From positions 2,592,001 to 2,656,000 of the forward strand of contig CBDFIJ010000004.1 in assembly GCA_965248055.1 (NCBI GenBank): DNA of 64,000 nt. Direction: 5' to 3'. The notes under the pieces are model-generated. The model was not told the origin of the DNA. It was given only the letters and a program-made list of their open reading frames with translations, and did no database searches. Of the stretch, positions 1-64,000 are shown piece after piece. The position numbers and the translations under genes are program-made. Each line of letters opens with the position of its first letter. Position 1 is the stretch's first letter. This DNA is from Candidatus Multivoradales bacterium. Lineage in GTDB: Bacteria > Acidobacteriota > Thermoanaerobaculia > Multivoradales > JAHEKO01.

Positions 1-1
1 C

Positions 2-1297
2 ATGGAAGCTCAGCGCAGCAAACAAGAGGTACGAGACATCCTGACGCGCATGATCGGAGCTGAAATCAAGCTCGTTCAGGATGGGTACAAAGTGCGACGG
101 CCAGCAGACGGATATCTGAACCAGCGTATTGAAGTTGAAGGCAAGAAAAGAGTCATCGAAGTTCCAGACCCAGATCGAGCTCCCTTCTACCGAAAGATGT
201 TTGAGCTACGAGCCAGTGGGCGTTATTCAGACGCAGAAATCGTCGACCACATCAATGCAATGGGTTTTCGGAGCAAGCCCCAAAAACGCTGGAATGAATC
301 CCGCGATCGGGTCATCGGTCATAGCAAACCGAAACAACTGACCATTGCTCATTTTCAACGCCTGATTCTTCGTCCGGGTTATTGCGGTGTCCGCGTAGAA
401 AAATGGACTGACTGGAAGCCCGTTCGCGCCCAAAATCCAGGACTGGTGTCGATCGCTACATTCAATGCGGCAAATGAGGGGAAGGTTCGTATTGAAGAAT
501 ACCGTGACGGATCACTAACGCTACACGAAGGAGAATCCAGGAGCCCAATTCGGTTGAAGAACAACCCTACCTATCCTTACAAGAACATCGTCCTGTGCGG
601 CGACTGCGCGAAGCCATTCCTAGGGAGCGCATCCAGGGGAAAGATGGGCAAACGATACCCCGCATATCACTGCAACCGAGGTCACTATTTCAGGGTACCC
701 AAAGACAAGTTTGAGAACGTTGTTGACGCGTACTTCATGACCCTTGATCTTGACGAAGCTGGGAGAGAAATACTGAGGCATTTTCTGGAAGGTGTCTGGG
801 ATCGACGGCAAAGAGATATTCAGAAACACGTCAGTAGAGTTCGCGAGCATCAAGCTGCCTTGAAAATCGAGCAAGACGCCGTTGTGGAGTCACTCATAGC
901 TACGACAAATTCCATTGTTCGTCAAAAGCTCGAAAGCAGGATCGCTGAATTGGAAGCTCAACTGACATCCGTCAAAAGAGATGCACATACTAGTAGCGAT
1001 GTCTCAAGAGCTGATTTCGAAGATTTTCTTTCCTACGTCGATGACCTAATGGAACACCCCATGAAATGGCTCAAGAACACCGTAAACGTAACCAGACAAA
1101 GGGCCGCCGCAGAGCTATTATTTGAGGAAACTCCGACCTATCGTGAGATCACTAGTGGAACACCAAAATTACGCCAGTTTTTCGGGCTCGATTGGTTACT
1201 TAATGATCTCCAATCTCCGTTGGTGAACCCACAGGTACTTGACTGGAACTCCCTTCATCAATTGATCAAAGGTTTCAGCCCCAAAGGGAGAGGTTAG
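2..1297 (+). CDS. Large serine recombinase (integrase); N-terminal catalytic domain probably upstream of the window
   Basis: Recombinase-domain text (RKMFELRASGRYSDAEIVDHINAMGFRSK), zinc ribbon CGDC...YHC, then coiled coil; no resolvase YxRVS motif in the visible part. Confidence 0.8.
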   Translation: MEAQRSKQEVRDILTRMIGAEIKLVQDGYKVRRPADGYLNQRIEVEGKKRVIEVPDPDRAPFYRKMFELRASGRYSDAEIVDHINAMGFRSKPQKRWNESRDRVIGHSKPKQLTIAHFQRLILRPGYCGVRVEKWTDWKPVRAQNPGLVSIATFNAANEGKVRIEEYRDGSLTLHEGESRSPIRLKNNPTYPYKNIVLCGDCAKPFLGSASRGKMGKRYPAYHCNRGHYFRVPKDKFENVVDAYFMTLDLDEAGREILRHFLEGVWDRRQRDIQKHVSRVREHQAALKIEQDAVVESLIATTNSIVRQKLESRIAELEAQLTSVKRDAHTSSDVSRADFEDFLSYVDDLMEHPMKWLKNTVNVTRQRAAAELLFEETPTYREITSGTPKLRQFFGLDWLLNDLQSPLVNPQVLDWNSLHQLIKGFSPKGRG

Positions 1298-1390
1298 GGG
1301 AGCCGCGTCAGCAACATCGATTATTGAGTCGGTCACCATCATTCAGTTATCCACTATCTCAAACGGCTTCCAACGTCCATACTTTCGGTA

Positions 1391-1726
1391 ATGGCAAATT
1401 GGCACGCATTGAACAGCCGAAAAGGAGTAACCATCTCTCTAAGCAAAAGTGGCTTTCGACTCTCTCCTTTGTTGGTTGAGGAATACCACATTGAAAAATT
1501 TCAATATGTCGACGTTGTTCACTACCCAAGAACTTCGCGGCTACGTTTCCGTTTCACCGACATAGCGACGAAAAAAAACCGTTGGGTCTTTGCGTTTGGA
1601 AAGGGCAGGTACATTCTGGATACCACGAAGATTTTCAGCGAACAAACTAAAGGGCTCTACGAAGTTGGAGACTGGTCGAACCCCAGAGGTGCCAAACCAG
1701 ATTTTTGGATTCGGTTACCGGAATGA
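1391..1726 (+). CDS. Hypothetical protein
   Basis: 111-aa ATG ORF with protein-like composition; no recognised motif. Confidence 0.45.
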   Translation: MANWHALNSRKGVTISLSKSGFRLSPLLVEEYHIEKFQYVDVVHYPRTSRLRFRFTDIATKKNRWVFAFGKGRYILDTTKIFSEQTKGLYEVGDWSNPRGAKPDFWIRLPE

Positions 1727-2404
1727 TGCGGTTCGTTATCCACGGGCCTTTTCACTGAACTCTAGGAGCCAGTTGTATCGCTGGACTAGGTTCTCCCGTG
1801 CGCGACACCTGAGACGATCATTTCGCCAGACAACCAGTTTGGCTACCCTCCTTGCTTCTATGTTCTTCTCGCGCCGCTTCAGGGCTGGCCTGTCCATAGA
1901 CCGGGCCGGTGTGTTTATCTCGATACCACTGTACATGGTGTTGTCTTTGCGTTGTCTTGCGCCCAAGCTTTGAGCTCGAGTTCTTGTGTTCGCAGATCTT
2001 GCCAGGTTGTCGAAACGCGTGCGTAGATCGCTATTTCTCGATCATCCATCCATACAGTATTCGCGAAATGATCGGTGGGTTCATACTAGACACTATCCAC
2101 GGCCCTTTGGGTGCAGCAAAATACGGCAAGAAAAGGCACTTTTTGGAATAAACCCTTCATTCAAGACACCTCATTGCGGAAAATTGGGCACGAGCAGCAA
2201 CAGTGTAATTCTTTACTCTAAGTCTAGGTTGACGTTCTCCGTTACCCGGCGTGAGGCGGCGTGCCTACTGCGGAGAAACCGTAATTTTTACACGAATGCT
2301 CCCGCTACCCCGAGGTCTACGAGCGCTGAATCGCGTTCCCCTCTTCCCCTTAAACCCCATCACCCTCATGCCATCAGGGAGGTGGCTTGGAATGCCAATG
2401 CTGA

Positions 2405-2752
2405 TCATTCCACCGCGATACTTCTTATCGCAAAAAACCAAGTAAGAACGACCCAGAAGATAGCGGCGATTGCCGGAGAAAACACCATTACGTATCCAAA
2501 CGTTCGCGACTCAAATGAGGTTGCTAGCATTGCTGCACAAAAGAGCACATATGTTAACCAGAGGCCAACGCCGATCTTCCCCCCGGCCCCGTTGATACGA
2601 TACCAGTCAGCATCCGAACGGAAAGAGGATTCGACACGCACCCCGTAATATTTATTTGGAGCAACCTTACCTAAAGCCAAAGGGAGACAGAATGCGGCTA
2701 TGAGCAGCCCGCTTGCGATTCCAACAATTGAACCTACCTTGACCAGTTCCAT
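2405..2752 (-). CDS. sdpI: SdpI-family immunity membrane protein
   Basis: Motif KVAPNKYYGVRV...SDADWYRIN between TM helices matches the SdpI PNxxxGxRxxxxxxSxxxW pattern; last gene of an sdp cluster. Confidence 0.8.
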   Translation of the reverse strand: MELVKVGSIVGIASGLLIAAFCLPLALGKVAPNKYYGVRVESSFRSDADWYRINGAGGKIGVGLWLTYVLFCAAMLATSFESRTFGYVMVFSPAIAAIFWVVLTWFFAIRSIAVE

Positions 2753-4356
2753 ATCTTGTCTCCTGTCGGACAGAGGTCGCCTGGGTCTGAACGGCGACTG
2801 TTTATGGCAGGCGCAAATTCGGACTTGACGGAGTCCTCTTCTGTTCTTAATGTCCCGGATGCGCTTATTGGTGGGACGCTCAAAGTCTCTGATGTGGGGA
2901 TCTCAACCACGCTCTGTACCCAGTCAACAACATGTTCAAGAACTTCTTCACTGACAGTGACCTCGATCTCCGAGTATTCGTCAATCGCTCCTGTCTTTGC
3001 CGGTTGAAGAAAATGATTGAGGCCATCATAGAGTCGAATCTCGGGTATTGGAGCACCGGCGTCCACGACCGCCTGTTCCAAGGCTTTCTTGATGGCCGAC
3101 AAGTTTTGCTCCGGGTCAACCTGGAGATCCAGGGTGCCGTTTAGAGCGAACACCGGAGTTCCGTTGCGGTGAAGATCCGGTGCAGGGTCGTATCTCAGTA
3201 TTTCGCGGTACCAAGGAGTTGCCAGCTGTGCGGCTTCCTCTGCCTTCCGCAGAATATTTGGATCATGGGGGTCCCCGCCTTCTTCTTGAACTACCTCTAG
3301 AACGTGCCTAGTGAGTTGTTCCCGAATTGTTTCCGCGGGGAGGTTTTGCGTCGCGATGTCAAGCAGCTGCTTCTGCAGATCAGTCGTCTTTCTTACTTCG
3401 GAATCCGAAGCTCCGTTCGTTTCTAACATCAACGTAACTTGGCGCAGGATCACTTCATCGCCAGGCACGCCAGGTGATGCTAATAACACAGCGAATGCGG
3501 GCCCGTTCTCTCGAGCTAGAAGCTTGGAAGCGACGAGCCCTCCTTCGCTGTGGCCGAGGATACCAACGGGCTTATTGCCAACTTCTGCCAACGAGGAAAG
3601 AAAGCGAAGCGCTGCCGAGGCGTCATTGGCAAAGTCCGTTGTAGTTGCCCCGGTGAACCTTCCCTCAGACTCTCCGACTCCGCGGTCGTCGTAACGAAGT
3701 ACTGCCACCCCAGATCGCGACAAGCGGTCAGCCCAAACGGCAAAAGGTCGATGCCCGAAGATCCTCATGTCTCGGTTCTGGGGCCCGGAACCCGTTACTA
3801 GAACGATAGCTGGGTGAAGCCCCTCTCCAGCTGGCAAGGTCAAGGTACCCGCCAAGATGTGATTTGTTGAGGGGAACCGAACTTGCCGAACCGTATATGG
3901 GAACGGTTTTTGGGGAGACTGAGGTCGTCTATATTGCGGTGTTGAGGTCTGCGTTTCTGTTCGTTGGAGGCGAAAGGGAAATTCATGACCGTGCTGGAAG
4001 AAAGTTCCCGCCATCGTGTTTTCCGTAATAATTCCGACAAAATGCGGACTGCCTTGAATTTCTGAGATCTGGAAGCTGATCGAATTGCCGGTCATCTCCA
4101 CGTATTCGAGGGACAAGCCGATGCCTCCCTGTTGGGGGATATCGATCCTTCCGCTCCACCCTAGTTTGTCACTGTCGAGGTGAACAACCACCGCCAGTTT
4201 TGCTGCGCCCAAATCAATTGTGCCCTCCCAGTTACCGCGAACCGGTGGAGCGGCGCTTGCACTGGAAGCCGCCAGGTAAAAGATCAACCCAAACTGCAGA
4301 TACCTTCGCAAATCGAAGAGGTAACGAACGGGATTGTGTTCTACTTTGGGTGGCAT
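2734..4356 (-). CDS. Secreted alpha/beta hydrolase (S9/S15-like peptidase or esterase)
   Basis: Signal peptide, GSGPQNRD, YDDRGVGES, nucleophile GHSEGG, DLQV, LNHFLQ. Confidence 0.85.
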   Translation of the reverse strand: MPPKVEHNPVRYLFDLRRYLQFGLIFYLAASSASAAPPVRGNWEGTIDLGAAKLAVVVHLDSDKLGWSGRIDIPQQGGIGLSLEYVEMTGNSISFQISEIQGSPHFVGIITENTMAGTFFQHGHEFPFRLQRTETQTSTPQYRRPQSPQKPFPYTVRQVRFPSTNHILAGTLTLPAGEGLHPAIVLVTGSGPQNRDMRIFGHRPFAVWADRLSRSGVAVLRYDDRGVGESEGRFTGATTTDFANDASAALRFLSSLAEVGNKPVGILGHSEGGLVASKLLARENGPAFAVLLASPGVPGDEVILRQVTLMLETNGASDSEVRKTTDLQKQLLDIATQNLPAETIREQLTRHVLEVVQEEGGDPHDPNILRKAEEAAQLATPWYREILRYDPAPDLHRNGTPVFALNGTLDLQVDPEQNLSAIKKALEQAVVDAGAPIPEIRLYDGLNHFLQPAKTGAIDEYSEIEVTVSEEVLEHVVDWVQSVVEIPTSETLSVPPISASGTLRTEEDSVKSEFAPAINSRRSDPGDLCPTGDKIWNWSR

Positions 4357-4820
4357 ACGTGGACATCAAAATCTTCGTCGAGAAACCGATCTCGGATTTC
4401 AACTGTGGGATTCTGGCAGTGATCCGGAAGTCCGAACCATAGTATTCTGTTCTTCGCCACGAAATCGTAGATAACGTTGCGTGCGAAGCGTGGCACGATT
4501 TCGGCCCACGACACTAAACGCCAAACTCCCCCTATCACGTTGAGTATCGCTAATACCCCACTCGACCGATCCAGTATTTGTTCGTTAACCCCGCCTGCGT
4601 CACGCACGAAGAGCAAGCTGTCCTTTGCTAGTGACCCTGCGTGCCTTTCTCGGAGTTCTAGTGCCACACCACTCTGAAGAGGCGAGTAATAGAGCACTCC
4701 TTCACGGTCTTGGGCAAGAAGGAACTGAATAAACCTACTACACAGTCCACAATTACCGTCGTAGAGGACAATGTGTCGACCGTCGGTAGATGCTTGTGGA
4801 GGGAACAACACGACTAGCAC
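4341..4820 (-). CDS. DCC1/DUF393-family thiol-disulfide oxidoreductase
   Basis: LYDGNCGLC (DxxCxxC) and YDFVAKNRILWFG...C motifs; exact start uncertain. Confidence 0.85.
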   Translation of the reverse strand: MLVVLFPPQASTDGRHIVLYDGNCGLCSRFIQFLLAQDREGVLYYSPLQSGVALELRERHAGSLAKDSLLFVRDAGGVNEQILDRSSGVLAILNVIGGVWRLVSWAEIVPRFARNVIYDFVAKNRILWFGLPDHCQNPTVEIRDRFLDEDFDVHVCHPK

Positions 4821-4917
4821 ACGATGGAGATCTTGCTTGAGGCGACACGGCGGTCCGAGGCTAGAGTAATCCTAGTTATGACCGCGGTAACCCCGATCAC
4901 AATGCCTGCATTTGGAT

Positions 4918-5820
4918 TTATCTTGACCGTATCCATGGGTAAGTTGACCCAATTTGATACCTACTTATTACACTTGGAACCCGTACCCTGATTTGACCCT
5001 GCCAGGGGTCGGACAAATAGAGCAGTAGCCCCGCCGCCATTACGAGACTGAAGGTGACAAGTCCATGCATCACGGCGATGCCAGCATGGAGCGCAAGTCC
5101 AACAATTAATACGATCTTCCACCACTTAGGATCTATGACTAAAGCCATGAAGAGTAATATTTCCAGCGCTAGTATCGCCCACGTTATGAATACCCCAACA
5201 GGAGATGAAAATACAAACAACAGCAACCCTTTAACAGTAGCGGGAGCTCCAAACATCGGATTCTGAAGCCAGTAGTACATCGCTGTTCCGTCAACCCATT
5301 GGCTAATCTCCAGCTTAGCGGTTGCGGCCTGAAAGTAAACTACCGCCATCTGTACCCGAATGGCGACCCACGCTACCCTCTGAACGGACCACTTAGCGGG
5401 GACATGGGCAGTCTCCAGCGGACCGACACCGGTTCTTAAGAAGATCAAGGGGATCAATAACAAAGTTAGATTCGCCGCTAATTGCTCGCCTCCTTCGACC
5501 AGAAGCAGTGAGACCGCCAAACTATGAGCTATCCACCAGTGCAAGATCGCTCCTAGCCTTCCCAGTAGTCCTGCCGCGATGACCAATAGTATTCCGACCA
5601 AGAGCCACCTGAACGGCTCCAGAGCCCAAACAGGTAAATGGTGGAAGATACTCAACTCAACGAAAGAACTTGGGGGTACTAGGTCGGTCGCTTTCACGCC
5701 GTTGGGTAAAAAAAGAAGATCTGGTTTGTGCACGGCGAGGACGATCGCCGAAGACATAGCAAGTATTGCTCTGGCAAGGCCGAATGTGGAAACAGCGATA
5801 GTTGTCGAAGCTCTATTCAT
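4918..5820 (-). CDS. sdpB: SdpB-family (HTTM-like) toxin maturation membrane protein
   Basis: GLARAILA, EGGEQLAANLTLLL, QMAVVYFQAATAKL, WVDGTAMYYW; ATGA-type overlap with the upstream sdpA-like gene. Confidence 0.85.
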   Translation of the reverse strand: MNRASTTIAVSTFGLARAILAMSSAIVLAVHKPDLLFLPNGVKATDLVPPSSFVELSIFHHLPVWALEPFRWLLVGILLVIAAGLLGRLGAILHWWIAHSLAVSLLLVEGGEQLAANLTLLLIPLIFLRTGVGPLETAHVPAKWSVQRVAWVAIRVQMAVVYFQAATAKLEISQWVDGTAMYYWLQNPMFGAPATVKGLLLFVFSSPVGVFITWAILALEILLFMALVIDPKWWKIVLIVGLALHAGIAVMHGLVTFSLVMAAGLLLYLSDPWQGQIRVRVPSVISRYQIGSTYPWIRSR

Positions 5821-6362
5821 TTCGGATTAGTACAAATGTGAGCGCACTTTGCAGGCATTTCGTCGGGGTGGACATCTCCGAACCAAGACCATGGAACCAC
5901 TTCCTGGATGCGCGCAATAAAGCATTCAGCTCTTACTACCCGAGCAAGAGGGCCTGTGGGCCCGGTGGTGAAATAAGCGTCTGGAACACTGTCCGTATAC
6001 TTACGGGTGGGCCCCGAACAGTCTCTCCATTGGTCTTCTGGTACCCCTTGGAGAGATGTCTGCAGGGCCATCATTTCAAAACGGTTACCTCGACCCAATC
6101 CAAAAAAATGGCGCACCTGTCTGTTGCTCAAGTTAACTTCTTCCCACTGGCCAGGCATACTCTCTTCGAAAAAAAGAATTTGAGGTTCACGTGGGTTGCG
6201 TGTAAAGAACCCCCATCCTTGCGGAATTAGTGACTTAATGGCGAGGGATTGCCCCAAGGGCAGGCTGATTGGATTGGGCGGCATCGACGCCCTCAACAAC
6301 CACACCGCCAGGATGCTGTAGGCCGCAACGGCCAGGGTCACCTTGGCTTGGGGCAATCTCAA
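5817..6362 (-). CDS. sdpA: SdpA-family toxin maturation protein
   Basis: N-terminal TM, PQGWGFFTRNPRE, FGLGR, VPWSW motifs. Confidence 0.85.
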   Translation of the reverse strand: MRLPQAKVTLAVAAYSILAVWLLRASMPPNPISLPLGQSLAIKSLIPQGWGFFTRNPREPQILFFEESMPGQWEEVNLSNRQVRHFFGLGRGNRFEMMALQTSLQGVPEDQWRDCSGPTRKYTDSVPDAYFTTGPTGPLARVVRAECFIARIQEVVPWSWFGDVHPDEMPAKCAHICTNPK

Positions 6363-6386
6363 AACAAAATTCTCAAAAACGAAAAA

Positions 6387-7097
6387 TCAATGACCGAAAG
6401 CGATCGCTATGGAATCCACAACTTGCTCCTGTATGAGGCTCGAAGAGCCACTGCTCGCTGAAGCTCCGACTTCTACCTCAACGACGGCAACTACAACAGC
6501 AGCAGCAGCAATAGCGCCCGCAACATACGTCGCTACGGCAGCCCACAGAAAAACAGCAGCATAGGCGACTAGTGCAATAACAGCGACAAAGGTAAGGCTA
6601 ATAGCTCCCTGATCGGGATTACTTCCGAGCTCGAATGCGGCAGTCATTTCGTCAATCGAACTGTATCCTTTGCCGGATTCACTTTTGAGCATTTTGGCTA
6701 CTATGCCATTGATGTCCACCACGGCAACTGTTATATCCGCTGCTTCCTCAAGGGCTCTCTCTATCACGAACCGGTTTCCAGAAGTCAAGCGACGGTGAAA
6801 ACGCTTAAAGAAGGTACTATCTGCCTCCCGGATACGATCGATAAGTTGGTCGAATCTGGCCTCTACGTCTGGCAGATATTCCTTTGGTACGACAGCAGCG
6901 AGATCAAGGACTTGGCGCAGTGCTGGAATCTGTGCCAATGCTTCGCCTCGTCCCTGGAAAACAGCCATGTATAGGGTCTCTCCATCAAAATCTAATCTTG
7001 GTTTCGCTGTGGCTGTGGTGGGAACTGCGAGCTGGATAAGCATTGCGGTCATCACTATAAAAGATGTGCCATGAACCAGCTTTTCGATTTTCAACAT
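6387..7097 (-). CDS. sdpC: SdpC-family antimicrobial peptide precursor
   Basis: RBS AAGGAG, signal peptide, DGETLYMAVFQGRG and FFKRFHRRLTSGN prodomain motifs, about 45-aa Ala/Val-rich C-terminal segment, SSLIQEQVVDSIA tail. Confidence 0.8.
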   Translation of the reverse strand: MLKIEKLVHGTSFIVMTAMLIQLAVPTTATAKPRLDFDGETLYMAVFQGRGEALAQIPALRQVLDLAAVVPKEYLPDVEARFDQLIDRIREADSTFFKRFHRRLTSGNRFVIERALEEAADITVAVVDINGIVAKMLKSESGKGYSSIDEMTAAFELGSNPDQGAISLTFVAVIALVAYAAVFLWAAVATYVAGAIAAAAVVVAVVEVEVGASASSGSSSLIQEQVVDSIAIAFGH

Positions 7098-7409
7098 TCT
7101 TGATCTCCTTTCCCTTGGTGGCTTGCGGCCAAAAGTTGCTTTCGTGTTTCGGCATCAGGGGTCCAACAACGGATTGATGGTTCGAATCACGACCTTCAAA
7201 AAAAGAAGCCTACATTCTGCGCTGCTTCTTGTCTACCGAGTGGTGGAATTGGGGTCTCAAGAGCTCGACTAGGAGGTAGCGGGTTGTTTGGTTCCCGAAA
7301 ATGACAGTACTGCTCTTTCTTGCGTGTCGTCTTCCATCAGAAAGTGGGACAAGCTCGCTCATGCGAAGGGATTTTCTCCTGTTTTGTAGCTATGTAGCCA
7401 TAGACCTAC

Positions 7410-8177
7410 CTAGTCGCACGCAAGGCAAGTAAGCTGGTGTCTAAACTCATCACCTTCAAATAATTGGTCAGGGCGCAACTTGGCACTGAAATCAACAAGT
7501 CCCGCATCTGTCCGAAAGAAACGAAAAATGAGTCCGTCTGCCTCTTTGCCACAAAATTCTGTAAACGGTGTGAAACCAGGGACATTGCCCCCACAACTGG
7601 TGGAACCGTCTCTTTGTGATATTCGAGCACCCCCGTGGTTTACGGCTAACCCTCCTTGAACTATTGTCGGCTCTTCACCTATCACCTGAATGCTTCCATC
7701 GTTGCGACGAACAAAAGAACGAAAAGTGACTGCTACGTCGTGGTCATAGCCGTTTCGAATACCGTCTACTGTGTCTATTTTGGTACTGCACTGACTTACC
7801 TGTATTTCGATAAAACCACTACAAACACCAGTGCGGTACAGAACGTCAATATCAACTGACCGTTGCTCGCTGCCACAAGTTGCAGTTACGGTTGCTGTTT
7901 GCTCTCCAAATCCTGGCCACCAGAACACCGCAAACGTGTTTCCTTGACCTGTGCTCGGAGCACCTTCAGGGGCAGACCACGTAACCGTTGAGTCACATCC
8001 TTGCGCGGTAATTGTTACCGTGTCTTGATGAAACACGGCTGTTATACCAGCCGCAGAAATGGAAAAGTTGCTTGGCGCTGTCGGGCTTCCCGCTCCACCT
8101 CCACCATCTCCGCTACAACATGCCAACCCGAGAAAGATACATCCCGTTAACAAGATAGTGTTTCGTTTTGTTCGCAT
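7410..8177 (-). CDS. Putative Cys-containing lipoprotein/surface protein
   Basis: GGAGG before ATG 8177, hydrophobic leader ending LACC, G/S/P linker, beta-rich body. Confidence 0.55.
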   Translation of the reverse strand: MRTKRNTILLTGCIFLGLACCSGDGGGGAGSPTAPSNFSISAAGITAVFHQDTVTITAQGCDSTVTWSAPEGAPSTGQGNTFAVFWWPGFGEQTATVTATCGSEQRSVDIDVLYRTGVCSGFIEIQVSQCSTKIDTVDGIRNGYDHDVAVTFRSFVRRNDGSIQVIGEEPTIVQGGLAVNHGGARISQRDGSTSCGGNVPGFTPFTEFCGKEADGLIFRFFRTDAGLVDFSAKLRPDQLFEGDEFRHQLTCLACD

Positions 8178-8208
8178 GAGCAGCCAGACCTCCATAAACG
8201 TACAGCAA

Positions 8209-8249
8209 CCTATCATAGGGTAGCCTATCTTGGGCTACCCCAATATAGG
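8209..8249. promoter_or_regulatory. Palindromic operator candidate between divergent genes
   Basis: GGGTAGCC (8218-8225) / GGCTACCC (8233-8240) inverted repeat, with additional CCTAT/ATAGG half-sites, directly upstream of the XRE gene. Confidence 0.45.
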
Positions 8250-8264
8250 CTGCAGGATTGCAGG

Positions 8265-8495
8265 ATGGCATCCCGCTATCAAGACAGCTATGGACACATG
8301 CTCGAATTGCTCAAAACAGCTCGACTTGAAGCCGAGCTCCGCCAGTCCGATGTGGCGTCAAAGATCGGCGTCAATCAGACCTGGGTTTCAAAAGTGGAAC
8401 TTGGGGAGCGACGACTGGACCCGGTTGAACTCGTTAAACTTGCACAGATCTATGGGAAGCCAGTCAGTGAGTTTCTTCCTGAGGAGGTGCGGTAG
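8265..8495 (+). CDS. XRE-family HTH regulator
   Basis: LKTARLEAELRQSDVASKIGVNQTWVSKVELGERRLD. Confidence 0.9.
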   Translation: MASRYQDSYGHMLELLKTARLEAELRQSDVASKIGVNQTWVSKVELGERRLDPVELVKLAQIYGKPVSEFLPEEVR

Positions 8496-8777
8496 CTCGC
8501 TACGGGCCTCATGCAGCGTTACAAAGACAAGTAGCAAGTTCTAGTTCTTGCAAAGACGTTCATGCAGGGAAGGCATCAAACGATGCTCGTAGTCCAGGTC
8601 TGGATACCTGTGAGCTAGTTCGCCGGTGCTTGTCCATCGGGAATCGTCCATTTCTGGAGCTCTTCTAAGTCGTTGATCCAGTGTTCAACAGAACATAGAC
8701 TAAAGTGCGCACCCCCTGCAAGCGGCTCAATACTGTTCGAAGCGGACGTATGATGCTAGATACGGGAAGAAAACAAC

Positions 8778-9938
8778 ATGCCTAATTTCGATACGCCTAT
8801 TCAGATCTCGACGATTGGAAAAGTAAAGGAATTCAAACGGTCCGAGCAGCTTGTCGACTGGTTAGAAAGAGAGCAAGAAGCTTGGCAGTGGGTCCATGGA
8901 TTCAACATCAATATTCGGGCAGCTTCAAGTGTTATTACTGCAATCAAGCAACAACAAGCCAACGAAGATGGCGAGTTCGCTTCGCATCCCACCGTGAATC
9001 TGATCAATAGTCATCGTGTTAGAGATGTTTTCTTGCGGTTGCCCGTAAGCACGTCTCCCATGGGCAAGTTCGTTCTTGCAGTCAAAGAAGAGCGAAGTGA
9101 GACTGCCGCTGCGGGTGTACTGGAAGCTCTATCAGGACAGCAAGTCGGAGGGCATCCACAGCTACCCGAACATCGAATAGGACAGGTTCTGGGTGTGCTT
9201 CGGATGGAAGGATTCACGAAGTCTTCACTTAAGACCGCGCTTGGAAAATGGGATGATCTGAATTCCGAACTCGACACCATCAAAGACGATGCTGCAACTG
9301 CTGTTGTTGCGACTTCCGAACAACTAAGCGAATTAGTCGACTCGCACAATGCTCTTCAAGAGCAACTTCGGGACGTTCACGCGAGCACAATCGAAGAGAT
9401 GAAGACTGAATACGGTGACCTTTTGACCGGGCAGAAGGAGCGCTACGTCGACATTGAGAAGGCATTCAAAGAAAAACTGCAGCTTGAAGGACCGGTTACA
9501 TATTGGAACAAGAAAGGAGAACGACATAAAAAAAGTGCTATTTACTGGGGAGCTCTACTCGGGCTCGCGCTTGCACTCGGGTCCTTTGGCTTCTTGTTTC
9601 TGGCGAGGATGTTTCTCGTGACTTCCGCTGGAGACCTAGTAGCACTTGAGTTCGGACAGGTAACTGCACTGGCGATAGGAGCAATTCCGTTCGTCATTTT
9701 TCTGCGACTACTGATTCGCAACTTTCTTGGGCACATGCACTTGTACGAAGATGCGTCCATGCGTTCAAAAATGGTCTCTGTGTACCAAGCGCTGATAGCG
9801 GAAGGCGAATCTATTGCTGAGGAAGATCGAAGAATCGTACTGGAAGCCATCTTCAGGCCCACAGCTACGTCATTTGCTAAAGAAGAACGTATCCCAATGG
9901 GTGGCTGGTCATCAATTGCCAAAGCAATGAAGAGTTGA
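8778..9938 (+). CDS. Coiled-coil membrane protein, DUF6161-like
   Basis: Coiled coil, PVTYW, two TM helices, HLYEDASMR and IVLEAIFRP C-terminal motifs. Confidence 0.6.
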   Translation: MPNFDTPIQISTIGKVKEFKRSEQLVDWLEREQEAWQWVHGFNINIRAASSVITAIKQQQANEDGEFASHPTVNLINSHRVRDVFLRLPVSTSPMGKFVLAVKEERSETAAAGVLEALSGQQVGGHPQLPEHRIGQVLGVLRMEGFTKSSLKTALGKWDDLNSELDTIKDDAATAVVATSEQLSELVDSHNALQEQLRDVHASTIEEMKTEYGDLLTGQKERYVDIEKAFKEKLQLEGPVTYWNKKGERHKKSAIYWGALLGLALALGSFGFLFLARMFLVTSAGDLVALEFGQVTALAIGAIPFVIFLRLLIRNFLGHMHLYEDASMRSKMVSVYQALIAEGESIAEEDRRIVLEAIFRPTATSFAKEERIPMGGWSSIAKAMKS

Positions 9939-10002
9939 ACGTGACAAGTCAACCCGTGAGAGAAATTCGGTGCGCTCATCCAAGTCAAGCGAGGAGGTCA
10001 AC

Positions 10003-10518
10003 ATGGAAGTAGGCACTGAAAGAATATGGGCAATCATTTTTCAAATCGTCACCAGCGTACCGGCAATCATATGGATTGCAACTAGGTTGCGTCGACAGCA
10101 AGTCAGGTCCGTTAAGAATTGGGTGTCGAGATTTCGTAGAACTGTCCGCAACACATTATTAACGCTTCCGCCGTTTGCCTACTTGGAACGATTTGTGATT
10201 CGACAGAAAGAACGAATCGGTGCTGGTATTTCCGGTCTCGAGCTTTATGTTGCGGTGACAGCAGGACTAGTGACCCTACTCCTTGCCACTCACACGGTTT
10301 CCCAAGTTCTCGCTGGCAATCAAATAAAGAGCTTCGTAGCAGCCGTTCTTGCAGTCGTCACCTTCCAACTCGGTTGCTTCATGTATGCCGATGCAAAGCA
10401 GCAGTGGCTCAGGTTGCGAGGGGATCGCCCCGCTGCTGTCGTACTCAGCGTGTCTTTTCTGGGACCGTTGACTGTCGCGTTGACCGGCGCATTGCTCGAA
10501 ATTTTACAGGGCGTCTAA
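10003..10518 (+). CDS. Hypothetical membrane protein
   Basis: GAGGAGG RBS before ATG 10003; about four hydrophobic segments. Confidence 0.6.
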   Translation: MEVGTERIWAIIFQIVTSVPAIIWIATRLRRQQVRSVKNWVSRFRRTVRNTLLTLPPFAYLERFVIRQKERIGAGISGLELYVAVTAGLVTLLLATHTVSQVLAGNQIKSFVAAVLAVVTFQLGCFMYADAKQQWLRLRGDRPAAVVLSVSFLGPLTVALTGALLEILQGV

Positions 10519-10720
10519 TAGCGGAGATTTTGTTTTTGAAGATAGCGTGGAACAATGCCCTTGCTCATTTCCTGTATTGCTTGTGGTGCACTCATGGTGC
10601 AGTTGGCCCCAACTATTCACCTGTCAAGACAAGAATTCTCAACACTCATGACTATTCTAAGCAGTTCATTATGGTGTAGTTAGCTATTGTGGGTTGTTGG
10701 GCGCTATTGGCTTAGAACAC

Positions 10721-10788
10721 ACTTCAAAACCGTTGTCCCGTTCCGGATCGGTTCGGGGGGTGGGTTCGATTCCCATGCGCTTCCGCCA
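10721..10788 (+). tRNA. selC: 3' fragment of tRNA-Sec (attachment-site remnant, not a full gene)
   Basis: Anticodon loop CTTCAAA (TCA at 10724-10726), long variable arm, T-arm GTGGGTTCGATTCCCAT, acceptor strand GCGCTTCC-GCCA; no matching 5' GGAAGCGC upstream. Confidence 0.85.
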
Positions 10789-10869
10789 CTCGCTTTCAAC
10801 GAGATTCAATTCGCTCTCGATGGGGCTGGAGATATTACGCCAAATAGTAATTTCCACGGGATTCGGGAC

Positions 10870-11075
10870 ACATCTTCGACTCAGCAAAGAGTTCAAACGC
10901 GAGGCAGTTCGTCAGGCGCTGGAAAGCGATTCACCGATGTCGTCAGTGGCTCGAGATCTGGGAATCCGGCCCAATCTTCTGGGTAGGTGGAAGTATCAGT
11001 ACCTGGGAGGCCCAGCGCACGCGTTTCCGGCGAGGGCCGATTGAAGCCGGAGGATGAAGAGGTGCGTCGGCTACC
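10870..11075 (+). pseudogene. IS3-family OrfA fragment
   Basis: KEFKREAVRQALESDSPMSSVARDLGIRPNLLGRWK (HTH_Tnp_1-like), then PEDEEVRRL in a shifted frame; no OrfB. Confidence 0.75.
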
Positions 11076-11077
11076 TA

Positions 11078-11312
11078 CGGCGCAGAGGAAGGCCAAACCG
11101 AGTTCGGAGAGTACGCCATCGAGTACCTCAAACGAGTCTCGTCTCGTTGACGATATTTGATTGCCATCGAGGGTGAAGACGACGAGCTGCAGTTGATCGG
11201 TGACGTCTTGGTGCGGCTATCGCCCAAGTTGTTTTTCAAGGTCAACAGCGGCTTTGGCCTAACCGAGAAGGTCGAGGACTTCGCCCCGGAAATCGGGCTG
11301 ATGTCCGATTCT
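11078..11312 (+). pseudogene. C-terminal fragment of a probable outer-membrane beta-barrel protein
   Basis: GEYAIEYLKRVSSR*RYLIAIEGEDDELQLI...FKVNSGFGLTEKVEDFAPEIGLM; amphipathic strands, internal stop, no start. Confidence 0.4.
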
Positions 11313-12789
11313 AAAGAGCGTCAAGCGAAGCTAAGGCCTGTTCCCGTCGCTCTCGTTCGCGCAGCGCATCCACCTTGTCTGCGGGTGCTACCCGTTGTTC
11401 ACACTGCTTCTCGGTCAGCGTGCACCGCTCACAGGTAAACCCGACTTCCGATTGGATGATCGCCGGATCTTCAGCAAACCGAATGGCACGACGAGTGGCA
11501 GCATTGAGCAGCCAACCAATGGTCACTGAGGACTGGCGGCTGGCGTCCAACGCGAACGGACGCGACGCCGAGAGGGTCAAGAAGTCGAGATCCGGTTCAA
11601 AGAAATGGCATCGTTGCGCCTGTAGCTGGGGTGTCGCCACCGGTGGCGTCGAGGCAAGCAGTTGAAAAGAAGGCCATCGACGGCAGTGATGTTCTTGCAA
11701 CCCCAATCCTTGGGTCAAAGAGAGGGGAGACATATTGAGCAGTTTGGTCACGCGGGCAAAACCTGCGAGTCCAGTGCTCATACGCACGAAGTAAGACTGC
11801 TCTAGGTTGAAGGCTTTGGGTACCACTTGGGTGAGGCGGGTGAAGTAGGTCTCAGGCGTGGCGGAGAAACGCTGCATCGCTTGGCGCAACAGTTTCGGCT
11901 GCCAGGTTGCTGCGGCGAAGATTTTTGAGATGTCGTCGATCACCGTTTCGGCGTCCAGCAATAGGGCCCCGGAAAAATATGAGGCCTGGAAGTTGTTGAG
12001 TACCTGATCGAAGGACTCCACCTGCAGCCAGGAAGAGGTCAGCGCTCGCTCCTTGAGTCCCAGAACCGCGTAGCCGACCTCTCGTGCCAAGACGAAGGCC
12101 TGTTGTGAAGGAAGCAAGCTCGGGTTGATGAACAGAGTCGGGCGCTTTCTTGGTTGGAAAACGGAACGGAAGCCGGACAACTCTTGGTTGCTCCCCAGGG
12201 CTTCAAAGTCGAGCACGTAGCCAAATCGTTCGTTGAGGCTGTCGGCCAAGGGTTGGGGTGTGATCGGCTTACCCGGTTTCAGTTTGGTCTCAGCGCGAAA
12301 ACTGGCAGCCGCGCTCTCCAAGTCAGGAAAGTGGTTGTGATGCATTTGTTGATAGGCGCGCAGCGCTGCGAGGAGAAACGATTCGAAGTCGAGGTCGTGG
12401 GATTGCGCGACATCGACCAAGGCTCGCATCAAGGCCCCGGCTCGTTTTGGGTCGCCGCTAAACAAGCTAAAAACATCTTCGACGTCGAATCCGAACAGCT
12501 CGAAGGGAAATTCGCGCAGAAACGGCGACCCCAGGGCGCTCTTGAGAGAAACTAGGTCATCGCTGACCTTTAGCGAAACCAACTCGTCAAAGCTGATCTC
12601 TAGCGCTTCGGCCATCACCATCAATTTTTCCGGCTTGGGATATTTTTTGCCCTTCTCGATTTCGCTGAGGTAGGAAATCGCCATCCCGGTCTTGTCGGCC
12701 AGGGAGCTCAAGGTCAGTTGGCGCTGCTTGCGCAGTCGACGCAGCTTGAGCCCGAGAACGAAGCGCGGATTGTCGGTTGAGATATTCAT
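11311..12789 (-). CDS. XRE-family RamB/ScfR-like regulator (HTH + M78-like domain)
   Basis: N-terminal HTH (ISYLSEIEKGKKYPK), AFVLAREVG, ASYFSGALLL, HHCRRW, C-terminal CERC...C..R; divergent from aceBA. Confidence 0.85.
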   Translation of the reverse strand: MNISTDNPRFVLGLKLRRLRKQRQLTLSSLADKTGMAISYLSEIEKGKKYPKPEKLMVMAEALEISFDELVSLKVSDDLVSLKSALGSPFLREFPFELFGFDVEDVFSLFSGDPKRAGALMRALVDVAQSHDLDFESFLLAALRAYQQMHHNHFPDLESAAASFRAETKLKPGKPITPQPLADSLNERFGYVLDFEALGSNQELSGFRSVFQPRKRPTLFINPSLLPSQQAFVLAREVGYAVLGLKERALTSSWLQVESFDQVLNNFQASYFSGALLLDAETVIDDISKIFAAATWQPKLLRQAMQRFSATPETYFTRLTQVVPKAFNLEQSYFVRMSTGLAGFARVTKLLNMSPLSLTQGLGLQEHHCRRWPSFQLLASTPPVATPQLQAQRCHFFEPDLDFLTLSASRPFALDASRQSSVTIGWLLNAATRRAIRFAEDPAIIQSEVGFTCERCTLTEKQCEQRVAPADKVDALRERERREQALASLDAL

Positions 12790-12790
12790 T

Positions 12791-12887
12791 TTCGCTGTTA
12801 GCGAATATTAGAGGAGGTTGGATGGGAATGGAAATTCCATAGTTAGCGAAATTTCGCTTGACAAGAAACTTCACACGTCGGTAAGGT
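12791..12887 (+). promoter_or_regulatory. aceBA promoter and operator candidates
   Basis: Perfect palindrome AGCGAAATTTCGCT (12845-12858) abutting TTGACA (12858-12863); TAAGGT at 12882-12887; second site TTCGCT-gtt-AGCGAA at 12791-12805. Confidence 0.65.
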
Positions 12888-12931
12888 TAGCCCGTTCGGT
12901 CCACCGGTTAACCCATATGGAGGAGCAATCG

Positions 12932-13123
12932 ATGCCTAGCAAAGCCAAGATCCAGAACGAAGGTCATCCAGAAACTGTGGAGCTGCCGAGAATGATTGCG
13001 GCTACTGTCGGGCTGGATGACACCGAGATCAGTGATCCGCCACTGTTGGTGGCAATGGGCGATGCGCAAGTGCTATTTGGTCCAGGAACCGGGCGCTTCA
13101 ACGAATTCGACGATCCTTGCTAG
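12932..13123 (+). CDS. Small 63-aa ORF upstream of malate synthase
   Basis: Strong RBS GGAGGAG before ATG; overlaps the TTG of the aceB frame. Confidence 0.4.
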   Translation: MPSKAKIQNEGHPETVELPRMIAATVGLDDTEISDPPLLVAMGDAQVLFGPGTGRFNEFDDPC

Positions 13124-14838
13124 GGGCTCCCTTGAGTCCGGAAACCCGGTCGAGAGAAGAGACCCAGGCGCCAGTGGGTGCCGACGGCGGGCCATGGCTT
13201 GAGGTGCATCCAGGCGTTGCCATAGCCGCCGTAGCTTGGCATCGATCGGCACGCCAAGTTCTGACACCTCAGACACTGGCCTTGGTGGCCAAATTACAGC
13301 GGGAGTTTGGCGCTCAGCGTTTGCGCCTACTTTCGCAACGGCGCTTGCGACAGGCAGATTGGGATGCCGGAGATGTTCCCAGTCGACCTCGCCATTCCCT
13401 GGCGCAGGAAATCGCTGGCGACTGGCAGGTCGCAACGCTACCAGCCGACCTTCAGCGACGGCGGGTAGAAATCACCGGTCCGATTTCGGATCCCAAGATG
13501 GTGATCAACATGTTGAGCCGTAACGCCGCGGGATATCGAGCTGATTGCGCGATGCTCGATTTTGAAGACTCGATGAAGCCTTCTTGGGCCAACGTGGTCG
13601 CTGGGATTCACAATCTGCAAGGGGCAGCCGGAGCAGACCTTCAATTTACCCGGGCTGCCACAGCCAAGCGAGCGGAAAAGGTCTACCGCCTGGATCCCCA
13701 AGACATGGCACTGGTGATGGTGCGTTGCCGCGGACTGCATCTGCATGAAAACAACCTCCGCATCGACGGGGAGCCGGTGAGTGCCGGTCTGTTCGATCTT
13801 GCCGTCAGTGCTGCCGTGAGCGCTGCACAGCTGTTGTCTCGCGGTAGCACGCCCAAGTACTACGTACCCAAGACCGAGCACTACCTGGAAGCGCGCTGGT
13901 GGAATGCGATTTTCAGTGCACTTGAAGGGGAACTGGATCTTTCCTCTGGCGCGCTGCGCGCCACCTTTCTGATTGAGACCCTTCCCGCCGCGCTGCAGGT
14001 TGAGGAGATCCTCTACGAGTTGCGGGAGCGCGTCGCCGGCCTCAACGTCGGTCGTTGGGACAAGATTTTTAGTGACATCAAAGTACTCAAAGAACACCCC
14101 GATCGGGTGATGGCGGACCGCTCGACCATCACCATGCAGCAGCCGTGGATGCGCGACTATGCACTCAGCCTCATCCATGCCTGCCATCGCCACGGCGCCT
14201 TCGCCATGGGTGGCATGGCGGCATTTACCCCAGGCGGAGCCGAGGAGCGGCGAGCCCAGCAGACCGAGAAAGTCGTTGCGGACAAGCGTTGGGAGTCAGA
14301 ACTGGGGCATGATGGCTGTTGGGTTTCACACCCCTATTTCATCGGCCCAGCGCTTTCGGCCTTCCCGAAAGACCAGCAATTGGAGGTCATTCCGGAGATT
14401 GACCGGTCGATGGATCTGATTCCTCAGGGTCAGGGTCCACGCACCTTAGATGGACTGCGCACCAACATTCGGGTTGGCATCGCCTATCTCGAAGGTTGGA
14501 GTCGCGACATTGGCTGTGTCGCCTGGGATGACCTGATGGAAGACCTGGCGACCTTAGAAATCTCCCGCGCCCAGACCTGGCAGTGGTTGCGTCACGGCGT
14601 GCAGTTGGACGATGGGATCACGGTATCCCAGGAGTTGGTCGAAGACGTTTTTGCCCAAGAGCTGGCGCGTATTGAACAGGAGTTAGCCGGTTCGGCGCAG
14701 GGCACGCAATCTTTTCGGCTGGCTGCAAGCGAGGCGTGTCGCTTGTTTTGCGAGCCCAGTTTTCGTCCATTCTTAAGCGACGGGTCGCAGGTAGAGCAGG
14801 AGCAGCGCAGTACGCCATCGAGCACCGAGAAACCCTAA
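13117..14838 (+). CDS. aceB: Malate synthase A (start uncertain)
   Basis: RRVEITGP, LDFEDS, YYVPKTE, ATFLIETL, GLNVGRWD, AMGGMAA, LMEDLATLEISRAQTWQW. Confidence 0.93.
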   Translation: MLGAPLSPETRSREETQAPVGADGGPWLEVHPGVAIAAVAWHRSARQVLTPQTLALVAKLQREFGAQRLRLLSQRRLRQADWDAGDVPSRPRHSLAQEIAGDWQVATLPADLQRRRVEITGPISDPKMVINMLSRNAAGYRADCAMLDFEDSMKPSWANVVAGIHNLQGAAGADLQFTRAATAKRAEKVYRLDPQDMALVMVRCRGLHLHENNLRIDGEPVSAGLFDLAVSAAVSAAQLLSRGSTPKYYVPKTEHYLEARWWNAIFSALEGELDLSSGALRATFLIETLPAALQVEEILYELRERVAGLNVGRWDKIFSDIKVLKEHPDRVMADRSTITMQQPWMRDYALSLIHACHRHGAFAMGGMAAFTPGGAEERRAQQTEKVVADKRWESELGHDGCWVSHPYFIGPALSAFPKDQQLEVIPEIDRSMDLIPQGQGPRTLDGLRTNIRVGIAYLEGWSRDIGCVAWDDLMEDLATLEISRAQTWQWLRHGVQLDDGITVSQELVEDVFAQELARIEQELAGSAQGTQSFRLAASEACRLFCEPSFRPFLSDGSQVEQEQRSTPSSTEKP

Positions 14839-14865
14839 CGGCTTTGTAGCAGGAGGAACTGAACC

Positions 14866-16119
14866 ATGGATCAAGCAGCGAACAACACTCCGCCTCGATG
14901 GGATCAGGTGAAACGACCGTATGGCGAAGCCGATGTCGCAAAACTGCGCAACAGTTTTCCGATTGAGTACACCTTGGCGCGCAATGGCGCGGAACGGTTG
15001 TGGGAGCTGTTACACGGCCGCGACTACATCAATGCCCTTGGAGCGCTGACTGGAAACCAGGCGATGCAACAGGTTAAGGCTGGCTTGGAAGCGATCTATT
15101 TGAGTGGCTGGCAGGTGGCGGCAGACGCCAACTTGGCTGGCCAGATGTACCCCGATCAGAGCTTGTACCCCTCCAACAGCGTGCCGCAGGTGGTGCGTCG
15201 GATCAACCAAACCCTGATGCGGGCCGATCAGATTCACCACGCCGAGGGCGACGACTCGGTGCACTGGATGGCGCCGATCGTGGCTGATGCCGAAGCTGGT
15301 TTTGGCGGCTTGTTGCATGCCTTTGAACTGACCAAATCCTTGATTGAAGCCGGTGCTGCCGGGGTCCACTTCGAGGACCAATTGGCGTCAGAGAAGAAGT
15401 GCGGACACCTGGGTGGCAAGGTTCTGGTGCCGACCAGCCAGTTCGTTCAGACTTTGGTGTCGGCTCGCTTGGCGTCCGACGTGCTCGACGTGCCAACGGT
15501 GCTGATAGCTCGTACCGATGCCGACAGCGCCAAGCTGATCACCAGCGATATCGATCCCGCAGATCACGAATTCCTCACCGGGGATCGAACCGCGGAAGGG
15601 TTTTTCCGCATCACTGGCGGACCCGAGGTGGCGATTGCCCGTGGTCTGGCCTACGCACCTTATGCTGACCTGATTTGGTGCGAGACCTCCAAGCCCGACC
15701 TGGCTGAAGCGAAGCGATTTGCCGACGCGATTCATGACCGCTATCCGGATCAAATGCTGGCCTACAACTGCTCGCCTAGCTTCAACTGGCGTCAGCATCT
15801 CGATGAAGTCACCATTCGACGCTTCCAACGCGAATTGGCAGCCATGGGATACAAGTTTCAGTTCGTCACCCTGGCTGGCTTTCACGCCCTCAACCACAGC
15901 ATGTTCAGCCTCGCTCGCGACTACAAGAAGACTGGCATGTACGCCTATTCGCAGTTGCAAGAGGCGGAGTTTGCTGCCGAGTCCGAGGGCTACACCGCGA
16001 CCAAGCACCAGCGCGAAGTGGGTACTGGATATTTCGATCAGGTGAAGCAAGTGATCACTGGAGGGGAAGCGGAGACAGTGGCGATGGCTGAGTCCACCGA
16101 GACCGCGCAGTTCGCCTAG
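14866..16119 (+). CDS. aceA: Isocitrate lyase
   Basis: KKCGHL signature, [32 protein letters not shown]. Confidence 0.98.
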
Positions 16120-16158
16120 CGCGACGCTCTAGCTGCGCGAAATCCGAGGCGATCGGCC

Positions 16159-16989
16159 CTACTGTTTCGGATTGTCTTCCCAAGACCCATACATCGGGTT
16201 GGGGAGCACGAAATAGCGGTCGCCAATCTCCGAGGGCAGACGGTCCTGGTTGAGGACTTCTTGCGTCAGGAGCGGAAAATCGCCGATGTTGTCGCCCAGC
16301 CACATCACTACTTCCAGCGGAGGAAGGGGTTCAGGGCGGTTGAGTTGAGCCTCCGGCCAATCCGAGGAGTTACCCCCGCGTAGAGCTTCCCAACGCGGGT
16401 CTTTCTCGCGCACACCGTGGCGACACAGCACGATGTCAAAGGCAATGCCGGTCGAACGTAGGTTGTCGGCGCTGGCTTGGCAACGGTGTGATTTGCGGTT
16501 GGTGACGACTGCAACAATGCCACCCATTTCTTTCACCCGCGCGGTGAACGCTGCTGCGCCAGGGAGTGCAGGCGCCTGCTTGCGCATCACCCAATCACCC
16601 CAGCTGTCGTCACTGAAGGTCACGCCTTGCTGGTTGATTTCGACTTCGTAGAGCGAGTTGTCGATCAGCGTTTCGTCGGCGTCGCTGGAAATCGCCCAGC
16701 TTCCTGGCTCCTTATCCGCGGTCAGTTCTTCTAGGCGTTCTAGAGCCAACGTGAAGGTTTGTTCGAAAATCGCGCGGTGCTCTGCGGAGTTGCGGCTCCA
16801 GTGCAGGGCTTCGTGGAACACAGCATCATGATCGTCAGCTTCCGAGGTGGTCGGTTCGGACTCCTCGGCATTGGTCGGTGGCGCTGGCACCGTGGGCAGT
16901 GGCGATTGGACACTCGAACAACCAATTAGCGTTGCTGCCAGGGTGAACCCTAGAAAAATGTGAAAAGTAGGTGTCGGTTGTTTGGGCAT
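16159..16989 (-). CDS. Class C acid phosphatase / 5'-nucleotidase lipoprotein (e(P4) family)
   Basis: Lipobox LIGC, DADETLIDN, GDNIGDF, LPNPMYGSWE. Confidence 0.9.
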   Translation of the reverse strand: MPKQPTPTFHIFLGFTLAATLIGCSSVQSPLPTVPAPPTNAEESEPTTSEADDHDAVFHEALHWSRNSAEHRAIFEQTFTLALERLEELTADKEPGSWAISSDADETLIDNSLYEVEINQQGVTFSDDSWGDWVMRKQAPALPGAAAFTARVKEMGGIVAVVTNRKSHRCQASADNLRSTGIAFDIVLCRHGVREKDPRWEALRGGNSSDWPEAQLNRPEPLPPLEVVMWLGDNIGDFPLLTQEVLNQDRLPSEIGDRYFVLPNPMYGSWEDNPKQ

Positions 16990-17037
16990 GTTGGGATCCT
17001 CCGTGTTGGGGGAGATTGCCGTGATCCGGGCCGGTCG

Positions 17038-18084
17038 TCAAGCGATTGTATGCGTCCACGACATATGGCACTGGTCGGTATGTTCAGCTACGTATTGTAG
17101 CGGTGGTTTTTGACCATGTCTCCAGTGTGGCCTTTCGGCGTTAAACCAGAGCAGCCAATCGAAGAGTTTTTGGTTGAAAGCTTGGATGTCGGTAAAGAGT
17201 AAATCCTCGTGATAGTCGACGAATTTCTCTTGGATGGTTCGATTGAATCTCTCGGCTTGGGCGTTCATCTTCGGGCACTTGGGGTAGGTGTACCAGCGTT
17301 TGATTCCTGCCTCAGCAGCTTTCTTGTCGAAGGCTCCTTGAAACTCACTACCGTTGTCTGAGAGCACAGTAGTAACAGCAAATGGCAAGACATCAAGGCT
17401 CAGGTCCAGAAAGCGCGCTGCCGTGGTCGAGGTATGAGAGTTGGTGGCTATCGCCAAGCTCATGCTACTGGCTGCATCGGTCAGGGTGATCAGGTAACGG
17501 CGTTGCCCATCACAGAATCGCTCGATGGTATCTACTGCCACCCATCGCCCTGGAGAGCGGGCTTTGGTTCCTTTAGGTTTGCGAGGCTTACGCTTTCGTT
17601 TGGCTTTCACTCGACCCAGGCGATCAATCCTTTGGGGCACCAAGCGCATCTTGTCGGGAGCATCGGCAATGATGCGGCCAATCGTGCTCACAGACGGGCA
17701 GTCAATCCCTAGCGCCTCGCACCAGGGTTTCAACAGTGGGTAGATCTTGTCCTTGCCAAGATTGGGCTCTTTCACCCGCAAACGACCGATCTCGGCTACT
17801 ACCTCAGAGGGCCACTTGCGTTTTCTCCGAGTTTTGGGAGCTGTTGAGCCAGGGTTTAGAGAGGTTAGCTTTCCTTGCGACCTACGAAGACGAGATTTCC
17901 AGCGGTACAGGCTCCTTCGGCTGACTGAAAATGCATCGATCGTCGCTTCGATCCCATGTTCATCCCAAAATCTCAATACTCGGATACGTTGCTCAGCGGT
18001 ATCTTGGGTCATGACCCAAGATACCGCTAGATGACGAAGATCTACCAGGCCTTGAAAACGACCTCTCATCAGTCTTGTCGGCAT
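17038..18084 (-). CDS. IS481-family DDE transposase
   Basis: HTH (VSRRSLYRWK), VAVDT, SDNGSEF, NAQAERFNRTIQE, NAERPH. Confidence 0.92.
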   Translation of the reverse strand: MPTRLMRGRFQGLVDLRHLAVSWVMTQDTAEQRIRVLRFWDEHGIEATIDAFSVSRRSLYRWKSRLRRSQGKLTSLNPGSTAPKTRRKRKWPSEVVAEIGRLRVKEPNLGKDKIYPLLKPWCEALGIDCPSVSTIGRIIADAPDKMRLVPQRIDRLGRVKAKRKRKPRKPKGTKARSPGRWVAVDTIERFCDGQRRYLITLTDAASSMSLAIATNSHTSTTAARFLDLSLDVLPFAVTTVLSDNGSEFQGAFDKKAAEAGIKRWYTYPKCPKMNAQAERFNRTIQEKFVDYHEDLLFTDIQAFNQKLFDWLLWFNAERPHWRHGQKPPLQYVAEHTDQCHMSWTHTIA

Positions 18085-18130
18085 CAGATCTCCTCACTGA
18101 ACCTGTGCCAGATGTTTCTGAACGCATGCA
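17047..18130 (-). mobile_element. IS481-family insertion sequence, 1084 bp, apparently intact
   Basis: Imperfect terminal IRs TGTATGCGTCCACGACATATGGCAC / TGCATGCGTTCAGAAACATCTGGCAC; direct repeat GCGAT at 17042-17046 and 18131-18135. Confidence 0.85.
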
Positions 18131-18242
18131 GCGATAACCATCATTGCTATGCGGTTTTGCCACAGTCGAGCGACGACCCGGAACCACGGGTCTCATTCCA
18201 CAACCCATTGTGGATCAGATCCGTACCTAGCGCGGAAGGTCG

Positions 18243-18478
18243 AGATCCTTCGACTCCCCTCGCAGACTCGGGTTCGCTCAGGATGACCTGGTTGGCTGGT
18301 GGTGCCCGACCATTTCGGCAGGGTATTTCAGGTGAGACGCGGGAGGGGGTAAGCCTTTCCTCTACGAAGATCTGTCTTTCCTCTACCAAGATCTGCACAA
18401 CGGGTGCTGGCGTGGGAAGAGGGTCAGAGATCCGACCACCGTCATCCCGGCGGTGGGTGGGGTGGTGGGCCGGGATCT
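18243..18478. repeat. Cluster of REP-like palindromes and a 21-bp tandem repeat
   Basis: GTCATCCTGAGCGAA...GAAGGATCT (minus strand, 18243-18287); GTAG-type hairpin 18339-18365; 2x CTTTCCTCTACsAAGATCTG (18355-18396); GTCATCCCGGC...GCCGGGATCT (18441-18478). Confidence 0.65.
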
Positions 18479-18658
18479 ATTGTGAAATCGACCAGCAAGG
18501 ACTCCTTCTGCGGATGGGAGTTACTCTGGCGGAAGACGGGCAAGAAGGATGTAGCTTAGCGGGCGAGTCGTTGTCCGACGCGACCGCTACTGGCTCAGGT
18601 ATACGCTAATCCAGCATAATGCTGACGCGAGGGCAGCTATGCAAACCGGAGGTACGTT

Positions 18659-19528
18659 TTGTCACGAGTAGTCAAAGGCGGGTTGATTCAAACCAAGGTG
18701 ACGCCGGACGGGGGTGAGTCTCCGCTGGAGATTAAGACCGCGATGATCGATAAGCACATGGCGATGCTGGAAGACGCGGCTGCGCGGGGTGTGCAAGTGG
18801 TCTGCCTGCAGGAGCTGTTTTACGGGCCGTATTTTTGTGCCGAGCAGGAGTTGCGCTGGTACGACCTCACTGAGGAGATTCCCGACGGGCCGACCACCCA
18901 GTTGATGTGTGAGACCGCCAAGCGGTTGGGCATGGTGATCGTATTGCCGATCTATGAGGTCGATCTGCCGGGCGTTTACTACAACACCGCAGCGGTGATT
19001 GATGCCGACGGCACCTACTTGGGCAAGTACCGCAAGAATCACATTCCGCATTGCGCTCCAGGATTTTGGGAGAAGTTCTATTTTCGCCCTGGCAACCTGG
19101 GTTATCCGGTGTTTGATACCGCAGTGGGCAAGGTGGGGGTCTACATTTGTTACGACCGCCATTTCCCCGAAGGCGCGCGGGCGTTGGGGCTAAACGGTGC
19201 TGAGATCGTTTTCAATCCTTCCGCGACGGTGGCCGGACTGAGTGAGTATTTGTGGAAGCTGGAGCAGCCGGCACACGCAGTAGCCAATGCTTATTTTGTC
19301 GGTGCCATCAATCGCGTCGGCAAAGAGCAGCCTTGGGACATCGGTGAGTTCTACGGTCAGTCGTATTTCTGCAACCCACGGGGTCAATTTTTGGCTGAAG
19401 CCAGCCGGGATCAAGACGAAGTAGTGGTCGCCGATTTGGATCTGGATCAGATTGCCGAGGTTCGCAACGTTTGGCAGTTCTATCGCGACCGTCGCCCCGA
19501 GACCTACGACGACCTGACTGCACTGTAA
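18659..19528 (+). CDS. Beta-ureidopropionase (nitrilase family)
   Basis: E-K-C triad motifs LQELF, KYRKNHIP, ICYDRHFPE; FWEKFYF; operon context. Confidence 0.9.
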   Translation: MSRVVKGGLIQTKVTPDGGESPLEIKTAMIDKHMAMLEDAAARGVQVVCLQELFYGPYFCAEQELRWYDLTEEIPDGPTTQLMCETAKRLGMVIVLPIYEVDLPGVYYNTAAVIDADGTYLGKYRKNHIPHCAPGFWEKFYFRPGNLGYPVFDTAVGKVGVYICYDRHFPEGARALGLNGAEIVFNPSATVAGLSEYLWKLEQPAHAVANAYFVGAINRVGKEQPWDIGEFYGQSYFCNPRGQFLAEASRDQDEVVVADLDLDQIAEVRNVWQFYRDRRPETYDDLTAL

Positions 19529-19556
19529 GAACCAAGAACCAAGAATCGAGGATCGT

Positions 19557-21053
19557 TTGTCCGAACTGAAATCAGATCTAACGGCTGCTGAACTGGCTGA
19601 AGTTCAAGGCCAAGCTCTATACAACGCGGACTTGGCGCCGGTGCCGTCGTTCGAGCGACGTTGGGGAACCTGGAACATCGCCGCTCTGTGGATCGGCATG
19701 TCGGTGTGTATCCCGACTTACATGCTGGCGGCGCAGATGATCAGCGCCGGAATGAGTTGGGCTCAGGCGATTGCGGTGGTGATGCTAGGCAATCTGATCG
19801 TGGTGGTGCCGATGATCTTGGTTGCCCACGCCGGCACCAAGTACGGGATTACCTTCCCGGTGTTTGCTCGCGCTTCGTTTGGCACCCAAGGTGCCCATGT
19901 CGCGACCCTGGCTCGCGCCGTCGTCGCCTGTGGCTGGTTTGGCATCCAGACTTGGATTGGCGGTAGTGCAATCTACAGCCTGATGCAGTTGGCGATGCCC
20001 TCGCTGGCAAGCAGCCCCGAGATTGGGTTTCTCAGTAGCAGTGCCGTGACGGTAAATGTCGCCCAGTTTGTTTGTTTCTTGATCTTTTGGATGATCAACG
20101 TTGGCTTGTTTGTTTGGCGCGGCATGGACTCGATTAAGTGGGTGGAGAACTGGGGTGCGCCGCTGCTGATTGCACTCGGCGTTGCGCTGTTTCTCTGGGG
20201 ATACAACGCCGCTGGCGGACTCGGCCCGATGTTGTCGCAAAAGTCTAGGTTTGCGACCTCAAGTGAGTTCTGGAGTGTGTTTTTTCCGCAGTTGACGGCG
20301 ATGGTGGGATTTTGGGCGACGCTGTCGCTGAACATTCCAGACTTTACTCGCCACGCGCGGTCACAGCGCGAACAACGAATGGGTCAGGTCTTGGGGCTCA
20401 ACACCACCATGCCGATCTTTGCCTTTATCGGCATTGCGGTGACTGGCGCCACGGTGGTGGTGTTCGGCGAAGCGATTTGGAACCCGGTCGACTTGCTGGC
20501 TCGATTCGACAGTGTTGGCGTGATGTTGGTTTCGATCTTTGCTCTGTTGTTGGCGACCCTGACCACCAATATGGCGGCCAACATCGTCGCCCCGGCGACC
20601 GCGTTTTCCAACCTCGATCCGAAACGGATCGGTATGCGCGGTGGCTGCGTCATCACCGGTTTGGTTGGCATCTTGATGATGCCGTGGAAGCTGTTGGCCG
20701 ATCCCAGTGGCTACGTGTTCACCTGGCTGATCGGCTACTCAGCATTGCTCGGACCGATCGCCGCAATTCTGATTTGTGACTATTACGCGATTCGCAAGAC
20801 CGAACTGGATCTTGCCGAGCTCTATCGGCCAAAAGGAAGGCACCGCGGCTTCTCGTTGCCAGCGATGATCGCACTCACGGTTGCTGTGGCGGTGAACGCA
20901 CCGGGATTTTTGGTCACCACGGGGATTCTCAGTGGCGCAGGATGGGCTGGAAGATTCGCCAGTCTCTACGACTACGCTTGGTTTATCGGCTTTACCGTTG
21001 CCTTTGTCGTCTATTGGACATTGAAACAGATGCCGAGAGAGGAAACAGCATGA
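19557..21053 (+). CDS. NCS1 nucleobase:cation symporter
   Basis: LYNADLAP, ACGWFGIQTWIGG, WATLSLNIPDFTR; multiple TMs. Confidence 0.95.
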   Translation: MSELKSDLTAAELAEVQGQALYNADLAPVPSFERRWGTWNIAALWIGMSVCIPTYMLAAQMISAGMSWAQAIAVVMLGNLIVVVPMILVAHAGTKYGITFPVFARASFGTQGAHVATLARAVVACGWFGIQTWIGGSAIYSLMQLAMPSLASSPEIGFLSSSAVTVNVAQFVCFLIFWMINVGLFVWRGMDSIKWVENWGAPLLIALGVALFLWGYNAAGGLGPMLSQKSRFATSSEFWSVFFPQLTAMVGFWATLSLNIPDFTRHARSQREQRMGQVLGLNTTMPIFAFIGIAVTGATVVVFGEAIWNPVDLLARFDSVGVMLVSIFALLLATLTTNMAANIVAPATAFSNLDPKRIGMRGGCVITGLVGILMMPWKLLADPSGYVFTWLIGYSALLGPIAAILICDYYAIRKTELDLAELYRPKGRHRGFSLPAMIALTVAVAVNAPGFLVTTGILSGAGWAGRFASLYDYAWFIGFTVAFVVYWTLKQMPREETA

Positions 21054-22390
21054 GCATGCCGCAACTTCCTAACTACTCGCATCAACCGCAACCTTACGAC
21101 GGACCGTCACGAGACGAGGTACGCGGATTGCGCCAGCAGTACCTGAATCCCGGGCTACTGATGTACTACAAAGATCCGATCATGATCGTTGAAGGCTCGA
21201 TGCAGTACCTCTACGATGAGACCGGACGCCGCTACTTGGACGGCATCGCTGGCATTGCTACGGTGAGTGTCGGTCACAGCCATCCGCGGATCCTCGCCGC
21301 TGCCAAGCAACAGCTTGACTCTCTACAACACGCGACCACCCTCTACTACCACCCTGGGATCGCCAGCTACGCGGAAGAACTCGCCGCCAAGATGCCAGGG
21401 GATTTGAAGGTCTGTTACTTCACCAATTCAGGTTCCGAGGCCAACGACTTGGCGATCTTGATGGCGCGAGTGCACAGCGGCAACTACGAGCTGATCGCTC
21501 TGCGTAACGCCTATCATGGTGGCGTTTCGTCGGCCATGGGGCTGACCGCACACAGTTCTTGGAAGTTCAACTATCCGCACGCGTTTGGCGTCCACCACGC
21601 GCGCAACGCCGATCCCTATCGCGGCCCTTGGGGTTACGACGATTCGCAAGCCGGGCACAAGTACGCCGAAGACGTGGCCGACCTGATCCGTCATGCCACG
21701 CCGGGAAGGGTCGCAGGGTTTTTCGCGGAATCGATCCAAGGGGTTGGTGGCACGGTGGTGTTCCCAGACGGATACTTAAGAGAGACCTACGAGATCGTGC
21801 GCGCTGCGGGCGGTGTCTGCATTGCCGACGAAGTGCAGACCGGGTTTGGTCGCACCGGGAGCAATTTCTGGGGCTTTCAAAACCATGAGGTGATGCCGGA
21901 TATCGTCACCATGGCCAAAGGAATTGGCAACGGCGCACCGCTAGCAGCGGTAGTGACAACGCCGAAAATTGCCGCCTCTCTGACCCAACGCGTGCACTTC
22001 AATACCTTTGGCGGCAACCCGGTATCATGCGCCGTCGGTCGGGCAGTCTTGCAAGTGATTGACGACGACCAAATCCAGGACAACGCCGCGGCGCGTGGAG
22101 CGGAGTTGCTGGCCGGGTTCGCTACGCTGCAACAAAAACACGACGTTATCGGCGATGTGCGCGGTGCTGGCTTGATGCTGGGGATCGAGTTTGTCCAAGA
22201 TCGGCAATCCAAAGATCCGGCCACCGAACAGTGTGTTCAAGTGTTCGAACGCTGCAAGGATCTCGGTTTGCTGTTGGGCAAGGGTGGCTTGTACGGCAGC
22301 GTGCTGCGCATCAAGCCACCAATGTGCCTGACTGCTGACGACACCCAGTTCATGCTCGAAGTGTTGGACACCGCGCTGAGCGAACTGTGA
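21050..22390 (+). CDS. Class III aminotransferase, AGXT2-like (likely beta-alanine transaminase)
   Basis: FTNSGSEAND, ADEVQTGFGRTG, TMAKGIGNG, HFNTFGGNP; ATGA overlap with the transporter. Confidence 0.9.
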   Translation: MSMPQLPNYSHQPQPYDGPSRDEVRGLRQQYLNPGLLMYYKDPIMIVEGSMQYLYDETGRRYLDGIAGIATVSVGHSHPRILAAAKQQLDSLQHATTLYYHPGIASYAEELAAKMPGDLKVCYFTNSGSEANDLAILMARVHSGNYELIALRNAYHGGVSSAMGLTAHSSWKFNYPHAFGVHHARNADPYRGPWGYDDSQAGHKYAEDVADLIRHATPGRVAGFFAESIQGVGGTVVFPDGYLRETYEIVRAAGGVCIADEVQTGFGRTGSNFWGFQNHEVMPDIVTMAKGIGNGAPLAAVVTTPKIAASLTQRVHFNTFGGNPVSCAVGRAVLQVIDDDQIQDNAAARGAELLAGFATLQQKHDVIGDVRGAGLMLGIEFVQDRQSKDPATEQCVQVFERCKDLGLLLGKGGLYGSVLRIKPPMCLTADDTQFMLEVLDTALSEL

Positions 22391-22409
22391 TCACTGCCCT
22401 CTGGAGGAA

Positions 22410-23887
22410 ATGAGTGTGACTCTGAAACCCAGACTCGACGCTAAGGCAGCGCAAGCCAACATGGCGGAAGCGACTCCGGCCTATCGCGGGCAGGAGGCAC
22501 GCGTTGAAGCGCTGCGCTGCCTGTATTGCTTTGACGCTCCGTGCATCTATTCCTGTCCCACTGGAATCGACATCCCCAGTTTCATCAAGCAGATCGCTGA
22601 GGGGCGCGATGCAGCCGCTGCGCGGACTATTCTCCAGGCCAACGTACTGGGGGCCAGTTGCGCGCGGGTTTGTCCCACCGAGGTGTTGTGCGAGGGTGCC
22701 TGCGTGATGCTGGACCGGGATCACCAAGCGATCGAGATTGGACGCTTGCAGCGCCATGCCACCGACTATGTGAGCGATCGGAAGATCCAGGTGCTAACGG
22801 CAAACTCAACTCAAACCGGACACAAAGTGGCTTGCGTCGGTGGCGGGCCAGCGAGCTTGTCCTGTGCCGCCGAGTTGGCACAGTTAGGGCACCAAGTCAC
22901 GGTTTTCGAGCGCCAAGAGCAAGCTGGCGGTCTCAACACCTACGGCGTCGCCTACTACAAGATGCCGCCGCGCGTCAGTCTCGAAGAAGTGTGGATGATC
23001 GAAAGTCTGGGGGTTGAGATACGCAACGGGGTAGAGGTCGGGGTCGACGTTTCGGGCGAAGAGCTGTTGCAGCAATTTGACGCGGTGTTTCTCGGCATCG
23101 GCCTGGGCCGCACTCATTCGCTTGGACTCGAAGGAGAGGATCTTCCTGGGGTGGTCGAAGCGCTCGATTTCATCAAACAGATTCGCACCCAGCCACTCCA
23201 CGAAGTGTCGGTGGGACGTCGGGTGGCGGTGATCGGATGCGGCAACACAGCCATCGACGCGGTTACACAGTCGAAACGGCTGGGAGCCGAGTTGCGGCAA
23301 TCGTTTATCGCCGTGGCCCGGAATCGATGCCCGCCTATCAATTTGAATATGAGCTGGCGAAGCGAGATGGTGCCGAGTTCTTCTTTTGTCGTCAACCGGT
23401 GGCGATCCTCGGTGACGACAAGGTCAACGGACTGCGCTTGGCGGCGACCTCGGTCCGCGATGACGGTCGAGTTACAGTCGACAGTGAGGACACGATCGAC
23501 CTGGAGTTCGACATGGTGATCAAGGCAGTAGGACAGCAACGCATGCAAGAGTCGGTGCAGAAGATCTTTCCCGAGGTCGCGTTTTCACGGTCTGGAGAGA
23601 TCGTCCGCGACTTCTCAACCGGGGCGACCTCAACGGCCAAAGTGTTTGCCGGTGGCGACGCTGCAAATGGTGGTTCGGAAGTGGTGGACGCAGTCGCCGA
23701 GGGTAAGCGCGCAGCCTACGCGATACACCGTGATCTGACCGGCGAAACCGGGGATCGTTCGGTGCAAAAGAGCCGCGTTGGCACCCCCGGACAACCGGTG
23801 GGAGCGGGGATCGATGGGCCGGTGCGAGTGCCGGCGCTTGAGGCCCAGTACGCGCAGCAACAGCGGCAATCGGAAGGAGGAGCCTAA
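22410..23887 (+). CDS. preT: Dihydropyrimidine dehydrogenase NAD(P)/FAD subunit, with one frameshift near 23290
   Basis: RCLYCFDAPC...CP, CARVCP...CEGAC, GGGPA, GCGNTAID; continues as VAAIVYRRG...FAGGD in the -1 frame. Confidence 0.88.
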
Positions 23888-23889
23888 GA

Positions 23890-25212
23890 ATGGCTGACCT
23901 AAGCACCGATTTTGCCGGGATCCGCTCGCCTAACCCTTTCTGGGTTGCCTCTGGACCACCTTCCAACACCGCTTATCAGGCGCATCGGGCGTTTGAAGCC
24001 GGCTGGGGAGGGGTGGTCTGGAAGACCATCGGCGAGCCGATCGTCAATGTTTCGTCGCGCTATTCAGCGCTCAACCTAGGGCCGGAGCGGATGGCGGGCT
24101 TTAACAATATTGAACTGATCTCTGACCGTAGTATTGAGACCAATTTTCGCGAGATCCGCGAAGTGAAAGACCGTTGGCCCAACCACGCGGTGATCGCCTC
24201 GTTGATGACCGACACTCAGCAGAACTGGCGCGACATCATGAAGATGTCGGTGGACTCTGGCGCCGATGGGGTGGAGTTGAACTTTGGTTGCCCGCACGGC
24301 ATGTGTGAACGCGGCATGGGCTCTGCGGTGGGGCAGAACCCGGACGTCATCGAGACCATTGTCGGTTGGGTGATGGAGGTGGCCGAGATTCCGGTGATTG
24401 TCAAGTTGACTCCCAATATCACCGACATCCGGCGATCCGCGCGGGCTGCGGCCAATGCGGGCGCGGATGCGATCTCGATGATCAACACCGTGCAGAGCAT
24501 TACCCAGGTCAACCTCGATACCTTTGTACCCGAGCCTTTCGTAGACGGGAAAAGTACCCACGGAGGCTATTGCGGCCCGGCGGTCAAGCCGATTGCCTTG
24601 AACATGGTGCAGCGTTGCGCGGACGATCCTGATGTCGACATTCCGATCTCGGGGATCGGCGGAATTGCAACTTGGCGCGACGGAGCCGAGTTTCTCGCCT
24701 TGGGTGCCAGCAGTCTGCAAGTGTGCACCGCGATCATGCACCACGGTTTCCGTATCGTTGGCGACATGATTGACGGTTTGACGGAGTATTTGGACTCCAA
24801 GGGCTTTGCCAGCATCGACGACCTGGTCGGTCGAGCGACCGCCAACGTCACTCCGTGGGAGACCTTGAATCTCAGTTACCACCACGTTGCTCAGATCGAC
24901 TACGACAAATGCATTGGCTGCAATGTTTGTTATATCGCTTGTGAGGACGGCGCACACCAGTGCATCGACCTGGTCGATCCCGAAGGCGACGGACTGGAAC
25001 TGGGATTGGGTCCAGGGCGAGTGCCGTTTAAGCCGGTACCCCAAGTGCGGGAAGACGACTGTGTTGGTTGCAATTTGTGCTCTCTGGTGTGTGCGGTCGA
25101 TGATTGCATCACCATGACGCAGGTCGACAACGGACGTGACCCCCTGACATGGAAGAGCTACCAGGAACAACTAGAACGAGGCGAGATGGAGCCAATGCCG
25201 GCCCATCCTTAA
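23890..25212 (+). CDS. preA: Dihydropyrimidine dehydrogenase catalytic subunit
   Basis: NPFWVASGPP, NNIELISDR, LNFGCPHGMCERGMG, KLTPN, two C-terminal ferredoxin motifs. Confidence 0.96.
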   Translation: MADLSTDFAGIRSPNPFWVASGPPSNTAYQAHRAFEAGWGGVVWKTIGEPIVNVSSRYSALNLGPERMAGFNNIELISDRSIETNFREIREVKDRWPNHAVIASLMTDTQQNWRDIMKMSVDSGADGVELNFGCPHGMCERGMGSAVGQNPDVIETIVGWVMEVAEIPVIVKLTPNITDIRRSARAAANAGADAISMINTVQSITQVNLDTFVPEPFVDGKSTHGGYCGPAVKPIALNMVQRCADDPDVDIPISGIGGIATWRDGAEFLALGASSLQVCTAIMHHGFRIVGDMIDGLTEYLDSKGFASIDDLVGRATANVTPWETLNLSYHHVAQIDYDKCIGCNVCYIACEDGAHQCIDLVDPEGDGLELGLGPGRVPFKPVPQVREDDCVGCNLCSLVCAVDDCITMTQVDNGRDPLTWKSYQEQLERGEMEPMPAHP

Positions 25213-25223
25213 GGAAAGCATTC

Positions 25224-26720
25224 ATGACTCAACCGACGCAAATTCCTTGTCCGATTTTGATCGACAACCAATGGCTGACCCCTGATGTTGCTGGGTCTCC
25301 GGTACACAATCCATCCACCGGTGAGGTAATCGCCCAGACGCCCTTGTGCGGCCAAGATGAAGTCGATGCGGCGGTGGAGGCCGCGCAGCGTGCCCTTCCC
25401 GGGTGGATGGAGACTCCACCGATTGAACGGGCTCGGGTGTTGTTTCGCTACAAGATGCTGCTCGAAGACCATTTTGAAGAGTTGGCACAAATGGTCACCA
25501 TGGAGCACGGCAAGACGCTCACCGAAGCTCGGGGCGACGTGCGGCGTGGCATCGAAGTGGTGGAGTACGCCTGTGGCGCTCCCGAACTGCTCAAAGGGGA
25601 GAGCTTGGAGAACATCGCCACCGGTATTGATTGCATCACCGTGCGTCAGCCGGTAGGAGTTTGTGTCGGTATCTGCCCTTACAACTTCCCAGCCTTGGTG
25701 CCGATGTGGATGTATCCGTTGGCGATCGCCTGCGGCAACACCTTTGTTTTCAAGCCCAGTGAGAAAGTGCCGTTGACCGGGAATCGTCTGATCGAGTTAT
25801 TGATCGAGGCTGGACTGCCCTCTGGGGTGATGAACATCGTTCACGGCGGTCGCGAATGCGTCGATGCGCTACTACGGCACCCCACAGTGCGGGCGATTTC
25901 GTTTGTCGGCTCTTCCGCGGTGGCCAAGTACATCTACGAAACCGGGACCCAACACGGCAAGCGGGTCCAGGCGGCTGGCGGAGCCAAGAACTTTGTCTTT
26001 GTGCTGCCCGACGCGGACATTCCCAAGGCAGTCGAGGGGATGATTGATGGCGCCTTTGGCTGCGCCGGTCAGCGCTGCATGGCTGCCTCCACCGCGGTGG
26101 TGGTCGGCGATGTCGCCGAGCCGTTCTTAGGTCCACTGGCTGAAGAAGCGGCCAAGCTCACGGTCGGAGCCACGGATAGGGATCCCAGCGTCACGTTGGG
26201 GGCGGTGATCACCCGTGAGCATCGCGATCGGATTCATGGACTGATCGAGATCGGGGCAAAGGAGGGAGCAGAGATCCGAGTTGACGGTCGCGAAGCGGCG
26301 GTCGCCGAACATCCCGGCGGGTTCTACCTGGGGGCGACGATTCTGGATCACGTGCGCGACGATATGCAGATTTGCCACGAAGAGACGTTCGGTCCGGTCT
26401 TGAACGTCATGCGCTTTGACGATCTCGATTCGGCCATCGATTCGGCCAACAAACAGGCTTACGGCAATGGGGCGTGTGTCTACACCTCTTCCGGTCGCTC
26501 AGCCCGGGAATTCGCCCATCGGGTCAAGGCGGGCATGGTCGGCATCAACGTTGGGGTTCCAGCGCCTTTGGCCTACTTTCCGTTCAGTGGCTGGGACTAC
26601 TCGTTCTTTGGTGACCTGCATGTGCAGGGCAAAGAGGGAGTGCAGTTCTACACCCGGACCAAGGTCATCACCTCCCGTTGGCACACCCCCGGCGAAGGTG
26701 AGGTTTGGCACACAGACTAA
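25224..26720 (+). CDS. mmsA: CoA-acylating (methyl)malonate-semialdehyde dehydrogenase
   Basis: KPSEKVP, ISFVGS, KRVQAAGGAKN, AFGCAGQRCMA, GMVGINVGVPAP. Confidence 0.93.
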   Translation: MTQPTQIPCPILIDNQWLTPDVAGSPVHNPSTGEVIAQTPLCGQDEVDAAVEAAQRALPGWMETPPIERARVLFRYKMLLEDHFEELAQMVTMEHGKTLTEARGDVRRGIEVVEYACGAPELLKGESLENIATGIDCITVRQPVGVCVGICPYNFPALVPMWMYPLAIACGNTFVFKPSEKVPLTGNRLIELLIEAGLPSGVMNIVHGGRECVDALLRHPTVRAISFVGSSAVAKYIYETGTQHGKRVQAAGGAKNFVFVLPDADIPKAVEGMIDGAFGCAGQRCMAASTAVVVGDVAEPFLGPLAEEAAKLTVGATDRDPSVTLGAVITREHRDRIHGLIEIGAKEGAEIRVDGREAAVAEHPGGFYLGATILDHVRDDMQICHEETFGPVLNVMRFDDLDSAIDSANKQAYGNGACVYTSSGRSAREFAHRVKAGMVGINVGVPAPLAYFPFSGWDYSFFGDLHVQGKEGVQFYTRTKVITSRWHTPGEGEVWHTD

Positions 26721-26756
26721 ATAGTCCAATTGGCAGACTACGAAGGATTCAACACC

Positions 26757-28139
26757 ATGGGCTTACTGATCAAGAACGGCGAGATCGTCACCGCCAGCGA
26801 GCGTTATCACGCGGATATCTATTGCGAGGGCGAGACCATCACTCGCATCGGTCAGGACTTGGAATCCGGACCTGATGCCGAAGTGGTCGACGCCAGTGGC
26901 AAGTACGTCTTCCCAGGGTTCATCGATCCGCACACTCACATCTACCTACCGTTCATGGGTACCTTCGCCAAGGACACCTATGAAACCGCCAGCAAGGCCG
27001 CGTTGATCGGCGGCACCACCTGCTTTGTGGACTTCTGCATTCCCAGCCGCAGTGAGCAACCGCGGGATGCCTTTGAGACTTGGGAGAGCCAGAGCAGCGG
27101 CAATGCGGCTTGCGACTTTACCTACCACATGGCGGTCACCCGTTTCGACGACAGCGCCGCGGAGCAATTGCGCCACATCGTCACCCAAGAAGGGATTTCC
27201 TCGTTCAAGGTGTTCCTGGCCTACAAGGGCGCTTTCGGGGTGCCCGATGAAGAGCTGTACCACACCCTCAAACTAGCCAAAGAGCTGGGGGTGATCACCA
27301 CCGCGCACTGCGAGAACGAAGACATCGTTTTGGAGCGACAGAAAGAATTGATCGCCGCGGGCAAGACCGGCCCCGAGTGGCACTACCATTCGCGCCCGCC
27401 GTTAGTTGAAGCTGAGGGCACCCAGCATCTAATGACCTTTGCTGAGTTGCACGACGCTCACGTCTACGTGGTGCATTTAAGCTGTCGCGAAGCCCTCGAA
27501 GCCGCGATGCGCGCCAAGTCGCGTGGAGTCAACGTCTGGATCGAGACCTTGATCCAGTACCTACTGCTCGACATGACCTACGCCGAGCGCCCCGATTTTG
27601 AAGGCGCCAAGTACGTCATGTCCCCGCCTCTGCGCGATAAGGCCAACCAAGACCTACTGTGGAACGGATTGCGTCAGCGCTTCATCAGCACCCTAGCGAC
27701 CGACCACGCGCCGTTTGATTTCGCCGCCCAGAAAACCATGGGCAAGGACGATTTCACCCTGATCCCCAACGGCATCCCAGCGCTGGAGGATCGGGTCAAC
27801 CTGCTCTACACCCACGGAGTCGCCACCGGGCGCCTCGACCTTCAGACCTTCGTCGATTGCGCCTCCACCCAGGCGGCTAAGATCTTTGGCCTCTATCCGC
27901 AAAAGGGCACCATCCAGCCCGGAGCTGACGCCGATCTGGTGATCTATGACCCGGCCTACCGCGGCAAGATCTCAGCTACTACTCACACCATCAACACCGA
28001 CTACAGTGCCTTTGAAGGCTGGCAGATCGAAGGCCGACCGAGCGTGGTTACCGTGCGCGGCGAGGTCGCGGTGCGCGATGGTGAGTTTGTCGGAACCGTA
28101 GGTCGGGGACAGAGGGTTCGTCGAGAACCGAATCATTGA
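26757..28139 (+). CDS. hydA: Dihydropyrimidinase
   Basis: PGFIDPHTH, SSFKVFLAYKG, AHCEN, YVMSPPLR, TDHAPF, IPNGIP. Confidence 0.96.
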   Translation: MGLLIKNGEIVTASERYHADIYCEGETITRIGQDLESGPDAEVVDASGKYVFPGFIDPHTHIYLPFMGTFAKDTYETASKAALIGGTTCFVDFCIPSRSEQPRDAFETWESQSSGNAACDFTYHMAVTRFDDSAAEQLRHIVTQEGISSFKVFLAYKGAFGVPDEELYHTLKLAKELGVITTAHCENEDIVLERQKELIAAGKTGPEWHYHSRPPLVEAEGTQHLMTFAELHDAHVYVVHLSCREALEAAMRAKSRGVNVWIETLIQYLLLDMTYAERPDFEGAKYVMSPPLRDKANQDLLWNGLRQRFISTLATDHAPFDFAAQKTMGKDDFTLIPNGIPALEDRVNLLYTHGVATGRLDLQTFVDCASTQAAKIFGLYPQKGTIQPGADADLVIYDPAYRGKISATTHTINTDYSAFEGWQIEGRPSVVTVRGEVAVRDGEFVGTVGRGQRVRREPNH

Positions 28140-28629
28140 TGGTACCCACCGTCTGAAGACGGTGAGCGGCTGTCAGATTCCTGAGGACGGCGCTCAGCCC
28201 AGCCCTGCTGTGCGCCGGGTCTGTGAAGGTCTATCAGCGTTTTACCATGTGCTTGCGGGGACGTTTCAGGATTGGTTGGATGCGGGGTTCTCCCCTCCCC
28301 AAAGCACAGGCCATGAAAGGAGAGCCGGCCCCTGCGGCGGCAGCCCCCCACCCATCCAAGACGACGGGTTAGGGACCTGCGATCAGAAACGAAGATAGGA
28401 AAACCCAAGGGCATTCGGCTAGGTGCCCGGCCCAGCCCGAGCAAGTCAATGGGCGGTAGACGCTGCGCCGAGAGATTCCGAGCTGCCAGGAAATCTCCGC
28501 TCTTGAGGTCCCGGCTTCGGCCATGGTCTTGATCGATTCCACCTTCTTGGGAGTTAGAACGAATCGCGCGCCCCTCTTGCGACCGCCCCAGGTTTTTCCA
28601 GCAGCCTTGGCTTTGACAATTCCAGCTCG

Positions 28630-29040
28630 GGTACGCTAACGCGCGGTCTCCTTACGCTTCTGGTTCTCTTGCTTGCGGGTTGTATCAGCCATTTATTCAA
28701 CGGCGGAGCAGGGACACCTGAACAGTGTGTGGTCGACGAAGCGCTGCCCGGCTTGTGGAAGAGTGGAACCAACCTGACCGGGCTTGGTCTGCCGCGGTAG
28801 AACTTAAATTGAACTGCGATTGTACTTATGTAACCTTTCTTCGTGCGGTAAACTTCACGATTCACATCAAAGAATCAGGCGCCTATTACTTCAGCGACGG
28901 GCATCTGGTGTTTGCTCGAGCAAACGGCGAAGAAAGCCGCTGACTCTACGGGCTTGATGGTGGCGAAACTGTGGATCCGCATGTCCGAGAAGGAAGACCC
29001 GATGAGGCTGCAATAGAAGAAGAAGTTTTCGAGTGATTGA
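28630..29040 (+). pseudogene. Degraded lipoprotein gene
   Basis: LLTLLVLLLAGC lipobox followed by protein-like text broken by frameshifts and stops. Confidence 0.3.
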
Positions 29041-29189
29041 GTGGTTCCGCGCTGGATGCCGGGCGGGGCATGAAATGAGACCGAAAAGGAAGAAACCAAC
29101 AAACAAAAGGCCACAACTGCCCCCTTTTTGAAGAAGGTTCCAGTGCCGCATCGACCTTGTGGGGAAACCTGGTCGGCCCGATGTGCTTT

Positions 29190-29723
29190 CTAGTATGGAG
29201 GGAAGCCCCGTGTTTTCTTAAGTCTACCCCCAAGAAGGTCGATAACTAGCTGTTCCGGAAACATACTCGCTCCTTGTAACCTGCAAGGGATTCCAGCAAG
29301 TCCACGGCTGATCTTGCGCAGATCTTTTTCCGGTTGCCACTCGCGGAAGTGCTGGATCATGAAAGCGAAGTCGGTCATTGATCCGAGTGTTCGTCGGCCC
29401 ACGGTTTTCGCATAGACGGCGAGCTTCATCTCGGTCATCTCTTTTTTCACAGCGAGTTCGTCAACCCCGATATCAATCAGCAAATGCTCGAGTTCGTGAC
29501 AAAGCTGTGAACGGATGTTCTTGCTTAGGCTCTTGGCGGGGCAAACCACCGACAGAAGCGTTGTCGAACTGGTGTAGAGGATGAGTTGTTCTCGACCGCA
29601 ACGGATCAGGTTTACGTACCAGTCACCGAGAACGGTAGTGCCAGTGCCCTCATCGATGAGCCTGTCATTTGTATTCTTGCCAAGGCGCTTGCGGGTCTTT
29701 AGGGTGAGGCGAAGAATGACCAT
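29190..29723 (-). CDS. DUF6933-like protein
   Basis: LGDWYVNL, TTLLSVV, RRTLGSMTDF motifs. Confidence 0.65.
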   Translation of the reverse strand: MVILRLTLKTRKRLGKNTNDRLIDEGTGTTVLGDWYVNLIRCGREQLILYTSSTTLLSVVCPAKSLSKNIRSQLCHELEHLLIDIGVDELAVKKEMTEMKLAVYAKTVGRRTLGSMTDFAFMIQHFREWQPEKDLRKISRGLAGIPCRLQGASMFPEQLVIDLLGGRLKKTRGFPPY

Positions 29724-30019
29724 CAGCTAGAGGAGTCGTCGACGGATATTTCGGCTAGGTGCCTTTGTAAGGTGGCGGTAGTCATTTCAGGAAGGTTCGT
29801 GGCGGCTTCGGCCAGAATGCGAGTTCCAGAACGGTAGAGCAGTTCCGTTTCGAGATCGAGTTCGTGCTGCTCCAGTCGAGCATTGGCGAGAATCGTGATG
29901 GCCTCCTTGAGAAAATCCAGAACCGTGGCAGCGTGGCGCTCCTGTAGCCCTCGTAGCACCATGGCATGGCGCTCGAGTGAGCCGGCTACCTCTAGTAGAC
30001 GAAGATCGCGTTTCGACAT
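29723..30019 (-). CDS. Hypothetical helical protein
   Basis: GGAG RBS before ATG 30019; stop overlaps the next start. Confidence 0.5.
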   Translation of the reverse strand: MSKRDLRLLEVAGSLERHAMVLRGLQERHAATVLDFLKEAITILANARLEQHELDLETELLYRSGTRILAEAATNLPEMTTATLQRHLAEISVDDSSS

Positions 30020-30224
30020 AAGTATTCTCCATCTTATCGAACAACAGGGGCCACCCCTGTGAGAAGCGACAAGGATTACTTTTCCTCCGAGGACTGTCCG
30101 ATCCGAAGGGTGGCTCATACTGGACACTATCCGGAGCCCCTCGAAGTCAAATGATTTGCGGGTCCCGGATGGGACTTCCAAGTAAACCGATGATTTCAGC
30201 CATACTTGGATGATGGAGCCTCAA

Positions 30225-30854
30225 GAGGATAGCCGTCTACGTTCGCGTATCAACCACGCGCCAGGACCTGAGGGGCCAAGAGCCTGAGCTCAAATCTTGG
30301 GTAGAGCAGAACGCGGGCAACGTGCCCGTGCGTTGGTACCGCGACAAGCACACCGGCCGATCTATGGACAGACCAGCCCTCAACAAGCTGGAGCGATCCA
30401 TTGAGGCGGAAAGGTGGGTGCGGTAGCCGTGTGGCGCAACGACCACATGGGAAGGCGCTCGCGGCAGATGCTCACCTTTCTTGAGCGTCTTGACGATCTG
30501 AACGTGGATTACTACTGACTACGCGATGGCGGTCTATTCGCGGACAGGACAGCTTCGGCTCGGATGTTTCGGCACATGCTAATAGGCATGGCTGAGTACG
30601 AGAGCGAACTCATCTCTGAGCGCACCCGGGCGGCGCTTGCCGCCAAGCGTGCGAGGGGAGAGAAGTGGGGCGGTCGGAAGAAGGGCGACAGGTCTAAGCT
30701 TGACGACGTGATGCTCAAGATCATTGAGGCAATGCTCGCCGCCAAAATTCCGAAGACGCAGATTGCTAAGAGGTTAGGGATTTCGAGGGGTTCGGTCTAT
30801 GAAGCGATAAAACTGTTTTCAGTTTGCCAAAGCGGCCCGATTCGCAGAGGGTGA
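30225..30854 (+). pseudogene. Resolvase/invertase-type serine recombinase pseudogene
   Basis: RIAVYVRVST...DRPAL, frameshift near 30410, VWRNDHMGR, in-frame TGA near 30515, AEYESELISERT, C-terminal HTH. Confidence 0.85.
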
Positions 30855-30866
30855 CCAAGGTCTTTT

Positions 30867-31415
30867 GTGACGAGACTCCATCGTTTCGTGGTCATCTCAG
30901 GAGTGCCAGGGTGTGGAAAGACGACAATAGGGCATGCGCTTGCCGATCACCTCGCCATACCTCACCTGGATAAGGACGCGATCCTGGAGTCTCTTTTTGA
31001 TGGAGTTGAGTGTTCAGACGAAGCGACCCGCCATCAACTCAGTAGGGAGGCTGATCGAGAATTTGAGACCATTGCGCAGAGCTATTCCTCGGCAATTCTG
31101 GACTCCTTCTGGCGGCATCCCTCAGCCGAAGTGAGTTCAGGTACTCCGTCCGCCTGGCTTCCCGCTCCCGAGATTTACTCGGTGGAGGTCTACTGCAGGT
31201 GTGCTCCCGAGATTTCTGCGAGCCGTTTCCTAGAGCGGGGGCGCCATAATGGACACCTCGATTTCAGATGGAATCAAGTTTTCCTAGTCGTGCAGTTGCG
31301 AGATCTCGCGCGAACTTTCCCCCTCGGAGTTGGCTCATTTCAGATTGAAGTGGACACGACGGACGACGTCGACACAATACTGCTTGCGGAACAGGTACGA
31401 ATTCCATTGGGTTAA
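30867..31415 (+). CDS. P-loop kinase (AAA_33-like)
   Basis: ISGVPGCGKTT, HLDKDAILESL. Confidence 0.8.
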   Translation: MTRLHRFVVISGVPGCGKTTIGHALADHLAIPHLDKDAILESLFDGVECSDEATRHQLSREADREFETIAQSYSSAILDSFWRHPSAEVSSGTPSAWLPAPEIYSVEVYCRCAPEISASRFLERGRHNGHLDFRWNQVFLVVQLRDLARTFPLGVGSFQIEVDTTDDVDTILLAEQVRIPLG

Positions 31416-31502
31416 AGATGGAGGGTGTCGCTCTCGCCGAACCAAGGTTCTAGTGGCGCACAATTGAGCAAGCCATCAGAACAGCTAGAAACGGCTCGCG
31501 GT

Positions 31503-31735
31503 TGGTGATCTACGACCCCGACTACCGCGGCAAGATCTCTGCTGATACCCATCCAATCGCCACTGACTACAGCGCCTTTGAAGGCTGGTAGATCGAAGGC
31601 CGGCCGAGCGTGGTGACGGTGCGGGGGGAGGTCGCGGTGCGGGACGGCGAGTTTGTGGGAACCGTGGGTCGGGGGCAGAGGGTTCGTCGAGAACCGAATC
31701 ATTGATGGTACCCATTTTCTTGAAGATGGTGAACG
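31503..31735 (+). pseudogene. Diverged duplicate of the hydA 3' end (matches 27937-28165)
   Basis: Direct alignment by eye; mostly third-position changes; CAG>TAG at 31589-31591; identical GAGGGTTCGTCGAGAACCGAATCATTGATGGTACCCA. Confidence 0.92.
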
Positions 31736-31802
31736 CTTATCGGACTTCTTGAGACCGCGCTCCCGCCCGTCCAAGAAGACAGAAAGGTCTCCACAAACAT
31801 AC

Positions 31803-31916
31803 AAGGGGAGGGGTTTATCCCTTCCCGCCATTGGTGGGTTCCCCAATCGTAATCTCGGCGGGGGTAGCTCAATACCTCGTCATCCCGGCGGTGGGGAGGG
31901 AGGGGGGCCGGGATCT
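31803..31916. repeat. REP-like palindromes, same families as at 18.3-18.5 kb
   Basis: AAGGGGAGGGGTTTATCCCTTCCCGC (31803-31828) and GTCATCCCGGCGGTGGG...GGGCCGGGATCT (31879-31916). Confidence 0.65.
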
Positions 31917-32204
31917 TCGACCTGAATGAGAAAGATCCCCGACCTCCAAACCGCCACCCCAAGCCCCCTTTTCCTTCGCGTTGGGGAGGCTCTGCGGGAT
32001 GGCCGTGTTGGGCTAGCCAGTGACCACTGACCAGCGCTTCCAGTGAAAGCGTTTCTTCTTGGCCAGTTTTTCCAGTTTGCGGCGCAGGTCAGTGATCTCT
32101 TGCTGGTAGTCGCGGTCGCGCGCATTAACCCCACCAGCTAGTTCGTAGGACTGCCGTATGAAGCACACGGGCAGGGGCAACCAACCCTCGGCTCACCGCC
32201 TACT

Positions 32205-33026
32205 TCATTTCGACGATGACTCAGTCGTTTTCGTCTCCCGATCGCTCGACAAAAATTCGAATCCTGCTGGGTAGGTTTGCATCACCGCTTGAATCGAAAC
32301 CATGCAGGATTTTGTATAGAAGTCGGTGAAGGTGGAGCGAGCGTAGACCAGTTCTTCGTAGAAGTCGGAGAACGAGGATCTGCCAGAAAGCATCATCTGC
32401 ACGAATTCTCCCTTTTCTGTAAGGGGCAGGACACCTTCGAAGGCTCCTAACGTACGTTCGGTCAAGTGGAGCAACATTTTCAGGTCTTCCCGTTGTGCTT
32501 CCAGAACCGATTCAACACTGTCAAAACGACTCGCGGCCATAGGGTCCGTATCGGGATCTAATACTTGCTTCCCAAGGTCGGAGTAGCGTGCACCGTCGCG
32601 TTGTGAAATTCGCTGGAACGGTTGCGCTTCTTGGTAGAGTTTCCGAGTCGTCTCGTCAAAGACCTTGAGAGTCGGCTCGCTTTTGAGCGTTTTCAGCAAC
32701 TCGTCGTAGAGGTTTAAGGCACGCTTCATGGCAGGCACGGATTCACTCAGATGGGAGAATGCGAGTCGAAACGAACCAGCGTCGGCGCCACCGTGGAACT
32801 CAGCTATGTTGCCACGTTCCATAAATCGGTTGCCTTCGACCTGACGACCCACAATGTCATCGAACAATGTGTCGGTCAGCAGGAAGCTTTTCTCTAACCA
32901 GTCGATCGTGACCAAACTGTCACGATATGGAACATGTCAGGCGGGGGCGTGAGCTACCGCCGGAACGCTCAAGAGAGTCGTTCCAACCAGGCATACGATT
33001 GCGATTCTCCTAATTTGGCGCATCAT
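32205..33026 (-). CDS. Secreted helical protein with in-frame TGA at codon 30; candidate selenoprotein (273 aa)
   Basis: AAGGAG RBS, ATG overlapping the upstream stop, signal peptide ending AVA, TGA at 32939-32937 in frame with the 236-aa ORF, hairpin immediately downstream. Confidence 0.7.
32905..32926 (-). promoter_or_regulatory. Candidate bacterial SECIS element
   Basis: ATCGTGAC-AGTTTG-GTCACGAT: perfect 8-bp stem, with 18 nt between the UGA and a loop that has G at position 2 followed by U. Confidence 0.62.
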
Positions 33027-34528
33027 CGAACTCCTTTGCCGCCAGCCCCATTTTCTCGACTATCCAGGGCGGAGGTTGATTCAACTACAAGTGACGCCAA
33101 AAATTGTAACACAGCGCCCTGGTCGGCGATAGAGAGCGCGTCAAACGCGTTGCGTGCGGCACGAGCCTCGCCGGAGTGGTGCAGAATCGCCTCGCGCAGA
33201 GTGGTCAGGTTGCCACGATGCCCGTATGGACTGCTGCTACCCACGTGCCACAGAGGAGTTGTGAGGAACATATCGGTCGCGACGTTGTCCTGCCGCAGCC
33301 TTTCGTTGCAAAAGAACGGATCCTGGTCGTCGCAGATCCGGTGGCGCTTAAGGTCGGTGAAAGCTCGAACTACGGCGCCGTCTTCACCCAGCGGTTCTAG
33401 GCGATTGCCGAACCCCTCATAGCGTAGGTCAAAGTCGAATGTTGAGGCGACATGTTCAGGACGAAGATTCCCGGGTCGGTTGTGGGGATTGGGCTCACTA
33501 AAGATGGCCGATTCAAGGTGGAGTTCCGGGATATGGCATTTCGCGCAACCAGTTCTTGAAAACGTATGCTCACCAGCAGCCAGCGCAGCGGACTCTGCTT
33601 CGGTTGCAGGCTTTCGAGTGGGAATGGACAAAGCGGCCTGAAATAGAGTGATCGCTGTGATGTCTCCGATCGTCAACTCTTCGGAGACACCGTCTTCGTC
33701 AAAGTCCTGCTGACCGGTGCGCGGCCAGCCGAAGCGCTCGATGGCTTGCATTCCATGGTGGTGGTTCATGGCGTTGATGGTGAATTCTCGTAGGGAAATG
33801 ACCACCCCCTTGAAACTGAATGGTTTGATGACGAGATCGGGATCAATACCTTCAATATGCCGAGCGTCAACGGTACCGTCGGGACGACCAATTAAGCGAC
33901 CGAAAGAGACACCCTTTGCTGTCAGTGGTACCTCTATGTCATGACCGGCGCCAGCGGCCGCCTTCAGTACCTGCTTCTTGACCGCCAGGAGGTCGCGGGT
34001 CATTTCCCTCGCCAGCAACTCGATGGCCCCGGATCCCATTAAACCCGGCGTGTTTCGTTCATTGGATTCTTGGCTGGACACGGACGTTGTTACCGGGTCG
34101 CGAAACTGCGCTAGGACGAATGCGTTGGCAACGGAATCACCACTGCCACCCGGGGACGGCTGGTTGTGACAGCCAGCGCAAGAATTGCTGTCCGGACCGG
34201 ATGTTCTGATCACGGCCGGTGCTCCCGGGTTACGTTTGGTGGGCTTGCTATCGCCGGTGGCCATAGGCCTACCAAAGCCATCTGCGACCGTAAACCGGGC
34301 GACGAACACGTTGTGCCCATGATGCACTAGGTCGGACAACGAGAACGCGCCGCGATCAATATCCTCCTGCTCGATGTGATTGTGGAGGCCGCGTTCCACG
34401 TATTGTTCGACTTCTGCTTTTGCGGCAGGAAATGTCGAGATAGCTATCACCATTGCTGCTCCGACAATTCGTAGCAACAGTAACCAACTGTTCTCTTGAG
34501 CCGATAACGGCGTTCGCGTTCCTAACAT
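33023..34528 (-). CDS. Di-haem oxidoreductase (DHOR / putative peroxidase family), exported
   Basis: Signal-like N-terminus, CAGCH and CAKCH, RNTPGLMGSGAIE, FTDLKRH, TTPLWHVG...YGHRG...LREAILHHSGEA. Confidence 0.85.
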   Translation of the reverse strand: MLGTRTPLSAQENSWLLLLRIVGAAMVIAISTFPAAKAEVEQYVERGLHNHIEQEDIDRGAFSLSDLVHHGHNVFVARFTVADGFGRPMATGDSKPTKRNPGAPAVIRTSGPDSNSCAGCHNQPSPGGSGDSVANAFVLAQFRDPVTTSVSSQESNERNTPGLMGSGAIELLAREMTRDLLAVKKQVLKAAAGAGHDIEVPLTAKGVSFGRLIGRPDGTVDARHIEGIDPDLVIKPFSFKGVVISLREFTINAMNHHHGMQAIERFGWPRTGQQDFDEDGVSEELTIGDITAITLFQAALSIPTRKPATEAESAALAAGEHTFSRTGCAKCHIPELHLESAIFSEPNPHNRPGNLRPEHVASTFDFDLRYEGFGNRLEPLGEDGAVVRAFTDLKRHRICDDQDPFFCNERLRQDNVATDMFLTTPLWHVGSSSPYGHRGNLTTLREAILHHSGEARAARNAFDALSIADQGAVLQFLASLVVESTSALDSRENGAGGKGVR

Positions 34529-34640
34529 CAGATCAGAAACAAGTTTGTCATACTGAGGTTCCTCAGCATCGAGACGGATAAACGACCCTACTTGGCAGGG
34601 TGGAGTTTGTGCTGACTGTAAGCCTTAGGTCGTGGGAGAG

Positions 34641-36503
34641 CTACGTGCTCGGGGCTGGCGAGGACCGGGCCACCGGGTAGAGCAGATACTCGCTGTCGTA
34701 GTAGGGCGTCTGGCGATAGAACCACATCAGACGTGCCGCGGGGTCGGCGGCGAAGTCGGGGTCTGCGGTGAGCTTGGCCTCGAAGGCTTGGCGTAGGTCG
34801 TCGTCGGTCCTGAGCATCTCAGTGGCAGTGGCTTCCAGCACGTCATCGTCGTAGTACTCGGTACGGGTGAGGATCTCCAAGAAAAACCCCCATTGAAAGA
34901 AGGAATCTGGAGCCTGGGGTTCTAGGAGCAAGATCGCTAGGTCGCCCAGCGGCTGGTCGGTAGCGACCTTGAATGAACCTGGGCCGAAGGTCCGGGTGTG
35001 AACCTCGACCTCAGGTGTTCCCGGGTCGACCCGAGCGTGTCCCTCAAAGGGATTGCTGGCTCCCACCACTGATGGACTGTCGGCGTCGGCGAGTCGTGCT
35101 TGGGGGAGTCGAAGCATCGCAACTCCGACGGTGGTTGGTTGCTCGATCGCTTCTACTTCAATCCCATGGTGCTGCAGTCGCCTGGCGATGTCCGCCCAAG
35201 CGGCGGGGATGTAATAAGCGTCAGGTCGCGTGACAGACAACGCCGGTTGATCCATGTTGATCCGTTGGACACGCTGGGTTTCCGGTTCCCCCAACCAATC
35301 GATAATTTCGCCTCCGGTGATTGCAGACAATCGAACCTGAGACTTGATGGCGGCGAACTCCAACTCTTCGCCAGAGCCTGTGCCGGAGGTGAACGCCAAC
35401 GGCACGGTGTCGTTCCTAATGGCTCGATCCTCGGTGGTGGCCTGCTGCAGGCCAGTTGCCTCGGCGGCCAACACGCGCAGTACACCGCGCAGAAACACAT
35501 AAGTGCCGAGGACTCTTTGATCGTAGGGTTTGAGCGAGTGGTTCTCGACCAGGATCGTCGCCAAATGGCGAGCGTCTCCGTAGCCATTGGAAAACCGTAG
35601 ACCAGCAGTCCAACCCCAGAATCCGTCGTTGAGATCTTTTTGGTTGACCGAGAGCACCAGCGGTCCGGGAATGTGCCCTGCATGATCGAGTTCACTGTCG
35701 AGAAACGGGCGCAGCTTGCCGTTCAACCAAGAACGAATCCCGGGTGACCAACCGCCGACGTTCCAGCCGTAGGTAATGTCGTACTGATAGTCCTCGCCGT
35801 TGGTGACGTGAACGTCGATGTAAAGGTCGGGCTGATAGTCATTGATCGCTTGCACCATGGCGCGAATCTCGGGCGTATCGAGTTTGGCGTAGTCGCGGTT
35901 GAGATTGAGGTTGCGACGGTTGCTGCGCCATCCCATCTCCTCCGGTCCGCGTTGATTGAAACGATTGGTGGCGGAAAATCGCTCGTGTCCGTCGACCGAG
36001 AGGATCGGAATAAACAGAAAATTGACTTGGTCCAGCAGCCGCTCGGTGTCCTTACCACCCACGGTCAGGTCGCGCAGCAGCATCAGGCCGGCGTCTTTAC
36101 CGTCGATCTCTCCAGCGTGAATACCAGCTTGTACCAGCACCGTGGGGCGGCCGTTGGCCCGGACAGCCTCAGGAGTGGAAGCGCCACCGGCTGCGATCAG
36201 CATCCAGATGTCGCGTTGCTGGTCGCTCTTGCCTAGCGAGACCATCGACAGATTGGGCGCGGCGTCGGTTAAGCGCTGGGCGAACGCTACGGTTTCGGCA
36301 TAGTGCGGCGTGGTGGTGAGACCAGAGGCTTCGGCCGGGGTGATCCAGGGATCCGTGTCTGTGACGATCAGGCTTCGAGTTTCGCCTGACCATTCTGGGG
36401 CTGGCGGCAGGACTGAGCGGATACTGGATGACGGGTCGCCGGATGCGCTTGCTGACCCCAGGACGCCAAGAAAAACGGCTGCGAGCAGTCCCGCAGCCGT
36501 CAA
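34641..36503 (-). CDS. M14 zinc carboxypeptidase, secreted (start approximate)
   Basis: GIHAGEIDG, NLNLNRD, IDVHVTNG; signal peptide ending ASA; the longer ORF-track start overlaps another gene. Confidence 0.88.
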   Translation of the reverse strand: MTAAGLLAAVFLGVLGSASASGDPSSSIRSVLPPAPEWSGETRSLIVTDTDPWITPAEASGLTTTPHYAETVAFAQRLTDAAPNLSMVSLGKSDQQRDIWMLIAAGGASTPEAVRANGRPTVLVQAGIHAGEIDGKDAGLMLLRDLTVGGKDTERLLDQVNFLFIPILSVDGHERFSATNRFNQRGPEEMGWRSNRRNLNLNRDYAKLDTPEIRAMVQAINDYQPDLYIDVHVTNGEDYQYDITYGWNVGGWSPGIRSWLNGKLRPFLDSELDHAGHIPGPLVLSVNQKDLNDGFWGWTAGLRFSNGYGDARHLATILVENHSLKPYDQRVLGTYVFLRGVLRVLAAEATGLQQATTEDRAIRNDTVPLAFTSGTGSGEELEFAAIKSQVRLSAITGGEIIDWLGEPETQRVQRINMDQPALSVTRPDAYYIPAAWADIARRLQHHGIEVEAIEQPTTVGVAMLRLPQARLADADSPSVVGASNPFEGHARVDPGTPEVEVHTRTFGPGSFKVATDQPLGDLAILLLEPQAPDSFFQWGFFLEILTRTEYYDDDVLEATATEMLRTDDDLRQAFEAKLTADPDFAADPAARLMWFYRQTPYYDSEYLLYPVARSSPAPST

Positions 36504-36523
36504 GAATTGCGATCGGATGAAAC

Positions 36524-36727
36524 CTAGACGAAACGAGACCAGAAGAAACCTAGCACCCCGAGTCCGACCATCGCCGCGCCGACCATGGCAAAGGTCAAGA
36601 AGGCGGCGGGATGAATCCATCCTAGGGTGATCATCTGTACCAGGATGCCGACCGCGACCAAGATTGCCGAGGTGCGAACAATTTCCCTGCCTTTGGGCGA
36701 CAAAATAGCTACCGGTCGTTCGCTCAT
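36524..36727 (-). CDS. Small two-TM membrane protein coupled to NapC/NirT cytochrome
   Basis: ATGA overlap with the upstream gene; two hydrophobic helices. Confidence 0.65.
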   Translation of the reverse strand: MSERPVAILSPKGREIVRTSAILVAVGILVQMITLGWIHPAAFLTFAMVGAAMVGLGVLGFFWSRFV

Positions 36728-37338
36728 TGGGCACTCTCCAACGATCCTGCGGTCCAAAGGTCAAAGTCTTCGATCTCATCCACATCATGGATCAGATCAT
36801 GACAGTCCAGGCAACTTGTTTCACCTGACGCCAGCGCATCCGCTTCGCCGATGTGGTCTTCGCCTTCCTCAAACGATCGCGCCCCCTGATGGCAGTACAA
36901 GCATTCGCGATTGCTGTAGGGGTCGTAGAGTTCGATTTTTTCCGGTGGGGTCCCGAGGTAGTGCATCCAAACGTGCATGAGCCCCTTCATCTTGGCTTGC
37001 AGGTCACCGTACATCGCGTAGGAGGTGTGGCAGGTGTAGCAGGCATGGTCCTGGTCGACCAAGTGATTTTGGTAGTGGACAGCGGGCAGGTAGTCGCTGT
37101 CGTCGATCAGCAGGCTCTTTCCGTAGTCGCCCATCTCATGGCACGACAGACAGAAGTGGGTCGATTTGGACTGCTCCAAGTGGGCTCCGGTGTTGAGGGC
37201 GGTGACCACGATGGGCAGCGCGAACAAGGCGAAAAACCCCAGGATGGCGCCGCGTCGACCTACCGAGAAATTGGGCTTAATCGCCAGGCCCAGTGCGGCG
37301 AGACCGGCGACAGCTCCGAGGAGAAGCAGAAGCTTCAT
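36724..37338 (-). CDS. NapC/NirT-family membrane tetrahaem cytochrome c
   Basis: TM anchor; CLSCHEM, CYTCH, CLYCH, CLDCH. Confidence 0.9.
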   Translation of the reverse strand: MKLLLLLGAVAGLAALGLAIKPNFSVGRRGAILGFFALFALPIVVTALNTGAHLEQSKSTHFCLSCHEMGDYGKSLLIDDSDYLPAVHYQNHLVDQDHACYTCHTSYAMYGDLQAKMKGLMHVWMHYLGTPPEKIELYDPYSNRECLYCHQGARSFEEGEDHIGEADALASGETSCLDCHDLIHDVDEIEDFDLWTAGSLESAQ

Positions 37339-37346
37339 CGAGCGAC

Positions 37347-37730
37347 CTAGCTTCCGTCCTCTGGGGCGGCTTCGAGCGAGCCGACCCAGGCCAGGATCTT
37401 GGCTAGATCCTCCTCGCTACCCTCCCAGGTTTTCTTGTGTTCGGTGCCATCTTCCTTGACCTCTTCCTTGCGTAGAAACTTGGTCAAGGTGGTCACATCG
37501 TCAGTGGTAAAGCCACCGAGATCGGTACTCTTCATTTTCTCCGAGGTTGCTTCCAAGTCGGCGCTGGCGACGCTGTGGCAGCGCACGCATTTGTAGGTTT
37601 CAACGAATAGTTCCTGCGCGGCTTCGGCGTCCACTTCGCCCGCGGTGATCGCTGGGGCGATTGCCATGAGCAGCGCGGCAATAGCTCCCGCAAGGGCCAA
37701 GGTCAGGTGAATACACTGGGTTGGTTTCAT
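37347..37730 (-). CDS. Monohaem cytochrome c, exported
   Basis: AGGAG RBS, signal peptide, one CVRCH, distal His candidate in EHKK. Confidence 0.85.
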   Translation of the reverse strand: MKPTQCIHLTLALAGAIAALLMAIAPAITAGEVDAEAAQELFVETYKCVRCHSVASADLEATSEKMKSTDLGGFTTDDVTTLTKFLRKEEVKEDGTEHKKTWEGSEEDLAKILAWVGSLEAAPEDGS

Positions 37731-38022
37731 CGTGTGCTCCTGGTCCATTACCGCGACGTGGCAGGAATCTCTCCGTGGCACCAGTGTTTTATTTCTGCCA
37801 ACAACATGAGTTTACCCGATATAGGTTGTTGTTGTTGCTGGATGATCGGTGGCTTAAGCCGCGAAGAGGAGCCGTGGCGGATGGAAAAGGGCTAGTTGGG
37901 TGCTTAATTAGGCGAATCACATGATAGAGTCGGCTTTAGGTTGGGCTGAATGCCAACGGAGTGAAAACTCCGCCGGTGATGTATCCACAACCCCTGTTTT
38001 GTTGAGAAATGGGAGGTTCAAC

Positions 38023-38949
38023 ATGCGCTGGAAAATCTTGCTGGTTGCCGCAGTCGTCACGGTCGTAACACCGTGGGTCGCGAGGTCTGCCGAAACCGAG
38101 AATCCGGATCCGCAGACTGCGATGGAAGTCTGCGGAGATTGTCACGAAGAGTATGTCCAGGCGGCCCACTTGGGTCCTCATTCGATCTTTGAGGGATCAA
38201 AATGGAGTCTGTCTGAGGCCGGTGTTGAAGCGAACGTAGGCTGCGAAGCTTGCCATGGAGACGCAACCCAGCATTTGGAAGACGAGGGCGGTGAGGGGAC
38301 CATGTTCACTTTTGCCGATGCTCTCCCCACCGAGGCAGCGTGCTTAACCTGTCACCGGGGTAGCCACCCGCGTTTTGTTGGTTCACCGCATTCGCAGGCA
38401 GGAATGTCGTGCACCAGTTGTCACTCAATTCACAGCGCCAACCCGGCGGGACCTCCTTTGCTGCAGGCAGTGGAAGTGGCAGCGCAGTTAGCCAATGTGG
38501 GCGGCAGTTCCGCCACCTGCTACGGATGCCATCAGGAAGCATTTGTCGAGTTTGAATTCAATGAGCGGCATCGTCTGCACGAAGGGACGTTGGAGTGCAC
38601 GTCGTGTCACAACCCCCACGCTCCAGCACCCCGGGCGATGTTGACCAGTACCGCCAAAGAACCTTGTGTTAGTTGCCATGCCGACAAAGAAGGCCCGTTC
38701 ATTTTTGAGCACGGTTCGGTGGTAGTGGAGGGCTGTACCGCCTGCCATTCACCACACGGGTCGCCCAATCGCCACATGCTGGCGAGTCAAGATGGTGGCG
38801 AGCTTTGTTTCAGTTGTCACGCTGCGGTGCCGCAGTTTCACGCTGGTTTCAATCCAGCGGCTCCGCCTAGATTTGATACCACGACCAACTGCGTCAACTG
38901 TCATTCCGCAATTCACGGATCGAACTTCGATCCTTATTTCTTGCAGTAG
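38023..38949 (+). CDS. DmsE/MtrA/MtoA-family decahaem cytochrome c
   Basis: GGAGG RBS, signal peptide, ten CxxCH motifs, GPFIFEH, C-terminal CVNCHSAIHGSN. Confidence 0.93.
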   Translation: MRWKILLVAAVVTVVTPWVARSAETENPDPQTAMEVCGDCHEEYVQAAHLGPHSIFEGSKWSLSEAGVEANVGCEACHGDATQHLEDEGGEGTMFTFADALPTEAACLTCHRGSHPRFVGSPHSQAGMSCTSCHSIHSANPAGPPLLQAVEVAAQLANVGGSSATCYGCHQEAFVEFEFNERHRLHEGTLECTSCHNPHAPAPRAMLTSTAKEPCVSCHADKEGPFIFEHGSVVVEGCTACHSPHGSPNRHMLASQDGGELCFSCHAAVPQFHAGFNPAAPPRFDTTTNCVNCHSAIHGSNFDPYFLQ

Positions 38950-38958
38950 GAGGGCACA

Positions 38959-40851
38959 ATGAAGCTATTGCAAGCAAGAAACTACGTTGGAATCGCTACC
39001 GTCCTGCTGCTAGCAGGAACATTGGTAGCTGATGAACCGAACTTAACTTCGTTCACCGGTGGGTTCTCCATTGGGGTGCGCAGTGTCGATATCAACGGCG
39101 CTGATAACAAGTACAAAGAGGACTTCAATCTGGATGATGGTCCACGGCTTTTCGACTTTCACTTCAATCTGGTGCCTTCTGGCGCTGATCGCAAGTACGC
39201 CGATCAGATTCGCCTAGAGGTGCAGAACCTGGGTGGGGATCCATTTGAAAACATTCATTTTGGGATTCGCAAATACGGCAAATACAACCTGTATTATAAC
39301 CGGACCAAGTCGGACTATTTCTACTCGGACACGTTATTGCCGCATGCTTTTTCAAGCCTGACTAATTCAAACGGCGGTGATTTCCACACCTTCGATTTCG
39401 AGCGGGTTCGTGACCACGCCAAGTTGAATATCGACCTCAGCCAAGAGGCACGGTTGACCTTTGGCATGGACCGTACGGTCAAGCGCGGTGAGTCCACCAC
39501 CACACTGGATATTTCCCGCGACGAGTTTGAATTGGACCGCCCGATTCACGAGTCGACCAACGCCTACTTTGGTTCTTTTCGTTACGCCTGGGACAAGGCC
39601 ACCTTGGTGGTTGAGGAGCGGGTACGCGACTACGAGAACTCTTACGACATCTTCCTTCCCGGAAAGTCGCTGGGAGAAAACCCAGAGGGCGCGACGGTCG
39701 ATTTCTTTTTCCTCGATCAGCCTTACGACTTATCCAGCAATACCCACATTGTGCGCTTAATGGCGCGTCCCAATGACAAATTTGAGGTTCGCGTCAGTGG
39801 TCTCTTGCAGAACACGGAGATGAATGCTTCTCCTGCCAGCCAAAGCTCTCAAGGGATTGCCTACAACGAAATACCATTTACCGAGCAGATCGACGGTGGT
39901 GGTTCGGTAGATCGTGACGCCGATCGTTTTGACGTCGAGGTGACCTACGCCGCCAGCGACCGAGTCGCGGTGGTGGCCGGCGTACGCCAGCAGACGGTCG
40001 ACCAAAACGGTGGATTCGATTGGGCTGGTGACATCAACCGTGGTGAATGGCACATCGACACTACCGGACTTCGTGCCGGGGTGGAGTTCTATGTCTCGTC
40101 GCAGTGGACGCTGCACGCGGGTTTGGCAAGTGAGAGCCGTGATGTCGACTCTGCGTTCTCGATTCTGAACCCCGAGACGCTCGCTCTTGAGGAGGACCAT
40201 TCCGATCAGCACACCACCGATCGAACCGGTGTTTACGCTGGCGCAGCGTGGAGACCATCTAAGGCGTTTCAGTTGACCGTCGACCTAGAAGAGAATTCCT
40301 TCGACGATCCCTTTACCCTGGCGACTCCCACCGACCGCTCACGCTATCGGGTCCGCGGTCGCTATCGCTTCAACGATGGTTGGACCGCGACCGGTGCATT
40401 CACCGTCAAAGACTACGAGAACAGTGACTCCGGCTGGGTGTCGGATACCAACATCTCATCCCTTCGTGTCAGTCGCACCGACAAGCGACTCTCGCTCTCA
40501 GTTGGTTACTCGGCAGTGGATGCTGAACGCAGCATCGATCAAACGGTCAGAGGTGGGTTTATCACCAACGTGTTCAACATCAACTACATGGCCGACTCCA
40601 GCTTCTTTGATGGTCGAGCACGTTTCAAAGCGAATGACCGGCTGACGGTTGGCGGTGACCTGCGGATGTACGAGAACGACGGGTCTTTTGGCCTCGAGCG
40701 GGACGACTTTCGAGGCTACGTTGAAGTCAGTGTGTTCAAGGACTACAGCTTGCAGATCGGTTATCGCATCGTTGACTACAACGAGACCGACTTCGATTTC
40801 GATGACTACGACGCCGACATGATTGACGTTGGTATTGGCTATAGCTGGTAA
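38959..40851 (+). CDS. MtrB/PioB-like outer-membrane beta-barrel
   Basis: Follows the decahaem gene; NKYKEDFNL, amphipathic strands, C-terminal GIGYSW. Confidence 0.82.
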   Translation: MKLLQARNYVGIATVLLLAGTLVADEPNLTSFTGGFSIGVRSVDINGADNKYKEDFNLDDGPRLFDFHFNLVPSGADRKYADQIRLEVQNLGGDPFENIHFGIRKYGKYNLYYNRTKSDYFYSDTLLPHAFSSLTNSNGGDFHTFDFERVRDHAKLNIDLSQEARLTFGMDRTVKRGESTTTLDISRDEFELDRPIHESTNAYFGSFRYAWDKATLVVEERVRDYENSYDIFLPGKSLGENPEGATVDFFFLDQPYDLSSNTHIVRLMARPNDKFEVRVSGLLQNTEMNASPASQSSQGIAYNEIPFTEQIDGGGSVDRDADRFDVEVTYAASDRVAVVAGVRQQTVDQNGGFDWAGDINRGEWHIDTTGLRAGVEFYVSSQWTLHAGLASESRDVDSAFSILNPETLALEEDHSDQHTTDRTGVYAGAAWRPSKAFQLTVDLEENSFDDPFTLATPTDRSRYRVRGRYRFNDGWTATGAFTVKDYENSDSGWVSDTNISSLRVSRTDKRLSLSVGYSAVDAERSIDQTVRGGFITNVFNINYMADSSFFDGRARFKANDRLTVGGDLRMYENDGSFGLERDDFRGYVEVSVFKDYSLQIGYRIVDYNETDFDFDDYDADMIDVGIGYSW

Positions 40852-40889
40852 GGGTTTTCTATCTCGGATTATCCGAGATTCACCTCGCG

Positions 40890-40923
40890 GGCCCGGTTGC
40901 TTCGGTGACCGGGCCTTTCTTTT
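40890..40923 (+). terminator. Rho-independent terminator
   Basis: GGCCCGGTTGC-TTCG-GTGACCGGGCC followed by TTTCTTTT. Confidence 0.85.
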
Positions 40924-41129
40924 GTACCTGCCGTCGCAGAGGACGGTGAACGCTATTTGACCTTTGAGCGGAGGTGGTCACCTCAACCCCGCTGTGTGCC
41001 GGAGGAATGCGGCCTGCCAAGAGCTTGCCATGCGCTGGCGGGGATGCCTCTGGGACTGGCAGGTACCGGGCTGCCCCCGCCCTCCCGAGACCGCTGTATT
41101 CATTGATCGAGTCGAGACTGTCACTCACT

Positions 41130-41366
41130 GCTAATGAACGGTAGTTTCTTCGGTGGATCCGAGCCCTTCGACTTGCCAATAATCGCGTAGCAAACTTTGT
41201 ACTACGCGGTGTCCGGACGGTCGATGGGGAGGAGGTCACGAAACGGATTGGAGAGCTTGTCGCGGATCTTCTCGCGATACTCGGAGGCGGCACCGGCAAA
41301 GTAGATCGCGGACACGCGCCCTTGATTGAATAGATGGCTAAGCGAGGTCGATCGAAATTTGCGCTG
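41130..41366 (-). pseudogene. C-terminal fragment of a second DUF6119-like gene
   Basis: RKFRSTSLSHLFNQGRVSA...*YKVCYAIIG...KKLPFIS aligns with the C-terminus of 43303-44966. Confidence 0.85.
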
Positions 41367-41431
41367 ACGTGTAAAAACTGTCGTAATACACGTGCGGAGG
41401 GGGGTGTCGTAATACATGTGTGGAGTGGGGA

Positions 41432-42718
41432 ATGAGCGATTCTCGAATTGGGGCGTTAAGAAGACTTCTGTCTGTTGTCGTGGCCGCGTTTTGGACAAGG
41501 GTCAATGATGTAATTGACTCGGATTGCCGGAGTGCCCTCGCTAATCGGATAACGAAAGCTGAGTTGTTGGTTCGTCTCTACTACGTTTACCTGATGGTGG
41601 CCTCCTACGGCCGCATCAATGAAACAACCAATGCGTGGGTGAGGGATTCTCCGGTTCACCCGCGTCTTGACCTAGCGCTAACATCATGGATCCCCCTTGC
41701 CGCATGGCGGGAAATCGCCGTTGGGTGTGCGGTATTGATGCTAGTGGCGTCCATGCTGGCCGCCACGATTCCTCGTTGGCGCAGTCCAAGAATCATCGCG
41801 ATTGCCTCGTTTCTGCTACTGGAAGCGATGAAGTTCGATGTAGCAGACAAGATCTCTCACGCAGCGCATCCCGTGGTGTGGGCAGGAATCGCCTTCTGCT
41901 TCTTGCCGGGATGGAAGAATGATTCGAGCGAGCGTTGTCGCACGTACCTTGCAAGCTTCTTCGGCGCTCAAGTGCTTGTTTGCTTGCTCTATACCTGCGC
42001 GGGGCTCTCCAAAGTCATCGGAATCGCTTATGACTGGCATCAAGGGGTCACATGGCTCAATTCAGAGGCTCTGACCCTGTTGTTCGCCGACAAGTGGAGG
42101 GGCAGTCATCATTACCTCACCGCGGCATTATTCTTGTCGAATCCATGGGTCAGCTGGCTGTCGAGTGCCGGCGTTCTCTATCTGGAGATAGGGGCGCTCT
42201 TCGCGGTGTTCCGACCTCGTTTGCATCGACCATGGGCGCTCGGCCTCCTTCTCATGCACGCCATGGTTTTGTTGACTATGCGCATCGAGTTTCAGCCATC
42301 TGCATTCATCGTGGGTTTGATTCTGTTGTGCTCGCCCTTTGCGCCGGCGAAGGTGCAGATGAAAGAGACATTTCTTGATCTCCCCGTAGTTCGTTTTCTG
42401 CGCCAGTGGTTCAGGGCTCGACGTAACGCGGCAGTGAACGGGGACCACCCGGGAACATCCATGGGCCACGCTCCTTGGGTACCCTCCTCGAGGGTTATGA
42501 AGCTTTGGATTCCTGTGTTAGTGGTCGCGTATCTTTGCGTGGCCTATGGAAATCTCGACAAGCGCGGAAGATCTGATGGTGAGATCTATCCGGTATCCGC
42601 TATGCCGATGTTCATGCGTATTAATACTAGCGAGGAGAATGTCAGGAAGCTGGCTCGAATCCGCAGCCAGCCGGCAAGCGCCAAAGAGAGAAGGAAGAAC
42701 TCCATCAACAACAGGTGA
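41432..42718 (+). CDS. HTTM-like polytopic membrane protein
   Basis: Multiple TMs, KISHAAH, YTCAGLSK, YLEIG...RPRLHRPW...MH, YPVSAMPMF. Confidence 0.65.
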   Translation: MSDSRIGALRRLLSVVVAAFWTRVNDVIDSDCRSALANRITKAELLVRLYYVYLMVASYGRINETTNAWVRDSPVHPRLDLALTSWIPLAAWREIAVGCAVLMLVASMLAATIPRWRSPRIIAIASFLLLEAMKFDVADKISHAAHPVVWAGIAFCFLPGWKNDSSERCRTYLASFFGAQVLVCLLYTCAGLSKVIGIAYDWHQGVTWLNSEALTLLFADKWRGSHHYLTAALFLSNPWVSWLSSAGVLYLEIGALFAVFRPRLHRPWALGLLLMHAMVLLTMRIEFQPSAFIVGLILLCSPFAPAKVQMKETFLDLPVVRFLRQWFRARRNAAVNGDHPGTSMGHAPWVPSSRVMKLWIPVLVVAYLCVAYGNLDKRGRSDGEIYPVSAMPMFMRINTSEENVRKLARIRSQPASAKERRKNSINNR

Positions 42719-42846
42719 GATGCTGGATAGGCGTCATACGAGTTTCGAGGAGAACCGTGGGGAAGGCGTGGGCGAGGGCCGACATTCGGAACCTCTCCTC
42801 GCTAATACGATTTTCCCTCTCGGGCACCAGGAAACTTGTGGTCCGG

Positions 42847-43284
42847 CAAGCGACTCTCGTTCTCAGTTGGTTACTCGGCAGTGGACGCTGAACGCAGCAT
42901 CGATCAAACGGTCAGGGGTGGGTTCATCACCAATGTGTTCAACATCAACTACATGGCCGACTCCAGCTTCTTTGATGGCCGAGCACGCTTCAAAGCCAAC
43001 GACCGACGGTAGGCGGCGATGTGCGGATGTACGAAAACGACGGGTCCTTTGGACTCGAACGAGATGACTTCCGGGCTTACGTTGAGGTCGGTGTGTTCAA
43101 GGAATACAACCTACAGATCGGTTATCGCACCGTTGACTAGAACGAGACCGAGTTTGACTTCGATGACTACGACGCCGACATGATCGACGTTGGCATCGGT
43201 TACAGCTGGTAACGATTTTCCTATCTCGGATTCTCCGAGTCTTATCCTCGCGGGCCCGGTTGCTTCGGTGACTGGCCCTTTTTT
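42847..43284 (+). pseudogene. Diverged duplicate of the mtrB-like 3' end plus terminator (matches 40482-40923)
   Basis: Direct alignment; synonymous changes, a 4-nt deletion near 43005, TAC>TAG at 43138-43140, both downstream hairpins retained. Confidence 0.93.
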
Positions 43285-43302
43285 GTTGTCGAGGCGACGC
43301 GT

Positions 43303-44966
43303 CTAGTTCTTTGGCAGGTTGATTTTCTTGTATGTGACCTTGAAGCCGAAGGCTTGAAGGTCGATGGCATGACGCCTTAGGTTGAGCTTGCTAAAGAAAG
43401 GCAATTTCTCAGATGGCTTGTATTCATGCCAAGGACCGATGATGGCATAGCAAACTTCGTAGTCAGGCGCGCTGGGTTGGTTCACGGGAATGAGCTTTTG
43501 AAAGGGTTTGCTGAGCTTCGATCGAGTTTGTTTTCGGTACTCTGGACTCCGAACGAACAGTTCAGCGGATACAGGCCCTGACCAAAAAGATGGCTGAGCG
43601 AAGACGAGCCAAATTTTCTCTTTACGTGCACAAACTGTCTTTCCGCTGTGAATATGTCGCAGACTTCGATTGCATCGGTACTGGACGAGATTCTGACGGT
43701 CTTCTTGTCCATGAGTGCATGTTTGCCTTCGCGTGCGGCTCGCTCGTTGTAGTCCCCTTCCGTTTCTTCGCGAATTGATTTCGTTCCATCGTCCTTGACG
43801 AACGGCACCATTTTCGACGGAGGTAGTTCGACTGTGGATGGTTCCAATGAGTCGACAAACTGGTTTAGGGCGCCAACGAGGTCATTGTTGACTTGCCAGA
43901 ACTGCCCATTCACAAATAGGAACGTGTTTTTCTTGTGGACGAACTCTCCGTCCAAAACTTCGAAGAGCCCCCAGTTGTGCAACATGATTCCATCAGGGTT
44001 GAAGGCTCGAACTCTCTGTTTTTTAAGGGCATCGACCGAAATATCCAACGCGTTCATTTTCAACAGTTTCAGGAGATCTGCGATTTGCAGATCGTTAAAC
44101 TCAAGACTTGTATCAACGTCGAAGCTGAATTCAGCAATCGTGTCAAAGTCGACCAATTTTGGCGGCGCCAACACGAACTGTTCCGGTGATTGCCGCAGCT
44201 TGTCTACCAGGGCATTCTCGAGTTCGGGGATTAGAGCGCTAGGTGCTCCGCGAATATTGTCAAGCTGCGTGAACCTAGTCTTGTACGTGTTGCTGTTGCG
44301 AGCAGCACGTAGCTGACGGCAAGCATCCAGCAAGCCGACGGCATTGCCAGTGCCACGGAACGACTCGACCAAGTGAATGCTCACCGCGTCTCCACCACTA
44401 ATGCGGGTTCCCCACTGCTTCTCGTTGGATGGAGAGCCGCCGACGCCGTTCAGAAGGTCTGTAGTCGGGTCAACATCAAAGTCTCGAAATGCTGCGTTGC
44501 GGTTGGCTTGCTGGCTTGTGTGAATGGTATTCCCTGCGACATGCGTAGCTTTGATTTGACGCAGTCCTTCATTCACGCTGTCCTGTGTGCCTTCGTAGAT
44601 TGTATTGAGGGCAACTCGTAGGCCATATCCCTTCTTATAGACGTTGGGCCGAAGCAAAAAACGACCGCTGCCAAACGTAGCAGCGAATACGTCGCCGCCA
44701 TCGTCCGCGGGGAGGCGAAGGATCAGTGCAACACGATTCATGGCCGTTTTCGTAGGCTCAAATTTGGGGAACCCTTCGCACACGAACCGAGCCCAGTTTG
44801 GCTCCTTGAGATCTTGCGGAACGTTGTAGAGGCATGCCTCGAAGCCGAACTTCTTAAAGTCCAGATCGAGCTTCTCGCATGCTCCATCTAGGACTTCGGG
44901 GCGGATAGCGTCATCGAACTCTCTGACGGTATCGACAAGCGCGTACAGGGTGAGAGATTGCTTCAT
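43303..44966 (-). CDS. DUF6119/TIGR04141-like protein with C-terminal PD-(D/E)xK-like motif; one frameshift near 43573
   Basis: FAATFGSGRFLL, YGLRVALN, EGDYN, IEVCDI...VHVKR...SSLSHLFGQG; shifted frame continues VSAELF...YAII...LPFFSKLNL. Confidence 0.75.
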
Positions 44967-44978
44967 GGTTCAACGTCC

Positions 44979-46523
44979 CTACACTCTGAAACTCTCAACC
45001 TGGAATCCCGCTCCTTCGCCTTCCTTGAGCACTCCGATCACGACCTTCTTGCCGTCGGTGCGAACGTTGATGAGGCCGTAGATCAGGCTGTCGACCAGCA
45101 ACCAGTCCACAACTTTCTTTTCGGGTCCGCTACGGCCTCCGGCACCGCGGCTCTTGAGGCTGGCGCCGCGGATGCTTTTGCCGCTCTTTTCGAGCCCCGC
45201 CGGTTCGAAGAGTTGAACCGAGCGAGACAGCTCGGTGGAGTAGATGAGTGGCGCGACGTACTTGCGTTCTTCGAGGTTGAGGAATTTCTTCTTGGTGGAT
45301 GTTGAAGCGTGGGTGTAGGTTCCGGCCATGCCCAGCACTTTGGCGCGCGGATGAGCATGGGTCTCGTTGTCGCCGCTGGAGAAGAGGGTCGCCATCGGTG
45401 CCATTGCTTGCAAGAACGTGGTCGAGATGTCCTCCGAGCCGTGATGACACGACTTAGCGACATGACATTTGAACTCGACCGCTGGAATGTGATGCAACAG
45501 CAACGCCTGCGAGTTGAAGTTGAGGTCGCCAGTCATCAGCAAGCGCACGTCTCCATAGTCGATACGCAGCACGACTGACATGCCGTTGCGGGTGAGGGAA
45601 GGGCTTTTCATCGAGCCTTTGCTTTCACTGTCGATGTAGCGCAGCGCTGGTTTTCCTTGCCATGACTCTTCGACCGGCCCGAGGACTCGGACGGTCGCTT
45701 TGGGACCACCGTCGAAGTCGGGAAGTGTGCCCATTCCGGAGTGGACGCGCTTAAGTTGATCGACACCCTGGCCCTGGAGCGCCAAGAGGTCCTGAAGCCA
45801 AGTCGCGTAGCTGCCGGATAACTTCCATTGCCTTCCCCCGCGCGCCGATTTGTATTTGTCGACATCGTCGAATCCGTCGAGCAGGGTGGTCAGGTAAAGC
45901 TCCGGGCTACCTGAACCTTCCACCGGTCCGAGCTGGGACATGCCTTTGCCGTTGGCAAACGCGGTTGGCGCGCCGCTAAAGCGTCCGAGGCCGTTGTGGT
46001 AAACGGTTCCATAGGTGAACGCACGTACCTTCCCCCCTTTGGTCATGTCGAGGAAGCCACCAAAATGGTCGTAGTCCGGGTGGGAACAGACCACTGCGTC
46101 GATATGGAATCGGCCGCTTTGAAAGTCAAATTCGTCGCGCCAGGATTGGTCGACGAAGCGCATCCATTTCAAGAATGCTGGCGCCTGGGCTGGGCTGTTG
46201 GTCATCATGGGGCCTGGGCCGCCGTCGATGAACATGGTTTTGCCATTGGGAAAGCGAATGAAGCCGGCGTCGCCCTGCCCGCAGTCGATCTGCCACAAGG
46301 AAAAGATGCCTTCCTCCATCAACTCTTTATTCTCAATGCGAAAGTGGTGGCCCTTGGCCGAAACGATCGATGAGCGGCTGTTGGTGGAGATGACGTAGAC
46401 GGCATCTCCCCACAGAAACGGAACCGATTCCTTGGCGTTGCGGAATTTATGCGCTGCTTTGAGCGGTTTGTACTTCTTCTTCTCCGGGCGGATGTAGGCG
46501 AGGGTTCCGGCTTGGATGGTCAT
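44979..46523 (-). CDS. ComEC/Rec2-like metallo-beta-lactamase-fold hydrolase
   Basis: IDCGQGDA, IDGG, SHPDYDHFGG, NGMSVV, MTGD, KSCHHGS, HAHPR. Confidence 0.85.
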   Translation of the reverse strand: MTIQAGTLAYIRPEKKKYKPLKAAHKFRNAKESVPFLWGDAVYVISTNSRSSIVSAKGHHFRIENKELMEEGIFSLWQIDCGQGDAGFIRFPNGKTMFIDGGPGPMMTNSPAQAPAFLKWMRFVDQSWRDEFDFQSGRFHIDAVVCSHPDYDHFGGFLDMTKGGKVRAFTYGTVYHNGLGRFSGAPTAFANGKGMSQLGPVEGSGSPELYLTTLLDGFDDVDKYKSARGGRQWKLSGSYATWLQDLLALQGQGVDQLKRVHSGMGTLPDFDGGPKATVRVLGPVEESWQGKPALRYIDSESKGSMKSPSLTRNGMSVVLRIDYGDVRLLMTGDLNFNSQALLLHHIPAVEFKCHVAKSCHHGSEDISTTFLQAMAPMATLFSSGDNETHAHPRAKVLGMAGTYTHASTSTKKKFLNLEERKYVAPLIYSTELSRSVQLFEPAGLEKSGKSIRGASLKSRGAGGRSGPEKKVVDWLLVDSLIYGLINVRTDGKKVVIGVLKEGEGAGFQVESFRV

Positions 46524-46555
46524 GATTCTCCTTTCGGTGGCAACAACAAACCGCG

Positions 46556-48289
46556 CTAGCGTGCCTCTTCGATCGCTTGGAGGACATCTTTGGGCAGTTC
46601 AAAGTCGTCTGGGAGTCCCGGCACTGTTCCGAGGAAGGCGTCGAGGTCGGGGATGGTGGCGAGGTAGCGAAGGAGGTTCTTGGGTCGGTACTCAACTTTG
46701 TCGGAGGCGAGTCGTTGCAGTACCGAATGGTGGAAGGTGAGGCGCTTCCGCTCCGAGGCCTCGACTTCGCGGACGCCTTTCCGACTCTGGAAGGTGATGG
46801 TCTGCAGGAAACGCCAGAAAGGTTTGTTTGAGTTGTAGAGCTTGGCGTGGGAATAGCCTGAGTGTTGTCCGGCGTACTTCCAGTTGAAGCCAAGACCGGC
46901 GTTGCAAGCCTCACCCATCATCCATTCCAGAGCGAGGTTGGAGAGTCCCTGCGTGGGATATCCGCCACCGACGTTGGAGTGGACACCCGCAAACCACCGC
47001 TGCTCGAGGGTTTGGTTGTCGTATGTAGAGTTGGAGCTTTGCCAAATGCGGGGGCGGAAGGCGCTGCGCCGTTCATCGACGGCCAGAGCCTGGCGAATGT
47101 GATCAACATGAGCTGGCGGAGCGTTGCCTATGAAGGCCTTGCCGCGCTTCTTGCCCAACGAAAGGACGGTGTCCCAAACGCCGAGGAACTTCACTCTCAA
47201 TGGGGTGATCTCTCCCGCATTCTCCTCAGCTTCGGCCTGCGCATCCTGCAAGGGCTCGCCTTCGTTCATGAGCCGCTTCACTTTGTCTTCGACGATTGCC
47301 GCGCGCTTGTCGGTGTAGCTGGAGTCTCCCTTGAGAAAAGCGTCAAAGTAGATCGGGATCCAGTAGGCGTCTTTGGCGGGAGGGACTCCTTCCATCCAGT
47401 CGATAAAACGGACAAGGCCTCGCGCGGAGCTGGCGCCGCGGCTGAATCCAAATACGAAGATTTCATCGCCTTGTCGATAATTGAGCGCGAGAAAGGTATA
47501 GGCATCCTCAATATTGCCTTCGATTCCTGCGCCAGTGGCGCCACCAAACAGCTTGTCTACCGTCCGGTGTACGCCATTGGTGAAGCCGGGGAACTTTCTG
47601 AGCGCGCCAACCCCGAGGTCGTAGTAGGTGATCTGGGCGAAGCCTTTGGCGGGATCGAACCCGCGGCGACGAGATTCGTCGGCCAATGCACGTTTATCCG
47701 CCCAATATCCGTGGGTCAGAGTTTCTTCGGTTGAAAAGGGGTCGCCCGAGGTCGCAGACGAACGAGCGTGGATTTCCATGCTGTAGTTGTCACCGGGCAC
47801 CTCACGCCCGCCAACCGTTGTATGGAGTGCGGTCGACTTGGCGTATCTCGGTTTGCCTTGTCGTTTCTTGAGAATGGCGTAACGGAGGTTGTTCAGAGAC
47901 TCCGTTGTTTTGCCCCCAATCTGAACGTTGCCGTCGATGTCGGTGAGTGACGCCTGGAAGGTGTACGTTTTGCCGTCGATTGTGACGGTCTCTCCATCTT
48001 GAGGCTGGTCAGTGAACACCAGCGTTGCGGTGGTGTCGTCGAGATCTTTGACAGCGCGACAGGTTTTGAGAACGTTGGTGGGCTCGAAGCGTTGCCTTCC
48101 GTCATCCCCTGCAGTTTTCTTCGCCGGGCTGTTCCAGGTACCGTCCATACAAATGACGATGCGCTTTGGGGAGGCACTGTGAGGCTGTGCGGCGTCTCCG
48201 CTCGCTGCTTGAGCCGACGTGGCCGCGGCGACGGCGAAAACCAGAGCGGCAGCTGTGGAGGATAGGTTCGATCTTGAGTTATCGGTCAT
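46556..48289 (-). CDS. DUF2235 (Tle1-like) alpha/beta hydrolase with signal peptide and an inserted domain
   Basis: CMDGTWN, TNV, YYDLGVG, GFSRGA, GVWDTV, ALAVDERR, WFAGVHSNVGGGY; ATGA overlap gives start 48289. Confidence 0.88.
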   Translation of the reverse strand: MTDNSRSNLSSTAAALVFAVAAATSAQAASGDAAQPHSASPKRIVICMDGTWNSPAKKTAGDDGRQRFEPTNVLKTCRAVKDLDDTTATLVFTDQPQDGETVTIDGKTYTFQASLTDIDGNVQIGGKTTESLNNLRYAILKKRQGKPRYAKSTALHTTVGGREVPGDNYSMEIHARSSATSGDPFSTEETLTHGYWADKRALADESRRRGFDPAKGFAQITYYDLGVGALRKFPGFTNGVHRTVDKLFGGATGAGIEGNIEDAYTFLALNYRQGDEIFVFGFSRGASSARGLVRFIDWMEGVPPAKDAYWIPIYFDAFLKGDSSYTDKRAAIVEDKVKRLMNEGEPLQDAQAEAEENAGEITPLRVKFLGVWDTVLSLGKKRGKAFIGNAPPAHVDHIRQALAVDERRSAFRPRIWQSSNSTYDNQTLEQRWFAGVHSNVGGGYPTQGLSNLALEWMMGEACNAGLGFNWKYAGQHSGYSHAKLYNSNKPFWRFLQTITFQSRKGVREVEASERKRLTFHHSVLQRLASDKVEYRPKNLLRYLATIPDLDAFLGTVPGLPDDFELPKDVLQAIEEAR

Positions 48290-48912
48290 TCGTCGAGTGC
48301 TTGCTCCGCAGCCAGTAGGACTTCGCGAGCGAAGTAGTAAGCGCGCGCCCGCGTTCGCCACCAAAAAATCAGTGTCATGAGAACGGCCAAGAGGAGCAGC
48401 TCGCAGCGAAAACTCGCGATCTGTTCTGAAGACCACCTGCAAAGAACGATGACGATGGTGAGTAAACTGCCGACAAGTAGACCCCGATGGTGTGCGTAGA
48501 GGCCGTTGAACACCCCGACTCGGCCTTTCTCGCCACCTGCCAGGGTCAGGGCGTAGAGAAAGAAGTCGTGATTTTCGCCCTTGAGGATCTTGTTCTTTAG
48601 CTTGTCGCGAATCCTTTTCGACGAAGCCGCGGGCAAGAAGTGTTTTCCGAATCGCGATTCGGAAAGCAACTGATCGGAGGGTGTGCCGCCCCAAGAGAGA
48701 AATAGCAGGGGTTCAATCAGGCTTCCGACGCCTTGAACGACCTGTCCGATGACGAGTGCGAATCCAGTAAGGATAAGGGTGAGAAACGACCCAGGCACTC
48801 CATCCAAGGTATCCTCGGGGTTGATTGGTAGCACCCAGATCAATACTCCTAGAATGAGGACACCCGGCAAAAGTACTCCGAGCACGTCGTAGTAGTTGAG
48901 CTTGCTAGTCAC
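48286..48912 (-). CDS. Hypothetical four-TM membrane protein
   Basis: AGGAG RBS before GTG; YYDVLGVLLPG, two TM pairs around a soluble loop ending FNGLYAHHRGL. Confidence 0.75.
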   Translation of the reverse strand: MTSKLNYYDVLGVLLPGVLILGVLIWVLPINPEDTLDGVPGSFLTLILTGFALVIGQVVQGVGSLIEPLLFLSWGGTPSDQLLSESRFGKHFLPAASSKRIRDKLKNKILKGENHDFFLYALTLAGGEKGRVGVFNGLYAHHRGLLVGSLLTIVIVLCRWSSEQIASFRCELLLLAVLMTLIFWWRTRARAYYFAREVLLAAEQALDE

Positions 48913-49149
48913 ACGTCTCTCCTGTTTCTTGAGAAATAGATACTTGCCTCGTCCCGGCTGCAGCTACCGGCTTCATGGGCAGATGCGCGGATCGAAAACG
49001 TCACGACGGCATCGAATCAACACGATCTCCTTCCTTAGACCCAGATGTCGCAGGTAGGTACATCTCGCAGGCTGCGAGGCCGAGTCAGAGCTAGCAAATA
49101 GCCTGATCACTGTAGCACAGGGCGATTGCCCAGCGCGATTGGCAGGTGC

Positions 49150-50526
49150 TTATGGGCCGAGCGGTTCGAAGACGGCGCTGAAGTGGCGCAAGGCCGGCGG
49201 CTGCTCGACAATCCGCACGCCGTGGAGCTGTTCTCGGCGTCGATAGATTGCGAGCAGGGTGTCGACCACGTAGTCGATCTGGCTTTGTGTATAGACGCGC
49301 CGTGGAATCGCCAGTCGCACCAACTCGTGGGGAGCTGAGGTCTCTTTACCGGTTTCTGGATCCCTTGAGCCAAACATCACCGAGCCGACTTCAACGCTAC
49401 GAATACCTCCAGCCAGATACAGCTCCAGCGCCAAAGCTTGGCCGGGAAATTCAGACACTGGGATATGCGGCAGCATGGCTTCAGCATCAATGTAGATGGC
49501 GTGCCCACCTGGGGGCTGAACGATTGGCACGCCTTGAGAGGCGATGTGCTCACCCAGGTAGCGGGTCGAAGCAGCGCGGTAGGTCTGGTAGTCCTGGTCC
49601 AGAGCCTCATAGAGACCGACAGCGATCGCTTCCAGGTCCCTCCCGGCGAGACCGCCGTAGGTGGGGAAACCCTCGGTCAAGATCAAGACTTCTTTCTCCC
49701 GTCGTGCCAGGGCGTCGTCATTGGAGCATAGGAATCCGCCGATATTGGCCATCCCGTCCTTTTTAGCGCTCATGGTGCAGCCGTCAGCGTAGGAGAAAAT
49801 CTCGCGGGCGATCTCAATCAGAGGTCGGTCGCGGTGCTCAGGCGTGCGCTGCTGAATGAAGAACGAGTTCTCCGCGAAACGACAAGCGTCGACATAGAAG
49901 GGAACTTCACGCTCGCGACAAATGGCGGAAGCTGCCGCGATGTTCTCCATCGAGGCTGGCTGACCGCCACCGCCGTTGTTGGTGATCGTGATCATGGCAA
50001 AGGGCACTTTGCCTGGGTTCTCGTCAAGACAAGTCTCGAGAGCCTCCAAATCGATATTTCCTTTGAAAGGGAAGGGCTGTGATAGATCATCGCCCTCTTT
50101 GCAGGGCAGATCCAGGGCCACGGTTCCGGTGGCTTCAATGTTGGCGCGGGTGGTATCGAAGTGGGTGTTGTTGGGGACCACATGGCCGGGTCGACACAAG
50201 GTGGTCGCCAGGATGCGCTCGGCGGCCCGCCCTTGATGGGTGGGGATCACGTGGCGAAAACCGGTGATATCGCGTACCGCGTTCTCAAATCGCCCGAAAC
50301 TGGCGCCACCGGCGTAGGATTCGTCGCCGCGCATCATTGCCGACCACTGCTCGGAACTCATGGCCCCGGTGCCGCTGTCGGTGAGCAGATCAATGATGAT
50401 CGCCGACGCTGGGACTTTGAACAGGTTGTATCCAGCTTCGACTAGTGCCGCCCGTCGCTCCTCAACCGTACTCATGCGAATCGGTTCGACGACTTTGATG
50501 CGAAACGGCTCGATGATGTTGGGCAT
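49150..50526 (-). CDS. tnaA: Tryptophanase
   Basis: EPFRIKVVE, DLLTDSGT, GDESYAG, MSAKKDG (PLP Lys), TYGGLAGRD; C-terminal LRHF favours tryptophanase over tyrosine phenol-lyase (LRFF). Confidence 0.88.
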   Translation of the reverse strand: MPNIIEPFRIKVVEPIRMSTVEERRAALVEAGYNLFKVPASAIIIDLLTDSGTGAMSSEQWSAMMRGDESYAGGASFGRFENAVRDITGFRHVIPTHQGRAAERILATTLCRPGHVVPNNTHFDTTRANIEATGTVALDLPCKEGDDLSQPFPFKGNIDLEALETCLDENPGKVPFAMITITNNGGGGQPASMENIAAASAICREREVPFYVDACRFAENSFFIQQRTPEHRDRPLIEIAREIFSYADGCTMSAKKDGMANIGGFLCSNDDALARREKEVLILTEGFPTYGGLAGRDLEAIAVGLYEALDQDYQTYRAASTRYLGEHIASQGVPIVQPPGGHAIYIDAEAMLPHIPVSEFPGQALALELYLAGGIRSVEVGSVMFGSRDPETGKETSAPHELVRLAIPRRVYTQSQIDYVVDTLLAIYRRREQLHGVRIVEQPPALRHFSAVFEPLGP

Positions 50527-50578
50527 GAGGTGCGGGTTCCAGGTTGAAAAAAGGAATGCTTTGTTGGTGTGATTTCGA

Positions 50579-51169
50579 TTAGGGGTAGAGCATCGATTTA
50601 TCCCATCCGTCTGTGTTCTTATCGAACACCGTGCGCTTGTGCAGTCGAAATGCCCCGGCTTTCCAAAATTCGATGCACGACGGATTCACTCGAAAACCTG
50701 ACCAGTGCGGTGGTCTCGGAACTTGAGCCCCGGCGAACTTGGCTTCGAAACGGGCAGCTTGCGCCAATAACTCGGCGCGGTTGCTCAAGGGACGACTTTG
50801 GCTTGATGCCCAGGCGCCGACCTGAGACATCCTGTCTCGAGAAGCGAAGTAGGCGTCCGCTTCCTGGTCGGACACGAGTTCCACCGACCCTTCAATGCGC
50901 ACTTGTCGATCCAGTTGCCGCCAATAAAACAGCAGGCTGACCTGGGGATTGGATTGAAGGTCTACGGCTTTACGGCTCTCAAGATTGGTATAAAACACGA
51001 ACCCCGATGGATCGAACCCTTTGAGTAGCACCATGCGCGAACTCGGGCGTCCTTGAGAGTCAACAGTACTCAAGGTCATGCCGTTGGCGTTGGGGATTTC
51101 CGCAGAGATCGCGCGATCCAAGAGTCTTTGGAAGCGCGCGATGGGATCGTTTTTTTTGTTCTCCGTCAT
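50579..51169 (-). CDS. pdxH: Pyridoxamine 5'-phosphate oxidase
   Basis: RMVLLKG, FYTNLESRK, RQVRIEG, SQVGAWASSQS, IEFW...RLHKR. Confidence 0.95.
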   Translation of the reverse strand: MTENKKNDPIARFQRLLDRAISAEIPNANGMTLSTVDSQGRPSSRMVLLKGFDPSGFVFYTNLESRKAVDLQSNPQVSLLFYWRQLDRQVRIEGSVELVSDQEADAYFASRDRMSQVGAWASSQSRPLSNRAELLAQAARFEAKFAGAQVPRPPHWSGFRVNPSCIEFWKAGAFRLHKRTVFDKNTDGWDKSMLYP

Positions 51170-51179
51170 GGTCTCCAGT

Positions 51180-52196
51180 CTAGGCGATACTCCGGTCGGG
51201 GTCCGCATTGCGCCAACTTTGCAGTAGCTTGATGTAGTTGACGCGCCGATAAGCGTTGGGGTCAGGGCAGCGTTCCAAACTCAAGGCGCCGCGCAGCCCA
51301 TCCAGGGATTGATACTCGTTCTCTTCCAGCCACTCTTGGAACTGCCGCAAGATGGTAGTCAATGCTTGCGGTCCTTGGCGAAGCACTGGAGAAACTACCT
51401 GGACCGCGTCAGCTCCGCAGGAGATCGCCTTGATTGCAGCCTCTCCGGAGTCGATTCCTCCGGTCGCTGCCAAAGAGCTTTCGGTTCGCCCGTAGAGGAT
51501 CGCCAACCAAGTGAGCCGCAACGGTAGTTCTTCTGGCGACGACAGGTGCAGGCGACGCTCGACTTCCAGGGTCAGAGGGTCGACATCCGGCTGAAAGAAT
51601 CGATTGAACAGAATCAGGCCATCGGCTCCGGCCTCAACCAGCCGTTGAGCCAAATTCGCCAACGAGCTGTAGAACGGCGCGAGCTTGACGGCGACCGGGA
51701 TTTTGACCCTCTGTTTGACCTCACTCACCATATTGATCAGCTCATTCTCGACCTCTTCTGCGGTCCGATCCCCAGAGGTCACCACCTGGTAGTTGTTGAG
51801 TTCCAGTGCTGCAGCGCCAGCTTCTTCGATGGCCATTGCATAATTCAGCCAGCGCCCGGCGCGGGTACCGTTGAGCGAGGCAATGACCGGCAGGTCAACG
51901 GCTTGGCGTATCTGTCGCACTTGCTCGACGTACTCGTCGGGTCCCAGGATGAAGGCCTCGGGCTCTGGTAGAAACGACATCGCTTCGGCGAACGACTCCA
52001 TCGGTGAATCAAAAGCATGCATCGAGGACACTTGCTCTTGTTCGATCTGCTCCTCAAATAATGAGGGCATGACGATGGCTGCAGAACCGGCGTCCTCCAG
52101 TTGGCGGACTTGGTCGAGATCGTCCGACAGCGGGGAAGCCCCTACCATCAGTGGATGGGCCAGTTCGATTCCAAGGTACTTGGTGGTCAGGTTCAT
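51180..52196 (-). CDS. Dihydroorotate dehydrogenase-like flavoprotein (nifJ-associated)
   Basis: SLFEEQI, PVIASLNG, IPVAVKL, LFNRFFQPD, ATGG; overlaps the nifJ stop. Confidence 0.88.
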   Translation of the reverse strand: MNLTTKYLGIELAHPLMVGASPLSDDLDQVRQLEDAGSAAIVMPSLFEEQIEQEQVSSMHAFDSPMESFAEAMSFLPEPEAFILGPDEYVEQVRQIRQAVDLPVIASLNGTRAGRWLNYAMAIEEAGAAALELNNYQVVTSGDRTAEEVENELINMVSEVKQRVKIPVAVKLAPFYSSLANLAQRLVEAGADGLILFNRFFQPDVDPLTLEVERRLHLSSPEELPLRLTWLAILYGRTESSLAATGGIDSGEAAIKAISCGADAVQVVSPVLRQGPQALTTILRQFQEWLEENEYQSLDGLRGALSLERCPDPNAYRRVNYIKLLQSWRNADPDRSIA

Positions 52197-55100
52197 GTTG
52201 AACCCCCTGCGGTTTCTTCTTCTGCGTCCAGGGTCAACCCAGCGAGTTGCTGGTAGACGTGCCAACGACGGTCGGCCGAGTGCTGAGCTTGGTCCATCAG
52301 GCTACGGTAACGATCCTTGTCTTGTCGTTCAACGATACGAAAACGGGCCTCGTGTTGGGTGAATGAAGACACCGGAGCAGAAGGAGCTTTGGAATCCAGT
52401 TGCAGGGGTGGCTTACCTTCGGCGCTTCGCCGCGGGTCGAAGCGGTAGAGCGGCCACAGCCCGGAGGCTACTAAGCGCTTCTGTTGTTCGACGTTTTGCG
52501 AAAGGTCGTAGCCGTGGGCGATACAGGGGCTGTAGGCGATCACCAGGGAGGGCCCGGGGTAGGCCTCGGCCTCCGAAAGTACTTGCACCACCTGGTTGTA
52601 CTTGGCGCCAAAGGCCACTTGGGCGACATAGACGTGCCCGTAGGCCATCGCTTCCATCCCCAGATCCTTCTTGCCGACTTCTTTGCCCAAAGTGGCGAAC
52701 TTGGCGGCAGCTCCGAGGGGTGTTGCCTTGGACTGCTGACCCCCGGTGTTGGAGTAGACCTCGGTGTCGAGCACCAGTACGTTGATGTTGCGTCCCAGAG
52801 CCAGTACGTGGTCGAGGCCACCGTAGCCGATGTCATAAGCCCATCCGTCGCCACCGACCAACCAGACACTTTTTGGAACCAAGTAATCTGCGACAGATTC
52901 CAACTGTCGGGCCAAAGGATCGTCAAGCTCGGCTAGGCTTTGCTTCACTTGAGCGACATATTGCCGGGCTAGGTCGATATCCAAATCGTCGTCTCCCAAC
53001 AGCGTGCGGGTTGCTTCTGGCTCAAGTTGATCCTGAAGCTGATGTAACAGGTGACGCGCCAAGCGTTGGTTGGTCTCCACCCCCAAGCGCATACCCAGGC
53101 CGAACTCGGCGTTGTCTTCAAACAACGAGTTGGACCAGGCTGGGCCGCGTCCGTGGTCGTTGACGGTATAGGGCGTGGTGGGCAGGTTGCCGCCGTAGAT
53201 CGAGGAGCAACCGGTAGCGTTAGCGATCAACAGCCGGTCGCCGAAGAGCTGGGTCAGAAGCTTGAGGTAAGGCGTCTCACCACAGCCAGCACAGGCACCG
53301 GAGTACTCAAACAAAGGCTGAAGAAACTGGGAACCTTTGGCGTCGACCCGAGAGATTTGATCGATGGTTCGCTCTGGCAGGCTGAGAAAGAAGTCATAGT
53401 TTTGGCGTTCCCGGTCGCGCACCCGCAGTTGAGGGTGCATATTGATCGCCTTGCGGCGCGGGTTGGCGCGATCCTTTGCCGGGCAGATTTCGACGCACAA
53501 CCTGCAGCCGGTGCAGTCTTCTGGAGCGACTTGTATAGTGAAGGCATTACCACGTAGATCAGCAGCGTTGTAGTCGATGGACAGAAAGCTGTCGGGGGCA
53601 TCCGACAAACATGCAGGGTCGTAGGCTTTGGCGCGAATCGCGGCGTGCGGGCACACCAGGACGCACTGGTTGCATTGGATACAGACTTCCGGCTCCCAAA
53701 GCGGAATTGAGGTCGCGATGTTGCGCTTCTCCCACTGGCTGGTGCCGGTGGGCCAAGTGCCGTCGACCGGGAAAGCAGAGACCGGAAGCAGGTCGCCCTT
53801 CTGCGCCAACATCACCGCGGTGATTTTTTGCACGAAGTCTGGGGCGTTCTCAGAAACCAGCGGAGGTTTGGGTTTGCCGTTGACGCTACGCCCTGTGAGA
53901 TCGACTTCCTTCAAGGCGCTGAAGGTGGCCTCGATCGCGGCGTGATTGCGCTCGACTAGCACCGGTCCCCGTTTGCCGTAAGTCTTGGTGACCGCATTGC
54001 GGACACATTCCACAGCCTTGTCAAAGGGCAGAACTCCAGCCAGAGCAAAGAAGGCTGTCTGCATCACCGTGTTGATGCGTGGTCCGAGGCTGGCTTCCTG
54101 GGCGACTTGGTAGGCGTCCACCACATGAAACTTCAGGCCTTTGTCGAGAATTTGCGTCTGGGCTTCGCGTGAAAGCTGTTCCCAGACTTGATCCTTGGCG
54201 AAAGGAGAATTGAGGAGAAAGACTCCGCCTTCAGTGGCCACTTCCAGGATGTCCAGACTATCCAGGAATTCAAACTGATGACAGGCAACGAAGTCGGCTT
54301 GGCGGACTAGGTAGGGCGAACGGATTGGATCTGGCCCAAAACGCAGATGCGAGACGGTAATTGCTCCTGCCTTTTTGGAGTCGTAGACAAAGTATCCCTG
54401 CACCTCAAGATCGGTTTCCTCACCTAGGATCTTGATGGTGTTCTTGTTGGCGCTGACCGTTCCGTCAGAGCCCAGACCGTAAAACACCGCACGGGTGCGA
54501 CCGGCTGCCTCGCTTCCGTCCCATTCCACCTCCGGTAGGGAGGTGTGGGTCACGTCGTCGACGATGCCCACGGTAAACGCTCGTTGAGGTTGCTGCTGAG
54601 CTAGATTGTTAAATACCGCTTCAACATGGCCGGGATGAAATTCCTTGGAAGATAGACCAAAGCGGCCGCCGATGACTTTCGGTCGGCTTTGCCAGCTGGC
54701 CCACCCCATGGCTTCTGCCGTGTCGATGGCCGAAACCACATCGAGGTATAACGGGTCACCAGGAGCGCCAGGCTCTTTGGTGCGATCCAGAACGCCGACT
54801 GTCGCGACAGACTTGGGTAGGGTGCGAGTGAAGCTTTCGACATCAAACGGGCGGTACAACCGTACCTTGACCAAGCCGACCCGCTCTCCGCGACCCACCA
54901 TGTCTTCGATTCGCTCGATCGCGGTTTCGCAACCAGAGCCCATCATCACCACCACCCGCTCTGCCTCTGGATGACCGTGATACTCGAACAAGTCGTATCT
55001 GCGACCGGTGAGTTGATGAAATTCGACCATCGTCTGGCGCACGATCTCGACACACTGCAGGTAGTAGAGGTTGGCGGCTTCCCGTGCCTGAAAAAAAGTA

Positions 55101-55786
55101 TCTGGGTTTTGTGCCGTGCCCCTGATCACCGGACGGTCTGGGGTCAGAGCACGATTGCGGTGGGCGATGATGGCTTCGGGGTCGAGCAGTTCAAGTAACG
55201 CGTCGTCACTCACCATTTCAATGCGTTGTAACTCGTGCGAAGTGCGGAAGCCGTCGAAGAAATGCATGAACGGTATTCGGCTACGGAGGGTCGCGGAGTG
55301 GGCCACCGCTGCCATGTCATGGGCCTCCTGGGGCGAGGAAGCGGCAAGCATGGCGAAGCCAGTCTGGCGCGCAGCCATGACATCGGAATGATCGGCAAAG
55401 ATCGACAGCGCGTGGGTCGCTAGAGTACGTGCAGCGACGTGCAACACGAATGGCGTCAATTCACCGGCAATCTTGTACATGTTGGGGATCATCAACAGCA
55501 AGCCTTGGGAGGCGGTGAAAGTGGTCGCCAGCGCGCCAGCCTGTAGGCCGCCATGCACCGTGCCAGCGGCTCCGCCTTCGGACTGCATCTCCACCACTTC
55601 GGGTACCTGTCCCCACAGATTCCTTTGCTGGTGGGCGGCCCAGGTGTCCGACAGCTCGCCCATCGGCGAGGCGGGCGTGATCGGGTAGATCGCGATCAGT
55701 TCACTGGCGCGGTAGGCGATCGACGCGGCTGCTTCGTTACCGTCGATAATTCTCTGTTGAGGGTTCTGTTGTCTTGTCTTACTCAC
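52193..55786 (-). CDS. nifJ: Pyruvate:ferredoxin (flavodoxin) oxidoreductase
   Basis: DGNEAAA, YPITP, MQSEGGAAG, two ferredoxin motifs, GACAGCGE, GGDGWAYDIG; GTG start overlaps the upstream stop. Confidence 0.96.
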   Translation of the reverse strand: MSKTRQQNPQQRIIDGNEAAASIAYRASELIAIYPITPASPMGELSDTWAAHQQRNLWGQVPEVVEMQSEGGAAGTVHGGLQAGALATTFTASQGLLLMIPNMYKIAGELTPFVLHVAARTLATHALSIFADHSDVMAARQTGFAMLAASSPQEAHDMAAVAHSATLRSRIPFMHFFDGFRTSHELQRIEMVSDDALLELLDPEAIIAHRNRALTPDRPVIRGTAQNPDTFFQAREAANLYYLQCVEIVRQTMVEFHQLTGRRYDLFEYHGHPEAERVVVMMGSGCETAIERIEDMVGRGERVGLVKVRLYRPFDVESFTRTLPKSVATVGVLDRTKEPGAPGDPLYLDVVSAIDTAEAMGWASWQSRPKVIGGRFGLSSKEFHPGHVEAVFNNLAQQQPQRAFTVGIVDDVTHTSLPEVEWDGSEAAGRTRAVFYGLGSDGTVSANKNTIKILGEETDLEVQGYFVYDSKKAGAITVSHLRFGPDPIRSPYLVRQADFVACHQFEFLDSLDILEVATEGGVFLLNSPFAKDQVWEQLSREAQTQILDKGLKFHVVDAYQVAQEASLGPRINTVMQTAFFALAGVLPFDKAVECVRNAVTKTYGKRGPVLVERNHAAIEATFSALKEVDLTGRSVNGKPKPPLVSENAPDFVQKITAVMLAQKGDLLPVSAFPVDGTWPTGTSQWEKRNIATSIPLWEPEVCIQCNQCVLVCPHAAIRAKAYDPACLSDAPDSFLSIDYNAADLRGNAFTIQVAPEDCTGCRLCVEICPAKDRANPRRKAINMHPQLRVRDRERQNYDFFLSLPERTIDQISRVDAKGSQFLQPLFEYSGACAGCGETPYLKLLTQLFGDRLLIANATGCSSIYGGNLPTTPYTVNDHGRGPAWSNSLFEDNAEFGLGMRLGVETNQRLARHLLHQLQDQLEPEATRTLLGDDDLDIDLARQYVAQVKQSLAELDDPLARQLESVADYLVPKSVWLVGGDGWAYDIGYGGLDHVLALGRNINVLVLDTEVYSNTGGQQSKATPLGAAAKFATLGKEVGKKDLGMEAMAYGHVYVAQVAFGAKYNQVVQVLSEAEAYPGPSLVIAYSPCIAHGYDLSQNVEQQKRLVASGLWPLYRFDPRRSAEGKPPLQLDSKAPSAPVSSFTQHEARFRIVERQDKDRYRSLMDQAQHSADRRWHVYQQLAGLTLDAEEETAGGST

Positions 55787-56508
55787 TCTTTCACCGCTCC
55801 ATTCCACGCTTCCAAGGTTTCAACTACGGTCTCCAAGGAGCGCACGCGTGCCCAACGTTTGTTATCGCCTTCGACGATTGTCCATGGCGCCTGCGAGGTA
55901 CTGGTCTTGACCAGCATGTCTTGCACAGCCTCTTCGTATTCATCCCAGCGCTCCCGATTACGCCAATCTTCATCGGTCAGCTTCCAGCGCTTGTGCGCTC
56001 GTTGTTTACGCAGCTCGAAACGCTTTAACTGTTCTTCTTTGCTGATGTGAAACCAAAACTTGACGATCGAGGCTTTGGCATCTATCAACTGGCGTTCGAA
56101 GTCATTGATCTCGCGATAGGCGCGCTGCCACTCGTCTACCCGAGCAAAACCTTCCACACGCTCCACCAGAACCCGGCCATACCAGCTGCGGTCGAAGATC
56201 AGGATTTGTTTGTCGCTCGGCGGCGGCAGTTTGCGCCAGAAGCGCCACAGGTAGTGATGTGCGTTTTCCTCATCGGTCGGCGCAGCGTAGGTCAAGACAT
56301 GAAAGGAACGTGGGTCAAGACTTTCGGTCATGCGGCGAATGGCTCCGCCTTTGCCACCAGCGTCCCAGCCTTCAAACACCACCAGCAAGGTTCTTTGTTG
56401 TTTGTAGAGTTCGCGCGCGAGGTGCGAAAACCTAACTTGCAAGTCGCGCAGCCGTTGCGAGTATTCCGGTTCGTCTAGACGCAGGCTTAGGTCAACTTGG
56501 CCGAGCAT
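55783..56508 (-). CDS. Polyphosphate kinase 2 family protein
   Basis: FEGWDAGGKGG, FDRSWYGRVLVERVEG, KRWKLTDEDW. Confidence 0.92.
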   Translation of the reverse strand: MLGQVDLSLRLDEPEYSQRLRDLQVRFSHLARELYKQQRTLLVVFEGWDAGGKGGAIRRMTESLDPRSFHVLTYAAPTDEENAHHYLWRFWRKLPPPSDKQILIFDRSWYGRVLVERVEGFARVDEWQRAYREINDFERQLIDAKASIVKFWFHISKEEQLKRFELRKQRAHKRWKLTDEDWRNRERWDEYEEAVQDMLVKTSTSQAPWTIVEGDNKRWARVRSLETVVETLEAWNGAVKE

Positions 56509-56510
56509 GA

Positions 56511-57281
56511 TTAGTCACCCCCTTGGTCGCCAGATACCGAGTCGTCAAGAGAACGATCGATATCTGGTGCCCGCTGGGCGACAACCCCAGTCAGGGTCTC
56601 AATGATCTGCTCCAGGACTGCAACCGTGGCCCAACGGCGATCCGTGGCCGCGATGATGTGCCACGGCGCGTGCGGAAATTCGGTGTGCTGCAGTAATTCT
56701 TCGGTGGCAGCTAATCGCTGTTGGTAGCGACGAGGCTTATTCCAGCGACCCTCCAGGGCCTTCCAACTGGTACCCGGGTCCTCTTTCCAGGAGTCGTATC
56801 GTTCCAGCTGCTGCTCCCGGCTGATGTGGAGAAAGAACTTAACCGGAACGTAGCCATCGTCGCGCAGAGTGCGCTCAAAATCACCGATGTCGCGTAGGGC
56901 TCGACGCCAGCGCAGTTCGTCACAACCGTTGACCCGTTCTTCTACAGCTACTCGATTCCAGCTGCGATCGTAGATCGCCATCGAGCCATAGGCTGGGATC
57001 ATTCCCCAGAAACGCCACATCCACGGTAGGTCACGCTCGTGGGTACGGGGTTCGTCGGTGACGTGATGGAGATCGTAGCCGCGCGGTTCCAGGCGCGAGG
57101 TTAGACGCCGGATGACCGTGCCCTTGCCAGCGGCATCCCAGCCTTCGAGCACCAGCATGGTTGGGACCTTGGACGCCCAACACGCGCGCTGCAGTTGCCA
57201 AACCCGTTTCTGTAGCTTCTTGAGCCGTTGCGAATAGTCCTCTTTGCTGAGGGAGGGGCTGAGGTCGATTACTTCAAGCAT
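56511..57281 (-). CDS. Polyphosphate kinase 2 family protein (more divergent copy)
   Basis: LEGWDAAGKG, YDRSWN, KFFLHIS, APWHII. Confidence 0.88.
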   Translation of the reverse strand: MLEVIDLSPSLSKEDYSQRLKKLQKRVWQLQRACWASKVPTMLVLEGWDAAGKGTVIRRLTSRLEPRGYDLHHVTDEPRTHERDLPWMWRFWGMIPAYGSMAIYDRSWNRVAVEERVNGCDELRWRRALRDIGDFERTLRDDGYVPVKFFLHISREQQLERYDSWKEDPGTSWKALEGRWNKPRRYQQRLAATEELLQHTEFPHAPWHIIAATDRRWATVAVLEQIIETLTGVVAQRAPDIDRSLDDSVSGDQGGD

Positions 57282-57441
57282 TTGTGGAGGTCTCCCACTG
57301 AAGAGTTTCCCATCGGCAGATGGTATTTACAAACACAAACGAACGGCAGATCGCTAGGCGCACAACTAGGCAACATGGCTGCGATTGACCGCGAAGTAGC
57401 GACAGAGCAACGGTCGAGAGTCGAGGGTTGTGTCTGTGAAA

Positions 57442-58389
57442 TCAGGTCGGATCCAAGAGCACCTTGAGAGTGCCTTGATGCGCCGCTTGGTCCAGGGCCT
57501 CTACAACCTGTTCTAGTGGATAGGTGGCGGCGATCATGGTGTCGATAGTGATCCGCCCTTTGCTGAGGCGTTCCAGTCCACGCTGCATCGAGCCACACCG
57601 CGAGCCCACCAGTCGAAGCTCGTTGACCACCACCTCAGAAGTGTCCAGCTCCAACGGCTGGGTATAAGTCGATTTGAGCACCAATTTTCCTCTTGGGCGC
57701 AAGCCACGGAGCGCGATTCCAGCTCCGTGGGGATTGCCGGTGCATTCAATGGCGACCGAGAACGAGTGTTCAGGAATCTCGCTCGCGACCAAGAATGCGA
57801 GATCGCCATGATGGGGGAGAACGTCAGGGTTGCTTTGTCGTTGGACGATGAAGACTCTCCTTCCGTCTGCCAACAGACATTGAGCGACCAAGAGACCGAG
57901 CTTTCCCGCGCCGACCACCAACACCGGATCGTCGTTTCCTGAGATCTCCTGAACGGCAGCGTCGGCAGCGGCCAGGGGTTCGGCGAATACCGCTTGGTGG
58001 TCTGAAACTTGGTCCGGCACCGGATACAAATTGGTGACCGGAAGCGCAACAATCTCGGCAAACGCCCCAGGTCGAGAGCGAATGCCCAAGACTTTGCGTT
58101 GCCTGCAGTGGTGGGGGTTGTTGCGCTGGCATTCACTGCACCCGCCACAGGCGATATTGATGTCGGCCACCACCCGACGTCCGACCAACCCCGGTGGTCC
58201 GTCGATGACAGTGCCGACAAACTCATGCCCTGGGATACCAGTGAAATCTGCGTAGCCCTCGAGGAGCTCCAGGTCGGTGTTGCAGATGCCCGCCAGTGAG
58301 ACTTGGATCAGCGCTTCGCCTTGGGCGGGAACCGGGTCATCCACAGAACGCAGTTCGGCTTTGCCCCCTTCGAACCACACTGCCCTCAT
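57442..58389 (-). CDS. Zinc-dependent MDR alcohol dehydrogenase
   Basis: GICNTD, GHEFVG, CGGCSEC...HC, GAGKLG. Confidence 0.92.
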   Translation of the reverse strand: MRAVWFEGGKAELRSVDDPVPAQGEALIQVSLAGICNTDLELLEGYADFTGIPGHEFVGTVIDGPPGLVGRRVVADINIACGGCSECQRNNPHHCRQRKVLGIRSRPGAFAEIVALPVTNLYPVPDQVSDHQAVFAEPLAAADAAVQEISGNDDPVLVVGAGKLGLLVAQCLLADGRRVFIVQRQSNPDVLPHHGDLAFLVASEIPEHSFSVAIECTGNPHGAGIALRGLRPRGKLVLKSTYTQPLELDTSEVVVNELRLVGSRCGSMQRGLERLSKGRITIDTMIAATYPLEQVVEALDQAAHQGTLKVLLDPT

Positions 58390-59255
58390 GAGCCGACTCC
58401 ATGCACGAACTTAAGAAAGGCGTCGACCGTGGCCTGTGGTGCCTCCAGTTGAGGATAATGGCCGACTCCCGATAACACCGTTAGTGGCCTGTGGGGACAA
58501 AGCTCTTGATAGCGGTCAATCATCGCTTGACCGGCCACCGGGTCAACATCGCCGGCAACCAACTGCAGCGGCACCGGGGACTCCACCGTTGCCTGTCTCC
58601 AGCGTTGCATGTGCTCAACCCGTTCGTCGAGGTAGCGACTTAGACGGTGGGCGATACGGTGCCCAGCGTCATGACTCACCAGTTGCCAGTACTGATGTAG
58701 CTCGTCCGCGGACAGCTGTGTTTCCGGCGCAAAAATGCGCGAAAAACTGGCGCGAAATCGGTTTTCATTAAGCAGCGCAGCGACCACACCGCCGATCGGG
58801 GAGCGCAGTAGCTTCTGAATCAGTCTTGGCTTGGCAGCATCAAAAAAGATCCCGCCATTGAGCAAGGTGATCGAGCGCATGTTGACCTTGCCTCGCCCCT
58901 CGATTTCGCGCGCTAGGAGCTCCTGTACCACGGTATCCCCGTAGTCATGGGCCAGAAGGTGAAGATCTTCCAATCCCAGATGGGCGACCAACGCCTCCAC
59001 TAGATCGGCCTGTTCGGCCATTGAGTAGACATGGCGACGCGGTTTGGCGGAGAAACCGAATCCCAGCAAATCCAAAGCAACGACATCGAACTGGGTTGTT
59101 AGTCGAGCCCAGATCCGGTTCCAGTCCCAGGAGGCTGTGGGGAAGCCGTGGATCAAGATCAAGGGCGGACCTGAGCCCATCCGCTGATAGAAGATCTGGC
59201 GACCGGCAAAGCCGAAGTAGCTTCCCGCCTTTTTCCATGCGTCTATGGATTGCAT
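58386..59255 (-). CDS. Alpha/beta hydrolase (epoxide hydrolase/MEST-like)
   Basis: IHGFPTASWDW, AHDYG, DPVAG, GHYPQLE. Confidence 0.9.
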   Translation of the reverse strand: MQSIDAWKKAGSYFGFAGRQIFYQRMGSGPPLILIHGFPTASWDWNRIWARLTTQFDVVALDLLGFGFSAKPRRHVYSMAEQADLVEALVAHLGLEDLHLLAHDYGDTVVQELLAREIEGRGKVNMRSITLLNGGIFFDAAKPRLIQKLLRSPIGGVVAALLNENRFRASFSRIFAPETQLSADELHQYWQLVSHDAGHRIAHRLSRYLDERVEHMQRWRQATVESPVPLQLVAGDVDPVAGQAMIDRYQELCPHRPLTVLSGVGHYPQLEAPQATVDAFLKFVHGVGS

Positions 59256-59273
59256 AGGGAGAGCATATCGAGC

Positions 59274-60536
59274 CTAGTTGTTTGCGTGCCGGAATGCCCG
59301 ACTCATTCGGTCCTGCTCCTCGTTCGAGATTCCTCGCCTTGTCGCGACCTCTCGCCAAGTCCTCACAGCCACAACAACCTCGTCGAGGATTTCTCTTGAT
59401 CGCGCGTTACTTATTCGAAAAAATGGCGCGACTGATACAACCAACTCCGAGTCCTGAGCGTTGTCACTTTCCGAAATGTTTAGAGTCAGCCCTTCGCCGT
59501 TCGGATCCGGGTTCATATCGTAGGCCGGAGCCAACTCCCAGCCGCGGTTAGTGAGAATATAGCCATGATTTCGCAGATGGTCATCGGTGTTTGAGACACA
59601 GACGAAAAACGAAATCCTACGCCACAGTTCCTCAAGGTCCTTCGCCACACTGGAACCAGACTGCATCAGGAGATCGGCTAGCTCCAGGTAGCTTGCTCCA
59701 TCGTCAGCCTTGTCGCCATCCCGCCTTTCGAGAAGCGTCATCGCCGAGGCAAAGTGAAGTCGTCTGCCCTTGCTAGTGCGATCAAAACGACGGCTCAGAA
59801 AGGTGTGATGCGGCGATCCAAATTGTTCCAGTCTCGCGCGCGCGACCTTCAGGCCGGCTCGAATTGCCAATTCGTGGACAACACTTTCCCACGCTCCCAC
59901 ATTGTTTTCGTCGCGTCGGCTGGGGAACTTGGCAATCCAGAGCTGACCGTTTGAGTCGAGCACACTAGCCTTTGGCCTCGCCCCTCCAAGTGAACCGCCT
60001 GGAGTGATCAGCATCTGCAGCCAAGAACTGTAATTTGGATGGGAGGTAGAGTCGTCCCGTTCTAACTGCGAGGCGGCATGCTGGAGTTCTCGCAATGAGG
60101 TCCACGGCGGCGCAGCAAATTCGGTGTTGTCGTCAAGAAAAGGGCCGTTGGTGCGAAACCGAAGACCTCCCATGCGGTGTCGGTCGTGGACGCCGAGGAG
60201 GTAATCTGACTCATGCAGTCTTCGATCTTTCCGCCCCTCCGCTCGCGCTCTCTGAGCCTCGCGTCGGCGCATCAACACGCGCCCCCAGCGATCGGGGCTT
60301 GAGTCCAGAAAGAGTCCGAAGTTAGCGTTGTCGGGCGATGGATACTGCGGGCCACCGTAGAGCGCAAGAGCGGGATCAAGCTGCAGATGATGCGCGTTAT
60401 CGATCCACGTTGCCTGGTACTCGAACGAGAAGATCTCTTTCCCCCGTGACAGATTGGCAGACAACCGACCCATTAAGGCCCGCTCTCCCAGACCTTGCCA
60501 GTCTGCCCATACCTCGATAACGCGTTGATTGCTCAC
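59274..60536 (-). CDS. hipA: HipA-family toxin kinase
   Basis: DSSPDRWG, SLGGARPK, WIAKFP, RRFDR, NTDDHLRNHG, LAPAYD. Confidence 0.93.
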   Translation of the reverse strand: MSNQRVIEVWADWQGLGERALMGRLSANLSRGKEIFSFEYQATWIDNAHHLQLDPALALYGGPQYPSPDNANFGLFLDSSPDRWGRVLMRRREAQRARAEGRKDRRLHESDYLLGVHDRHRMGGLRFRTNGPFLDDNTEFAAPPWTSLRELQHAASQLERDDSTSHPNYSSWLQMLITPGGSLGGARPKASVLDSNGQLWIAKFPSRRDENNVGAWESVVHELAIRAGLKVARARLEQFGSPHHTFLSRRFDRTSKGRRLHFASAMTLLERRDGDKADDGASYLELADLLMQSGSSVAKDLEELWRRISFFVCVSNTDDHLRNHGYILTNRGWELAPAYDMNPDPNGEGLTLNISESDNAQDSELVVSVAPFFRISNARSREILDEVVVAVRTWREVATRRGISNEEQDRMSRAFRHANN

Positions 60537-60853
60537 GTCGTAGGTGTCCTGGGGGCACGCTTGGGTGTAGCGAGTTTGGAGTCCTGAAGCTTCCGGCCTA
60601 GCGCGTCATCCCGCGCGATGAGGCCGAGATCAGAATGCAATCCCAAACTGTGAAGAACATTGGCATAGGCGCCAATGGTGACTCCTGCCTTGCCGCGCTC
60701 GATGGATTGGAGTGTAGTGCGAGACATGCCGCCGCGCTCGGCGAGTAGTTTCATCGACAATCCGCGGCGAAGGCGAGCAAGGTGTATGTTCTCGCCCAGT
60801 CCCTTTAGGATTCGGCCGACCGAGGGGTGTGGAGTAGAAGTTTTTCTTGCCAT
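60533..60853 (-). CDS. HipB-like XRE antitoxin
   Basis: LGENIHLARLRRGLS...SRTTLQSIERG; stop overlaps the hipA start. Confidence 0.88.
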   Translation of the reverse strand: MARKTSTPHPSVGRILKGLGENIHLARLRRGLSMKLLAERGGMSRTTLQSIERGKAGVTIGAYANVLHSLGLHSDLGLIARDDALGRKLQDSKLATPKRAPRTPTT

Positions 60854-60904
60854 AATGAACATTATTATGGACGAAAATGCCTATGTAAGTCTATTATTAT
60901 GGAC
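60850..60904 (-). promoter_or_regulatory. hipBA operator/promoter candidate
   Basis: ATTATTATGGAC repeated at 60861-60872 and 60893-60904; CCATAAT...ATTATGG inverted repeat over the start codon. Confidence 0.6.
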
Positions 60905-60921
60905 TTTATGAAGAGTGCCAC

Positions 60922-61032
60922 CCCGTGAATCAAGACTAGCTTTGCCCCGTGCCATGCACGCTGGTAGTAGATTGAGCGGCCACCAAAGTCAAAGAAGGAG
61001 CCTGATTGACGCCACTTCTCTAGAGTCAGCAC
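60922..61032 (-). pseudogene. Diverged 5' fragment of the alpha/beta hydrolase at 58386-59255
   Basis: VLTLEKWRQSGSFFDFGGRSIYYQRAWHGAKLVLIHG versus MQSIDAWKKAGSYFGFAGRQIFYQRMGSGPPLILIHG: 17/37 identical, ungapped. Confidence 0.85.
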
Positions 61033-61035
61033 TGC

Positions 61036-61296
61036 TTGAGCATATCCGCGTTGAACAACGTCACCGTGAAGAACACGCGATCCGTGGTCGAGGTGTCGGA
61101 AAGACGAGTACTGGGGAAGGCTGCAGAGCAGATTGCTTCTTTTGAAGAGGTGGTAACACGGGCACCCGCCAGCTACGTCTCGGAACAGTCGATTCGGATC
61201 CCAGACGACGCACCACCAGGCTATTACAGCTATCAAGCCGCTGTGTCTTTCGGTGAGATGAGCGACGAGTTTTCTGCTATTTTTCAAGTTCAGTAG
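61036..61296 (+). pseudogene. Probable 5'-truncated gene (Ig-like C-terminus)
   Basis: IRIPDDAPPGYYSY...FQVQ; no RBS or convincing start; stop abuts the TPR gene. Confidence 0.4.
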
Positions 61297-62385
61297 GTGA
61301 TCTTCGGGGTGCGACGATGGTTGGTAGTAGCCGCCGTGTTCTTGGCTGCAATCGCAACCACTACACTGGTAATGGCGCAGACCACTCTTTGGTCGAGCTA
61401 CATGACCAGCGGCCGCCAGGCCTTCAAACAAGGGAAATTTGGCGAGGCAGCAGACCTCTTTCGTGCCGCATCCGAGCAATTTGACGAGAGCGAATCCAGC
61501 AATAATGCCCGCTACGCTGATTCAATCTACGAGCTGGGTCGCTGTGAACGGAGGCAGGGGGAGTTGGAGGATGCGGCCGACCACCTGACGGCCGCGTTGT
61601 CCATTCTTGAGGCTGAGCGCGGTACCGGTGCGCCAGAAACCGGATCAGCGATGGTAGAACTTGCGGCCACCTATCGGGAGAGTGGGGCGCTCGATGACGC
61701 GGAGAAAGTTCTTCGTCGCGCGATGGCGATACGGGAAGCTACGGTTGCAGCGAATGATCCAGCAATGATTGAAGTGCTGGAGGAGTCAGCCTTGGTGGCG
61801 ATGGCCAGGAGCCGCTTCGCCGAAGCGGAAACTACCTACCGTCGGGTGCTGGCAGTGGCAAGTGCTATCTATCCTGCCGATTCTCCGGACCAGGCACAGG
61901 TACTGGTGCGGATGGCTGATATTTACCATGCACAACAAAAGTACGATCGGGCGTTGCCTCTACTACGCAAGGCACAGGGCAGCTTGGTAGAGGATCAACA
62001 GGGTTCGGTACTGGCTGCAATTGCTCAAATCCACCGCGAGCGGGATGAGCTTGAGCAGGCCGAGGCGTATTTTGGCCAAGCTGTCGCAGCCTACGGATTG
62101 AAGAGTAAACTGAGCGGAGAAAGCGCCGAGATCTCATATCGACTGGCTGATTTGTTGCGCCAGCAAGATCGATATGAAGAAGCAGAGCCGCATTTCGAGA
62201 ATGCCTTAAACGAGGCACTGGCTGTCTACGGCAAGGGCTCACGCAAGCTGGTGCCGATCTTGGAGGACTACTCGAGTTTGTTTTGGCGGACCGGTCGCAA
62301 GCTCAAGGCGACCAAGCTTCAGGCCCGAGCTCAGTTCCTGCGAACGCGCAAAGACAAAGACAAAGACAATAAGAAGAAAGACTAA
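61297..62385 (+). CDS. Exported tetratricopeptide-repeat protein
   Basis: Signal peptide and repeated LA..Y...G.Y.EAE..Y..AL units. Confidence 0.88.
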   Translation: MIFGVRRWLVVAAVFLAAIATTTLVMAQTTLWSSYMTSGRQAFKQGKFGEAADLFRAASEQFDESESSNNARYADSIYELGRCERRQGELEDAADHLTAALSILEAERGTGAPETGSAMVELAATYRESGALDDAEKVLRRAMAIREATVAANDPAMIEVLEESALVAMARSRFAEAETTYRRVLAVASAIYPADSPDQAQVLVRMADIYHAQQKYDRALPLLRKAQGSLVEDQQGSVLAAIAQIHRERDELEQAEAYFGQAVAAYGLKSKLSGESAEISYRLADLLRQQDRYEEAEPHFENALNEALAVYGKGSRKLVPILEDYSSLFWRTGRKLKATKLQARAQFLRTRKDKDKDNKKKD

Positions 62386-62572
62386 TCCCTTCGTCCCGCG
62401 AACAGTTGGACAGCCTAGTTGCCGAAGAGTGCTCTGTGAATGTCCACAAATGAGGACAATCCTCAACAGTATAAGTTGAGATAAGGAATATCTAAGTCTT
62501 ATCGAATCAGCTTGTTAATCATCTTGGAATGAGGTTTGCCGTTTCTACTGTCATGACCGAAAGGAGGTCACC

Positions 62573-63268
62573 ATGAAACGCACCCTCATTTTCACCGCAA
62601 CCGCCGCCGCTCTGTTGATTCCGAGCACTCAGGCTAGTGCCTCCCCGTATCGTGGGGAGCAGACGATTCGTTCATTGGCTTACGACGTCGAATACGCCAG
62701 TAAGCATTTGTCTCAGTCCGCGGAGCGATACGCCGATCACGGTGACAACCGTGAAGCCGAGGCGTTGGATCGACTCTATGAAGTCCATCGGAGTGCCAGG
62801 CACTTTCGCCATGAGCTCCAGCGCTCGCACTATTGGCGTGGTCATTTGGGCCGCGACTTGGATCGGCTGCGCCGCGCTTATCGTGAAGCGCACTACAGCC
62901 GTCAGGATCTGCACGGCTTTCGCCACGTGGACCGCGATTTCTACCGTCTCAGCGCGACCATGAGGAGTTTGGAAGCAGCGGTTGGTGGTTGGTATCGTCA
63001 CTACGGTTACCAGCCCTACAGGTCCTACGGATCGGGTATCCATATCACTTTGGGCCACAGGGACTATGGACATCGCAACCGTGGTCACTACGATCGAAAT
63101 CGACGTGACCACAAACGGCGCTACGACTCCCACCGTGGCCATCGCAAGAACGACCGCCGCTACTACCAGGGCAAGAAACACAACGGGTCACATCGCGGCA
63201 AGGGTCACTACGACAAGCGCGACCGCCATCGCCGTGGATCGGCGACAGGCACCAGACCTAGTCGCTGA
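62573..63268 (+). CDS. Secreted His/Arg/Tyr-rich protein
   Basis: GAAAGGAGG RBS, signal peptide ending ASA, helical domain then low-complexity H/R/Y/D/G tail. Confidence 0.8.
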   Translation: MKRTLIFTATAAALLIPSTQASASPYRGEQTIRSLAYDVEYASKHLSQSAERYADHGDNREAEALDRLYEVHRSARHFRHELQRSHYWRGHLGRDLDRLRRAYREAHYSRQDLHGFRHVDRDFYRLSATMRSLEAAVGGWYRHYGYQPYRSYGSGIHITLGHRDYGHRNRGHYDRNRRDHKRRYDSHRGHRKNDRRYYQGKKHNGSHRGKGHYDKRDRHRRGSATGTRPSR

Positions 63269-63290
63269 CAGTCCGACAACCACAACTATC

Positions 63291-63320
63291 AAGGCCGCCG
63301 GGAAACCGGCGGCCCTTTTT
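63291..63320 (+). terminator. Rho-independent terminator between convergent genes
   Basis: GGCCGCCGG-GAAA-CCGGCGGCC-CTTTTT. Confidence 0.85.
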
Positions 63321-63336
63321 CGTTGGCGCGATTGTT

Positions 63337-64000
63337 CTAGAACGCGAGTCTCAGGGACATAGTCAGATCACGGCCCGGCAACGGCGATTCGTTTTTCAAG
63401 AATGAGATGTGGTTGCGGGCCACTTGGTCGGTCAAGTTGCGCCCGCGGACAAGTAGGTCGATCACCATCGCTTCGGACATCCAGCGATAGCCCATGGAGG
63501 CGTTGATCATTGAGTAGCCTTGGGTGGCAGTCTCGTTGTCCGCGATGTGGTCTTGGTCAGCGATCTCCCTCCACCGCAGATGCCCACCCCAGGCGCCGCG
63601 GTGGTAGTCGAGCCCCAGAGAAACAGAGGCTGGTGGAATGCGTGGCAGATCGGACCCTAGATCGAGTTCTCCTCGAACCCAGTCGGTGGTTACCTCCAGG
63701 TCGAGGTGTTGCTTGCCATCGTCAACCAGTTCCACCGCACCCTCCAGCTCTCCGCCGGTAAAGGTCGCATCTGCTTGGGACCAAAGGGAAAGCGACAGGC
63801 CGTCTGTAACGTCCCCGGTTATCGATTGGAAGATGAAGTCGTCGAATTGGTTGTGAAATAGCCGCAGCTCGCCGCTGAACCGACTGCCTTGACGGCGCAA
63901 GAAGAGGTCGGTTCCCAGGCTGATCTCCTCGGTGAGATAGAGGTTGCCGACTTCGAAGGACTGGGTGGCAAAGTGTGGACCGTTGGAGAACAGCTCTTCA
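63337..64000 (-). CDS. TonB-dependent receptor, C-terminal part (ZnuD-like); runs off the window
   Basis: ELFSNGPHFATQSFEVG, LPRIPP, ETATQGY, NLTDQVARNHISFLK...PGR, terminal F. Confidence 0.85.
   Translation of the reverse strand, partial: EELFSNGPHFATQSFEVGNLYLTEEISLGTDLFLRRQGSRFSGELRLFHNQFDDFIFQSITGDVTDGLSLSLWSQADATFTGGELEGAVELVDDGKQHLDLEVTTDWVRGELDLGSDLPRIPPASVSLGLDYHRGAWGGHLRWREIADQDHIADNETATQGYSMINASMGYRWMSEAMVIDLLVRGRNLTDQVARNHISFLKNESPLPGRDLTMSLRLAF

Follow-up and report, generated by a model that had tools for sequence, protein, structure and literature searches.

A candidate exported selenoprotein with an in-frame UGA at its predicted mature N-terminus, encoded beside a di-haem cytochrome gene

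Selenoprotein genes are systematically mis-annotated because UGA is taken as a stop. The locus described here raises that question in a simple form: does a single in-frame TGA separate a short leader from a protein that starts downstream, or is it read as selenocysteine (Sec) within one longer gene? We analysed the locus in a 64,000-nucleotide stretch of a Candidatus Multivoradales bacterium contig (CBDFIJ010000004.1), referred to as the window, and give positions in that stretch. From the reading frame, the homologues and the genome's gene content, we consider it very probable that the in-frame TGA encodes selenocysteine.

Reading frame and start of the candidate gene

The original prediction held that the ORF called from TTG 32915 reaches back through one TGA (32939-32937) to an ATG at 33026. 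This is seen in the letters, the ORF list and the translation alike, and that TGA is the sole interruption of the reverse-strand frame from 33026 to 32205. Direct reading also bore out an AAGGAG ribosome-binding site ahead of this ATG (33036-33031) and the overlap of the ATG with the TGA stop of the upstream gene (33025-33023). A second ATG lies at 33023, just after the first. The read-through peptide is MMRQIRRIAIVCLVGTTLLSVPAVA-HAPA-[TGA]-HVPYRDSLVTIDW. We compared it with two close loci, L021, from a groundwater Methylomirabilis MAG, and L022, from a metagenome contig, and with more distant forms that have Cys. The features of the gene are as follows.

32205-33026, reverse strand: candidate selenoprotein gene in a single frame, 273 codons plus a TGA stop, with the proposed Sec as codon 30
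33031-33036, reverse strand: Shine-Dalgarno sequence AAGGAG, with spacers of 4 nt to ATG 33026 and 7 nt to ATG 33023
32952-33026, reverse strand: predicted signal peptide, residues 1-25, with a basic n-region, a hydrophobic core and A-V-A, identified by reading
32934-32951, reverse strand: H-A-P-A-U-H motif, predicted to open the mature protein and shared unchanged by the window, L021 and L022
32937-32939, reverse strand: UGA proposed to be read as Sec (residue 30), TGA in 3 of 3 close loci and Cys in 22 family sequences
32905-32926, reverse strand: SECIS-like hairpin with an 8-bp stem and loop AGUUUG; counting from the U of UGA, the G and U of the loop fall at nt 23-24
32304-32306, reverse strand: Cys241 codon in the C-terminal motif Y-x-x-x-C-M-x-S/T-I, invariant in an eight-sequence alignment

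Sites of the GGAGG type also precede the ATG in L021 and L022. The signal-peptide architecture, with divergent sequence, recurs in both loci, in the Cys form L024 and in full-length family members. By the -3/-1 (A-x-A) rule, cleavage is expected after A-V-A, and the mature protein would then begin H-A-P-A-U-H with Sec at about the fifth residue. The read-through aligns over its full length with those of L021 and L022 and with the Cys-form homologues, and the 243 codons besides the leader and the TGA are intact and conserved. A promoter and terminator scan of 31600-35000 gave nothing above shuffle expectation.

The TGA codon, its hairpin and the selenocysteine machinery

We read the codon aligned with the TGA in homologues. 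It is TGA in all three close loci with DNA (the window, L021 and L022), which are the three TGA-bearing loci to hand. Among the more distant sequences, 25 extend to the Sec column and 22 of these have Cys, as expected for a Sec site. In L021 and L022 the frame runs upstream via the TGA in A-H-A-P-A-[TGA]-H-G-V-W to an ATG with a Shine-Dalgarno sequence and a signal peptide; these two loci are not independent, because they are 72% identical in DNA. Altogether, 28 family sequences (the window, the locus read-throughs and library representatives) reach the column and comprise 22 Cys, 3 TGA and 3 other residues (M, A and P); the remaining rows of the 83-row alignment stop short of it (54) or are unaligned there (P0085). 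Two Cys forms were read in DNA, L024 with ...LSA-HNVWCHC and L041 with ...AMA-QALSCQAVF, and relatives have H-N-V-W-C-H, H-x-x-A-C-H or Q-x-x-x-C-Q/R at the motif. Of the 28 sequences, 18 have His both at -4 and at +1, and the three members with Met, Ala or Pro replacing Cys also keep the two. No further TGA forms were obtained from scans of genome contigs and metagenome contigs (one locus each) or from whole-genome searches.

Bacterial SECIS elements are hairpins just 3' of the UGA with a G, often GU, opening the apical loop, and both G23/U24 and a spacing of 16-37 nt are important. The perfect stem-loop described in the original prediction, ATCGTGAC-AGTTTG-GTCACGAT at 32926-32905, is present on direct reading, 10 nt past the TGA. 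It folds at -10.8 kcal/mol (nt 12-38); the hairpins of L021 (6 bp) and L022 (5+1 bp) fold at -9.6 and -6.8. All 3 TGA loci keep the hairpin equally far from the codon, and 21 of the 24 pair cells are standard. The window and L021 have the loop GU at nt 23-24, L022 one position later (nt 24-25). At pair 16:33 the C-G of the window corresponds to G-C in both other loci; in this compensatory change the C to G exchange is non-synonymous and the G to C exchange synonymous. Covariation is nonetheless anecdotal: the three sequences hold this one compensatory pair, and 178 of 500 shuffles do equally well. The 48-nt folds of the three TGA loci have z-scores of -1.65, -0.47 and -0.12, within the shuffle range, and the validated fdhF element scores -0.67. 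Part of the stem, GAC...GUC AC, is dictated by the conserved peptide D-x-x-V-T. Among the Cys forms, folding gave no hairpin at the corresponding place in L024 and an interrupted one in L041 (-8.9 kcal/mol, same place, without the loop GU). We also estimated how often such structures occur by chance. The 3.41-Mb genome contains 953 perfect 8-bp hairpins with loops of 3-8 nt (0.28 per kb) and the window 13, and a looser SECIS-like hairpin follows 670 of 105,463 TGA trinucleotides (0.64%). Our in-house SECIS scan returned 61 open-frame candidates, mostly false by eye, and is no substitute for bSECISearch or deep-Sep.

The genome encodes the complete Sec machinery that the original prediction had named as a check, each component over its curated cut-off: selA (450.2 bits, cut-off 268), selB (340.9 bits, cut-off 242), selD (347.6 bits, cut-off 125; Sec-type, with one in-frame TGA of its own) and selC, the tRNA-Sec gene (75.5 bits, anticodon TCA). 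The last lies at contig positions 2576758-2576852, 15.1 kb ahead of the window start. A tRNA-Sec fragment had been reported inside the window, and this did not hold up: ARAGORN found 0 tRNAs there, Rfam gave 0 matches at the gathering score, and none of the 15 genome matches to RF01852 (E≤0.001) falls within it. The L021 genome also has a tRNA-Sec. The window genome has at least four more likely selenoprotein genes: two of the CMD/AhpD-like type, a DUF3179 gene and a gene for a UxxC protein. Four likely selenoprotein genes of this genome have their loop GU at nt 22-24, and a fifth (DUF3179) has it at nt 25-26; these five other genes have GGUC-type loops, unlike AGUUUG.

We weighed three other readings of the codon against this evidence. 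If the TGA were a real stop, it would end a 29-codon leader ORF, and a cytoplasmic 236-aa protein would be made from TTG 32915 or another downstream start. ORF callers give the TTG start, all six non-self homologues from the protein search are recorded likewise, and TGA is the normal stop of both the candidate gene and the upstream gene. These six records are, however, N-terminally truncated gene calls whose start points differ among themselves, as artefacts would, and the TTG falls within the hairpin loop with no Shine-Dalgarno site ahead of it on direct reading. Moreover, Cys-form relatives encode signal peptide, motif and body in one unbroken ORF, and the signal-peptide architecture and AHAPA-TGA-H stay in frame across orthologues of ~55% identity in which the remaining leader diverges. 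We consider a genuine stop quite improbable.

If a near-cognate or suppressor tRNA for Trp, Cys or Arg read the UGA, or if read-through took place at a low level, the long frame would stay intact without SelB or Sec. The hairpin offers something to each side here, because its loop is not of the GGUC type of the genome's other candidates and its covariation is unproven, whereas its geometry is that of fdhF. The Sec/Cys pairing at this column is a classic one, the Sec machinery is present in the window genome and a tRNA-Sec in that of L021, and TGA otherwise serves as a stop in the window genome; read-through of this kind is thus improbable in our assessment. A sequencing or assembly error, or a decaying pseudogene, is highly improbable. 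The gene does sit on a strain-specific islet with a truncated resolvase, as a decaying gene might. The remaining codons are nevertheless intact and conserved, the same codon is TGA in two other assemblies from unrelated records, and the TGA was reproduced when we checked the sequencing data: contigs assembled separately from four runs of one sample (k-mer depth 17-61) showed 0 differences over window positions 32700-33100.

Protein family and genomic setting

The protein is a member of a rare, unnamed family. That no known selenoprotein family could be recognized in it, as first noted from the sequence, agrees with the comparisons that we made. The window protein has no match at E≤0.1 in Pfam or in NCBIfam, and the Cys form L024 has none in NCBIfam at the same threshold. 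No fitting row was found in the 119-family selenoprotein table in the main text of the 2026 review PMC13188914. A search of the family profile against solved structures returned coiled-coil-type noise only (best E 0.018). The literature search, including PMC12013277 and PMC13326102, found no description of the family in the main texts covered, and supplementary tables of these papers may bear on novelty. A groundwater-MAG study (Deng et al., reference 66 of PMC13188914) is cited for 'potentially novel candidate selenoproteins', and it may already list the gene because L021 is itself a groundwater MAG.

Whole-genome searches detected the family in 2 of 401 genomes from the phylum of the window, in 3 of 251 of the L021 phylum (one a C-terminal remnant, L031, and one a weak match) and in 2 of 301 of the class of genome G298. 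Two family members carry a C-terminal cupredoxin domain. Of the 20 full-length sequences with both columns readable, 16 have Cys at position 241 and four lack it. Neither Sec/Cys at column 30 nor Cys241 is universal in the family. Cys241 is a possible redox partner of Sec30.

Two further features describe the setting of the gene.

33023-34528, reverse strand: upstream gene for a secreted di-haem c-type cytochrome (DHOR/DUF1111, 501 aa), with PF06537 and two CxxCH motifs
28138-34662, no strand assigned: ~6.5-kb stretch absent from the same-genus genome G314, with flanks that align to G314 at 72-80% identity

The PF06537 match of the upstream gene scores 43.6 bits (cut-off 22) and covers the C-terminal part only (profile positions 425-499). 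Both haem motifs, C117xxCH and C328xxCH, are invariant across four orthologues. Comparison of the DHOR profile with solved structures gave a haem-motif match only and no solved relative, and the NCBIfam matches are faint: a MauG-like model at E 4.6e-4 and 19 bits (cut-off 340), and MbnH at E 0.046, far under its cut-off. The DHOR gene adjoins the candidate family gene in 5 of 5 loci. We looked for a conserved third gene, and those downstream of L021 and L022 belong to no Pfam family, and tblastn found no counterpart for them either in the window genome or at the other loci. The conserved unit is the two-gene pair only.

Between the aligned flanks lie 6,525 bp in the window and about 1,054 bp in G314. 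Besides the two-gene module, the window's stretch holds an AAA-kinase-like gene, a DUF6933 gene and a truncated resolvase, and its G+C content is 53-57% versus 58-61% outside. The module was probably acquired horizontally, because it lies on this ~6.5-kb insertion and its closest relative is in another phylum.

Proposed reading, function and comparison with known systems

Our preferred reading is that UGA codon 30 is decoded as Sec by SelB and tRNA-Sec with an in-frame SECIS hairpin, in an exported protein coupled to the DHOR gene. We give it a probability of about 0.82, based on sequence comparison. The candidate gene would be co-transcribed and, through the ATGA overlap, translationally coupled with the upstream di-haem cytochrome gene. 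The short hairpin within the coding sequence (32926-32905) would present its loop G-U 23-24 nt from the UGA, which SelB and tRNA-Sec would then decode as selenocysteine. The product would be exported, and cleavage behind A-V-A would leave a periplasmic protein of roughly 248 residues.

Sec is usually the mark of a catalytic or metal-binding centre. An obligate neighbour with an N-terminal Sec/Cys therefore points to the site of the two-protein module's chemistry, and we infer that the candidate protein and the di-haem enzyme work as partners, with the N-terminal Sec/Cys of the candidate as its reactive centre. What Sec does there can be given rough odds. A redox-active Sec, which may cycle through a selenenylsulfide with Cys241 and exchange electrons with the haems, is a tentative proposal. 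A Sec that serves as ligand in an N-terminal His-x3-Sec-His metal site is doubtful, and to the same degree so is some other role. The co-occurrence of His -4 and His +1, and their retention where Cys is replaced, suggest tentatively that the segment binds a metal and is no simple thiol. A more specific version is unlikely: the His-x3-Sec-His start would form a histidine-brace-like selenium-containing metal centre in which the selenolate, two His and the free amino terminus hold the metal, most plausibly copper, or Sec would serve a haem of the DHOR partner as ligand or redox relay. If true, this would be a periplasmic seleno-metalloprotein of an unprecedented kind, acting together with a di-haem enzyme, present in a relative of the methane-oxidising lineages and spread horizontally.

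In all six database homologues the truncation removes the signal peptide and the most interesting residue. DHOR/DUF1111 di-haem enzymes are widespread, and we know of no defined reaction for them; the candidate family offers a handle on these enzymes, and its Cys forms an easy expression route in ordinary hosts. The family would rank among the few selenoprotein families that are exported, lack a thioredoxin-type or any Pfam domain, and have Sec at the mature N-terminus. It would add one to the ~119 prokaryotic selenoprotein families tabulated in the 2026 review (PMC13188914).

We compared the locus with known systems, beginning with operons of EfeO-like and DUF1111 genes, which are described in PMC3143127 and in the preprint 10.1101/072470, as far as the parts consulted go. 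Like the imelysin-like/EfeO proteins (Peptidase_M75), the candidate is secreted, has ~250 residues and is encoded beside a DHOR/DUF1111 gene, and EfeO carries a cupredoxin domain, as do the two members of the candidate's family. Homology was rejected at the level of sequences and profiles. In a scan of 63 members PF09375 was outside the 25 most-matched families, and hhalign gave a probability of 0.4% with a shallow EfeO profile (12 sequences, ≥86% identity). The window protein shows no GxHxxE motif, and a search of 61 genomes of the window's class did not find PF09375.

MbnP and MopE are periplasmic copper proteins paired with di-haem enzymes. Such MauG-like pairs (MbnH-MbnP, and MopE/CorA with their di-haem neighbours) resemble the module in joining a secreted di-haem enzyme to a secreted partner with a metal-type motif. 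The likeness is an analogy only, as the candidate partner has no NCBIfam match and the DHOR matches are far under cut-off.

The closest parallel in coding is E. coli fdhF, which we folded alongside for comparison. In both, an in-frame UGA is followed by a hairpin inside the ORF, with the apical loop from 18 nt past the UGA and G-U at nt 23-24, and Cys-containing homologues exist. The L021 and L022 copies open with UGACACGG, shared with fdhF because both encode U-H-G. The candidate differs in its stem, a short perfect helix without fdhF's long bulged lower stem, in its loop (AGUUUG, or AGUU in L022, rather than GGUC) and in its protein, which is unrelated to molybdopterin enzymes.

The likely DUF3179 and CMD/AhpD-like selenoproteins share genome and machinery with the candidate, and both belong to known families in the PMC13188914 table. 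The DUF3179 gene likewise combines a signal-peptide-like N-terminus with an in-frame TGA. Those named families have GGUC-type SECIS loops, whereas the candidate's family is unnamed and would place its Sec not in CxxU or UxxC but at the extreme mature N-terminus, in H-x3-U-H.

Gene structure and sequencing support for the in-frame TGA

We read the anatomy of the candidate selenoprotein gene from the minus-strand sequence, the ORF list and a translation with TGA read as U. The gene comprises the following elements:

33036-33031, minus strand: ribosome-binding site AAGGAG (read directly)
33026, minus strand: start codon ATG, with a second ATG at 33023 (read directly)
minus strand: signal-peptide-like leader of 25 residues, then H-A-P-A (translation with TGA = U)
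32939-32937, minus strand: in-frame TGA between H-A-P-A and H-V-P-Y-R-D-S-L-V-T-I-D-W
32926-32905, minus strand: perfect 8-bp hairpin with loop AGTTTG (read directly)

The ATG and the TGA stop of the 501-aa gene upstream overlap, and the TTG chosen as start by the ORF caller sits within the hairpin loop without a ribosome-binding site. These elements agree base for base with the original prediction. The juxtaposition of TGA and hairpin is uncommon, because perfect hairpins of this kind occur at 0.28 per kb genome-wide (953 in 3.41 Mb) and a looser SECIS-like pattern follows 0.64% of the TGA trinucleotides in the genome (670 out of 105,463); alone it is not decisive.

Four public runs of one sample, which is probably the source of the genome, contain the stretch, and the runs listed include none of RNA. 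The separately assembled contigs of all four runs (k-mer depth 17-61) contain the same TGA and have no differences from window 32700-33100. At the level of contigs, an assembly error in the TGA region can be excluded.

Homologues and the hairpin downstream of the TGA

Among 922 candidates in a protein search, only seven proteins matched at E ≤ 0.001. One was the window's own call, and the other six, of 173-223 aa, are all truncated at the N-terminus, with differing start points. DNA was obtained for two loci, L021 from a Methylomirabilis MAG and L022 from a metagenome contig. At both, the frame extends past a TGA to an upstream ATG that has a GGAGG-type site in front of it, and codes for a signal peptide whose sequence is unrelated but which leads into the identical motif A-H-A-P-A-[TGA]-H-G-V-W. 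A tRNA-Sec is also present in the L021 genome. Cys occupies the Sec position in L024, a more distant member from the window's own phylum (genome G298; ...L-S-A-H-N-V-W-C-H-C), and in L041 (genome G748; ...A-M-A-Q-A-L-S-C-Q-A-V-F).

A profile search of 1.84 billion representatives returned 77 proteins at E ≤ 0.001. The alignment of 83 rows leaves out representatives P0001-P0003 and P0006, as duplicates of calls from the window and the loci, and P0067, which matches at the C-terminus only and is apparently unrelated. The Sec column is reached by 28 of these rows, with Cys in 22, TGA in three (the window, L021 and L022) and another residue (Met, Ala or Pro) in three. Another 54 rows are fragments or downstream gene calls that stop short of the column, some of which may hide further TGA forms, and P0085 is unaligned there. 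The distribution at this one column reads as the classical Sec/Cys signature and supports the proposed Sec30.

A SECIS-like hairpin 3' of the UGA, as originally proposed, folds at the same place in all three TGA copies, with G-U in each loop. The local folding energies (nt 12-38) are -10.8, -9.6 and -6.8 kcal/mol, and a gap-free alignment of the copies has standard pairs in 21 out of 24 pair cells. Pair 16:33 is C-G in the window versus G-C in L021 and L022, a swap that pairs a non-synonymous first-position change (Arg to Gly or Asp) with a silent change in a Thr codon. The L022 hairpin is shifted in register by one base via Ser-Leu to Lys-Phe and still presents the loop AGUU. With the U of UGA numbered 1, the G-U of the loop falls at nt 24-25 in L022 and at nt 23-24 in both L021 and the window, like G23-U24 in the GGUC loop of E. 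coli fdhF, which we folded for comparison. The window loop, AGUUUG, differs from that of fdhF and from the GGUC-type loops that selD and four further candidates in the genome carry, where GU lies at nt 22-26. Since the available part of the BSepDB paper reports a canonical SECIS in 87.4% of its bacterial selenoprotein entries, a non-canonical loop would not be disqualifying.

The covariation is not significant with three sequences (178 out of 500 shuffles do as well), whole-segment z-scores are unremarkable for the TGA copies and likewise for fdhF, and the hairpin core GAC...GUC AC is partly set by the conserved peptide D-x-x-V-T. At the Cys loci, L041 has an interrupted hairpin (-8.9 kcal/mol) at the same place with no loop GU, and L024 has no fold at that position.

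Selenocysteine machinery and genomic setting

We searched the genome (3.41 Mb, 97.7% complete by the tool's figure) and found all four components, selA, selB, selC and selD. The tRNA-Sec fragment originally reported in the window is not there: ARAGORN called no genes and Rfam gave no matches in the window, and all 15 RF01852 matches in the genome lie outside it. The true tRNA-Sec (75.5 bits, anticodon TCA) lies 15.1 kb before the window start. The selA (450.2 bits, cut-off 268), selB (340.9 bits, cut-off 242) and selD (347.6 bits, cut-off 125) matches exceed their cut-offs, and selD itself has one in-frame TGA. An in-house scan for TGA, hairpin and open frames recovers selD, two CMD/AhpD-like genes (C-x-x-U), a DUF3179 gene and a secreted U-x-x-C protein. 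Judged from its genome, the organism clearly uses UGA as a Sec codon in several genes. The loci on genome contig C4 are:

294306-294917: L034, likely selenoprotein gene
1438223-1438897: L035, likely selenoprotein gene
3146479-3147654: L037, likely selenoprotein gene
1264721-1265956: selD, likely selenoprotein gene with in-frame TGA
1903572-1904276, plus strand: L036, ORF with in-frame TGA in ...LLVGPT-U-GVC...

The first four comprise the two CMD/AhpD-like genes (C-H-Y-U and C-Y-P-U), the DUF3179 gene, which has a signal peptide, and selD; their GGUC-type SECIS loops begin 21-24 nt from the U of UGA. L036 matches no Pfam family. Its N-terminus resembles a signal peptide, its 7-bp hairpin (loop GGGUC) lies 20 nt into the SECIS window, and it may be another unnamed secreted U-x-x-C selenoprotein.

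The family of the candidate is rare: it was detected in two out of 401 genomes from the window's phylum, three out of 251 from the L021 phylum (of which one is a remnant and another a weak match) and two out of 301 from the class that includes G298. Locus L031 (genome G454, contig C6:156195-156362) is an 86-aa ORF that keeps only the last ~56 family profile positions; the ORF list shows nothing DHOR-like next to it, and it is apparently a gene remnant. The family is absent from the same-genus genome G314. When window 22001-42000 was aligned to G314, a 6.5-kb stretch stood where G314 has ~1 kb, with G+C slightly below its flanks (53-57% vs 58-61%):

28138-34662: putative islet, containing the DHOR-selenoprotein gene pair
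29190-29723: DUF6933 gene
30564-30854: truncated resolvase, only the last 33 catalytic-domain residues plus HTH
30867-31415: AAA-kinase-like gene

The nearest homologue of the candidate (57% identity) belongs to another phylum, which indicates horizontal acquisition, and the islet with its two-gene module was probably acquired in this way.

Di-haem gene neighbour, possible function and known systems

In five out of five loci the family gene directly adjoins a gene for a di-haem cytochrome of the DHOR/DUF1111 family, which lies upstream of it in the three Sec loci and in L041, and downstream of it in L024. The orthologue alignment shows both CxxCH motifs of the cytochrome to be invariant. Also invariant among the DHOR proteins (window 33026-34528 and orthologues) are the Cys pair C399/C407, within R-H-x-x-C-D-x(6)-C-N-E, and the long block G-R-P-x-A-T-G-D-S-K-P. 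No other neighbouring gene is conserved across the loci; the genes overlapping the selenoprotein 3' end at L021:4708-5364 and L022:3737-4387 are mutually unrelated, match no Pfam family and lack a counterpart in the window genome.

The candidate and its relatives match no Pfam family, and the only recurring domain in a Pfam scan of 63 members was a cupredoxin, in two. No NCBIfam model matched the candidate, and the family profile matched no solved structure. The cupredoxin (plastocyanin/azurin-like) is C-terminal in the metagenome representatives P0030, named 'plastocyanin' by one source, and P0058; P0064 has a Big_1 match below the gathering score.

The family is predicted to be secreted, with Sec or Cys ~5 residues into the predicted mature chain, and it is obligatorily paired with a secreted di-haem enzyme. 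Because two members are fused to a cupredoxin domain, these fusions argue for an electron-transfer setting; small cupredoxins are electron donors to bacterial di-haem peroxidases. We put at roughly 40% a role in which a redox-active Sec30 would exchange electrons with the haem partner. A conserved C-terminal motif contains Cys241, which occurs in 16 of the 20 full-length sequences with both columns readable; one of the four sequences without it also lacks the N-terminal Cys. This pattern is compatible with a Sec30-Cys241 redox pair and is no proof of one. A metal-ligand role for Sec30 is somewhat less likely, and some other role is about as likely as that. His occurs at -4 in 19 and at +1 in 18 of 28 sequences; the two travel together and are kept in the three members with Met, Ala or Pro replacing Cys. 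In a second subgroup, position -4 is Gln (7 of 28) and position +1 is Gln, Arg or Leu. The pattern is suggestive of an N-terminal His-x3-(Sec/Cys/Met)-His metal site in one branch of the family.

Functionally, the closest parallel is with iron-uptake operons in which DUF1111 proteins have an imelysin/EfeO-like partner, as described in PMC3143127 and 10.1101/072470. Homology to imelysin/EfeO was tested in the 63-member Pfam scan and by profile comparison with a shallow EfeO profile, and none was found. As originally proposed, the protein fits no known selenoprotein family: beyond Pfam and NCBIfam, the portion of the 2026 review PMC13188914 available to us has no fitting entry in its Table 1 of 119 families, and the NCBIfam selenoprotein models cited there do not match. 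The review also cites a study that reports 'potentially novel candidate selenoproteins' from >44,000 groundwater MAGs, and the gene may already be on such a list because L021 is a groundwater MAG. The UGA recoding mechanism is the known bacterial one. Set against part of the published family table, the protein very probably represents a new selenoprotein family decoded by this standard mechanism; it is of interest as a predicted exported protein with no recognisable domain that would mark the reactive end of an uncharacterised two-protein haem module.
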